Part shown: one piece after another, positions 1-64,000 of the stretch
Numbering within the stretch: position 1 is the stretch's first letter
Layout of the letters: each line of letters starts with the position of its first letter
Origin: Mobula hypostoma
Taxonomy: Eukaryota
Direction of reading: 5' to 3'
Assembly (NCBI RefSeq): GCF_963921235.1
Contig: NC_086097.1
Coordinates: 64,110,001 to 64,174,000, forward strand
Length of the DNA stretch: 64,000 nt
Translations under genes and position numbers: made by a program
Notes under the pieces: model-generated
Databases searched by the model: none
What the model was told of the DNA's origin: nothing
Seen by the model: only the letters and a program-made list of their open reading frames with translations

Positions 1-350
1 ATAATAGAGCAGAGAAACACGGTGCAAGGGTGATCACTTCGAGGTCTTGGATTGCTTAAAAAGGGTTTGATAAGGTAAATATGGAGAAAACCTTTGCACT
101 TCAGGGAAATTCCAAAACCAGGAAACGGATATTAGATTGTCACTGATAAATTCAAAGAGAATTCAGCACACATTTCTTTACCCAGTATGATAAGAATGTG
201 GAACTTGCTCTAATTTAAGGAAATATCAGAAATGCATTTGAAGTCAGGCTGGAAGAGAGGAATAGCAGAATATGTTGAAAGTCTAGATTACTGAGAGTGG
301 GTAAAGGCATGTGTGCAGCATAAATACTGACACTGAACAGTGTTTCCAAA
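1..350 (+). mobile_element. Highly degraded CR1 LINE 3' fragment
   Basis: Eroded similarity to CR1 ORF2 C-terminal DNA seen elsewhere in the window (ttctttacccagtatgataagaatgtggaac vs ttcttcacacagagagtggtgaatctgtggaat). Confidence 0.5.
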
Positions 351-849
351 CGCCTATAGGCCCAGGCAACTCTGTGTCTGTTATTGTAGCATTTGAAAAC
401 CTATACTTCTGTCTTTTACCAGTTCCTCTTTCAAATTGTTGGAAGTTGGTGGCGTGAGAGAAGTTTTGAAAGCATGTTTTCTCTTGTAGTTATGCAGACT
501 TCTGCAAACTTTGCAGGCTCTGGAATTTCCTGCCTAATTAAACTTTCTTTCCTTACCATTTGTGAGGCCCATCTGTTTGGTCATTTGGTATCTGTTTAGT
601 TGATTTCTATGTCACATTTTGTTTGAAACCACATCTCAAGGACATTGGAATGCTTTGAGGTTAAAGGCATTATATAAGCTGTTGTTTGATGTTGTACTTT
701 GAAAGAGTCAAAAAACACAACAGTGTGGTGAACACTGTAACTACTTTCAGGTCAGGTTTATGACATCTCCATTACTTTTGTATTTAATGTTCAGGTTTCT
801 CTAACTTTAGTTCATGATGCTGAGGTCAACTTTAGTATTAGTGTTGCTG

Positions 850-1046
850 TTCCTTTTGTGCCTTGTGGTGCATTGGGCAGCATTTTTGCTGTTTCTGCAG
901 CATTTGACCTTTTTTTATGAGGCTGATTTGCTAACTTGACTGTTGAATCCAGCACGGATGGAAAGAGTGCGAGGAGCCGGCCAGATCCAAACCTGGGATC
1001 ATTCGCCTTGAAGTCTGATGCTGATGCCACTACACCACCAGCCAGC
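850..1046 (-). mobile_element. tRNA-derived SINE (same family as 11623-11839), older copy
   Basis: Reverse complement reads gctggctggtggtgtagtggcatcagc...ggtttggatctggccggctcc, with A/B-box-like motifs colinear with the 11623 copy. Confidence 0.7.
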
Positions 1047-1517
1047 TGTTACTGTAATGTGTCCACGTAGTCATCAAGAATAGTATTTTATACAATTTTA
1101 GGCCAATTGTATACACAAAGTCATTTTGTATACAATAAAGTTGCCTGTTTTCCTTTTCTTTACACTCGATAAATCTAGTATTTCTCCTTCTAATTATCCA
1201 TATAGAACTATGTCAGATTATGCTATAATTCAACTTCCTTTTGTTATTTACCAGTCAATATGTTTAAAACATTTACGTTAGTTTTAATCTATCTGAGACC
1301 TTTTTGTTCACATGGGCAACACTGAAGGAGGGTAGAAAATGCAGTTTAATTTTCTGAAAATTTGCTAAGAGTTGGTTTTCTGACTGATTGACAGCCCGGT
1401 TGAATGAATTGGTCCCAGGTTAACTTCTGAGTGGAAAATACTGGTCAAACATGGATGGTCTGGGCAGAGCCAAGCTTTGAAAGCTGAAATAAGTTTGGAA
1501 TGGGTTGGTTGAAATAT

Positions 1518-1765
1518 TATAGAAACATAGAAAACCTACAGCACAATACAGGCTTTTCGGCCTACAAAGCTGTGCTGAAAATGTCCTTACTTTAGAACTA
1601 CCTAGGCTTACCCATATCCCTCTATCTTTCTAAGCTCCATATATCCATCCAGAAGTCTCTTAAAAGACCCTATCGTTTCCACTTCCACCACTGCTGCTGG
1701 CAGCCCATTCCACACATTCGCCACTCTACGTAAAAAAACTTACCCCTGACATCTCCTCTGTACCT
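1518..1765 (-). mobile_element. CR1 LINE 3' end
   Basis: atagaaacatagaaa tail followed by typical CR1 3'UTR and ORF2-end sequence. Confidence 0.75.
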
Positions 1766-1929
1766 AATATTACTGGGTACAACAGGACACTGCCCTTCAA
1801 GAGGCAAAAGTGTCTGTGACAACCTTGTTAGACTCCAATTCCACTCCATGTGGTTGGGTGCTTTGCTCTTAATTATATCAGAAATGACTAAGAAAAACGT
1901 TGAATTAAAAGGAAGCCCAGTGAAAAACA

Positions 1930-2156
1930 AGCCACACACGTCAAAGTTGTTGGTGAACGCAGCAGGCCAGGCAGCATCTCTAGGAAGAGGTGCAGCTGAC
2001 GTTTCGGGCCGAGACCCTTCGTCCTGACCCTTTGTCTCGGCCCGAAACGTTGACTGTACCTCTTCCTAGAGATGCTGTCTGGCCTGCTGCGTTCACCAAC
2101 AACTTTGATATGTGTTGCTTGAATTTCCAGCATCTGCAGATTTCCTCGTGTTTGCG
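1930..2156. mobile_element. Palindromic Penelope-like mini-element (two inverted pLTR arms)
   Basis: 1930-2023 is the reverse complement of ~2021-2119. A 13-bp TSD ccagtgaaaaaca lies at 1917-1929 and 2157-2169. The arms match the pLTR downstream of GIY-YIG-end sequence at 7768-8190. Confidence 0.85.
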
Positions 2157-2856
2157 CCAGTGAAAAACAGTTGCCCATTGGAAAATCTCACCATCAGCTT
2201 CCAGGGGAATCTAAGCATGCAGAATACATCCTATTTTATAGAATCATTCACATTCTGGAAATCTGGTAAAAGATGAATATTTACCTTGGAGACAAGTTAG
2301 AGTAGATTTTTGACAAGATTACCTCAATCATAAAAGGAGGCTGATAGTTATTCTTTTAGTTTCCTGTCAATCTTTTCTAAAGGATCTTTACGGATATTCT
2401 GACAAGCATCTGGAGAGTGATGGAGTTGAGTTAAGAGTTAGTGCTTAGAATTCTGGAGGTCCAATGTAGTGGCAATTTCAGGTACGAAAAAGAAACTTTA
2501 CTCAAGCTTATCGGCCAGATTTTTCTAATGTTGGGGATCTCATTTTTAGATTTAGGTTTTATAAGTGTAGCTCGATAATGGCATAGCAAAGTAACAAGAC
2601 AAACATTAAAGGGCGGAGAATCAGAGGACGCAGAAAGAAGGTGAACTACTCTGGATGAGTTTAGTTTCAAAGTGGATACAAAAGAGAAAACCAAAAGAAA
2701 ACTGAGTTTCAAAGAGAGAAAAAAGATAGGAAAAGAATATAACTTTTAAAAAAATGACATTCCAGTGTATCCTGAAATATTTCACAACATTAAGAACTGA
2801 GATTAAACATTTTAAATAGGTTTTATTCTTGATCAATGAAGTTGATTGGGATTCCG

Positions 2857-3450
2857 TTAACCATACAACAATTACAGCACGGAAACAGGCCATCTCAGCC
2901 CTTCTAGTCCATGCCGAACGCTTACTCTCACCTAGTCCCACCGACCTGCACTCAGCCCATAACCCTCCATTCCTTTCCTGTCCATATAGCTATCCAATTT
3001 AACTTTAAATGACAATATCAAACCTGCCTCAGCCACTTCTGCTGGATGCTCATTCCACACAGCTACCACTCTCTGACTAAAGAAGTTCCCCCTCATGTTA
3101 CCCCTAAACTTTTGCCCTTTAACTCTCAACTTATGTCCTCTTGTTTGAATCTTCCCTACTCTCAATGGAAAAAACCTATCCACGTCAACTCTATCAATCC
3201 CCCTCATAATTTTAAATACCTCTATCAAGTCCCCCCTCAACCTTCTGCAATCCAAAGAATAAAGACCCAACTTGTTCAACCTTTCTCTGTAACTTAGGTG
3301 ATGAAACCCAGGTAATATTCTAGTAAATCTTCTCTGTACTCTCTCTATTTTGTTGACACCTTTCCTATAATTCGGTGACCAGAACTGTACACAATACTCC
3401 AAATTTGGCCTTGTACAATTTCAACATTACATCCCAACTCCTATACTCAA
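2857..3450 (-). mobile_element. CR1 LINE, 5'-truncated (ORF2 C-terminus, ORF 2932-3402)
   Basis: Translation EYCVQFWSP...ERVQRRFTR...RRLRGDLIEVFK...FFSQRVV is a typical CR1 ORF2 C-terminus. Confidence 0.92.
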
Positions 3451-4739
3451 TTAAGGACTAAATAGGGAAGGAAGGTATTGCACTCTAGTTAGCAAGGCAG
3501 TGTAAATTAGCTCGAGAGTTGTAACAATTTGTACTAATTTGTTGATGACTTAAGTTTTCAGTGAAATCAGAATTTGCATCAAAACAGATCTTTACAATCT
3601 AAGGGTTTGCCAACAGTGTCATCTTTAATAAAACCTTGTACTTCCTGCTATTTCTGGATGGTGTTGAAGCTTTCATAATACTTTCTCTTTCTATCACTTT
3701 CATGATTACTGAAAACAAAAGTGACAGAAGGAATTTCTTCTGAAGAATGCAATTGAAAGTACTGGTCACAGAGCTATTTCCATTAAAATTGATATATGGG
3801 AGCTCTACCAAGTGGCCGGGATATTGAATGCAGGGTCCATTTGCAATGCCTATTCTAATTCCTTTGCAAATTTGCTTTCAGACAAAGGTAAATTTTAATG
3901 TGAACTTTCCACTTCAATTCTGTCCTCTTTGCAATAGTGTAACTGATATATCATAAATGAAATGTATTAAAGACAATAGACTAGCATACAAATAAAGAGT
4001 GATTCTATAAATAAACGCTATTGGTTGGAAATTGATTGGGACCTTTAGACAGGAAAACCATGGCATGAGTTTGATCCAGTAGTGAATGTGAACTGTACTG
4101 AACACCCAAGTCTCTTTGAAGACTATCTGCAAAGTCCATTTCTTTTTCAATTTATTAAAATGTAGTTTGTAATCATGGTACTGCAATAGTATCATCTGTG
4201 AGAAAGTGTTTTTAGCAATAATTATGATAATCAAAAGTAAAACAGATTGCAAACATTGTATTTCACTCATAGGTTGTCATCAGGGGGAGAGAGTGAACTT
4301 GCTGATCAGTATCTAAGACAGAGCTAGGTATATTCCTGCAAGTAGTCATACTTTATTGATCCCGGGAGAAATCGGTTTTCCCCCGTAGAAGTAGAAGATA
4401 TCTCAAGATAGGAAAGCCACTAAATGCTGATAAATCAGCTTACCTTGGCCTCCTGAACTTTGTGTGCTTAACTTTCAGATTGGAGAGGAGATTCCCAAAA
4501 TATCCCACACTCCCATAAATTAACCAAAAGCTTTTCCATTTTGTTTCCTGCTGGGTGGTGATTACCTGAGTACAGGGTAGATTTCACAAGTCATTAAGTG
4601 AGTCACTATGGGCTGTGCCATGAGTTTATCCAAATGTGAATCGAATGTTATCTAACCCCTGCCTTAATCATGCACCATTCTGCGGAACTAACAAATGAAA
4701 TAAAAGCAAGATACATTTTGTGTGAATATATGAGGCTGT

Positions 4740-5050
4740 ATGACCAGCATGTATAATGAGTGCACTGCATGCATGTGTCCATTGAGTACTTGTATGTTTG
4801 TATCAATTTGTCCAGGTGTGTAGTGTGCACTCATAAATGTGTTTCCATATACCCACTTATGTATGCGCCTGTTTGGGTATCTGCGTGTACATTATCAATG
4901 TGCATGTACATTATTCTGTGCATACATGTCCACATATACTTTTTATATGTGTATAGGTGTACATCATATATGCTTTGGCATCTGTATTTGTATAACTGTG
5001 TGTCTCCTTCCATGTGGGCATGTACATATGTTTCCATTTGTGTGCATGAA
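4740..5050. repeat. Degenerate TG/TA-rich low-complexity tract (similar tract at ~5620-5750)
   Basis: Alternating purine-pyrimidine runs (gtgtgt, atgtat). The overlapping ORFs are C/V/Y/M/H-rich artefacts. Confidence 0.7.
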
Positions 5051-5958
5051 CGTAATTAAGCCCCTGGCGCTGGGGAAGTTGTTTTTCCTTCCACTGAATT
5101 TGGAGACTGTTGCTGAGAGGCTGTTAGTGGTGTTTTTTGAGTGACTTGAGTCATCTGCTCCAGTTGATAATGCCAGACAGATCACATCATTCACATGCCA
5201 GTCTCCAGACATCTAAGAGAGACAAGCTTTTCCAAACTCTGGCGTGGAGGGCATTACCAGGTCAAAGGAGGAAAAGTTACAAAGATATGCCTCAATACCG
5301 TCTTGAAAAAGTACAATGCCCCCCAGCCCCTGGGGACCTCTGGTTTTTGATGGATCAAATTAGAGAAGCTGCACTTGGTATGGTAGTTAATATCTTGAGT
5401 CCATGCATTGGAAGCAGACAGAAGTAAACTACAGAAGGAACACGTCCTCTCACAATCTACTATCCTCCTGCCCTTTCAGGGACCCGCTGTCTAATTAATG
5501 TAAGGGTCTGCAGTTCCCACAATGGCATCATCAGTCACCACTGAACCCTCAACACTGGATTGCAAACAAGTTACCCCTGTTCCCAAGAGACTGGATAAAA
5601 GACATGGGTGTTTATCCATGTATACATGTGAACCTGTGTGCTCATGTATGCACCATGTATATGCATGTATAGAAGAGACAGAATTTGTAACCATTAATGT
5701 GGATGTGTGTGTGTTTGTGTGTCTATGATGTATGTCTGGGTATACATTCAACAGCATTATTGAATAAAGTATGCCTGAAATAAAGATTTAACAAAGTATT
5801 GAATATTCTGTTGACTATTGTTTAATACATTTTTAGATTAAATGTGAGAAAGTCCATTTTTATCTTACGATTTTAATTTCTTTCCATTTTATAACTTACA
5901 CTACAGTCATGATAATGCATTAAAATGTTTTGGTATTTTTTAAGTTATAATTAAGACA

Positions 5959-6696
5959 CGGTACTGTGCAAATGTGTTAGGCATATATATATAGCTAGGG
6001 TCCCATAGAACCATAGAACCATAGAAACTACAGCACAGAAACAGGCCTTTTGGCCCTTCTTGGTTGTGCCGAACCATTTTCTGCCTAGTCCCACTGACCT
6101 GCACACGGACCATATCCCTCCATACACCTCCCATCCATGTATCTGTCCAATTTATTCTTAAATGTTAAAAAAGAACCCGCATTTACCACCTCGTCTGGCA
6201 GCTCATTCCATACTCCCACCACTCTCTGTGTGAAGAAGCCCCCCCTAATGTTCCCTTTAAACTTTTCCCCCCTCACCCTTAACCCATGTCCTCTGGTTTT
6301 TTTCTCCCCTTGCCTCAGTGGAAAAAGCCTGCTTGCATTCACTCTATCTATACCCATCATAATTTTATATACCTGTATCAAATCTCCCCTCATTCTTCTA
6401 CGCTCCAGGGAATAAAGTCCTAACCTATTCAACCTTTCTCTGTAACTGAGTTTCTCAAGTCCTGGCAACATCCTTGTAAACCTTCTCTGCACTCTTTCAA
6501 CCTTATTTATATCCTTCCTGTAATTTGGTGACCAAAACTGAACACAATACTCCAGATTCGGCCTCACCAATGCCTTATACAACCTCATCATAACATTCCA
6601 GCTCTTATACTCAATACTTTGATTAATAAAGGCTAATGTACCAAAAGCTCTCTTTACAACCCTATCCAAAGTCCCTAAGAACTTTGCATTGTACTG
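5959..6696. mobile_element. Small palindromic Tc1-type MITE split by a CR1 insertion
   Basis: TIR halves gtactgtgcaaatgtgttaggca and taagaactttgcattgtactg; an uninterrupted sibling lies at 7098-7226. Confidence 0.65.
6005..6670 (-). mobile_element. Young CR1 LINE, 5'-truncated (ORF 6085-6669)
   Basis: Uninterrupted 194-aa CR1 ORF2 C-terminus, (atagaacc)n tail, TSD gtccc at 6000-6004 and 6671-6675. Confidence 0.93.
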
Positions 6697-7097
6697 TTGT
6701 CATTTTATGTATTACACTGTAATGCTGCTGCAAAAAATCTAATTTCATGACATATATGAGTGATGATAAACCTGATTGTGATATGGGTCTCTATTGTGGA
6801 CTGAGAGTGGGAAGGGGACAGGGAGAGGGGAATCTTGGTTGGGAAAAGGGTAAAGGAGAGGGGAGGGAGTGGGAAGAACCAAAGAGACCTTCTGTAATGA
6901 TCAATAAACCAATTGTTTGGAATCAACTGACCTTGACTGGTGTCTCAGGAATGGGTGTGTCTGTACCCACACCACCCCCTGCCCTGGTGCTCTCTCGCTG
7001 CCACCTGTCCCACACCCCTCCCACCATGCTCCATCTTCCCCATTCCTTTGCTCCAGCCAGACTTACAAACCCACTCTCGGCTCCACGTTGACAAGTA

Positions 7098-7137
7098 CAG
7101 TACTGTGCAAAAATCTTAGGCACCCAAGCTATATGTA

Positions 7138-7180
<43 letters not shown>

Positions 7181-7226
7181 GAACGTGTATATCTATATAT
7201 ATGGCTAAGACTTTTGCACAGTATGG
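7098..7226. mobile_element. Tc1-type MITE with microsatellite core
   Basis: TA|cagtactgtgcaaaaatcttagg ... ctaagacttttgcacagtatgg|TA, with (CT)n(AT)n in the centre. Confidence 0.75.
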
Positions 7227-7767
7227 TACATTCGAGGTAATTATTACAGGGTCAAACAGGAAAGTACAACAGATCACAAATGAAAATTGCCTTGAGGGTA
7301 ATTCCTGATTACATAAAACAGTATAGTCAAATAAGAAAATTACTCAATTTGAATAATAAAATAACTCACACAAATACAAATCTCTGACATCTGAAAGATA
7401 TCCAATGGAGGAAGGTCTTTAGAAGACAAGTTATCCACTGAAATTGGAGAGGATCCTGAAATTTACCGAATGCAGTGGATTCTGGTTAATTGGGACACAA
7501 ATGGGACCAGTACATTTTGGCCCAATTCAGCAGCTGCCTCAATTAGCTGAAGCTCCATGGAAATAATTAAAAAGGTATAAAAAAAGACAAACTACCTTTT
7601 AGTTGTGTAACTAATTATGCATTTAAATGAAACACATAGAAAATTAGAACACTATCAATACTACTACAGTATACTAAAACTGTGTATTGCTAATAGTTAT
7701 CGGCAAAGTAGTGTAAGCTGACATGTTCCTTTGATTGACTGTAAATGAACAAAATAATCATAGACAT

Positions 7768-8190
7768 GAACATTGACTTCTCAAACTTCTGCTAATGCCC
7801 CACCTCCCCCTCATACCCCAACCCTTATTTATTTATATACTCACATTCTTTTTCTCTCTCTCCTTTTTCTCCCTCTGTCCCTCTCACTATACCCCTTGCC
7901 CATCCTCTGGGTTTTCCCCCCCTCCCCCTTTTCTTTCTCCCTGGGCCTCCTGTCCCGTAATCCTCTCATATCCCTTTTACCAATCACCTGTCCAGCTCTT
8001 GGCTCCATCCCTCCTCCTCCTGTCTTCTCCTATCATTTCGGATCTTCCCCCCCCCCACTTTCAAATCTCTTACTATCTCTTCTTTCAGTTAGTCCTGACG
8101 AAGGGTCTCGGCCTGAAACGTCGACTGTACCTCTTCCTAGAGATGCTGCCTGGCCTGCTGCGTTCACCAGCAACTTTGATGTGTGTTGCC
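7768..8190 (+). mobile_element. Penelope-like element 3' fragment (end of GIY-YIG, pyrimidine-rich UTR, pLTR)
   Basis: Begins with (M)NIDFSNFC*, matching the GMNIEFSNFW end of ORF 15352-15768. TSD tagacat at 7761-7767 and 8191-8197. Confidence 0.85.
8091..8126 (+). ncRNA. Minimal type I hammerhead ribozyme motif (best-preserved copy)
   Basis: agtc-CTGACGA-A-GGGT(CTCG)GCCT-GAAA-CGTC-gact. Catalytic boxes are intact, stem I is agtc/gact, stem II is a hairpin, and an ACGT palindrome replaces stem III. Confidence 0.8.
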
Positions 8191-9147
8191 TAGACATCTA
8201 GTGTAGATTTGGGACTGCCTTCATACAAAGCTATCAACAAATGCATCCTCCAAATCTTTACTTTTGTTGTAACATTAAAGATGATAGTCAATACCTTCAA
8301 ATTCTTCAAAGTTTCTAATTTGTAGTGAAATCGTTTCATTTTCACTCCTGGCCATTTCTGGCATCTCCAAGCCTGAATGCCTGAAGCCACAGTAGGCAAA
8401 ACAGTTCAGAATTGTGTCTTACTGCTTATTTCTCTGCAACTATCAGTGATAAAAGTCATTTCTTTTTGAACGCAAGTGCACGCACCTGAAACTATTTAAA
8501 AACTGTTTGCTCTAAGCATAGTGTAGTGTTTAACGGCCACACAAGTGCACATGTCTGATGCTAGTTAGAAACTGTTTGGCACCAATAAACTTCTGCACCA
8601 ATAAAGTAGCCTAGTGTACCAAATAAACGAAGGGAATTCTGGCTATTTTCCCGATTAATTTTTGTTCTTTAAGGGTTGTCCCAAATAAGCAGATACCCCA
8701 ATTAACTGGAATCCATTGTATTCTGCTTTACATTAGATTTTACAATACAAAAACAAAATATCAAGTGCAGCTTGTATTTTCTCATTTGTTTGTACTACTT
8801 ATCTGTCAAACTTTCATAAAATACTCTTATAATTGCTGCTTTAAGAGAATATAGCACAACTATATTGTAGATCTGCCGATTACACAGACTTGCCTCAAAC
8901 CATGAGCTATTTTTAGCTGCACATTTTGCACAGAGTATACCTTGACAGTAGAAAGTCTCTGCAAAATCATTTGAATTAAGCTGCTGGATAGGTAAACCAG
9001 TATCAGTGTCTTTGCCCCGCCCATCCTCAGCACTGAGAGTCCTCTGATGCTCAACAAGTATCAGTGGCTAGATTGCACTACCCCATGCCTGAGACCAGAC
9101 TTCCAGTTATGCCCCCTTAAAATATCACCCAGAACCTAGAGAAAGTT

Positions 9148-9276
9148 GCAAGGGCCTCGGTCCGAAATGTCAACTGTGCTCTTTTCCGTAGATGCTGCCT
9201 GGCCTGCTGAGTTCCTCCAGCATTTTGTGTGTGTTGCCTGGATTCCCAGCATCTGCAGATTTTCTCTTGTTTGTGA
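9148..9276 (+). mobile_element. Penelope-like solo pLTR with tail
   Basis: aagggcctcggtccgaaatgtcaactg...agatgctgcctggcctgctg...ccagcatctgcagattttctc, colinear with the other pLTR copies. Confidence 0.8.
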
Positions 9277-10029
9277 ACGTTACAAGGAGTATTTCATTGC
9301 AAGAAAGAACTATTGGATTCAGCACAGCACCACACGATGACAGAAAACCATCTGAGCATGTCATATCAAATCTTCAGTTAAGCTTGCTCTGTACACCCAT
9401 ATAGAAATTGCTCTGTAGGATCCATATAAAGTCTACAAGTAAATGCAATGTAATGAATAACTTGTGTTACTAATACACCAAAATTGCAAAATCTGGCCTA
9501 ATTCAACAATACAAACAAGGCAAAACAGAGGAAATTAAGATAGTTCCATAAAGACAGGGAAACCCTGTGCAGATGTTCTCAAAGTATTCTTGAGAGAAAT
9601 GTTACATCCTCACTCTCCCTTGGGAATCCCTAGCTCTGCAATGCACAAAAAGGAGAAGGAACATACAGAAAAAACGCTGAGCTCCTTGAGTCACAATTGC
9701 AGGAGCACGTGGGGTTCTACAGAGACACTGACAAAGCACACAACTTGCAAAGTCCCTGTTCTGTCCACACCATCTAAGGCAGAGGCTGTGTATCCTACGT
9801 AAGACTCTACAGCCCTGAGGACTCACAGAAATGAAATAGAATGGAAGTTTAGAAACCCTAATCCTGAGGGATTACTTTACACAAAGACATTCCAGTTTTT
9901 TGCTGTGTAGTCAGCGTGAGGGGGGTCCATGGAAGAGAGACTGAGGCTTTCTTAAATTTCTATCATATCCTTTGGAAGTTTCACTTTCTTTTAAAGGATA
10001 ATAAATAATGATTATTCTCCCATAGCAAG

Positions 10030-11560
10030 TCAATTTCAAAATACATTATTATCAAGGTAGTTATACAGGAGACAACTCTGATTAATCCTCCCTCAGGCAA
10101 CCACGAAACAAAGAAACAGCATGGAATCAACTCCTAGAAAAACCAAAAACACCCGATGCCCAAAAAAGACAAAGAACAAATCGAGCAAGCAGCACATTGA
10201 GTATCAACATCAAGGCTACGTCTACACTACGCCGGATAATTTTGAAAACGCCGGTTTTGAGTAAAATGACAGGCGTACACACTAAGCGTTTTTCAAAATA
10301 TCTCTGTCCACACTAACGCGGATATTTGGGCGAATCTCCTCTACTGGGCACACGCAGGACACACAGAAAACAAGCGAAGAGGAAACGGTATACTTAGTGT
10401 GCGTTTGTCCAGTTACAGAGTAGAAAAACTTAAAAGGAATTGCTCTTGGCTCTCGCGCAGGAGGACTTAAAACTAAAAGAAAACAGATACTGGAGCGTAT
10501 GGAGGCAACCGACAGGGAGTTCACAGACAGTATGACCCAGCTGACAACGAACATTGAAAAACTGACTAACTCTGTTGCATTAATAAAGCACCTTGTTAAA
10601 TGTATAAAACATGTCTGCATCAGTGTTATCTTGTATTTCCATACAATGTTACGTTAGGCTGTTACACATCTATTGTCAGAGAAGTACTTGCATAAATGGG
10701 TAAACCACCTTCATACAAGCAAGGACAGAAAACAGGGCAAAGTGAGTATAATTATTTATTCAGCAAACTACGGGTCAAAGTATTTGGTGAGTACATTTCT
10801 AACTCTTCTGGCTTCAGTCACATTGCCACCTGTTCTGAAATTGTTAGGTTCTGCGAAGCGTGGAATCAAATATCGCTGTGATGATTGTACGCTCTAGTAT
10901 CAATTGTTTGGCGACAATAAAGTAGTAATAATAATAATAATAATAATTAGAAGAAGAAAGTAATGAAATGCCGTGCTGCCGCCATCTGTTCCGGCACGTC
11001 ATGGCAGCGGTTTTAAAAAGCTCCGGTTACCCCATACACACTGCAAAGGATATTAGGCGCTTTGAGATTTATTCACACTGGAGACCGTTTCTGAAAATCT
11101 CCGTTTTCGAGGGATGAAAACGCCGTTTTAGTGTGGACAGAGGGTCAAAACGAAGAGAAAAAGCTTTGTTTTCAAAATTATCCGGTGTAGTGTGGATGTA
11201 GCCCAAACCAGAAATCCAGGAGTATTCAGTTTAGTTCGGTTCAGCACCATTAGCTGACTACAGACCATGGAGCCAGTCTTCACCGAAGCGCCCCCGTGCT
11301 CACTGATCGGCCTCATCAAACCGCTTAGAATTCTGTAACACATGCAACATGAACCTCAACATCCCACAGCCGCGAGTCTTGGAATCCAAGATTCCTGCAC
11401 TTCCTTCTGACAGCAGTTAATGAGAGGAAGAGGGAGACCCGTCAGATATGGCGCTGAACACCTGCCTGTCCTCTGCTCTCATCTTTGTTGGTTTTCAACC
11501 TTGCTCGATGCCTCAATCAGAGAGAAGCAATCGAGTCAATCCTGGGCTCGTGTTTTCACA
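10030..11560 (-). mobile_element. Non-coding element with a Rex1-type tail, host of the Harbinger insertion
   Basis: Left end resembles the minus-strand Rex1 3' tails in this window (tttattatcaag...acaactctga). Boundaries are approximate. Confidence 0.4.
10214..11203. mobile_element. PIF/Harbinger-type non-autonomous DNA transposon
   Basis: ~36-bp TIRs ggctacgtctacactacgccggataattttgaaaac and gttttcaaaattatccggtgtagtgtggatgtagcc, 3-bp TSD caa, subterminal inverted repeats. Confidence 0.85.
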
Positions 11561-11622
11561 ATTCAACCAATGAAAACTAATCTGTTAGTCATTTTAAAGT
11601 TTATTTGGTTGCTATAGTGATC

Positions 11623-11839
11623 GCCGGCTGGTGGCGTAGTGGCATCAGCGCCGGACTTCGGAGCAAAGGCTCACGAGTTCGAATCCAGCCGGCTCCCTTG
11701 CACGCTTTCGATCTGTGCTGGGTTGAGCGTCGAGCTAGCAACTCGGCCTTGTAAAAATAAGAAAGCCTGCTAAAAAAAAATGCCATCATGACAGCGTCCT
11801 GATGACTCCACTCGGAGTTAAGGGCTTCTTCTTTTTCTT
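11623..11839 (+). mobile_element. Young tRNA-derived SINE
   Basis: A box tggcgtagtgg, B box gagttcgaatcc, head closed by gccggctgg/ccagccggc, (ttc)-rich tail, 11-bp TSD ctatagtgatc at 11612-11622 and 11840-11850. Confidence 0.9.
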
Positions 11840-13019
11840 CTATAGTGATCAGTAGCACCAACACTAGATAAGCAGCAATTAAACTTCGTATTTCAGCTTT
11901 TTGTTTAGATCTTCCCCCCCTTTCTTATGCCTTGTTAGAGTAATGGAAGTAATACTGGCCCAGAATTTATATTCAGGGTGCATTAGTGGCAGCAGCTTTT
12001 CATTACATTAACATTTATTCTGAGTTTTCAAACTCGAATATACAGATTTAGACCTATATGAACTGAGCAAACAACTGTGTTTCTCCTTACATGAGCAGGT
12101 TGAAGATTCAATGCCACATGTTGAAACTACTTTCTGATACCATAGTTTGTTATGCTGTCTTCAATAGCTGTTCTCTGGGCTTCTGCTGTGTCATATTAAA
12201 AGATTATTTTAAAGATTCCCTCAAGCTCTTCCATCTTAATATCACCCTCTGGCTAGAAATACGAGATACTTTGCAATTGTTCAATCTGTGGATCGCTAGG
12301 TTCATGACCATTACAAATTGCTCCTAGTTTGTAGGTATGTGGTAGAACCTGAGGGGAACTGAGAGGAATGTTGGGAGAGTAAAATGGGATTAGTATAAAT
12401 TAATATTAATGCATTTTTAATGGTTGGCAAGAATTTACCAGCATTCCAATTTATCAGACTGCCAGATGCATCACGATGATACGCCAAATAGGCTACATAT
12501 ATGGCAAATGATAGTGCATGACATCATTGGCACTTAACCAATGAGGACACAGTATGTAATGACCCATTTTAAAGCTGATTTAGTGAACACCTTCATTCCC
12601 GGGACACATTCTGAGTGCAAAGGTGGTACCAGTATATTGCCGTCATGCTCGTCCACAGATCCTAAATAGACTTTGGGACTATTTAGTATCCGTTTTCTAA
12701 ACAGTATAATATCCATGAGAAGGACTGGCTCTTTAACTGATCAGATGTAGGTTCCTCTTAGAGCACACGGAATCAGTCAGAGTAATTACTTCAAGCACAT
12801 GACTGGTTGATTAGCTGTTTGCATGAACAAGCTACTCTAAGGAGCTGTCAATCCCTGATCAATGAACAATGGTTTCAGGGATGCTGCTGTGAAAAGACAT
12901 GAGCATTGGTAGTAAACGCGAAGATTTTCCAGAATCTTGTCCCCCTTCTTGGGCTCCTTCAGAGGGGGCTCCTTCATAATGTTATACACTATAAGGGTTA
13001 TTAACACAAAAACTTCATG

Positions 13020-13290
13020 CCATCTTAAAAGTATTTTCCCCCCAGGCAGTTAATCTGATTAATCATTCTGGATAAACCCCTTCCCACTTCTCTCTAACTA
13101 TTACCTCAGTCACTGCGATCTGTGTTTACATTGCATATACACACTGGGATTTTATTCCTTACCTCTAACCTCCAATTTATCTTTTAAATAATTCCTTATA
13201 ATTGTTGAATGCTGCTATTTTTCTGTTGCAAGTTGCACCCTGACACTGCAGCAAATTCCTACTATATCTGGTGAATAAAATTGATCTCTG
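13020..13290 (+). mobile_element. Rex1/Babar LINE 3' end, degraded
   Basis: cttaaaagtattttccccccaggcagttaatctgattaa (LK.SFFPQAV.LI.-like) followed by a 3'UTR ending aataaa...gatc. Confidence 0.55.
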
Positions 13291-14448
13291 ATTATGGTAA
13301 TTGCACGCACAGCTATGCAGAATTTTGGCCTAGTTTCAAGAATTTTAATGTTGGCTATTTGTGAACGATTCTAGACTTTCTCGGATATTGAATGATGAGT
13401 CAGAATTCCTTCAGCAAATACGTCATGACAATGGGTATGTCCATGGGGGAAAATGACAGCTTTTTAGGGAAATTCAGTCAAAAGTAGTCTTGAGGGTGAA
13501 TTCTGTTTGAAGCTGGCAGTCTCAGAAAAAAAAGAGCAAATTAAAAAAAAAAAGCTCTGGGAAATATTATGGCCTATTTATTACACCACAACACAGACGT
13601 TAAGGTCCCAGGCTGAGCTTTTCATAGCTGACGCTGTCTCGCACCATGTCTCTTGAGTGGGTAGGTCCTAACAAGGAAATAATGACATTTAAAATGAACT
13701 ACTATAGTCTTCCTGTTGGAAGTTTTGTGGTGACTTGGGGCAGTGTTTCACCAAAATGAAACGGCTGTTGATATACCACAATTTCCTGGAAAACCCTCCA
13801 CAGCCTGGCATGTGGGTGAGTGTTCAGAGAGCCAGATTAGGACTAAGGTTTGGCAGGAGAAAGTAAAGTGCATGTAAGGCTTGCTGGTTTAAAGAGGAGC
13901 ATATTCTTATTGCCACATTGGGATCCCTTGAGGTCGTAAGTACTCAGAAAAGCCCTCCGGTTTCATGAAGTGCCTGCTGATCAAAATTACATCCCAAAAG
14001 GGACTAAGACCATGGGATTCCCAACCTGGAGTCCACAGATCGCTCAGTCCATGGCAAAAAAAAGGTTGAACTCCTGTCCTCAAGGTTCTCACATTAACAG
14101 CCACGCATTACAGAACGAGGTTGAGATTAACTGCGCAGGGCAGATTCCTGCAGCAGTGGCCATGAGAAATCAAGGCTCTCATGCTAGGCTATACCTTTCA
14201 CCAATCCTCCAGCTCCATTGATCTCTTTACCTTCACTCACTGGGTGGTGGGGAAGGTCACTTCTGCTACGTGCAGTACAGCCAAACACACAGACACCATT
14301 TTGGTTCTACGCAAGGGCATTCTTCTGCTCATTATGACAGGCATGGTTATGTGACGATGCAGAAAGGGGAGAATTGCAGTGGCTAATTAACCTACCAGCA
14401 GGTCCCTGGAATGTGGGAGAAAACTAGAGCACCAGGAGTAAACTAGAG

Positions 14449-14676
14449 CAGTGGTCCCCAGCCACCAACCCACGGACCGGTACCAGGACGTAAAGCATAC
14501 GCTACCAGGCCGCGAGGAAACGATATGAAATGATAGGAGTCAGCTGCACCTTTCCTCATTCCCTGTCACGCACTGTTGAACTTGGACACCCCCCCCCCCA
14601 CCCGGGTCGGCCGGTCCGCAAGAATATTGTCAATACTAAACCGGTCCGCGGTGCAATAAAGGGTTGGGGACCCCTG
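14449..14676. mobile_element. hAT (Charlie-type) MITE inserted in a V-SINE remnant
   Basis: TIRs cagtggtcccca and tggggacccctg; 8-bp TSD aactagag/aactatag. Confidence 0.85.
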
Positions 14677-14809
14677 AACTATAGCACCAGGAGAAAACCC
14701 ATTCAGTCACAAGAAAAATCTACAGACTCTGCAGATACACGGTCTACAGCACTTTATTCACCCTACATAACTTTAACAAGTTGTCAGTACTTTCTTCTGT
14801 CTCAGGTGG

Positions 14810-14917
14810 GTACTTTCCTACCCACCTGGCTTCACCCATCACCTTCTAGCTTTCCTCCTTCCCCTTCCCCCACCTTTTTGTCTGGCATCATCCCCCTCCC
14901 TTTCCAGTCCTGAAGAA
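14810..14917 (+). mobile_element. Penelope-like 3'UTR fragment ending at the hammerhead core
   Basis: Pyrimidine-rich UTR ending ...tttccagtcCTGAAGAA. Confidence 0.6.
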
Positions 14918-15043
14918 TCAAACTGGGCAAAAAAACATACAGTGAAATGTATCCACAAAATACTCTGCAGATGCTGGGGTCAAAGCAACACACACAACAC
15001 GCTGGAGGAACTCAGCAGGTCGGGCAGCATCCGTGGAAAAGAT

Positions 15044-15081
15044 CGGTCAATGTTTCAGGCCGAGACCCTTCGTCAGGACTG
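15044..15081 (-). ncRNA. Minimal hammerhead ribozyme motif
   Basis: Reverse complement cagtc-CTGACGA-A-GGGTCTCGGCCT-GAAA-CATT-gaccg. The ACGT palindrome is mutated. Confidence 0.65.
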
Positions 15082-15351
15082 AAGATGGAAGGGGCAGAGG
15101 CCCTATAAAGAAGGTGGGGGGAGGGTGGGAAGGAGAAGGCTGGTGGGTTCCAGGTGAAAAACTAGTAAGAGGAAAGATAAAGGGGTGGGGGAGGGGGAAC
15201 AGGGAGGGGATAGTCAGGAAAGGTGAAGAAGGAATAGGGGAAAGCACAATGGGTAGAGGAAGGAGGCAGAACGATGAGGCAAATGATAGGCAGCTGGAGG
15301 AGGGGGCAGAGTGAAACTGGGATGGTGGAAAGGAGGGGGAGGGGGAGGGAA

Positions 15352-15670
15352 TTACCAGAAGTTGGAGAATTCAATGTTCATGCCAAGGGGCTGGAGACTA
15401 CCTAGACGGTATATGAGGTGTTGCTCCTCCAACCTGAGTTTAGCCTCATCATGGCAGTAGAGAAGGCCATGTATGGACATATCCAAATAGGAAGCAGAGT
15501 TAAAGGGGGTGGCAACTGGGAGATCCTGTCTGTTGTGGCGGACGGAGTGGAGGTGCTCAACGAAGCGGTCCCCCAATCTGCGTCGGGTTTCACCGATGTA
15601 GAAGATGCCGCACCGGGAGCACCGGATGCAATAGATGACCCCAACAGACTCACAAGCGAAGTGTTGTCTC
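15352..15670 (-). CDS. GIY-YIG endonuclease domain of a Penelope-like element (partial ORF)
   Basis: F.CES.GVIYCIRCSRCGIFYIGETRRRLGDRFVEH...PVAT.FN...EQHLIYRLGSLQPLGMN. It has the VIY/YIG motifs, CxxC, and conserved R, E and N typical of PLE endonucleases. Confidence 0.9.
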
Positions 15671-15829
15671 AATGTGTCGACTGCATCAGTGACCAACACA
15701 ATCCTAGCATGTGTTGGGGGCAGTCTACAAGTGTCGCCATGCTTCCAGTGCCAACTTAGTATGCCCACAACTTACTGACCCATTACGCCTTTGGAATGTA
15801 GGGGGAAACTGGAGGATCTGGAGGAAAAA

Positions 15830-17085
15830 AGAAAGAAATAGTAATAATACATAAATAAGCAATAAATATTGAGAACACAAGATGAAGAGTCCCTGAAAGT
15901 GAGTCCATTGGTTGTAGGAAGATTTCAGTGATGAGGCAAGTGAAATTAAGTGAAGTTATCACCTTTGGTTCAAGAGCTGATGGTTGAGGTTTAATAACTG
16001 TTCCTGAACCTGGTGGTGCAAGACCTGAGACTACTGTCCCTTCTTCCTGATGGGAACAGCGAGAAGAGAGCATCATCAGGCAAGGTTCTTCCGTGACACC
16101 TTCCCTCCTGACCAGGTGAAAGTGGAGCGTTGAATGTAACATTACAGGCCTTTTGGCCCACAATGTTGTGCCACATTCTAACCTGGTCTAAGATCAATCT
16201 AACCCTTCCCTCAAAGTCCAAAGTAAATTTATTATCAAAGTGCATATACGTCAGCATATACAACCCTGAGATTCATTTTCTTGCAGGCATTCACAGTAAA
16301 TGCAAATAAGAAACAATAGAATCAATGAAAAGCTACACACAAAGATGGAGACACAATTAATGTGCAAAAGACAACTTGTGCAATTACAAACAGAAAAACA
16401 AAATAGTAATAATAGATAAATAAGTAATAAATAACATCGAGAATGTGAGCTGCAGAGTCCTTGAAAGTGGGTCCATAGGTTGTGGAGTCAGCTCATTGTT
16501 GGGGTGAGCCAAGCTGTCCACTCTGGTTCAGGAGCCTGCTGGCTGAAGAGTAATAACTGTTTCTGAATCTGGTGGTGCAGGACCTAAAGCTCCTGGACCG
16601 CCTTCCTGATGGCAACAGCGAGGAGAGTGCACGGCCTGGATAGCTGAGGGTCCTTGATAATGGATGCTGCTTTTCTGCAACAGCGCTCCTTGTAAATGTG
16701 CTCAATGCTGGGGTGGGCTTTTCCAGGGTTGAGCTGGGTTGCATCCAGTACTTCTCGTAGGTTTTTCTGTTCAAGGGCAATGATATTTCCATACCAGGCT
16801 ATGATGTAACCAGTTGGTATATTTTCCACTGTGCAGCTATGGAAGTTTGTCAAAGTTTTAGAACTTGCTGAGGCTTCACAAACTTCTAGAAAAGCCGAGG
16901 CAACGCCGTGCCTTCTTTGTAATGGTGGTTACTTGCTGGACCCAGGATAGATCCTTTCAAATGATAACACTGAGGAATTAAACTTACTGAGCCTCTTTAC
17001 CTCTGATCCCCGATGAGAACAGGCTCACGGACTTCTGGTATCCTCCTCCTGTAGTCAAAAATCAGCTCTTTGGTTTTGCAGACTT
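15830..17085 (-). mobile_element. Two or more Rex1/Babar LINE 3' fragments
   Basis: Translations ALFSLFPSGRR.SSLRSCTTRFRNSY and ITAWYG...KAASIIKDP, typical of the Rex1-clade C-terminus. Confidence 0.85.
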
Positions 17086-18819
17086 AGCCCTCCTACATAC
17101 CCCTCCGTTTTTCTATCATCCCATGTGCCTATCCTGGGGTTTATTAAATGCCTCTAATGTACCTGCCTTTACCACCACCCCGGCAGCACAATCCAATCCA
17201 CACACTCACCACTCTCTGTGTGAAAAACTCACCTCTGACATCCCCCCTGTACTTTCCTCTAATCATCTTAAAATTAGGCCCTTTTAGGGCGACCCTGGAA
17301 TTGCCTGCTTTTATACAAAGACTCTCAAAGGGATGCAGAGGAACTTTCTGAGATAATCTGAAACATCAGTGGCAGAAGGTGGAACATGCAGATGTTCCTG
17401 AATTGCTGATTGATTCTTTAGAAACGTCTGCAGTGGCATCGTTTTCTTTTTAGCTGATGCAGTTTCCACAGATCTCTTGTTTCTCAGCTCTCTGCTCTAT
17501 TTTTGTCCTGTGCTTGTCAAACAGGAGACATGCACTGACCATACTCAATGGTTTTCTTTATCTTTAATTTCACAAAGCACTTGTTTCATAAAATTAAAGA
17601 TAATGAAAACCAGAACTGAATAGATATCTTGACCCCTTCAGTATTTCAGTAACTGCATCTGCAGTACGTTCTGTACAGGAAATGGCTGCTTGCCTCAGTC
17701 TATATGTTTATTTCTAAAGAGGTGGAGCAATTTTGACAAACACAGCCTGATTGAGCTCTCGATTTAATGGCTGGGTAACATAAGAAGTGGGGTCTCGCAG
17801 TCCCTAGGCAGCAGAATAGAATCCTTATCCTTATGCAAATGCACTTCCAGCTTCCCCAATGAATATTATAGATTATTCACAATTATAGAGCCTTCTATCT
17901 GATTGGTAAGAAGTAGGATATTGCACCTATAGAGTTATACAGGTTTACAGCACAGACGAAAGTCATCTCACTCTAGTGTCCACACTGGTCAAAATAATGG
18001 ACTTTAGCTTTCTGCATAATATCGGTTCTTGATTCCCCCAACCCTGTGAAACCAGTGCTCATCTGGGTACTTTTTTGAAGATCTTGAGGAGAGTTTCGAC
18101 ATCTACCAAGATTTCAGGCAGTGAATGCTTGACACATTCCAATTTTTTTCAATTCCCCAGTAACCCTCTATGAATATCTTTCCAACCAATAAGTGAGTGA
18201 ATTCCGTCATCTTGTACTTCAGGGATGACGTGGAGGTGGCGAGCTTTTCTTGAAGGGGGATTTGAGCTGGGGTTACAGGACTTTTCTGACCTACATCCTT
18301 CTACATGCAAATTCAGCTCATTGAATTTATAGAGCAGTTAAAGCTTCTCAGACAGACCCTAAATAATGAAAAGTGAAACTGCCATAGGGATTAGTGGAGG
18401 GGAGGGGATTTTTGGCAGCCATGTAACCAATAAATAACTTTGGAAGTGGCATGTTCAATTGAAATGTTGATTTAGCCCATGTTTATGGGAGCAACCTGTC
18501 TCAGTGAGGGAGCAGACAAGAGAGTCAGCAGATGCTGGAGCTAAAAGCAGCGCAGCAAGCAGCGTCCGTGGAGGCAAAGGAACAGGCAATGTTCCTGCCG
18601 AGACCCTCCCTCATCAGCCTGAAACACTAAGCAACCCTTTGCCCCCAGGGGCAGGGAGCTCTTGGTCAGGCACCTTCTAAGGGTACCGCAGATCCGCAGG
18701 GCCGGCAGAGATACAAGCGCTGCTGTGGGTCACTCCGCAACAGATCTCCTCCACAAGCCTTTGAGAATGTTCTTTGGTGGCCGCAAACAATCGCCATGGT
18801 TAGCCAGAGCACTGTGGCA

Positions 18820-19105
18820 CACCCAGGGGAGATAGTGCCTCAGAGTTTGAATGATTAGGGTTTAGTCCTGACCTCTGCTGCTGTCTGTGTGGCGTTGGCA
18901 TGTTCCGCTTGGGTTTCCTTTCAAAAGCGTGAGGGTGAGGGCTAGTACAATAACTAGCCATTCTGAATTGTTTCTGGTGTGTGGGCAAGTGGTGAATCTG
19001 AATGCAGGGTAAAAGGTTACAGGGAATATTAGTGGAGAAATGTGATTGCTCTGTGAGACAATATAGACATAAAAGGCTGAAATGATCTCTTTCTGTATCT
19101 TAAGG
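18820..19105 (+). mobile_element. Degraded tRNA-derived V-domain SINE (HE1-like)
   Basis: ctgtctgtgtggcgttggcatgttcc...gggtttcc central motif and a CR1-like tail. Confidence 0.5.
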
Positions 19106-19522
19106 AATATCAAAATAAAAATGAGGTCTCCATGCTATCAGAGCCCTTAAGCATTGCACTCAGAATGATCCATCTGAGCAGCACCTGAGGGCTGTGCTTA
19201 GAACTGATCCTGTGCCATTTCCTGGCATTACTGGGGATTCCAGCCCTGAGAAGCAGTTCTGGAGGTGTGCTGTGGTCTAGCCACATGAAGTCTGAACTTA
19301 CTGTCTTTGCTTTATAAAGGCTAATATTTCAATATTTTTCTCATGATTTTGGATCCACAGGTGTTATCAGAACATTTACAGCAAGTTTCGGGAACTAGGC
19401 TGAGGGACTCAGAGTGGAGGAATGAGCTGTTGATGAGAAATGATGAGGGTAGCAGAAACTGATTCCCCTGCACCCCCCCCCCAGTAACCCAGGGTAACTC
19501 ACTGAACTTGAACTGATGATTG

Positions 19523-21150
19523 GTAATTGGAAGTGGTGTTAGGTAAATTGAAGGGATTGAAGGCAGATAAATCCCCAGGGCCAGATGGTCTGCATCCCAG
19601 AGTGCTTAAGGAAGTGGCCCAAGAAATAGTGGATGCATTAGTGATAATTTTTCAAAACTCGTTAGATTCCGGACTAGTTCCTGAGGATTGGAGGGTGGCT
19701 AATGTAACCCCACTTTTTAAAAAAGGAGGGAGAGAGAAACCGGGGAATTATAGGCCGGTTAGCCTAACGTCGGTGGTGGGGAAACTGCTGGAGTCAGTTA
19801 TCAAGGATGTGATAACAGCACATTTGGAAAGCGGTGAAATGATCGGACAAAGTCAGCATGGATTTGTGAAAGGAAAATCATGTCTGACGAATCTCATAGA
19901 ATTTTTTGAGGATGTAACTAGTAGAGTGGATAGGGGAGAACCAGTGGATGTGGTATATTTGGATTTTCAAAAGGCTTTTGACAAGGTCCCACATAGGAGA
20001 TTAGTGTGCAAACTTAAAGCACACGGTATTGGGGGTAAGGTATTGGTGTGGGTGGAGAATTGGTTAGCAGACAGGAAGCAAAGAGTGGGAATAAACGGGA
20101 CCTTTTCAGAATGGCAGGCGGTGACTAGTGGGGTACCGCAAGGCTCAGTGCTGGGACCCCAGTTGTTTACAATATATATTAATGACTTGGATGAGGGAAT
20201 TAAATGCAGCATCTCCAAGTTTGCGGATGACACGAAGCTGGGTGGCAGTGTTAGCAGTGAGGAGGATGCTAAGAGGATGCAGGGTGACTTGGATAGGTTG
20301 GGTGAGTGGGCAAACTCATGGCAGATGCAATTTAATGTGGATAAATGTGAAGTTATCCACTTTGGTGGCAAAAATAGGAAAACAGATTATTATCTGAATG
20401 GTGGCCGATTAGGAAAAGGGGAGGTGCAACGAGACCTGGGTGTCATTATACACCAGTCATTGAAAGTGGGCATGCAGGTACAGCAGGCGGTGAAAAAGGC
20501 GAACGGTATGCTGGCATTTATAGCGAGAGGATTCGAGTACAGGAGCAGGGAGGTACTACTGCAGTTGTACAAGGCCTTGGTGAGACCACACCTGGAGTAT
20601 TGTGTGCAGTTTTGGTCCCCTAATCTGAGGAAAGACATCTTTGCCATAGAGGGAGTACAAAGAAGGTTCACCAGATTGATTCCTGGGATGGCAGGTCTTT
20701 CATATGAAGAAAGACTGGATGAACTGGGCTTGTACTCGTTGGAATTTAGAAGATTGAGGGGGGATCTGATTGAAACGTATAAGATCCTAAAGGGATTGGA
20801 CAGGCTAGATGCAGGAAGATTGTTCCCGATGTTGGGGAGGTCTAGAACGAGGGGTCACAGTTTGAGGATAGAGGGGAAGCCTTTTAGGACCGAGGTTAGG
20901 AAAAACTTCTTCACACAGAGAGTGGTGAATCTGTGGAATTCTCTGCCACAGTAAACTGTTGAGGCCAGTTCATTAGCTATGTTTAAAAGGAAGTTAGATA
21001 TGGCCCTTGTGGCTACAGGGGTCAGGGGGTATGGAGGGAAGGCTGGGTTCTGAGTTGGATGATCAGCCATGATCATAATAAATGGCGGTGCAGGCTCGAA
21101 GGGCCGAATGGCCTACTCCTGCACCTATTTTCTATGTTTCTATGTTTCTA
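19523..21150 (+). mobile_element. Young CR1 LINE, 5'-truncated, with complete RT domain
   Basis: Long intact ORF, 3'UTR gaagggccgaatggcctactcc and (tatgtttc)n tail. Confidence 0.96.
19527..20954 (+). CDS. CR1 ORF2 reverse transcriptase (partial, 475 aa)
   Basis: KSPGPDG, NYRPVSLTS, YLDFQKAFDKV, GVPQGSVLGP and KFADDTK motifs. The stop at 20952 appears premature, since the frame continues CR1-like to 21053. Confidence 0.93.
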   Translation: MEVVLGKLKGLKADKSPGPDGLHPRVLKEVAQEIVDALVIIFQNSLDSGLVPEDWRVANVTPLFKKGGREKPGNYRPVSLTSVVGKLLESVIKDVITAHLESGEMIGQSQHGFVKGKSCLTNLIEFFEDVTSRVDRGEPVDVVYLDFQKAFDKVPHRRLVCKLKAHGIGGKVLVWVENWLADRKQRVGINGTFSEWQAVTSGVPQGSVLGPQLFTIYINDLDEGIKCSISKFADDTKLGGSVSSEEDAKRMQGDLDRLGEWANSWQMQFNVDKCEVIHFGGKNRKTDYYLNGGRLGKGEVQRDLGVIIHQSLKVGMQVQQAVKKANGMLAFIARGFEYRSREVLLQLYKALVRPHLEYCVQFWSPNLRKDIFAIEGVQRRFTRLIPGMAGLSYEERLDELGLYSLEFRRLRGDLIETYKILKGLDRLDAGRLFPMLGRSRTRGHSLRIEGKPFRTEVRKNFFTQRVVNLWNSLPQ

Positions 21151-22099
21151 AAACTATTCACTCTCAGATTTCGCCTCTGACCAATATCTCACTGATGACT
21201 ACAGTTTTTGAAATGATTACTAACAGATACCCTGGCATCTGAACAGCATTATAATTTTATAAATTGCAGGTGGCCTGATGGTTGTGTCTGTACTTGCCTG
21301 GTTTCATTGTAGTTGTAGCATATGTAAATAGGTCTGACGTCACTGCAAGACTTTCCTGATCTGCGAGTGTTGCTGCGTCCGTGTGCACACTCTGAGAGAA
21401 ACCTCCAATAAACCAGCCAGGCCTTTCAGGTGTCTTTGTGCTCCCACACGTTATTCTGCACATTCTACAAGGCACTTTCCTGTTGATAGGGAACCCAGAG
21501 GGACATGTATACTGTACTGGTGAGGACAAGAAGGGGAAGAACTGAAGGGGTCTGAAGTAAAGAATTAGTTGAATACACTGAGTGATATTAATGGTGGGGT
21601 GAGACTGAGATCTTGTAGCTAGTCCCATTAACTTCAGGGACAGAACATTTCAGATTTGAGGCAGGAACAATAAAGTGAACTGCATGCTGTCTTATGGAAG
21701 TTAATGCTCAGTATATTGAGCTGAACATCAGCACAGCTGCTGACTGCTTGACTGTGGTCAGAAGTGTAAATTGTTAAACTAACTTGGTAAGTTGGTTTAT
21801 TATTGTTACACATTCTGAGGTATAGTAAAAAGAACTCTTTTTGCATGCCATCCAAACAAATCATTTGACCACATCAGTACATTGGTTTGTACAAGGGAAT
21901 GCAGAATAAAGTGCTACCATTACAAAGAAGGTAAGAGAGGCAGACAATAAGCTGCAAAGCTGAGAGAAAGTGCAGTGGAGGCAGACAATTAAGTCGAAGG
22001 CCATCCCACAACGTGTACACCAAGGAGCTCAACAAATTGCTATTAACAAAAACGATGTTGAACCTGAAGACACTGAAACTCCAGGTCAGATCCAAAGAC

Positions 22100-23072
22100 C
22101 ATTGAAGAATTTTTTGAAGGAATAACAAGCAGGATAGACAAAGAAGAATTGGTGGATGTTGTGTACTTGGATTTTCAGAAGGCCTTTTACAAAGTGCCAC
22201 ATGTGAGGCTGCTTAACAAGCCTGGAGCCCATGGAATTACAGGAAAGAGACTAACATAGATAAAGCAGTGGCTAATTGGCAGGAGGCATGGAGTGGGAAT
22301 AAAGGGGGCCTTTTCTGGTTGGCTGTCAATGACTAGGGCTGTTCAAAATTCAAAAAATCCAAGCCACAAGTTGACTAGGGAGTCCTCGTGTAGGATTCCT
22401 TGAAGGTCAATTTGAAGCTTGAGTCGATGGAGAGGAAAGCAAATGCAATGTTAGCATTAATTTCAAGATGACTAGAATATAAAGCCAAGGATGTAATGTA
22501 GAAGCTTTATAAAGCACTGGCAAGGCCTCATTTGAAGTATTGTGAGCAGTTTTGGACCCATGATGTTCTAACATTGGAGAGGGTTCAGAGAAGGTTCATG
22601 AGAATGATTCCAGGAACGAAAAGGTTACCATATGAGAACCAGTTAATGGCTCTGGGCCTGTACTCACTGGATTTCAGAAGAATGAAGGAGGACCTCATTG
22701 AAATCTATCGAATGTTGAAAGGCCCTGGTAGAGTGGATATTGAGAGGATTTTCCTTATAGTGGGGAGTCTAGTACCAGAGGGCACTGGCTCAGAATAGAG
22801 GGACGTCCAATTCAAATGGAGATGAGGATGAATTTCTTTAGCCAGAAAAGGGTGGATCTGTGGAATTCATTGCCACAGGTGACTGTGAAGGCCAAGTCAT
22901 TGGGTGTATTTAAGGCAGAGATTGATAGATTCTTGATTAATCAGGGCATGAAGGGTAACAGGGAGGAGGCAGGACATTGCAACTGAGAGGGAAAGGATCA
23001 TCCATGATGAAATGGTGTAGATCTGATGGGCCAAATGGCCTAATTCTGCTCCTTTATCCTATGGTCTTATGG
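22100..23072 (+). mobile_element. Degraded CR1 LINE with internal deletions
   Basis: DVVYLDFQKA-like and ERVQRRFMRMIPG segments, CR1 3'UTR and (tatggtct) tail. Confidence 0.85.
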
Positions 23073-23329
23073 ATACTTCCTCATAATGATCAGAAAAATG
23101 AAGCTCCTAATCGCACGATATGAGATCAAATCAGTCAGTTTGTTTTTGGCTTAATGAATTAAAAGTGAATTAGAAAATCTATTTAGTGTGCGGGGGGGGG
23201 GGTCCACAACCACATCTGGGTAAGCTTCCTAAAAAGAATGTGGATGTGTTCAACGATATGAATATCAGCACCAGCAAAGAAAAAACAGGTGGTATACACC
23301 TGTTGTAATCATAATCCTCCTGGAGAAAT

Positions 23330-23680
23330 TAGAGATTAGCTTTGCTTGTCACGTGTACATCAAAACATACAGTGAAATGCTTTATTTACGTTAATGAGTA
23401 ACACAGCCGGGGATGTGCTGGGGCTGGCCCACAAGTGTCACTACACTTCCGGCATAAGGGCAGCTTGGGCACAGCTTGCTCACCCTAACCTGTAGGTAGT
23501 TTGAAATGCAGAAGGAAACTGGAGCAGCTGAAGGAAATCTGCGCATTTATGGGGAGGGAAGTGCAAACTCCTTGCAGACAGAGGTGGGAATTGAACCCTG
23601 ATCTTCTGATCTCTGGCACTGTAAAGTGTGACACAAACTGCCACATTACTGCACTAAACTGCTACGCCAAGTTTACTCCT
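23330..23680 (-). mobile_element. V-domain SINE with Rex1-type tail
   Basis: Reverse complement is colinear with the SINE at 46662-46965. Confidence 0.65.
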
Positions 23681-24199
23681 CGCTATTGACATGCTGAAGT
23701 TCTCTTGTGATACTTCCAATTATCTTGGCCAGTCATCAGCTATATTAAAAATGTATTTGTTATAATCATTATTTTGCCGTACTCATTTCAGTATCTGAGC
23801 ATCACTAACATGACCAGCATGGGTACAGCCCATCCCTAATTGACTTTGCGATGGTCGTGTTGAGCCATTGCCTTGAATTGCTGCAGCCCTTCTAAAGGAG
23901 GCACTCTCCCAATATTGTCAGATAGGGAGCACCACAATTTCACAATGAAGGTACATTTTCTGAGTATACTTCCAAGTCTCTTCAAACCAAGAGGAATCTG
24001 CAGATTGGGGCATTCCCTTGCCTCTGCTGTCCTGGTCCTCACCAGCTGCAGATGTTTCATGGTTTAGCGGGTGCTGTCTTGAGTAGCCTGGGCAAATAAC
24101 TTCACTTCATCCACTTTGGACCTGTGATGGAGACAATAACAGTTGAAAGGTGATTGACGAAGTGCAAATTAAGTCATTAGGAGTTTTAAAAAATTTATC

Positions 24200-24505
24200 T
24201 ATGTCTATCTATCTATCTATTAATTCATTGAAATACAGTGCAGAATAGGCCCTTCCAGCTCTTCGAGCCATGCTGCCCAGCAATGTCCTGATTTAATCCT
24301 AGCCTAATTACAGGTCAAGTTACAATGACCAATTGACCTACCAACTGGTGTACCTTTGGGCTGCCGGAGGAAATCGGAGCACCTGGAGCAAACTCATGTG
24401 GTAATGGGGAGAATGTACAATCTCCTTAGAGGCAGTGGCGGGAATCGAACCTCGGTTGCCTGTACTGTAAAACATTGTGCTAACCATTACGCTACCATGC
24501 TGCCC
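24200..24505 (-). mobile_element. tRNA-derived V-domain SINE (HE1-like)
   Basis: Reverse complement gggcagcatggtagcgtaatggttagc (A box)...ggttcgattccc (B box)...ggtgctccgatttcctcc. Confidence 0.75.
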
Positions 24506-24715
24506 CTTTTTGGCACTGTTTTCATACAAGTGGAGAGTATTCCCAAACATTCCTGATTTGTACCTAGCAGGTGGTAGAAAGTTTTTGGAATGCTGAGACT
24601 TGTTAAGCCTCTAACTAACATCTGTAGCCACAGTATTTGTGTGGCTGGTCCAGTTGAGTTTTCATCAATGCTGATCCTTTGATTTGATGGTAGAGAACTC
24701 GTCAGTGTTTTACCA

Positions 24716-25518
24716 CGGAGGGCAGAGCTTAGGAGGACGATGGCGCCTAACGGCGACTCCTTCACTTGCATCTTCGGAAACAGCTCTATTTCTATCTTTA
24801 ATATCTCCTTTTTTCCCTTTTCATGGTTCTTTTGAAGACCATGACCTGGAGTTACACGTTGACTTTGGTTCTTTGCGGAAATGGGACCTGTCCTCAGGGC
24901 CTCATGACCGGCCGCTTTTCGATTTGCCAAGGACGCGGCTAGGGGACCAGCATGCCTTTAGGGTTCTGAGATGTTGTGGCTTTGGAGGCGGTCAGATTCA
25001 AGGTTGGTGCCACCACCTGATGTGTCATGGGATTACATGTTACAGCGAAAGCAGCGAGCTGGATGCTGGCTGTGTGCCCAGCGACCTGAGTTTCTTTGGG
25101 CATAGACTTTTAACACCATAAATCAGCGAGTTGTTTTGTTATGTCTCCCCTCTTGCTGTGAAACAGGGACACCTCTTTTTTCTTATCAGGGTGAAAGAGG
25201 GCCTGTGGTATGTTGAATTAGCGGGTGAACGAGTAGTCTTTGGGTACCGCAAGTCTGTGTCTTTATGGATGCTTTGCTGCACACCTGAGTGCTCGGTGGG
25301 GGGGTGCCAATGCTTTTTTGCTGGTGGGGGAGGGGGATCGTTGCTTTGCTGCTGCTTATGCATGGGAGGGGGCAGAGCTGAGGGGGGTTTGGGGTTCTAA
25401 TATATAACTGTCATTCATTCTTTGGGGCAATCCTCTGTTTTCATGGATGTTTGTGAAGAAAAGGAATTTCAGGATGTATATTGTATACATTTCTCTGACA
25501 TTAAATGTACCTATTGAA
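24716..25518 (+). mobile_element. Non-coding (non-autonomous) retroelement with Rex1-type 3' tail
   Basis: GC-rich 5' end (gatggcgcctaacggcgactcc), no coherent ORF, tail gaatttcaggatgtatattg...ctgacattaaatg. It interrupts an old CR1-like remnant. Confidence 0.55.
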
Positions 25519-25992
25519 CCATTGAACATCAAGCGTAGGTGGTTAGATTTTCTTATGTCTTTGACTGGTATTTCTGTGCTACATATGTTATCCCTTTGGT
25601 AATGCATACACTCCGTGGCTACCTTATTGGGTACAGGAGTGGAACCTGGTGTGGTCTTCAGCTGCTGTAGCTCATCCACTTCAAGGTACAAAGTGTTGTG
25701 CGTTCAGAGATGCTCTTCTGCACTTCACTGTTGTTACAGTGTCTATAAAATGTATTCCCCCCCCCCCCGGAAGTTTTCATGTTTTATTGTTTTTCAACAT
25801 TGAATCACAGCGGATTTAATTTGGCTTTGTTTTGACAAAGACTCTTTTGCGTCATAGTGAAAACAGATTTCTGCAAAGTGATCTAAATTAATTACAAATA
25901 TAAAACACAAAATAATCGATTATATAAGTATTCACACCCTTCATTATGACACATCGAATCATCATTGGCGCAGCCAACTGGTTTTAGAAGTC

Positions 25993-26544
25993 TGTAGTCC
26001 TTATCGGAGAATGTGACGTAGCAGACGTAACCAATCTCGTGTATCGCGTGTCTCTTGAGTGTAGTAACGTTATCTCTCTGTGTAATTTTCTTTTGAAAAT
26101 ATTACCGTAAAGTGCATCATGGCTTCCAAACACAGTAAAACCACTCCTAGTGATAGCAGCAACAAGAGGCAAAGGAAAAGAATTGATTTGGAAGTGAATC
26201 AAAAGGTTACTAAACAATATGAAGATGGAAAACCAGTGAATGCTATTGCTCGGGACTTAGGCATGTCACACTCAACAATCACGACGATCCTGAAAAACAA
26301 AGAAAATATTCTCGAAGCTTTTGAAGGATCGTCTTCACTGAAAACTACAAGGCTCACGAAAATGTGAGAGGGACCTACATCAGATATGGAGAAATTGCTA
26401 ATGACGTGGATTTAGTTAATACAGGTACACTACAGTACTCCATATAGGTTTGCTAAGTATATAATATGGTGTTCGCAAAACGTCCAAATCACATAATGTC
26501 CAATTTCACAGAACGTATTGTGGATGCTAAGCGATGCCTATCTG
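25993..26544 (+). mobile_element. pogo/Tigger fragment encoding the N-terminal CENP-B-like HTH (ORF 26119-26367)
   Basis: KRQRKRIDLEV..KV.KQYEDGKPVNAIARDLGMSHSTITTILKNK, then MEKLLMTWI after a stop. The right end ...gcctatctg|TA is TIR-like; the left TIR is missing. Confidence 0.85.
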
Positions 26545-27244
26545 TAGTTAAATGGAGATCTGTGTGCAGTCAAGGTGTTTCAATTGATTGTAGTAAAAAT
26601 ACCCCTGTATCTGGAAGGTCCAACTGCTGGTGAGTCAGTATCCTGGCAAAAACTACACCATGAAGACAAAAGAACACTCCAAGTAACTCCACAAAAAGGT
26701 TGTGGAAAAGCATCAGAAGGTGGATACAAAAAAATTTGCAAGTCACAGAATATCCCTTGGAGTACAGTTAAGTCAATCGTCAAGAAACGGAAAGAATATG
26801 GCTCAGCTGCAAATCTGCCTAGAGCAGACAGTCCTCAAAAACTGAGTGACTGTGCAAGAAAAGGGCTAGTGAGGGAGGCCATAAAGAGACCTGTGACAGC
26901 TCTGGAGGAGTTACAAGCTTCAGTGACTGAGATGGGAGAGACTGTGCATACAGCAACTGTTGCCCGGGTGCTTCGTGAGTCACAGCTTTATGGGAGAGTG
27001 GTAAAGAGAAAGCCACCGTTGGAAAAAAAACCTCACATGAAATCTTACCCAGAGATTATCAGAAGGCATGTGGGAGACTCTGAAGTCAGCTGGAAGAATG
27101 TCCTAGGATCTGCTGAACTCAGAATTGAGCTTTTTTTTTCCCAGCAGACTAGACACTGTGTTTGCTGTAAGCCAAATACTACAATCATCAAAATCACACT
27201 ATCCCCAGTGTGAAGCATGGTGGTGGCTGCATCATGCTGTGGAG

Positions 27245-27400
27245 ATAGAACCATAGAAAACCTGCAGCACAATACAGGCCCTTCGACCCACAATGCTGTG
27301 CTGAACATGTACTTACTTTAGAAATTACCTAGGGTTACCCATAGCCCTCTATTTTTCTATGCTTCATGTATCTATCCAAGGGTCTCTTAAAAGACTCTAT
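27245..27400 (-). mobile_element. CR1 3' end replacing the catalytic region of the Tc1
   Basis: Same sequence family as 1518-1765. Confidence 0.75.
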
Positions 27401-28029
27401 TATAATTGTTGTGTTCAGATGTGCAAAACTGATAGAGACCTATCCACACAGACTCAAAGCGGTAATTGCTGCCAAGGCTGCATCTACTAAATACTGACTT
27501 GTAGCAGGTGAGTAATTACGCAATCGATTATGTTGTGTTTAATAATAGAAATCAATTGTAGAAATTTGTTTTCACTTTGTCATGAAAGAATCTTTTCTGT
27601 TGATCAGTGTCAAAAAAGCCAAATTAAATTTACTGTGATTCAATGTTGTAAAACAATAAAACATGAAAACTTCCAAGAAGTGAATTCTTTTTATAGGCAT
27701 GGTACACGCAGTTATTTGAGTTACTGTTACCTTCCTGTCAGCTTGAACCAGTCTAGCCATTCTCCTTTGACCTCTCTCAGTAAAAAGATGTTTTTCACCC
27801 ACAGAACTGCCGCTCATTGGATGTTGTTTTTGTTTTTCTCAGCATTCTCGGTAAATTTTGGAGACTGTTATTTGTGAAAATCCTAGGAAATCTGCAGTTT
27901 CTGAGATACTCAAACCACCCCATCTGGCACCAACAATTATTCACGGTCAAAGTCACTTAGGTCATATTTCTTCCCCATTCTGATGTTTGATCTGAACAAC
28001 AACTGAACCTCTTCACCATGTTTGCGTGC

Positions 28030-28975
28030 TTTTGTCAAGGTAACATATACAGAAAGGTGTCAGAAAAGGGCCAGTAACACCATGGGAGATCCCACCTGCC
28101 CTACTCGCGGACTGTTAGTCCCACTCCCACCAGGGAGGAGGCTACATAGTAGCATTCATGCTTGGACCACCAGACTCAAAAAAATAGTTACTTTCCCCAA
28201 ACAACACCTTCACCCATTAACTCTATCACTAACATGAGGAAATCTGCAGATGCTGGAAATTCAAGCAACACACACAAAATGCTGGTGGAATGCAGCAGGC
28301 CAGGCAGCATCTCTAGGAAGAGGTACAGTCAACGTTTTGGGCCGAGACCCTTCATCAGGACTAACTGAAAGAAGAGATAGTAAGAGATTTGAAAGTGGGA
28401 GGGGGAGGGGGAGATCCGAAATGATAGGAGAAGACAGGAGAGGGAGGGATGGAGCCAAGAGCTGGGAAGTTGATTGGTAAAGGGGATACGAGGCTGGAGA
28501 AGGGAGAGGATCATGGGACAGGAGGCCTAGGGAGAAAGAAAGGGGGAGGGGGGGAAACCCAGAGGATGGGCAAGGAGTTATAGTGAGAGGGACAGAGGGA
28601 GAAAAAAGAGAGAAAAAAAAGGGGAAAGAAAAACATATAATTAATAAATAAATAAACAAATAAGGGATGCGGTAGGAAGGGGAGGTGGGGCATTAACGGA
28701 AGTTAGAGAAGTCAATGTTCACGCCATCAGGTTGGAGGCTACTATCACTACTTTATATTTCCCATCAATCATCTTATGTACAGCCTAGATCACTTTATGG
28801 ACATACAATCAATCAATGTAGAAAAGCTATCTTATCTATGTATATTGATCGTGTTTATTTATTATTATTATTGTGTTCTTTATCTTCTGTGTTTTTTAAC
28901 TACATCGGATCTGGAGTAACAATTATTTTGTTCTGCTTACATTTTTGTATAGGAAGTGACATTAAATAATCTTGA
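28030..28975 (+). mobile_element. Rex1/Babar LINE 3' end, interrupted by a PLE
   Basis: YTERCQKRASN..DPT.P..GL.VPLP.GRRL...TTRLK, followed by a 3'UTR ending attaaataatcttga. Confidence 0.8.
28232..28741 (-). mobile_element. Penelope-like element 3' fragment with tail
   Basis: Close sibling of 7768-8190. TSD ctatcacta at 28223-28231 and 28742-28750. Hammerhead motif at 28327-28362 with GAAA changed to AAAA. Confidence 0.87.
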
Positions 28976-29259
28976 TGATTGAATATTGAGTTGCTGCCAC
29001 ATGATTCGTTGATTAGATTTTTGCACTAACAAGCTGATGTACAGGTGTACCTAATAAAATGGCCACTGAATGTATGTCTACACACAGGCGTGAACTGCTT
29101 CTTTTGCTGAGAAATTGCAGATGGAATTGATCGCTGTGCAATCCTCAGTGACTATCAGACAGTACAGCACAGGATGCCTGTGCTGACCACGACATCAATT
29201 TAAACTGTCCATCTGCCTGCACGCGGTTGATGATCCTGCAAATTCTACCCGTTCATGTG

Positions 29260-29868
29260 TTAAAGTTCAAAGTTCACAACAAATTTATTATCAAGGTACA
29301 TATATATCACCATTTACAACTCTGAGATTCATTTTCTCGTGGGCATATTTTAAAAACCCATAATGGATAATAACCATAATAGAATCAATGAAAGACTGCA
29401 GCAACTTGGTTGGTTCAACCGGCTGTGCAAAAAACAACAATCCATGCAAGTACAAAGATAGATTAATAATAAATAAGAATTAAGTAGCAGGAACATGAGG
29501 TCAAAGTCAGTCCATAGATTGTGGAAACATTTTAGTGACAATCTGAGTGAAGTTGAGTGAAGTTATCCCCTCTGGCCCAAGAGCCTGATGGTTGAGGGAT
29601 AGTAACTGTTCCTGAGACTGGTGATATGAGTCCTGAGACTTCGGCACCTTCTTACTGATGGCTGCAGTGAGAAGAGACCATGTCCTGGGTGGTGGGGGCC
29701 CCCGATGATGGATGCTGCTTTTCTGTGACAACATTTCATGTAGAGGTGCTCAATAGTGGGGAGGGCTTTACCCCTGATGTACTGGGCCATATCCACTACT
29801 TTTTGTAGGATTTTTTGTTCAAGTGCATTGGTGCTTCCACACCAGGCTGTGATGCAGCCAGTTAATAT
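29260..29868 (-). mobile_element. Rex1/Babar LINE 3' fragment
   Basis: ORF 29563-29880: ILTGCITAW.G...KAASII..PHHPGHGLFSL.PS.RR.RSLR. Confidence 0.87.
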
Positions 29869-30019
29869 CAGACATCCCACCTTTCCTGGAAGTTCTGGGA
29901 GTCTCCCGCATATTGATAGTGGCTCCCTGATGCCTGCAAATTATATACAATATCCCTGAAATCAATTTTTTTTGAGAGTGAGTGAGAGAGAGCGCGCGAG
30001 AGTGAGAGAGAGAGAGCGC

Positions 30020-30060
<41 letters not shown>

Positions 30061-30790
30061 CCATGGCAGAGTGTTCCAAAAAAAGAAAATATAAAATGTA
30101 CGTCACCCCAGACTACACTAAAGTGTACCCCTGCCTAATAGGGGTCAAAAATACTGACAGTGTTGCTCGCTGCACTGTTTGCAACAGTGACTTTTCTATT
30201 GCCCATGGTGGGTTAAAATGTAAAAGACATGTTGAGGTGAGTTTAACAGGTGTCATTCATTCATTAGCATAGCTAACGTTATTTAAACTAGCTGGCTAGC
30301 TGTTAAGGAGCTACTCTATTGATGTCCTACGTGATGAGGCCAAACTTGTCACAATGGCGGGGGCATTGGGAACAAGGGTGGACCCAACTGCAAGACACAT
30401 CTTGTGAGGTTAATTAAATTTAGTTTATTGTTCGATATCAGGAGAGCTAGGCAGGAGCAGGAGTAGCGAACTGGACAAGGACTGAGGACTACGACTAGGC
30501 TGGGACCAAGGGTCTGGGCTAGGACTCGGAATCGGCTCCCAGAACTAGAGGAGATATGAAGAGGCTAGGGTATGGACTCCGAGGCAGAGACTGGGCAAGG
30601 ACCCAGTACCTGGGTCTTGCCTCAGGCTCGGACCCCAGAACCAGGCAAGGACATGACATGGGCTAGGGAGAGGAGGAACATGGGAACACAGAGCCTCGGT
30701 CTCGGGGAGCAGGTACATGGAACTACGGACACATACACAGAACAGAGAGCCGGGACCCCTCCTTGGGTACAGGACATAGGGCCGGAACTC

Positions 30791-31005
30791 ATGACCCTCC
30801 ATGGGGCAACGGCAAGACGGCCTGACCTACCCCACGGAGGCGAGAACAAGACAAGACAGAACATGACCCCCTGCGGGGCAATGGCAAGACTGCCTGACTT
30901 GCCCCACAGAGGCGAGGAGCAGACAAGACAAAACATGACCCCCACGGGGCAACAGCAAGATGGCCTGACTTGCCCCACAGAGGCGAGGACAAGACAAGAC
31001 AAGAC
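30791..31005. repeat. 72-bp tandem repeat, 3 copies
   Basis: atgacc recurs at 30791, 30863 and 30935 with colinear units. Confidence 0.9.
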
Positions 31006-31149
31006 CAACACGAATGGACACCAGACAGTACCTATCTAGCTTCAGCGATGGAACTAAACCGAAGTGCAGGCGGGGGCTGCAGATGAGGGCTAGGGGGGGA
31101 GAGGGGCAGAGAAGGGATTCAGACAAGGGGGTAGGACAGGAATCACAGA

Positions 31150-31455
31150 CCGCCAGGGCCAGGACTTGACTCAGAACTGGGAAGCCGCCAGGGCCAGGAC
31201 TTGACTTGGTGCTTGAATGCCGTTGGGGACAGGACTTGACTTGGTGCTTGAATGCCGTTGGGGCCAGGACTTGACTTCGTGCTAGAATGCCGCCAGGGCA
31301 AGGACTTGACTTGGTGCTTGAATACTGCAGGCCCAGGACTTGACTTGATGCTTGAATGCCGCCAGGGCCAGGTCTTGACTTGATGCTTGAATGCCACTAG
31401 AGCCAGGACTTGACTTGGTGCTTGAATGCCACCAGAACCAGGACTTGACTTGGAA
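31150..31455. repeat. 35-bp minisatellite, ~9 copies
   Basis: Unit gccgccagggccaggacttgacttggtgcttgaat. aggacttgac-type anchors at 31161, 31196, 31231, 31266, 31301, 31335, 31370, 31405 and 31440. Confidence 0.93.
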
Positions 31456-32529
31456 CCTCCGGGTAGTGGCGAGCTCTCGACTCGGCCCGGGAACAGTAGA
31501 CAGCGGTTCTTGACTCCCTCTGGCGGGTTAACTGACGGACTCACCTCAGTGAGGAAACTTTGCAGGCTCGCTTTGGCTAGGTAACTGGACGGGGTTGCTC
31601 CGGTGAGGAGAGGCGAATTACCGCCACTCGCTTCGGCAGAGACTAGGCTTGCTCCGGCCAGATCACATCGGCACACAGTACCTTAGATGACTTTGCAGAC
31701 GCTCCCGCACTGAACGGCTAAAAGCCAGAGACTATAAACTACCAGTTCAGCCGAGCATTAATTGCCTCTAATCACCAAAGCTGAGGGACACGAGAAAGCA
31801 GGGAATCAACGGTCCAGATCGTAACATAAACAAGGTAAATTTAAAGAGACCCCGATCCGGACCATGACAAAACTCCCTGTAGACTTGCTTAAAGTTGTAA
31901 TAGAATAAAAAACTGACTCCATGATAATATAATATAAGTACATATTTTAATGTCACATTCTCTGCATATACCCATCTTGGTTTACAGATTAGACAAAATC
32001 ACTAAGCAAAATATTACATACACCCTAGGAGGTTGGACGGGGGTGGGGGGGGATATGGGGTTGCGGGGGGCGGGGGTGCTACCTCCCTGAAATGAGTTTT
32101 TGCAGGGTGGGATGTCAGAAGTAGCAGCATGGAACACAGCAGCCGGGGCAGACTTCGTGGCCTCAGCTTTGTGGAGAGAGGTGACCATTGCAGAGAACGT
32201 GCTAAATCAGCTTTTGTCCCAGATCCTAACACCCTGTCTTTTTAGTTTATCTGGGCCTGTGTTTAAATTGACCAAGCAATGGAAAAGCGAAAGGCTCCGA
32301 CACCCTGGAGGGGGAGTGAACGTTGTGGAGAGTGAGCAAAATTGGCTCTCGCCTTCGATCTGTGCTGACATTTAAATTGTCCAAACAGTGTATCGTACCT
32401 TGCACTAGAATCTGGTTGCAGTGAAAGACTCTGGGCCTAGACCACACTGCCCAGTGACTGGCTCCAGGTCCAGATTTTGCTGCCCAGCCCAAAGCCTCTC
32501 TCAAGCTTTTAAAATCAGCTTGGTGCCCA

Positions 32530-33060
32530 GAGAGATCCAACTTAGCTTCACAAATTCCTAAGGAAGTAGAGCTGTTTCCATGCTTTTCTCGTTAATGCAC
32601 TCACATGCTGGGCCCGGGACAGATTCACCAAAATGAGAACACCGAGGACCCTCTCCACCTCAGATCCCCTGATGAGGACTGGCTGATGACCTCTGGTTTC
32701 CTCCTCCTGACGTCAGCAACCAGCTCCTTGGTCTTACTGACATTGAGTGAGAGGTTGTTGTTGTGGCGTCACTCAGCCAGATTTTCAATCTCCTTCCTAT
32801 ATGCTGATTCGTCACCACCTTTGATTTGGCCGACGGCAGTCAGCAAACTAGTACTTAGCCACACTGCTATGAATGTAAAGTGAGTAGAGCAGGGTCTAAG
32901 CACAGAGCCCTATGGTGCACCTGTGCTGGTAGAGACCGTGGAGGGCTTGTTGTGAATTCGAACTGACTGGTGTCTGCAATGAGGAAATCATGGATTCAGT
33001 TGCACAAGGAGGTATTGAGGCCTAGGTCTTGGAGGGCATTGATTAGTTTTGAGGGGATGT
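32530..33060 (-). mobile_element. Rex1/Babar LINE RT fragment
   Basis: Reverse complement shows ISTSTGAP.G..L.P.LYSL, NNLSLNVSKTKELV.D and IPSKLI..LQDLGL segments. Confidence 0.8.
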
Positions 33061-35259
33061 CTCTTAGATGTTGCTATTATAAACAACAAAACAGCTTGCA
33101 ATAGGTGAAGCTACATGATTTCACAACCAATTGATCACCCTACGGTATTTACCCTACACGCGGTAGGGAATGATTTACCTGGAACCGTGAATACAGGTAT
33201 CAAAATTACAGTGGAAGGATTGAGTATTAAAGCAAAATTTTGAGCGTGTTTTGATTGGCCTGATTGATTCCGGTACATGTTTGGATCGGTATATGGAGAC
33301 TTCCATTGCAACTATTTTCAATAGTCCACAAATCAGATCTGCATTAAAGGGGGGGGGGGACAGACAACTGCAAAAAAGGTGTTGGTGAACAGCCATTAAA
33401 AACTGATCAAGGTAGAGCGCATGGAGTCACAGAACACAATTGACTGCACTTTGGAAGAATTTGGATCCACTTTCACAACACATAATATTCTAAAGAGATT
33501 GTAGTAGATTATGGTTGGCAGTTCTGGTAACTTTGATTTGAACTATTAGAGAAGGAAATATTTATTTATAAGGTGTATTTATTTCTTTACATGGCTTGGT
33601 GTCAAACAGTGTTTGATCCCACTTCCCCAAATCTCTTGGTTGTTGATGTACACTGAAGAAGCTTTAGAAATACAAGTTTTGCTTGAACCATTGCGGAAAC
33701 TAGTGTTTGTTCCTGAATGTTCACGTGGAGTTAGGCACATTCAAAGGCAGTGAACTGAAGTGAACTATAAGATAGCACTGTACTCTCTATGGCAGAAGCG
33801 TGGTGTGAAACCTCAACATCAGAGAGCTATATGAAGCAACAGCCATATCAATAGTCTCATCATCAAGCCTATTGTATAGTGCAATGAGAACCGAATTACC
33901 ACGGAGAACTAAATCAAATTGATCACCAGAGCAGCATAAACAGAAACAAAGCACTTTCTTTTATCTGGTATCTTAAAATTTTTAAATGTCTTAACAGGGG
34001 GATCTTTGGACAACAGTCTAATAAATTATTAGGATTAGTGATGTGAACATTGGTCAACTGTATTTTCCAAAAGTACCCTCAGGGAGAGAGATGTTAAGAA
34101 CTTAAAGTTTTAGGGAGGTCATTCGGGAACTTTGGACTCAGAATGCGACAACATAACAATGCCTTGTGAAGTTAGATGGAATATCCAAGATGTCAGTGTT
34201 GGAGGAACTTAGAGGGTTAGAGGAGTGGAAACACAAATTGAATGTTAAGCGTCAGGGAAACAGTGGATTACTATAAGCTGCATGCTCAGTTTCCAGTAAC
34301 AAAGCACTAGTAACAAATCTACAAGTGAGTTTCCTATCCACCCCAATAGAGAAAATCACACCAAACATCTGCATTCACCACCAAACTCCAGAAAAACCAG
34401 ACTGAAGAACAATTCAAAGAGCAAGAGTGTAACCATCTTTCCATAAATGGCATTCTCCAAGCTCTATGAGGAAACACAGGGATTTTAACAACTAGCAAAG
34501 TGATAAGGAGAAACCTCTTCACCCAGTGCCTGTCTCTGTCCCCAGTCGTGTCATGTATGCTGCAGAGGGCACCAAACATGTCATCCCCCAAGCAAAGGGC
34601 AGATGAACTGGGTTTGCAACTCGGCAGCCTGGCATGTTTCCAGGAGAGAGTTCAGCCACCCAGGCAGCTGTCAGACAGCTTCACAAATAAATATACAGTA
34701 CATACTGAGATTTTTTATCTCAATCCAGTTCCCACCTTGCAATATAGATCAGCACCAGCCCTAACAAGCTCTGCTCACTAACCACTGATCAACTGCGTCA
34801 GCTTCCTAGGGACTGGTTTTCCCAGCTAGAGATTTCTGCATGTGCAGAGCCAAGCAATGGAAATGATGTCACTGCACTGGAGTAGCGCATAGCACGTTTT
34901 GTATAAGCCACTATTTCCTGCAGTAACTGCACTGGGGAACATTTAAAGAAAGGTCATTCATCAGTAATACATTGGCTATATGCAGGAAAACGGCTGAGAT
35001 CCTCGCACAGAGAGAATGAAACCCTGCAGCAACTCATTAAGTTCCCAGAAATTCAGAAGGTCCTCAATACGAAGTGCATTTTGATCTTTCCGCGCTGCAT
35101 TCAGCAATAAAAATCACTTAAATTCATACTTAAATGTTAAAATAAAAAGGTGGAGTCAATCTGAAAGTTTAAGCACGTCCACACTTATCGCTTGGGAGTG
35201 CAAGTTGTAAGGAAGCCGTGTGGTGGTTGAGGATGGAGTCAAGACCAGTTAGGATTCCT

Positions 35260-35280
35260 ATTGGCACCATCTAGTGGTCA
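35260..35280 (-). promoter_or_regulatory. Candidate CTCF binding site
   Basis: Minus strand TGACCACTAGATGGTGCCAA closely matches the CTCF core CCASYAGRKGGCR, in non-repetitive DNA. Confidence 0.6.
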
Positions 35281-36178
35281 CAAGGATGAACAGCATGACC
35301 ATATAACCTTGTAGGATCCTTCAAGAAACAAAGGGTTCAGACCATCTGTATGTAATGCCTCATGAAGAGCAGGATCTGTGTGCTAGAAGTATGGCTGGAG
35401 ATATGAAATGGGTGAAATTCTGTTCACATAATACTATGTGATACTGGATTTCCTATTAGGGAACGAGACAAGACAGGAGACAGAAGTTTGTGTAGGGGGA
35501 CGCATTGCATCTAGTGATCATAATGCCATAATCTTGAAGGTCATTATGGAAAATGGTTCAGATTCTAAATTGGAGAAAGGCCAATTTTGATGGTATCAGA
35601 AAGGATCTTGCATGTGTGGACAAGTTGTTTTGCTGCAAAGGTGTACTTGGTAAGTGGGAGGCCTTCAAACGTGAAATTTTAAGAGTAAAGAGTTTCTATG
35701 TTCCTGTCAAAATAAAAGGCAAGGATAACAGGGTTAGAGAACAGTGGTCTTTGAGAGGTATTGAGGTTTTGGTTAAGAAAAATTAGGAGATGCATAGCAG
35801 GTAGGAACAAATGAGGAATTTGTGAAGTATGAGACATGCTTAAATTAGGAAGGAAATTACGAGGGCTATAAGAAGACATGTGGTTGCTCTAGCAGACAAG
35901 GAGAAGGGGAATCCAAAGGATTTCTACAGATATGTTACGAGCAAAAGGGTAGTAAGAGACAAAATTGATCATCTGGAATATCAAAGCGGTAATCTATGCG
36001 TGAAGCCGAAAGAGATGGGGGAGATCTTAAATGGATTTTTTTTGCATCTGTATTTACTTGGGAGACAGTCACAGAGTCGAGAGATGTGAGGCAAAGCAGC
36101 AGAGAGCTCAAGGACCCTATACAGGTCACAGAGGCGGAAGTGTTAGCTATCTTGAGGCAAATCAAGGTGGATAATTAG

Positions 36179-36238
36179 GGTGCGGCTGTAACGAAACCCA
36201 ATTTCCCTTGGGATCAATAAAGTATATCTATCTATCTA
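36179..36238 (+). mobile_element. 60-bp 3' tip of a Rex1-family element
   Basis: Reverse complement of ~36315-36374; aataaa followed by a (tatc)n tail. Confidence 0.8.
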
Positions 36239-36310
36239 AATCCCAGGGCCTGATAATGTGTTCTCTCGGACCCTGTGGAAGGCTAAGTGCAGAAACTGCA
36301 GGAGCCCTGG

Positions 36311-37136
36311 TAGATAGATAGATAGATATACTTTATTAAACCCAAGGGAAATTTGGTTTTGTTACAGCCGCACCAACCAAGAATAGAGCGTAAATATAGC
36401 AACACAAAAAACCTCCAACAATCGAACAACAAAATGCAAACTATGCCAGATGGAAAATAAGTCCAGGACCAGTCTATTGGCTCAGGGTGTCTGACCCTCC
36501 ACGGGAGGAGCTGCAAGTTCGATGGCCACAGGCAGGAACGACCTCCCGTGCCGCCAAGTGTTGTATCACGGTGGAATGTGGCCGAAGTCCAACAGTGAAA
36601 AGTTCAATATCCAGTCTGCAAACACGTTCCTCGATTGTAATATACCCCGGATTGCACCATCCGTTGTTAGCCAGATCAGTAAGCACCCCATTCCTTCACG
36701 CTTACCGCTCTCGGTGAACTTCCGGTCAGCCGGAATGGTATTACCCACCGAACTCCTCTTCTCCAAAAGTCTCTGTTGTCTCCACCTTGTCCTCTTTCCT
36801 CGGCTTTGTGATCCCCCTCTGCATCCTCTGTGTGTTTTCCTCCGGATTTCAGCAGGGGTGTCCGCCACTCTGCTCGCTAAACCGGCCGGCATTTGCTGGT
36901 CCGTGGAATACACAATGCGACCTTGCTTCTGTCCCATGTGTCGAGATGTAACCATTTCCAGCGCTAAAGAAAACCCAAATAAAACTCTCTCTACCAGCAT
37001 ATTAGAGAGGGTGCAGCTTCAACATGTTACCGTGAGAAAAAAAAAAACGAAAAAATAACGTAAATTAAAAATTAAGAAGAAGAAAGTAAGAATAGATCGG
37101 AACGGCTGTACCAGACTGCATGCACGACCGGGGCAT
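36311..37136 (-). mobile_element. Internally deleted non-autonomous Rex1/Babar element
   Basis: 5'UTR, then the N-terminus (IVYS.DQ...RGCRGG) and APE pieces (ADR..TESGKR; NNGWCNPG.ITI.ERVC..DIEL..VGLRP), fused to a 3'UTR and (tatc)n tail. Confidence 0.75.
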
Positions 37137-38474
37137 GCAGAAATACTTAAAACACCCTTCGCCATGGGTGAGGTGCCAGAGGTCTGGAGGATAACTAAAA
37201 TTCCATTGTTTAAGAAAGGTGATAAGAATAAGCCAGGAATTTATAGGCCCTTAAGTCTGACATCTGTAGTGGGAAAAGTTATTGGAGGGTATGCTAAGGG
37301 ACCGGATATGTAAGTATTTGGATAGACAGGGGCTGATTAGGGATAGTCAACATGCCTTTGTGTGTGGTTAGTTGTGTTTAACCAATCTTATACAGTGTTT
37401 CAAGAAAGTTACCAGGAAGGGTGATGAAGGCAAGGCAGCGGATGTTGTCTACATGTAACTTAGCAAGGCCCTGAATGGGAGGTTGGTCAAGAATGTCCAG
37501 TTGTTCGGCATTCAAGGTGAGATAGTAAATTGGATTAGACATTGACTTTGTGGAAGGAACAGGCCTCTTTGGCTGGAGGCCTGTGACTAGTACTATGCTG
37601 CAGAGATCAGTGCTGCGATTTGTTGTTTAACATCCATATCAACGATCTGGATGTTAATGTGGTAAACTGGATCACACCATGCAGATGTTGCCATGATTAA
37701 TGTGTAGTAGACAGCGAGGAAGACTATCAAAGCTTGTAGCAGGTTCTGAACAAGCTGGTGAAATGGGCTGAAAAATAGCAGATGGAATTTAATGCAGATA
37801 GGTGTGAGGTTTTGCACTTTGGGAGGACCAGCTAGGGTAGGTCTTACACAATGATCGATAGGGCACTGAGGAATGTGGTAGAACAGATCCATAATTCCTT
37901 GAAAGTGGAATCACAGGGAGATAGCACAGTAAAGAAAGCTTTTGGCATGTCAGTCTTCATAAACCAAGGTATTGAGTACAGGATCTGGGATGTTATGTTG
38001 AAATTGTATAAGACTTTGGTGAGGCCTAATTTGGAGTATTGTGTCAAGTTTTGGTCACTTACCTAGAGGAAAGATGTAAATAAGATTGAGAGAGTGCAGA
38101 GAAAATTTACAAGGAAGTTGCGCAGACTTGAGTTCTAGAGAAAGATTGAACAGGTTAGGATTTCATTCCCTAGAACGTAGAAGATTTAGAGGAATAATTA
38201 TGCGGGGTGTAAGTAGAGTACATGCTGGCAGACTTTGTGCACTGAGGTTGGGTGAGACTAGAACTAGAGGACGTAGGTAAAGGGTGAAAGCTTAAATGTT
38301 TAAGGGGAACATGAGGTGTGAACTTCTTCAGTCAGAGGGTAGTGGGAACATGAAACGAGCGGCCAAATGATTGGTGCAGGGTCAATTTCAACATTTAAGT
38401 GAAATATGGATAAATACATGGATGGCAGGTAAATGGGACTAGGTAGGTTAATAGTTTGGCACGGATTAGACTGT

Positions 38475-41300
38475 AAGACCATGAGACACAAGAGCAGAAT
38501 TAGGCCATCTGGCCCATCGAGTCTGTTCTGCCATTCAATCATGGCTGATGCTTTTTTCTATCTCCTCCTCAACCCCAGTTCCTGACTTTCTCCCCATAAC
38601 CTTTGAAGCCATGTCCCATCAAGAACCTATCAATATCTGCCTTAAATACACCCAACAACCTGGCCTCCACAGCTGCATGTGGCAACAAAATCCACAAATT
38701 CACCACCATTTGGCTAAAGAAATTTCTCTGCATCTCTGTTCTGAAAGGGTAACCCTCTATCCTGAGGCTGTGCTGCCTTGCCCTAGACTCTCCCACCATG
38801 GGAAACATCCTTTCAACATCTACTCTTTCTAGGCCTTTCAACATTCGAAAGGTTTCAAAGAGAAACCTCCTCATTCTTCTGAATTCCAGCGAGTACAGAC
38901 CCAGAGCCATCAAACGTTCCTCATTTGATAACCCTTTCATTCCTGGAATCATCCTTGTGAACCTCCTCTGGACCCTCTCCAATCCCAGCTCATCTTTTCT
39001 AAGATGAGAAGCCCAAAACTGTTCACCAGTGCCTTATAAAGCCACAACATTACATCCTTGCTCTTGTATTCCAGACCTCTTGAAATGAATGCTAACATGG
39101 CATTTGTCTTCCTCACCACTAACTCAACCTGCAATTTAACCTACAGGGTGTTCTGCACAAGGACTCCTAAATTCCTTTGCATCTCAGATTCCTGTTTTCT
39201 TCCCGTTTAGAAAATAGTCCACACTTTTACTTCTACTACCAAAGTGCATGACCATGCATTTTCCAACATTGTATTTCATTTGCCACTTTCTTGCCCATTC
39301 TCCCAATCTGTCTAAGTCCTTCTGCATCCTACCTGTTTCCTCAACACTACCTGCCCCTCCACCAATCTTCATATCATCTGCAAACTTGGCAACAAAGCCA
39401 TCTATTCCATCATCTAAATCATTTATATACAGCATAAAAAGAAGTTGTCCCAACACCAATCCCTGCAGAACACGAATAGTCACTGGCAGCCAACCTGAAA
39501 AGGATCCTTTATTCCCACTCGCTGCTTCCTACCAATCAGCCAATGCTCCAACCATGTTAGTAACTTTCCTGTAATACCGTGGACTCTTATCTTGGTAAGC
39601 AGCCTCATGTGTGGCACCTTGTCAAAGGGCTTCTGAAAGTCCAAATATACAACATCCACTACATCCCCTTTATCTATCCTACTTGTAACCTCCTCAAAGA
39701 ATTCCACCAGGTTCATCAGGCAGGATTTTCCCTGAAGGAAATGATGCTGTCTTTATACTAGCTTGCCGTGTGTCACCAAGTACTCTATCACCTCATCCTT
39801 AAAAATTGACTCTAACATCTTCCCAACCATTGAAGTTAGGCTAACTGGTCTATAATTTCCTTTCTGCTGCCTTCCTCCTTTCTTAAAGAGTAGGGTAACA
39901 TTTGCAATTTTCCAGTCCTCTGGCACCATGCCAGAGTTCAATGATTTTTGAAAGATCATTTCCAACGCCACCACAATCTCTAACGTTAACTCTTTCAGAA
40001 CCCTAGGGTGCAGTTCCTCTGGTCTGGGTGACTTATGTACCTTCAGGCCTTTCAGCTTTTTGAGCACCTTCTCTCTGTAACAGTAACTGCACCCACTTCT
40101 GTTCCTTCACACACTACAAAATCAGGCAAACTGGTAGTGTCTTCCACAATGAAGACTGTCGAAAAATATTCATTTAGTTCATCAGCTGTTTCCTTTTCCC
40201 CCGTTATTATTCCTTCTGCCTCATTTTCTGGCGGTCCTATATCCACTCTCATTTCTCTTCTATTTTGAAAATATTTGAAAAAACTTTTACTATCCACTTT
40301 GATATTATTTGCTAGCTTGCTTTCATATTTCATCTTTTCCCTTCTAATAATGTTTTTAGTTGCTCTCTGTAGGCTTTTAAAAACTTCCCAGTCCTCTATC
40401 TTCCCTCTAAGTTTTGCTTTGTTGTATGCCCTTTCTTTTGCTTCCACAATAGCTTTGACTTCCCTTGTCAGCCACAGTTATACTATTTTACCATTTGAGT
40501 ATTTCTTCATCTTATGTCCTGTATCTTCCTCATTTTTCCCAGAAACGCACACCATTGCTGCTCTGCTGACATCACTGCTAGCAGCTCCTTCCAATTTACT
40601 TTGGCCATCTGCTCTCTCATACCACTGTAATTTCCCTAATTCCACTGAAATACTGTTACGTCAGACTTTACTTTCTCCCTATCAAATTTCAAATGTAACA
40701 CAATCATATTGTGATCATGGCCTTCTAAAGATTCTTTTACTTTAAGTTCCCTAATCGCCTCCAGTTTATTACATAACACCCAATCCAGTATAGCTGATCC
40801 CCTAGTAGGCTCAATGACAAACTGCTCTAAAAAGCTATCTCTTAGGCATTCAACAAATTCACTCTCTTGAGATCCATTATCAACCTGATTTTCCCAATCG
40901 ATCTGCATGTTAAAATCTCCCATGACTACCACAACATTGCCCTTTTGACTCACCTTTTCTATTTTCTGTTGTAACCTGTGGTCCACCTCCCAGCCACTCT
41001 TGGGAGGCCTGTATATAACTGCCAACAACGTCCTTTCACCCTTGCAGTTTCTTAACTCAACCCACAAGGATTCAACATCTTCCGATCTGATATCACATCT
41101 TTCTACTGATTTGATGCCATTCTTTACCAGCAGCGCCACACCACATCCTCTGCCAACCTTCCTATCCCTCCGATATAACGTGTAACCTTGGACATTCAGC
41201 TCCCAACTACAACCATCCTTCAGGCACGATTCAGTGATGGCCACAGCATCACACCTGGCAATCTGTAATATTGTAACAAGATCATCCACCTTATTCCTTA
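38475..41300 (-). mobile_element. Near full-length CR1 ORF2 (APE + RT), degraded
   Basis: ORF 40636-41319 has APE motifs (AITE, YRRDR, VIYRPP, MGDFN, DHN). RT motifs lie in ORFs 39753-40067, 39480-39716 and 39184-39483 (KFADD); the C-terminus is in 38569-38982. Confidence 0.95.
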
Positions 41301-41794
41301 TTACAATGAAATCTTGCACTCGTAAAATGCTTCTCAGTTAATGAAAGTGCCCTGAGGCGTTGCTACTCCTGAAGATACAGCTTCTTCTTCATCCCTTTTG
41401 GAGTTTGAGATGATTTGCTCCCACTACAGTTCTGTGCGTTTTGCGGTGGCTAATAGGTCAATGTGGGGATACAAATTCCTGCACAGAAGGAGCAGGATGT
41501 GCCTATTGAGAACAATGCGATCCGCACAGTACGGCTGACTGAGAGTAACTACAGCTTTGGTAGTGAGGAGTGGTGGTCCTGTTCAGGACGCTGGTGGTGG
41601 CCTGCTTATCCTTTCAGTGCATTTGTGGGGTCATGTCACCACACTGAGCGCACTTACAGGGACCGTTGCCGCAAGAAGGCAGTGTCCACCATCAAGGACC
41701 CCCGCCACCCAGACCATGCATTCTTATTGCTACTACCATCAGACAGGAGTTACAGGAGCCTTTGGTCCCACGCCACCAAGTTCAGGAACAATTG

Positions 41795-42024
41795 TGGTTA
41801 TGTCTTGTAACTCCAGAAATGAATCGAAGGAAATCCACGCAAGCTGGGATGATGGTCTACTTGGTTTTTCTTTAGTGGGGCACTCATATATGACACGGTG
41901 GTATAATGACATATGCCATTCATGTATTTCTTATATATAACCCGTAATGAATTATGGAGACAAGCAGAGAATACTTAATCAGACAATATATTTACAATAT
42001 TACTGAAGTATTAAAAACACTACA
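41795..42024. mobile_element. Probable short solo LTR (Gypsy-like)
   Basis: 230-bp insertion with TG...ACA ends and a 4-bp near-TSD attg/attc, interrupting Rex1 coding sequence. Confidence 0.5.
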
Positions 42025-42220
42025 ATTCTTACCTTATAACCGTCAGGCTCTTGAACAGGTGCAGATAACTTCACTCACTTCACAGTAACTGATTCCACAA
42101 CCTTCGGACTCACTTTCAATCACTCTACAACTCATGTTCTCAGTATTATTTAAGTATTTTTCTATTTGCGCAATTTGCCTTCTTCTGCACTTTAGTGGTT
42201 TCCCTGTCTTTTTGTATATA

Positions 42221-43817
42221 CAGTGGCATGCAAAAGTTTGGGTGCCCCAGTCAAAATTTCTGTTACTGTGAATAGTTAAGTGAGATAGAAGATGTACTGA
42301 TCTCCAAAAGTCATAAAGTTAAAGATAAAACATTCTTTTCAACATTTTAACCAGGATTAGTGTATTGCAGTATTTTTATTTTTTACAATTCTAGAGTGAT
42401 GAAAAGGAAAGGAGCATCATGCAAAAGTTTGGGCACCCCAAGAGATTTGAGCTCTCAGATAACTTTTACCAAGGTCTCAGACCTTAATTAGCTTGTTAGG
42501 GCTATGGCTTGTTCACAGTCATCGTTAGGAAAGGCCAGGTGATGCAAATTTCAAAGCTTTATAAATACCCTGACTCCTCAAACCTTGTCCCAACAATCAG
42601 CAGCCATGGGCTCCTCTAAGCAGCTGCCTAGTACTCTGAAAATTAAAATAAATGATGCCCACAAAGCAGGAGAAGGCTATGAGAAGATAGCAAAGCATTT
42701 TCAGGTAGCTGTTTCCTCAGTTCATAATGTAATTAAGAAATGGCAGTTAACAGGATCGGCGGAGGTCAAGTTAAGGTCTGGAAGACCAAGACAACTTTCC
42801 GAGGGAACTGCTCGTAGGATTGCTAGAAGGGAAAATCAAAACCCCCGTTTGACTGCAAAAGACCTTCAGGAAGATTTAGCAGACTCTGGAGTGGTGGTGC
42901 ACTGTTCTACTGTGCAGCGACACCTGCACAAATATGACCTTGATGGGAGAGTCATCAGAAGAAAACCTTTCCTGCATCCTCACCACAAAATTCAGCATCA
43001 GAAGTTTGCAAAGGAACATCTAAACAAGGCTGATGCATTGATGAAGTTAAAATAGAACTTTTTGGCCACAATGAGCAAAGGTATGTTTGGAGAAAAAAGG
43101 GTGCAGAATTTCATGAAAAGAACCCTCTCCAACTGTTAAGCACGGGGGTGGATCGATCATGCTTTGGGTTTGTGTCGCAGCCAGTGGCACGGGGAACATT
43201 TACTGGTAGAGGGGAGAATGAATTCAATTAAATACCAGCAAATTCTGGAAGCAAACATCACACCGTCTGTAAAAAAGCTGAAGATGAAAAGGGGATGGCT
43301 TCTACAATAGGATAATGATCCTAAACACAACTCAAAATCCACAATGGACTACCTCAAGAGGCGCAAGCTGAAGGTTTTGCCATGGCCCTCACAGTCCCCC
43401 GACCTAAACATCATCGAAAATCTGTGGATAGACCACAAAAGAGCAGTGCATGCAAGACAGCCCAAGAATCTCACAGAACTAGAAGCCTTTTGCAAGGAAG
43501 AATGGGTGAAAATCCCCCAAACAAGAATTAAAAGACTCTTAGCTGGCCACAGAAAGCATTTACAAGCTGTGATACTTGCCAAAGGGGGTGTTACTAAGAA
43601 CATGCAGGGTGGCCAAACTTTTGCTTTGGGCCCTTTTCCTTTTTTGTTATTTTGAAACTGTAAAAGATGGAAATAAAAAAATAATCTTGCTTAAAATATT
43701 AAACAAATGTGTCATCTTTAACTTCATGCCTTTTGGAAATCAGTCCATCTTTTATTCGCTTAGCTATTCACAGTAACAGAAATTTTGACCGGGGTGTCCA
43801 AATTTTGCATGCCACTA
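42221..43817 (+). mobile_element. Near full-length Tc1 transposon with long TIRs
   Basis: TA|cagtggcatgcaaaagtttggg ... ccaaattttgcatgccact. Internal direct repeat catgcaaaagtttgggcacccc at ~42418. Confidence 0.95.
42607..43600 (+). pseudogene. Tc1 DD34E transposase, disrupted
   Basis: HTH (GYEKIAKHFQVAVSSV), SGRP, DEVKIELFG, KHGGGSIM.W, and DNDPKH...WPSQSPDLNIIENLW with 34 residues between D and E. Frameshifts and a stop are present. Confidence 0.93.
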
Positions 43818-43959
43818 TATACAGTTTTCATAAATTATATTGTGTTTCTTTATTTTCCTGTAAGTGCCTGCAGGAAAATGAATCTCAAAGTGGTACATGG
43901 TGACATATGCATTCTTAGTTATTAAATTTATTTTTGACTTTTGATGCTTATGTCGAGAC

Positions 43960-44680
43960 AGTGCTGGTGTTTTTTCCCACCACTTCAGAAACACGTAGGA
44001 AGGCAGGAATCATTGCTGTCCTGTAGACCATGGAATTTGAGTTAGGTGTGAAGTTTTGAACTTCAAACATTCGACCAAAGGCCCATTGAAGCAATAGTGA
44101 ATTTCATCATTGATTACTGCCTTTGCCAAGAGATGGTTCAAGGGGTATGGAGAGCTTTCCCCCCCAGGGTTTTATTGTGAATCTCTGTTGCTGGTGGTTA
44201 GTGTAGTGGAAGCAAGTCGGTAGAGAAATTCTACTTTGTGGTCAGTGAGTGTAAGGCTCATCTTCTCATGCCTGGGGACTGAATCAATGATGTTTTGGAG
44301 ATCAGCCCCCAAACTCCTTTCCCAGTCATGTCCAAGTGCAATCACTTCTGCAGATTGCAACTTGGCTACTGAGATTTGGGTGACTTTGGTTCTGAAATGC
44401 AGGTTGTACAGTTTTCCACTAGTTCTGAAGCTTAGCTCCACCTCCACGAGAAGGCGGTGAAAGTGAGATGCTATATCACAGTGAGAAAGATTGGGAAAAA
44501 CAATAGGGCAATAATGCAGCCTTGTTTGATGTCATTTTTCACCAAAGTTGGCTCTTCTGTAGAATGTCGGTTAGTATCACAGCTTGCTTGTTATTACGGA
44601 GCAGACGCAAGGTGGAGGTGAATATCTGTGGGCAGGCAAACCAGATGAAGGTGTTCTGCAGTCCCTCCCGATAAACAACG
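43960..44680 (-). mobile_element. RTE-clade LINE fragment
   Basis: Reverse complement gives IKQGCIIA and VELSFRTSGKLYNL...ISVAKLQ.A, typical of RTE/BovB-like RT. Confidence 0.65.
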
Positions 44681-44739
44681 TCACAGAAGCCAATCAGTGA
44701 AAAACAAGGTTCCACAAACAGCTACTGTGATAAACAGAC

Positions 44740-44980
44740 AATCAGTTTAAGCGTCACTGGAAGATAAATATTTGTCAGACTGCAGGAAACCCATCAGTTA
44801 AAGACTTGGTCCGGAAGCCTTTCATTCCAAACTGGGAGGGTAGGTGGGGCCTTAGTTTAATATTTAGTTTGCAAGATGGTACATTTGACAAGGACAAAAC
44901 GCCTCAGCAATGCATTCTAGACCTGGTTCTTATGTCTGTGAGGTTGGATTTGAACTAAATACTTCCCAAGTCAATGGAGG
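44740..44980 (-). mobile_element. Ancient Deu-domain-like SINE remnant
   Basis: ggggccttagtttaatatttagtttgcaagatggtac...ggatttgaact resembles, from memory, the antisense Deu-SINE domain. Confidence 0.4.
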
Positions 44981-45534
44981 GTGGCTCTAAAAATGTTCAG
45001 GTCTTTATCCCAGCATTTAACACAGGACCACACCGACAGTCACCTCCACAATAAATTCAGTAGGCCAGCCTTTAATTTAGGTGGCCATTTCACTGGGCCC
45101 ATCCCCAGGCTTCCTCCGTGAGGTACGCAAGAAAAGCCTGAACTTTCTGAGATGGCCATGTTCCACTGTCAATCTACAAGGCGAGTCTGCACTTAACTTC
45201 AGGGGATCTCTGATGTTCAAGTCATGCATGGTGTAGAACAGAAACTCAGTAGTCAGGTCATGTGTGGGATGGTGGTTGTTAGTCTTGTGAGTGGAATTCC
45301 TCCCACTTCAGTGGAGCTGAACAGCTCCTGTCTCTAAACGGCTGAAAGAAACTTGTTAACTGGCTAATGAGTCAATAACTAAACTTTTTAAAAATTAAAA
45401 TACTTTAAAGCAAATGAAAAATATTTTTAATAAAACCTAAGAACCTATAAACCCTTATAGGCATGGAAAGATTAAAAATGACTAAAGGCTCATTTTATTA
45501 GAATACACAAATTACTTAATACCGAATGGGTGGT

Positions 45535-45967
45535 TATATCTGAAGCTGAGGGATGAACTGATAGAAGTGCAGTATATAAAATTACAAGAGGTAGAGAATC
45601 TTCTTTCCAGGGTAGAAATGTCAAATATTAGTGGGGGAGGGCAGTAATGTGAGAGGGGGAAAGTTTAAATGAGATGCACAAGACAAACTCTTTACACAGA
45701 GAGTGATGGGGGCTTGTAATACAATTCTGGGGAGATGGGGATATTTGGATGGTGGATTGCTGGTGGTGGTAGGGGAATGGAGAAATGAGATACAATAGTG
45801 ATGTTTGAGAAGCATTTAGACAGGAACATGAATAGAGGGGGAATGAAGCGATACGGACCAAGTGCAGGTGGAGGTATTGGCTTAAGTTAGCATCATGGGC
45901 AGTATAGACACTGTAGGCTGAAGGGCCTGTTCCTGCACTGTAATGTCTTATATCTTATGTTCTATGA
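45535..45967 (+). mobile_element. CR1 3' end, degraded
   Basis: ctgagggatgaactgatagaagt...tttacacagagagtg...gctgaagggcctgttcctg. Confidence 0.75.
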
Positions 45968-46661
45968 CCTTAATTCCTTGGAACCACTCCTTGACAGAGC
46001 TTACCTGACATTATCTGTTCAGTTAGATCGCCCAGGAAAACATCACATTCCAGTGTCAGGCTCCGGCATGAGTTCTTTCATAGCTGGTGAGCAGCTGCCA
46101 GCAACTTCTGGACATGCATGTCTGCAGGCGTCATGTGAGAACACTGAACCTGCTGCAGTTCACTACTAGGAATTGTTATCAGTCCTCTGCAGGAGAGCGG
46201 GCCTTTCCCAGTCAAATCATGATCAGCGGTCTTCACAAAATGTTCCTATGTTTACAGATCTAACATAAAACTGTAGAAATACAGAAAATAGGCAGGGGTA
46301 GGCTCTTGTTCCCTTTGTGACTGCTTCACCATTCTGTATAATCATCCATCTCAATACCATATAACCACACTCTCACCATACCACGATGCCTCTTGTGTCT
46401 AGAAAACGACTCTGATTTGACCTCTACAACCCTTGGTGTAGTGAATTGCACAGATTCATCTGAGTGAAGAATTTTCTCCCCATCATCTCAATCCTAACTC
46501 TCCTGCCCACCAACTCAAGATTATACCTCCTTGTTATAGACTCATTCGTCAGAGAAATAATTGTCTCACCCCCAGTCTGCATAGCTCTGATAGAATTTTG
46601 TAAGTTTGAATTGAATTCCCTGTCGAAGCTCACCTCATCCCAGGGATCAGCCAACTGTGTC

Positions 46662-46965
46662 CTTGGTGGTGTGGTGGTTAGTTCAATGCCTTACAGCTAG
46701 CTGTAGGATCGAGGTTTGATTTTCGCTGCTGTTTGTAAGGAGTTTGTATGTTCTTCCTGTGACCGTGTTTGTTTCCTCCGGGTGCTCTGGTTTCCTCCCA
46801 CAATCCAAAGGCATATGGGTTCGGGTGTGGGCATGCCATGTTGGCGCCACAGCAAGGCAACATTTGTGGGCTGCCCCAGTACAATCCTCGCTGATTTGAT
46901 TTGATGCAAGCAATGCATTTCACTATATGTTTTGATGTACATGTGACAAATAAAAGCAATCTTTA
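46662..46965 (+). mobile_element. tRNA-derived V-domain SINE with Rex1-type tail
   Basis: tggtgtggtggttag A box, ggagtttgtatgttc...tttcctccgggtgctctggtttcctcccaca V-type domain, and tail gtacatgtgacaaataaa. Confidence 0.8.
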
Positions 46966-47503
46966 ACCTATAGAAAACATAGCTTGTCTTTCATAAGTGG
47001 ACCATAACTGCACGCAATACATCAAGTATAATCTCAACAGGGCTCTGAAATCTATAGCAGGATATCCTTGCTCCTGCACACAAGTCCTCTTGCTGTGAAG
47101 ATCAAAAGGCGACTTGCTTTACCTTTTGATGTACCTGTATGTTTGCTTTAAGTGAGTGGTGTATAGAACACTGAAATTTCATTCAACATCAACACTTCCT
47201 GATCTAGCAGCTTTTAAAAAGTGCTGATCCCAGCCCTGAAACGGTGACTGTTTATTCCTTACCATAGATGCTGCCCGTCCAGCTGAGCTCCTCCAGCATT
47301 TTGTGTGTGTTGCTCAGCATTTAAAAAATACCCATTCCATTTCTTCTACTCAAGTGGATAGCTTCACCATCATTCACATTGCACTGACTCTGCCACATTT
47401 TTGCCCAATTACTCAATCCTTCTAAGACACTTTGAAGCCACGCTGTATCCTCTTCACAATTCATAATCATTTGCAAACTCATAATTGTTATATTGAAATA
47501 GAA

Positions 47504-47783
47504 AATAGGCATCCATTAGTCTCGTGAGACCATAGATTTGTGCCTTGGAAGGTTTCCAGGACGACCAGCAGTAGCCCATGCTGCAAGTCTCCCCTCTCCA
47601 CGCCACCGATGTTGTCCAAGGGAAGGGTACTAGGGCCGATACAGCTTGGCACCAGTGTTGTTGTAGAGTAATGTGTGGTTAAGTGCCTTGCTCAAGGACA
47701 CAACACACTGCCTCAGCTGAGGCTCGAACTAGCAACCTTCAGATCACTAGACCAACACCCTAACCACTTGGCCACATGCCAAC
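47504..47783 (-). mobile_element. tRNA-derived CORE-type SINE
   Basis: Reverse complement gtggccaagtggttagg (A box)...agttcgagcc (B box)...gtgtccttgagcaaggcacttaacc (CORE-like). Confidence 0.75.
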
Positions 47784-49424
47784 ATGTTATATTGATCCCC
47801 CATCAAAATCATTGATGTATATTATGAACAGCTGAGGCCTATCTACTGATCCCTACATACTCCCCTACTTGTCTCATGCCATCCTGAAAAAGACCCATTT
47901 ATTCTTACTCTCTGCTTCTTGGCTATTACTATAATTATTGGCTATTTGTATTATTATTATTTCTATAGTTACCTCCTTTATTAGTCTTTGGGTCTAAGTT
48001 TTGTTACACTGAATGTATTGAACTGTCACAGTTCTGCCAGACCTGAATAGTTGTGGTTCCAGGAACTCCCACTAAAGGAATTTCCACTTGTGGGTGACAC
48101 CTCTGCAAATCAAGAATTTTTCAAGTCTCTTCAGAAACTTGCAAAATAGTCAGGAAGCTCAGAATTCATCACATTCTGGTCTTTATCAATCATACTATTT
48201 TCACCAGCTGTAATTACCATAAATGCTTTGACCACAATGTTAAAATTCCACAAATCTCTGTTAATAGATCAAGCTGAACTGAAATTTGCCTTTTGATTTT
48301 GTGTTTTATATTCTGTGTTTTCATTTGGGTTTTTTTTTTGCCATTTGCAAGGGTGGGGGGGGATGTTTGATGTTGTTATTTTAATTTGGTGGGTTGGTTC
48401 CATGGTTCTTCTTTGTTTTGTGACTGTCTGTGGGGAAGATGAATTTCAGGGTTGTATACTACTAACATACTTTGATAAAAGTGTTCTTTGAATCTTTGGG
48501 ACAGACTATTCACAATTCAGTTTGAAATACTGTTTGTTTCCATTTTAAATACATTTAAAAATGTTTTTCTATTTCTTTTGTGTTTTTAAAATAGTCACAC
48601 CTGAAATATAGGCTGTCGAAAAAGCTACTTCTTAAAGTAACTGATTGTAAAGCCTCTATGGTGACTTTTTCTGGTATTGTTATTCCAGATAGATATTCCT
48701 GGAAAATAAACAGAGGAAGCAATCCAAAGATGAAGATTAGTCTCTGTTTTTTAAAGTAATAGCATGCCAAAGCATTGACGTCAAGCTTTTTCTAAACTGA
48801 AAATATAATATTTGAGTTTACATGGATAATTGGGGCAAAATTTAGCAGCCATTTCCAGATTAAATTTAGAGGTTGTCTACTATGTTCCATCGTTCAGGTT
48901 CCTGCTGATTCTCAGGGAATTTCTTTTGAACCACCAGCATACACGTGGGATTTCCATAGGTCTTCCACCAAAGTTTCAAGTGAGTGTTCGGAGAAACTCT
49001 GAGGAAATTTCAGGTTGGATGCATAGACTAACTTGTCAGGAAAGGAGAAAATCTCTAGAATTTTGGAAATGACTTAAGTAATGATTGGTCCTGTTCCAAA
49101 ATGTTTTTTAGAATTCATTCTTTAAAAGGCATAGAATGGTGCGTGAAATCCAAAACCCCCAAAAAAAAAACCTGGTGGAATTCTAGCACAATGAAGCATT
49201 TATACATGTAGAAATGTGGAAGTCCCCCTTAACCTGTATAATTGCTACAAACTGGGTGAGCTCATAACATTGATTCTCTGTGTCCAGCTCTTGCAAAAAT
49301 GTGTATCGTGCCACTGAGGTACAAACTGTGATCCTGGTAAAACACCCATAGCGTTAGTAAAATTATAAATAGTGAAACAGTGTGATGCAAAAGTAAAAGG
49401 AAATGGGAATTCTCAGATATCGTC

Positions 49425-49725
49425 GATAGGCAGTGCCTCAAGAAGGTGGCATCCATTATTAAAGACTTTAGCCATCTGGGACATGTTCTCCTCTTGTTAA
49501 TACCGTCAGGAAGGAAGTGGAGCATTCAGAGAACCCACGGTCAGTGATTCAGGAACAGCTTCTTCCCTCCATCGTCAGATTTCTGAAAATCCATGAACAT
49601 TATTCCATTCCTCCTATTCTTGCACTATTTATTTAATTTGTATTTAATAGAAATTTTATATCTGCTACTGCAAAACAATAAATTTCATGGCAGATAAGAG
49701 AGATTATAAATCTGATTCTGATTAT
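49425..49725 (+). mobile_element. Rex1/Babar 3' end
   Basis: CLKKVASIIKD.SHLGH...LIPSGR, with a tail aaatctgattctgatt. Confidence 0.78.
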
Positions 49726-51579
49726 GTCAGGCAATACATCACACCTTCAAGTAGTTAAAATTTAAAGATTCATGTCAAATTGCCATTCCTCATTAAGAAA
49801 TTACTATAATTACAGGGAATCCCTAGAGCTTGCAAGTTGTAATTAGACCATTGTTAACATCTTATTGTCACTTATTGATCATAGTTTTGCATGTTGCACA
49901 ACGTGCCACTGAGCAGGAATTACCTTCACTATTTAGTAAACTTGCATTTATTTCTGTAGTGGAAGGGCTGTTAAGGCAAGTAAATGAGTCAAACTGATGC
50001 CAAGTCATACTGTGGCATATCACCTGCTGTCACCTCACATCTTTCACACAGGAGCAGTTGTTTTTCATTCGCTTCAGAAAAGAAAAAAAAAACTGCAAAG
50101 ATTTAGGCAGATGGAACTTCGATTGTTCCTGTATTACTGGGATTATTGAATGCAATTTTCTGTCATTTTGTTGTGAATATGTTGGAATATCATCTACATT
50201 GTAAATAAACGTTTTTATCTTAATGCTTATTAGCCTCATTATTGTGTAATAGACTGCATACTACAATATACCAGAGAAATAAAGTCCCCTATTGTTCTGC
50301 CATATTAGACTACTGATTCCTAGTTGGTTCACATCACAGCCTGTAGCTGTGAAATAGATTTGTTATTTTAACATTTGAAGTACTGAAATATTTTGGACAA
50401 TTCAAAACATTCATCTCTTTTCTTTCATGCTGTAAGAATGATCTATTGCTGATCCTCAGCCATGGTCATCACTTATCAGAATTAGGGGATTAAACAAACC
50501 TGTGGGATATTTCTGAATTTAAGCTGCTTTTCAATAAATGGCTCAAAATACTGTACAACATTTTGATCTTGGCTTGATTCCAAATGGTTATTAAAATAAA
50601 TTATATTTCCTTACAAATCACCAAAATACATATATGTCTCAAATCATTCAATTAGACATTTTCATTTCTACAACAAAATATATTAAGCGATATCTCATAC
50701 TTATTTGCTTCCATTTTACTAGGGGGCAGTGTTGCTGTGCACAAAACTGTCTGAAAAATATAATTTCATTTAATGAAGTTATTTAAATAGCCAGTGAAGC
50801 AAAAAAAGAAAGAACATTATAAGGACTGAAAAACAATTACACGTTCGTACATGCAGATCACAGCACAAAATTAGAAAACAATAATCAGGCTTATCCATTG
50901 GTTTGATGGTTTGATGGTGATGTCCCAGGTATATATGCTCCAGACACAGTAAGTAATTGCATTTTAAACAAACTCACGTCATGAATCAAAATAGAACAAT
51001 ACATTTTGTAATAAACAATATTGTAAGTACTGTCTCACAAAAAACCTGGCTCCCATTCACACATACAGTATGCTGGCTTTTCCCTAATATACCCAACTTC
51101 CCTCTTCTACCTCTGTGGAGAGCAATAACTCAGTATTGGCCATTTGGTCCCCCAATCCCAGTAAAAAAGCTGCATACAGCAGTTCTCGCAAATAAATGAT
51201 CAGTTTTAATGTAAAATAGTCAGAATATTCAACATATAGACATTTAGATGTTACAATAGTTCTAGTTAGGCCCTTGTTGATTACTTGGCAGGAATCCTTA
51301 AAACTTCTTCATCTGTGACTATAATAGAAATTTATAAAAAATGGGCTCTTTTTAAGTTCCTTCATAGGCTGCACTGTTAGTGGAGGGCATACTTTTTGAA
51401 CCATTCTACCTCGTGTCTTTTTGTAGAATTTTGATGTATCTAAACATTCTTGGTTACTTCATGGAGGCAACAATTGGCTTTTGGGACAATGGCTGTATTT
51501 CCTGTTTGCTTCAGAGTATGTTTTAATGATATATCTTCTTCTTTCAAGATTTTTAAACCTTAATTCTAACTCTTAGCCT

Positions 51580-52210
51580 AGAATAGAGTCATAGAGTCAG
51601 AGTCTTAGAGCACTACTGCACAGAAACAGGCCCTATTCCCAACTAGTTCGTGCCAAACAATTATTATAGAACATTGAATATCAAACAATACAACACAGGA
51701 ACAGGCCCTTCAGCCCACAGTGTTGTGCTGAAACAAGTAAATTAGAAGTGAGATGGCTAACTAAAATAATCTCTTCTGCCTACACAATATCCATGTTCTG
51801 CCTAGTCCTTAGACCTGCACCTGTACGCATCCATATACCTATCCAAATTTCTCTTAAGTGTTGAAATCAAATCCACATCCACCACTTGCTCTGACAGCTC
51901 ATTCCACACTCTCACCACCCTCTGAGAGGAGACATTCCCCCTCAGGCTCCCCCTTGAATGTTTCACCTTTCACCCTTAACCCTTAACATTCACTTCCATG
52001 GATTTTGCCCGACCTGCTGAGCTCCTCAAGCATTTTGTGTGTGTTGCTTTGGATTTCCAGCATCTAGAGAATTTCTCCTGTTTATCTCGAATGGGTACCT
52101 AGGAGAGCAAGCAGACCGAGTGCTGGTAAATGGGATTAGCATAGATGTTTGGTTCCTGATATTTGTTGGGTTGGAGGCCTGTTTTTTTTTCTCTTTGATT
52201 CTGTGATTTT
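51580..52210. mobile_element. Cluster of CR1 3' ends and a PLE pLTR fragment (~51990-52085)
   Basis: (atagagtc)n tail, CR1 3'UTR motifs, and gacctgctgagctcc...tttccagcatct. Confidence 0.7.
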
Positions 52211-54274
52211 ATGCGACTCTTTCAGATATGCCAGTATTTATGTTATAAGATCACTGTTTCACTGCAGAAATCAGAGCAGACACAAAAATATTGATAAAGC
52301 ACTGGGATACTGGATCCTGAATACATCAGCCTCAACAAAAAGGTTGTTATGGCTGTGTGGGCCTAAGCACCTGCTTCTGGGCTGAATAACTCTGTGACTT
52401 TATGAAGCTGGAGTGATATCAGCACTTGATTAGAATGAATGCCAATCCAAATTTGTTTTCATTATGTATGTACACCTACACCAAGTCATGTGTGACGATG
52501 CATTCAGCTTCTGGCAGCAGGCAGTGGGATTTTCTTTTTATATTTAATATATCTCTTGGGAACATAGCCACAGGCAATTCGTGCATATTTTAGATTTAAT
52601 CAAAATTATGATTGATAAAAATAAATTCAAAGCAGAGAGAGAAAATGTCTAAAATATTCCAATTCTGATTTCAGTTATATTGTCTGTTGCATTGTCTCAG
52701 TATAAAGTGTAATTGAATCATTCAGTCTTTTCCTCTAAAAAACAAAGTGATGAATTTTTATATGAATTTCAACAGGTCATTTCTCTTCAACACAAAGCCA
52801 GAGGCTTGCTTAGCAATCAATTCAAATTTTCCTTCAACATCTTTAGTAACTTTATCACTCCTGCTTACAGACTGGTTAACTTGTACTGTACCTTCCAAGT
52901 CTTTCATGAGCAACCACAGCCAAGGGGTCTGCAATGTTATTATGCTGATTTCTGCCACTTTCTGGCTGATTGGAACCAGCAATAGAAGAGGATGAGTTAC
53001 TGACTCAGGCACGGCCATTTGGACCAATGATAAGCTCCAACTGACAAATCAATTTTCAGTCCAGCAGGAAAGGTGTTGTTAAGTTTCCTATTAACAAGCA
53101 ATCCCCAATTGAATTCATCCCAATGACAATCAGATGTTACTTCAGTGAGCACAGTGGGGCTGGGTTGAAAATTTTTCTCATTACAAGATCTGGTTCTAAC
53201 ACAAGGCCTACCCATCAGCCCCAGAACAAAATAAATGAGTTATATCTTCATTACAGTAAGAAGTGGCAGATGTATCCAATGGGGAAGTGAATTGTCTGAT
53301 ATTGATGTTGCCCAACTGCTGTTCTTCTATTTGTCATGTAATCCTTTGTCCTTAATTTTATAAAACCATTAGATCCTGATAAAAATAGTCCTTTTTTAGC
53401 TAGTAATTAACTCTTCACTTTCCAATTCATATTCTAGAAGAGTTTTCCAGTGGTTTGGCAAGTTATAGATAATGAAAATGGATCAACAAAACTTAAGCCC
53501 TTTATTAGCAAACTGCTCACAGAAGAGAGTGATACACACGAGAATAATCGAATGCTACTGGACACCTTGCAAAGTCCACCCAGTCTTGGGTGTTCCAGTC
53601 TGTCATTTAGCTTGTTTCTCACTATGTGTCTTCATGGTTTCACAAGGGTTGAAGGGGTGTTCCAGAAATAAACTGCATTGAAACAAATTAAATACAGTGA
53701 GCCTTCATAAAGTTGTTATTAGTTGAAGTATTCTGAAGACAAGTGAAATGTTAATGTGCAGAAGGAGTATTTGTTTAAATAACTTGGAAAGTTCCCTTAT
53801 TGACCTTTCTTCACTTTGACAAAATGACCGATTCCCCTTTCAAACAGTGGGTACGTTGTACTGTAAATGTTTCACTTCACTGTCTCTCAGTTTTTTCTTG
53901 TGCGCTGGTAGCTGAACCAGTCACTTAGTCAGTGACTATGGTCAATTGTAGTTAGTCATGACATTACACTGGGGAAATAAAGATAGCTCCTTGGTCCTTG
54001 AGAATTCATTGTAGTTGGTTTCTACAATTTGGAACCAGGCCTTCTCACAGATCAACTACAAATTGATGCTAAATATGTTTGAGTCGGTTTTCTTGCACAC
54101 TGACAGGGGATGAATAGGGAGGGCAGTTGGAAAGGGAAAAAATAAGAAAGAAGGACCACAATAAAAACATTCACAGTAGTGGCATGATAGAAACTCTCCC
54201 AGAATGTCCCTGGACTGAGAGGATATTACTTACAAAAAGAACTAACATCCTGAACTTAGTTCTGAATAGAACGC

Positions 54275-55452
54275 ATAATCAGAATCAGGTTATCATCACT
54301 AACATATGCCATGAAATCTGTTGTTTTGTGGCAGTACTACAGTGCAAGATATTTAAAAAATTACTGTAAGTACACAATCAGGAAAGCACGTCAATGCCTC
54401 TACTTTCTGAGGAGGTTGAAGAGAGCTGGATCATGCACATCTATACTCGCAGCATTCTACAGATATGCAGTGGAGATCATCCCATCAAGCAGCATCACGG
54501 CATGGTACAGAAACTGCACTGCGGCAGACAGGAAGGCCCTGCAGCGGGTAGTCAAAACTGCCCAACGCATCACCATCATCGAACTATCAGCCATCAAGTA
54601 CACGGACACACACACATACACACTACAAGAAATGTGACATTGTCCTGAAAATAACTGGGAAAAATGAGGTATGAAATTGGAAAACAAGAGAAGAAATCAA
54701 CCATTATTATAATCTTTAACCGAGATCTGCAGGTTTGCCCACAGCTGGGCAATTCACAAGAGGAGGCCCGGTTTCCTGAGCAGGGTGCTATCCATGGGCT
54801 GTGGATCTGTGGGCTTCCCTGAGCAGATGCACCGAGCTGCAGGAAAGTCCACAGATTCCAGCTGTCACCCTGGAAAATCCACCCTCCACTCCTGCACAAG
54901 GCCCATTCAAATGAATGAGAGAAAATAGCTGCTGGCAGAATACCATTATTTGAGTTAATTAAGCTATAGTATTTTTAATAGGGTCTCAGTTATTTTACGT
55001 GGTTATCATTGACACCTATTGAATGTGGGGATAAGCTAACTGTATATAACAGCACAAGGACCACCAGAACCACCAGACTGAAAAATAGTTACTCTCAGCA
55101 AGCAGTAAGGCTGATCAACACCTTCACTCACTAACCCACCCCTCCACACCCCCAACCACAACTATTTTATCATTTCCTGTCAGTCACATTATGTACAAAC
55201 ACTCCTGTGCCTAGCGTCACTTTATGGACATACAATCAATCTATGTATATAAGCTATCTTATGTATTTATATTTTTTGTGCTTTTTTTGTGCTTCATCAG
55301 ATCTAGAGTAACAATTATTTGATGAAGGGTCTCGGCCTGAAACGTCGGCTGTACCTCTTCCTAGAGATGCTGCCTGGCCTGCTGCGTTCACCAGCAACTT
55401 TGCTGTGTGTTGCTAACAATTATTTTGTTCTCTTTCACACTTGGGTACTGGA
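54275..55452. mobile_element. Rex1/Babar remnant interrupted by an inverted duplication and a pLTR
   Basis: KARQCLYFLRRLKRAG...ITAWY.NCTAADRKALQRVVKTAQRI runs to ~54600; TTRLKNSY.QQAVRLIN resumes at ~55060. Confidence 0.85.
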
Positions 55453-56097
55453 AATCACATTAAACAATCTTGAAGAAGCTATTGATTGTGGGTCTTAAGG
55501 CTCCTGTACCTCCTCCCTAATGCAAGTAATAAAAAGAGGGCATATCTTGGGAAAAAAAGGGGATAAACTTGTATAGATAAAACAAAAACCTTATTACAAA
55601 TAGTCCTGGGTTCAGTCTCTGATCACAAGTATGGATTCCAAGGCTTCTCCCAGCAATGGACAGTGAGCTTATCCCCACGTTCAATAGGTGTCAATGATAA
55701 TCACGTAAAATAACTGAGACCCTGTTAAAAATACTATAGCTTAATTAACTCAAATAATGGTATTCTGCCAGCAGCTATTTTCTCTCATTCATCTGAATGG
55801 GCCCTTGTGCAGGAGTGGAGGGTGGATTTTCCAGGGTGACAGCTGGAACCTGTGGACTTTCCTGCAGCTCAGTGCGTCTGCTCAGGGAAGCCCACAGATC
55901 CACAGCCCATGGATAGCACCCTGCTCAGGAAACCGGGCCTCCTCTTGTGAATTGCCCAGCCGTGGGCAAACCTGCAGATCTTGGTTAAAGATTTCTCTCA
56001 TTATTATAATAATGGTTGATTTCTTTTCTTGTTTTCCAATTTCATACCTCATTCTCCTAGTTATTTTAAGGACAATGTCATCACATTTTCTTGTAGT
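54622..56097. repeat. Long inverted repeat: arms 54622-55043 and 55660-56097
   Basis: Direct reverse-complement match along the whole arm, with scattered substitutions and a 12-bp indel. Mirrored ORFs 54594-54899(-) and 55757-56131(+) share the same peptide. Confidence 0.95.
55321..55413 (+). mobile_element. 93-bp Penelope-like solo pLTR
   Basis: Starts at GATGAAGGGTCTCGGCCTGAAACGTC; 12-bp TSD taacaattattt at 55309-55320 and 55414-55425. Confidence 0.87.
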
Positions 56098-56651
56098 TCA
56101 TGCCAACTACCCTGAGTTTGCCATCTCCTGACTGGCAAGGAGCAGAATGTTCTCTTGTCAGCTCTCCACCCCAATACCAAATCCTACAATGAGCAACAGA
56201 TGCTGGAACAGGCTTCTTGCTTTCTCACTGAGCTTGTTTTGCTGGTGAGAAATGTACCTGTGTATTTTTCTTTCTGATTTGCTATTCTTTTAAGGAGCAA
56301 AGATTATTCAAGATTTATTGAGGAGCAGCAAATAGCAATTTTAAAGTAATGAGAACAAATGGCTTTTAAGGAGGAAAGCACGGTTTCTGAAATAATTAGA
56401 AGAAGAAAATATTACTCCAAGTAATCAAAGTCAAATTACTTGAAAATTGCTGCAATATGTCTTGAATTAATAAAAGTACATCGAATAATCTTACAATTAT
56501 ATCTATTTTCTTTTTTAAGAGGTCTGACTAGGCTTTAATTGTTTATCTGCTGCAATAAAATACATCAAAGATTAAGGAAAGCGGCACAAATATGTTCTTC
56601 CGTTTCAAAATAAGTGTGCATATCTTGATTGTAAATGCTGCGGGTTCCAAG

Positions 56652-56880
56652 TAACACACACAAAATGCTGGAGGAACTCAGCAGGTCAGGCAGCATCTAT
56701 GGACGAGAATGAACAGTCGACATTTCGGGCTGAGACCCTTCAGCGCGACCGCAAGGGTCTCCGCCCGAAACGTCGTCTGCATATTCCCGTCCATAGATGC
56801 TGTCTGACCTGCTGAGTTACTCCAGCATTTGTGTGTTACTCTGAATTTCCAGCATTTGCAGAATATCTTTTGTTCTTGAT
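56652..56880. mobile_element. Palindromic Penelope-like mini-element
   Basis: Inverted pLTR arms meet at ~56740-56752. A 17-bp TSD atgctgc(g/a)ggttccaag lies at 56635-56651 and 56881-56897. Confidence 0.85.
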
Positions 56881-57949
56881 ATGCTGCAGGTTCCAAGCTC
56901 TTGGCATTTGCCCGTTTAGTCCAAAACAAGTCACGGCGGCTAGTCAAGTGTTAGAAAACCCAGAAGCTTTGGTTTACTAAGTGTCTATCACCTTTTTCTG
57001 TCTCTTACGCGTGGAGATACAAAAACACGCAGCAAAAGTCCCTCTCTCCCCATGGCGGAAAATGGGACGGGCAAATACGGGTGGGCAGAGTTCCCTGGAG
57101 TGTGAACTCCACTCACGTTATGCTTCAGCCGCTTGTTCTATTGTGTTTCAACAGGTCCTAGCGCGGAAAATCCGGGCTTCTGTATGTTATCCAGTTCATT
57201 CTAACCACAGCGTCAAAGACTTCTTTTTCGGATCAGATCATGAGTTATATTCCCTGTCTCAAATTCAGCAATTGCGCCGTGCTTTATCCCACATGTGGTG
57301 GGTTGATATTCTGAATATTTTTATGTTAAATATGCTTTCAGCATAATGTTTCTGCGAATGTCTTGTTTCTTAAGTCTTATCCGGCCATATCTGATTACAA
57401 AATATATCTCTGTATCAAAAAAGCTAGTTTGAACACGTACGTAATTTCCATTTTGTTGTTTTAAGACTAAGGAACAAATTGAGTAAAATAACAGGAAATC
57501 GTTTATAAAATGTTCAGTTTATCACATTTTGAATCAAGAGGGGAATTAAGACCAGTTAGTCAGGATTAAGGTTTAATTAGGGATGAAAGAATCCATAAAG
57601 GTGAACGTCACGGTGCATTTATCTTTCTGGGCTGATTGAAAAGCTACAGGTGGTTGATGAAGTTCGGTGGAAGTGGAAAACAAGTTACTTTGGTCTTTTG
57701 GGATTTACATAGTTCATCTCAAAATTTGTGCCCCTTCCTCTTCGTTTCAGCAAATAAACAAGATAACTCATTTTACTGCGGCCGCAAAGTAACACATTTC
57801 AGCGAAGGCAGTGATAATAATCAAGAATTTGATACGGTCGTTTCCTTGATATATTTGAGATATTTTTCCTTAGTTGAGTTCCTAACGTTACAGAACGACA
57901 AACAGAATTAGGTCTCAAACGCTTTACGTGAATCTCCATCCTAATAGAT

Positions 57950-58640
57950 TTGCCAACAAAATGAATAAAGCATCAGCGGGCTAATTAGCTCTCCGGCACC
58001 CTCACCACTCCAGAGAAAGTTGCATTTAGCGCGGAGTTTATCTCATCAATCATCTGCAAGTACAGAATCAATGGGCTTTGATTAGATGACGTACACCTGT
58101 GTTTAAGACACTTCATGTATTGTAGAAGATATAATATCCTGCTCAAAAATGTCTCAAGCGGACTTACCGAAAAAACAGAACTTAAACTATCTTGAATAAA
58201 TTGATCAATAAAAACATTTAAACTTCCATAAAAATGTGAAAATTAAGGCTGGACTTCGAGATTTCTTAAACCACTGTATAATTCATAGATTAATTACTGG
58301 TACTGCCTGTTATTATATAGAATGCATTTTTTAAAAATTGTATACTGGAGATGCAGCTCCGTCTGGTTTTTTGTCTAAGTAATTTTTTAAAAAACTTTCA
58401 TTTACACTGGCTATATTGACAAAACCAATGAAACAGTGACGGTAATTAGATACAATTTAAATTTAATGAAGGCCGATTTCTAATCTCCTGCCCAATTCTG
58501 CACATCGATGTTGGAACTGTCCAAATCCCTCGGAACTCAATCTGACGACGAGTAATCCTTTCGATTGGCCCTAATTCCAAGACCTAATCGAAGCTCCACT
58601 TTCAAGAGCTCCCAATGGCAAAACAGCAATGGACCAGAAC
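57950..58640. promoter_or_regulatory. Candidate conserved non-coding/enhancer region
   Basis: TE-free and CpG-retaining. Motifs: ctaattag 57981, ttatct 58038, atcaatca 58045, catctg 58051, tgacgt 58087, taatcc 58553. Confidence 0.35.
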
Positions 58641-59444
58641 GCTCGAATCATGCTTTTTTAAAAAATATTTTATTTTCGGAAAGTTTTTAACTCACGTGTT
58701 TTTCAAAAGAGAAAGATGTATTATTTTCTTGGCATCTGGTTTTATGTTCTGGGTGAAATTGAACTCTTAAGTACAAAATTTTGATCTTCAACTTTTGCGA
58801 AGATATAAACTAGTTATATTACTAACCTATTGAGATCAAATTGTCCTACAAAAAGAACATTAGCAGAGGAAGATTTCTCACAAAAGATATCCTTTGACGT
58901 ATTGGTTTGAAAATTTAGAAGTGATGAAAGTGGAGCCACTTTCTCGTTTGTTTTGCTCTGAAACATTGCGCCCTTCCACTTGTCCAACAGGTTATGGTGT
59001 TGGCGGAGAAGTTTGCACAGGTTCTCGATGGCCGCTCGATGGCAGTAGCTATTCTTCTTGGCTTGCTTTACACTCGGGACAATGAACTGAGACCAGGCAG
59101 GATTGGAAGAGGGAAGAAGACGTCTCGACTGAAATAGTTTCCGCAGGATCACGTAGTGTCCGAAGTTCTTGCTGCATTGTAAGCCATCAGTCATAAATGC
59201 AAACACCTTTTCCAGAAATGCATCCTATTGGATACGTGCTATATTAGTAAACGAGGTTTTGTAGACATCTCGGGCAGTGCCGAGCAACATTGGGTCCCTT
59301 ATATTGGAATCCGAGGAAAGGGTGGTCCACGCAGGTCTTTCCAAGCCTGTTCCATGCAGTTTGAAGGACAGAAGCTGCGTTGGGATGTGTAATTCAGTTT
59401 TTGCGTACTTACTGATCGAGATGTTAAGCTAACTCCATAGGGCA

Positions 59445-61320
59445 TGGTTTCTCTCTGGACATTACGGCCAAGAAACAAACTAAAAGCTTTGGATGAACCA
59501 GGACATTCGAGTTTGCTTCGGGCTAGATCGGTGGCATTCAAGGCCGGTCATCCAGATCTATACATGGTCCAAGTACAACCTACAGAAGGCTATTTTAAGA
59601 GCGAAAAAAACAATTCTTATTGAAGTTAGAGACGGAATCGGTTGCACATCAGCTCCGCCAGGATTTGCAGGACGAGACCTAACATCATGAATGGTCATGA
59701 AGCTTCAGTCCCAAACGAGCTAAACTCCTCTTGTGCACGCTTTGATGGGGAGAATAAAACTACACCCGTGCGAATTCCTGGAGCATCTGGTGACCCTGTG
59801 AGTTCTGTCTCGGAGGCCGACAAGAACATCTTTCATGAGGGTGACCATGAGATCGCCAGGCTCCGATGGTGTAACTGGTAGGCCACCAAAAATCTGTGCC
59901 AACCAACCGGCGGGAGTGTTCAAGGACATATTCAAACTCTCACTGCTGCAGTTGGAGGTTTCCACCGGCTTCAAAGGGGTGAGATACCAGAGCCCAAAAT
60001 GATCAGAGGGAGCTGCCTTAACGACTGTCGCTCAGTTGCACTCACATCTACGGTGATGGATTGCTTTGAGGGGTTAATCATGGCCAGAATCATCTCCCAC
60101 CTCGGCAAGGACCTGAACCCGCTGCAATCTGCCTATCGCCACAACAGGTCGAGAGTGTATGTAATCTCTCAGGCTCTCTACCTGGCCTTGGATAACCTGG
60201 ACAACAGCAATACTTAGTCAGGCTGCTGCTTATCGATTACAACTCAGTGTTCAACACATCATACCCTCAGTATTAATCAACAAGCTCCAAACCTGGGTCT
60301 CCGTGCCTCCCTCTGTAAATGCATCTTTGACTTTCTTATCGGGACAGATCGGAACTAACATCTCCTTCTCGCTGAACTCAAGGATGCGTGCTTAGCCCAC
60401 TGCTCTACTCTCTCTACACCCACAAGTGTGCAGCTACGCACGGCTCTAACTCTGTCTATAAATTTGCAGATAACTCAACCATTGCTGGCGGAATTTCAGA
60501 TGGTGACGAGCAGGCGTACAGGCGTGAGACTGACCGCGTGGGGTTGCAACAACTTTGCACTCAACGTCAATAATACAAGGGAATTAACTGTGAACTTCAG
60601 GAAGGGGAAGTTGAGGGAACACATTCCAGTCCCATCGAGGAATCAGATGTAGAAAGGGGGAGCAGTTTCAAGTTTCCGAGTGTCAACATCTCTGAGGATC
60701 TATCCTAGGCCCAACATATTGATACAATTATAACAGTGACTATATTTCATTTGGAGTTTGAGGAGAATTGGTATGTCACCAAAGACACTCACAAATTTTG
60801 ACAGATATACCATGGAGCGCATTTTTAATCACCATCCGGTATAGACGGGCTACTGCACAGGATCAGAAAAAGCTGCAGAAAGTTACAAATTCAGCCAGCT
60901 CCATTGTGGGCACTGGCCTCCCCGGCATCGAGAACATCTTCAAAAGTCAATGTCTCACAAAGGCGACATCCGTCATTGATGACCCTGATCACCCAGGAAA
61001 TGCCTTCATTTCATTGCTACCAACAAGACGGAGGTACAGGAGCCTGAATACACACACTCAATGTTTTAGGAACAACTTCTTTCCCACTGCTATCGGATGT
61101 CCGGTTGGACAATGAAGCTACGTACTCCAGCTCACTGGTTTTTCCTCTCGTTTGCACTACTTACACTTATTTATTTGAATTATATATCTATAGGTTTATA
61201 CAGTATTTCTTATTGTAATGTATAGTGTTTAAATGTATTACAATGTATTGCTGCTGCAAAACAACCTTTTTCACGACATATGCCAGTGATATTAAATCTG
61301 ATTCCCATTCTGATACTGAT
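59445..61320 (+). mobile_element. Rex1/Babar LINE, RT to 3' end, degraded
   Basis: LND.RSVALTSTVM.CFE, QSAYRHNRS, QGCVLSPLLYSLYT, YKFAD, PTRRRYRSL and RNNFFP; tail ctgattc. Confidence 0.92.
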
Positions 61321-61555
61321 TCAAAATAGGGATCCGAAAGGGGCCCGACATCTGGATTACACAGCCCAAGGGTTGGGAAGTGGGACTTCTGACTGGATGC
61401 AGGCTGCTCCAGTGTGAACAGCGTGAGGTTGCTTTGGTTTGGTTGAACATCTGGCGCAGTGGCCATCAGGAGTGGATATCTAAGCAGATAATGATATCCA
61501 GATATCCTTGGTATGCCAGAAGAACAAAGTTTTTCTAGCTTCTCTTTATTGTGGC

Positions 61556-61652
61556 TCTGTGTGTGTGTGTGTATGTGTGACAGAGAGATAGAGAGGGGAG
61601 GCAGCGGGAGAGGACGATGAGGGAGAGGGAGGGAGAGAGAGAACGAGAGAAC
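61556..61652. repeat. (TG)n followed by a GA-rich microsatellite
   Basis: Seen directly in the sequence. Confidence 0.85.
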
Positions 61653-63339
61653 GAATTGGAAACACTGGTGTTTTTGAAGCCCATTGTATCAACTTCATCT
61701 CTGACCGAGGAACCATGACTGCAATGACAATGCAATGCAGGATAACCCCTTGTAAGAGCTTGTGTTATTTATAACATGCATAAAGACGTGTTCACTGATA
61801 GTATCACTGAGTTTCAGTAAATGGCGACACTCTATTGCTAGGTTGGTGTTGTGGTTGACCATGGACTGGAGGAATAATTTTGTCAGGCCCGCTTTTGCCT
61901 GTCTCTTTATGTTGTAGAACTGACAATTAATACCGCTGAAGAGAGGCCGGCCCCTCCACACAGTGAAGGGGAAGATGTAGGATTTAGTCCCCAAATGCTC
62001 GCACAGTGCTTGGAGCAGGACTGATTGAGCACGGTTCTTCGTACCGACGTTATGGGTGGAGCACACGTCCTCCGCACATTAAACCATCAAGGTAATGTAG
62101 CAAGGGGCCAATTAATTGTCAGCGATCTTCCAAACGTCTGTGATTTAGAATATATATATATATATCAGGAGGCGTAATTGCCAGCAAACAAATGTGAAAG
62201 TGCTGCCTGCGAGCAGCAGGTTGCCCGGTGGAAAGGCAGGGCTGAGCCTGTGTGAACATCCACGCTGGGATTATCCGAAACCCTAAGGAGGATTGGCCAT
62301 AGTACACAGCCCTTCAACCGGGCACGCAGCAATGCTCATTAAATCCCAGCTCATTTCACTTTGCTGCGGATTCTTTTCAAAACCAAAGTTAAAGAGGAAT
62401 TTAATTCTGGATCTACCGGTGGAGGGCAGAATGACATTGCAAGGGTGAAATGGGGCAAGGCTCGAGGAGTTCCCAATTTTCAATAATTGCATCTTCTTTC
62501 TGAAGTAACAAATCGAGAGCGACTGCAGCCACAGCACTCGTTTGCCTTTCATAAATCACAAGCAAGCGAGGCTGATAAACATGCAGCTCTGTTTCCCTAC
62601 AGATTATCTCGGGAGATAACTGTCAGACTCGAGGAAAAGCGTCGCAACTGTCCAGTCACGGTGTTATGACAACACGATCCCTGGATCTGTTACTGTATGG
62701 ACAGGGTGGAACAAGTTGTCAGGAGTCGGGACTGATCCAGGGTCTCACCTCATTTCAGAACAGCGGCTAGAGGTAATGTGATGTGACACGTAATCCAGCT
62801 CCCGAGATCCTCATGTACTGGCATCAGCCTAATGTGACTGTAGGGCGTAGTCTAGTTTAAAACAAACAGCGATGGCCACAGTTTGCGTTCACTCAAAGGC
62901 TGAATTCAACCGCCATCCATTATTGATTAATCTAACCCTCTGCAAACGCACACCAGTTCCCTAGGCGTCCGACTACCCCGTGTTAATTGAACTCCGTAGA
63001 ACTGTTTACCTCATTTTGAGTGGGAGTGAAGATTAAAAATATCCATTCCCTGCTGCCTTTTTCCCCATTCTCAAAGAAAATATAGCTATGAAAGAACTGA
63101 AATGTATTAAACAAAAACGAATAAATTAACCGAGAGATTCTCAAACACAGCGGATGGAAGCGAAGGGGGTTGGAAATATGCATAGGAATAACCCAGCATT
63201 GATCCCCAACGCATGCTTCCTCTGTTCCAGAAGTCAGCTCCTCTCCACCGTCACCGACTTGCAATGTAGTATGAAAAAGGCCAATAAATAGACTGAAAGA
63301 ATTTTTTATTATTTGTAAATCCATTTTAAAGGGTTGCCT

Positions 63340-63860
63340 CACCAGCCAAGAGTTTTCCATTAATGATGAATAGAAACAGGACATTTATCAAATCTGCCCA
63401 CATTTTAGATGCACGTTGAGATAAAGGCCGGCCCTCCATCTGGAGCTGTGTGCAAACTCTTTATCTCCAGCCGCAGTTCCAAGGCGAGGTGGGACCCAGC
63501 TGGTTTCCTGGCCTTTCTCACCGGATTATCAGCACCAACTGCCACCAGCCTCCATTCCCACTGCTGCTGCTCCAACAACTCCAGTGCGTCCGCTCATCAG
63601 ATAATGAACAGTTTCCCCGCATGGGAAAAGGCAGAAAGACATTCCCACGATTTGTGAAAGGACGCGATCGCCATCTCGGCTGTTGCTGACTCCCGACAGT
63701 GAACTTTCCAATTTCTCCGCAGGACACTGCTTACTCTGCGCTTGTAGCGCGGGCAGGTGCTGGAATACACAAGCGTTATCTCTCAGAATAAAACTCGCCT
63801 CAGTGTAAATCAGCATAGTGGGATAAATGGATGCCTGCGTTGCACTGATAGAGGAATCTT
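63340..63860. promoter_or_regulatory. Candidate GATA/E-box enhancer
   Basis: Seven WGATAR sites plus catctg, cagctg and ttcctg motifs in TE-free, CpG-retaining DNA. Confidence 0.45.
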
Positions 63861-64000
63861 GTTGTCGAGATGTCGATTTAAAATAAATGCATCATCCAAG
63901 GACATCTGCGAGAATCCAGGCGTTATTAGTTTGCGTTGGAGCTGGACTGAAACGACGATTAAATCAAATCAATCTGCAGAGTGAATAAAAATCGTTTAAT

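Follow-up and report, generated by a model that had tools for sequence, protein, structure and literature searches.

Minimal hammerhead motif in a truncated Penelope-like insertion

The window analyzed here is a 64,000-nucleotide stretch of the Mobula hypostoma genome (contig NC_086097.1, forward-strand positions 64,110,001 to 64,174,000), and all window coordinates are counted from its first nucleotide. At 7768..8190 (+), it carries a 5′-truncated insertion (~425 bp) of a Penelope-like element (PLE) that comprises the tip of the element's open reading frame (ORF), a ~290-nt spacer, a hammerhead motif, and 67 nt leading to the proximal 3′ end. The insertion is 86% identical over ~430 nt to the full-length copies L167 and L168 (blastn), and its final ORF codons (7766..7795, +) read MNIDFSNFC*, compared to MNIDFSNFR* at the end of the intact ORF. 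It is flanked by the likely target-site duplication TAGACAT, whose left copy (7761..7767, +) shares a few bases with the end of the element and whose right copy is found at 8191..8197 (+).

The motif itself (8091..8126, +; predicted cut after position 8122) was recovered in a descriptor scan as an intact minimal type I hammerhead that fits the published consensus for PLE minimal hammerhead ribozymes (min-HHRs), and it is the sole strict descriptor match in the window. Written as RNA, positions 8090-8127 read UAGUC, CUGACGA, an extra A, GGGU(CUCG)GCCU, GAA, ACGU, C, and GACUG. The CUGANGA and GAAA boxes and the NUH cut triplet are all present, as is the single additional base between positions 9 and 10.1; stem I is AGUC/GACU (5 bp, including a U-G pair), and positions 15.2-16.2 are palindromic (ACGU), with no loop 3. 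The original prediction described this anatomy (the two boxes, stems I and II, the GUC triplet, and the ACGT palindrome) as it stands in the sequence. It was also right about a 4-bp stem II but overlooked that this stem, GGGU(CUCG)GCCU, opens with a G10.1-U11.1 pair rather than G-C and that wobbles make up two of its four pairs.

Strict motifs of this kind were found 15 times in 880 kb of unselected Mobula DNA and not once in any of five dinucleotide shuffles. Among the 13 matches of Rfam covariance models to the window (E values up to 5) there was no hammerhead family, as expected because the motif has no stem III. The matches to Rfam miRNA families fell on inverted repeats or microsatellites, far below the cutoff, and were discarded. 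The fold z-score (−0.37) is unremarkable.

Family copies and other features of the window

A family profile based on 63 natural, unselected copies detected 12 family members in the window, of which one is intact and the other 11 are damaged or borderline. Two head-to-head pairs, both joined inside the motif, consist of family A fragments with the full catalytic core in neither arm (1929..2152) and of older fragments with broken cores (56635..56862). The forward strand further carries an older relic without CUGANGA (9150..9276), a 5′ half ending after CTGAAGAA (14855..14917), a relic without the 5′ half of the motif (47235..47314), one that retains the downstream block only (51987..52082), and a 94-bp insertion that begins within the CUGA box, lacks the 5′ stem I strand (55320..55413), and has a 12-bp target duplication on either side (55309-55320 and 55414-55425). 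On the reverse strand are a decayed relic (18533..18613), a family A copy with G12A, U17, and a broken core (28226..28720, motif at 28366), and a family B copy (14970..15085) that keeps the 11 core bases but has a broken palindrome (ACAU) and a short stem I. The CUGANGA box or the 5′ stem I strand is wholly or partly missing at 55320, 9150, 2027(−), 2034, 47235, 56751(−), and 56753. All positions in the original list of copies do exist, and all are among the 12 family members apart from the one at 14905, which is a 5′ half only; the list omitted 18533-18613 and 51987-52049.

The linkage of one copy to a GIY-YIG ORF, also noted at the outset, holds for the motif at 15085(−): a fragment of a GIY-YIG C-terminal ORF (15352..15771, −) lies ~270 nt upstream of it. 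The Pfam GIY-YIG match of this fragment (E = 1.8e-4) scores 22.2 bits, marginally under the 22.6-bit cutoff, and the fragment, which is 79% identical to the family A protein across 107 aa, belongs to sister family B.

Several other features were observed in the window. A long inverted repeat (54711-55043 and 55660-55993; 97% complementary) encloses the 55320 insertion, and a microsatellite-edged inverted repeat (71 nt, arms separated by 54 nt) is located at 36179-36374. At 30790-31488 there are tandem arrays whose units measure 72 nt and 35 nt. Fragments of LINE-type reverse transcriptases (RTs), which we take to be CR1-like, are encoded at 19527-20954 (RVT_1, E = 3.7e-34), 6085-6699, 2932-3420, and 38569-41337, and the ORFs at 26548-27213 and 42543-43655 resemble Tc1/mariner transposase fragments. 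Head-to-head pairs with the junction in or beside the 5′ part of the motif were seen at 1929-2152 and 56635-56862, as well as at L029:435-640, L091:7250-7446, and L169:8968-9152.

The carrier element

Searches with the two families' proteins yielded 181,440 and 238,787 first-look candidates, and the analysis covered 20 loci of family A whose open frames are long. In L168, an intact single ORF of 1015 aa encodes an RT plus a GIY-YIG endonuclease at the C terminus (Pfam matches, each below its cutoff: RVT_1, E = 9e-4; GIY-YIG, E = 1e-3), with a DKG motif and a CX4CX2C linker (CKQNKCYTC) between the RT and the endonuclease. L167 has the pLTR-ORF-pLTR organization, in which two same-strand motifs 3,512 bp apart surround the ORF; its ATG lies 138 nt after the 5′ cut site, and its frame lacks the usual C terminus at its end. 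The motif follows the end of the ORF in all 20 long-ORF loci, where it is located in the pLTR, sense to the ORF. Tandem pLTRs, inverted partners, and a 30- to 40-bp tail are all present in the element. Among named proteins, the nearest come from Chiloscyllium punctatum (72% and 69% identity), indicative of a cartilaginous-fish host. The carrier is likely a Neptune-type Penelope-like retrotransposon. The L168 ORF (L168:4796-7843) has a long Pro/Ser/Thr-rich stretch (approximately residues 160 to 285) ahead of the RT, and in L176, L177, and L178 this stretch is apparently duplicated in part, in frame.

Constraint and covariation of the motif

Between families A and B, the motif is identical at 32 of 36 positions, compared to 41 of 73 four-fold sites, and the 265- to 290-nt spacer that precedes it is 54% identical (55% when shuffled). 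The 45 nt downstream of the motif are also conserved (32/45), and given this conserved 3′ block, a part of the constraint may reflect protein binding.

More distant relatives were drawn from 80 metagenome loci with related ORFs, 27 of which reach the ORF end, 25 with enough downstream DNA. Within 600 nt after the ORF, a sense motif was found in 9 of these 25 loci and was absent from the other 16; there were no antisense motifs, and none occurred in shuffles. An alignment of 15 motifs, 5 from Mobula and 10 selected from 22 distant matches by descriptor and similar length, gave a covariation score of 0.787 versus 0.250 for shuffled alignments (0/500), with an invariant core and 6 of 9 pairs changed on both sides; the descriptor-picked rows make this alignment lean to structure, and not all 15 represent independent lineages. 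The catalytic bases are invariant out to relatives with roughly 45 to 55% protein identity, and the stems differ. Core conservation with stem covariation, proposed at the outset as the test that could refute the hammerhead, is thus what is found between lineages. Among these relatives, L235:1618-1660 (−) has the U3-A8 core variant described in PMC4209133, and the stem III palindromes of L257, L264, L265, and L226 are longer (ACCGGU) or different (AGCU).

These comparisons bear on whether the motif is a chance resemblance multiplied by transposition. The copy count does reflect one amplified source, and neither the Rfam search of the window nor the fold z-score singles out a hammerhead; against this, distant relatives have an identical core in the same position and on the same strand, with compensatory changes in the stems, so that the chance reading is largely refuted and is now scarcely credible. 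Consensus fit, pLTR position, core invariance, and stem covariation support identifying the motif as the minimal hammerhead of a PLE pLTR. On this sequence evidence, the 8091 motif is a minimal hammerhead of the known PLE kind, and what is new is this family and its copy number.

Within the genome, selection on the inserted copies is a different matter. For the 37,107 copies that are letter-identical to the focal 34-mer, there are 238 post-insertion mutants at the catalytic A6 and 189 at the stem position A1.2, which has the same trinucleotide context (ratio of 1.26, p = 0.02); catalytic A6 is not protected after insertion. The ratio is not taken as selection for inactivation, since it concerns one pair of sites whose wider contexts differ. 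Eight small within-genome clusters, gap-affected and underpowered, gave no significant difference between core and flank (p = 0.11; p = 0.045 for core plus stems).

Genome-wide copy number and the cutting capacity of dispersed copies

A 34-base pattern with N7 and position 11.1 left free has 45,476 exact matches in the genome, compared to none for the reversed pattern, i.e., one per 76 kb or 0.84 per 64 kb. Sampling of 880 kb, taken as 88 unselected stretches of 10 kb each from ten large contigs, gave a similar figure of 1.1 intact motifs per 64 kb (95% interval, 0.6 to 1.7). The same sample contains 123 to 146 family matches, depending on the query (~9 to 11 per 64 kb), which extrapolates to a family total of roughly 0.5 million genome-wide; all 11 invariant bases and H17 are kept in 29 of the 91 sampled copies that cover the core. 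The suggestion that every 64 kb holds several self-cleaving modules is therefore unsupported: 9 to 11 relics are present per 64 kb, about one of them intact.

In the original prediction, the dispersed copies were further proposed to act as self-cleaving modules able to cut any host transcript running through them. The number and density of exact copies favor such a view, as does the ability, in principle, of identical palindromic copies to pair in trans, and a preprint describes the tandem retrozymes of Xenopus as avoiding introns and exons (bioRxiv 10.64898/2026.07.22.740005). A copy can act on one strand only, though, and its stem III needs a second copy, and such partners are distant: for all 15 sampled intact copies, the respective 10 kb contains no intact partner on the same strand, and the nearest one to the focal copy is 59 kb away. 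The first 100 exact matches listed on contig C1 include 2 with a same-strand partner within 4 kb, none with one within 1 kb, and 18 that belong to head-to-head pairs; the members of such a pair are on opposite strands and cannot be part of one transcript strand. Published single min-HHRs showed no cleavage in vitro, and dimers showed low cleavage (PMC4209133).

The predicted folds point in the same direction. In the monomer, an alternative UGAC/GUCG helix is predicted to trap the core, and stem I has a predicted probability of ~0.1 in a context of 150 to 540 nt. For the double hammerhead, folding is predicted to give −11.5 kcal/mol, a less stable state than two monomers in the inactive form (−22.0), with folding energies that omit the non-canonical core pairs; a distant relative folds equally poorly (−9.5 versus −24.6), so the energies do not single out this Mobula family.

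In the search for a host gene around the focal copy, Pfam analysis of 19 window ORFs gave one weak match, under the cutoff; a homolog search with 44175-44531 found nothing; a crude exon scan around 8091 showed no convincing gene; and no GT-AG joint was seen among the 15 listed of the 196 joints of contigs (presumed to be RNA) that align to 1-20000. With a single intact copy among the 12 in the window and the catalytic A6 unprotected, the claim that any host transcript could be cut is unsupported; the dispersed copies appear unlikely to cut host RNA, and we regard their being active modules as quite improbable.

The G10.1-U11.1 subfamily, insertion breakpoints, and role of the motif

The G10.1-U11.1 pair has reached fixation in the youngest subfamily, being present at 20 of 20 long-ORF loci. 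Among 107 clustered family A copies, 84 have U11.1 and 22 have C11.1, and the U copies are less diverged than the C copies (1.2% versus 2.5%, p = 0.001); in family B, C11.1 is found in 23 of 26 copies. The G-U pair is not new, because it is also present in the cichlid, coelacanth, and limpet rows of the published alignment; in PLE min-HHRs, G10.1-C11.1 is typical but not universal.

Insertion breakpoints were studied in 38 young copies from 1.144 Mb of unselected DNA that are at least 88% identical to L168 and reach the tail; the focal copy falls below this filter, and 4 copies extend beyond the 1.5-kb reference. The 5′ ends of 10 of the 38 copies are located 21 to 33 nt upstream of the cut, at the outer edge of the motif, compared with 7 in the 260 nt that follow (p = 6e-8); no 5′ end is within 3 nt of the predicted cut. 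Genomic copies thus give no sign of cut templates, and because no 5′ ends lie at the cut, the templates of these copies were presumably uncut or religated. The 5′ edge of the motif could represent an RNA start or, alternatively, a site where the RT stops. The 3′ ends are bimodal, with 18 of 38 at +65 to +74 and 15 of 38 at +95 to +104, the signature of the tail. One locus, L169:2291-5472 (−), has a complete 1015-aa ORF and a 5′ end ~5 to 7 nt past the predicted cut, a single case that is compatible with a cut template.

The edge-clustered 5′ ends, with none at the cut, would also suit a motif kept mainly as a structural signal (an RNA 5′ edge, a protein-binding site, or an RT stop) whose cutting has been lost or is incidental. 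Fixation of the weaker G10.1-U11.1 pair in the youngest copies and the predicted trapping of the monomer core are in line with this reading, and so is the report that ribozyme-dead RNA of the anole element inserts normally in vitro (PMC11167929). It is harder to reconcile with catalytic bases that stay invariant across distant relatives while the stems change, with the occurrence of the same G-U pair in published motifs, and with the cleavage of the anole motif in the presence of the element's protein (PMC11167929). A mainly structural motif is a rather unlikely alternative.

We consider it highly probable from the available sequences that this amplified PLE terminal-repeat motif serves the element's own RNA and that the dispersed single copies are near-inert passengers. 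In a transcript of the pLTR-ORF-pLTR form, the two motifs would pair via ACGU and swapped stem I strands, probably assisted by the element's protein, and a weak cut after GUC would shorten the RNA to a single unit's length. Reverse transcription might then begin at one of two sites ~67 or ~100 nt downstream of the cut and would usually copy across an uncut motif; if the uncut motif is usually copied through, every sufficiently long 5′-truncated insertion would carry one copy of it, which would decay later. A more far-reaching reading is that the more than 45,000 near-identical, self-complementary motifs make up a latent genome-wide RNA-cutting system, in which expressed element RNA pairs in trans with sense copies in host pre-mRNAs, the protein acts as a chaperone, and U11.1 is an attenuation that permitted expansion; we view it as very improbable.

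Comparison with known systems

The Mobula motif closely resembles the PLE min-HHRs described in PMC4209133, sharing the CUGANGA box, the extra base, stem II, the GAAA-CG-U-H segment, and a short stem I, as well as the pLTR location and the prevalence of dispersed single copies with some opposite-strand pairs. It differs in abundance (45,476 exact copies, as opposed to 4,000 in coelacanth and 9,000 in Xenopus) and in that the Mobula copies are very uniform, with a youngest subfamily of the G10.1-U11.1 type, a pair that the alignment in that paper also has in a few species. No cartilaginous fish is among the alignment rows inspected, and supplement file 2 of PMC4209133 gave no match for shark, skate, Callorhinchus, or Leucoraja; a search of the literature by title, incomplete in its coverage, found no cartilaginous-fish PLE hammerhead; published supplements may list such elements.

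PAc, the Poseidon element of Anolis carolinensis (Frangieh et al. 2024, PMC11167929), similarly combines an RT and C-terminal GIY-YIG with a hammerhead at the pLTR/ORF junction and has two classes of 3′ ends ~35 nt apart, attributed to the tail and, in the anole, to two RT start sites. Its ORF starts inside the ribozyme, whereas the Mobula cut lies 138 nt before the ATG. The anole motif was reported to be cleaved solely with the element's protein, its ribozyme-dead RNA to insert normally in vitro, and no RNA-seq ends to fall at the cleavage site.

In contrast to Penelope/Poseidon proteins, described as lacking the CX2-5CxxC linker zinc finger, the Mobula protein has this linker, which marks Neptune or Nematis (PMC8557442). 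Neptune elements share with it the C-terminal GIY-YIG, the two Cys residues between the GIY and YIG boxes, and the zinc-finger linker (Craig et al. 2021, PMC8557442), along with pLTRs, inverted 5′-truncated partners, and the 30- to 40-bp tail; the likely placement in Neptune comes from the linker, which Nematis shares. A difference from the description in PMC8557442 is that the Mobula insertion sites at 8091 and 55320 are not microsatellites.

Non-LTR retrozymes, reported in one chondrichthyan, also carry a type I hammerhead derived from PLE pLTRs (bioRxiv 10.64898/2026.07.22.740005), but they form tandem arrays in which every unit contains its own hammerhead, whereas the Mobula copies are dispersed truncations of an autonomous element. 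Identity with retrozymes was rejected for lack of tandem arrangement (same-strand partners in 0/15 cases within 10 kb and in 0/100 listed copies within 1 kb).

To these systems the Mobula genome adds scale, with 37,107 letter-identical motifs of a single young family that has intact ORFs. It is a good place to ask whether PLE minimal hammerheads cut in vivo, a question presented as open in PMC4209133 and PMC11167929, and the edge-clustered insertion starts and the fixed G-U pair offer testable clues to the role of the motif in the transposition cycle.
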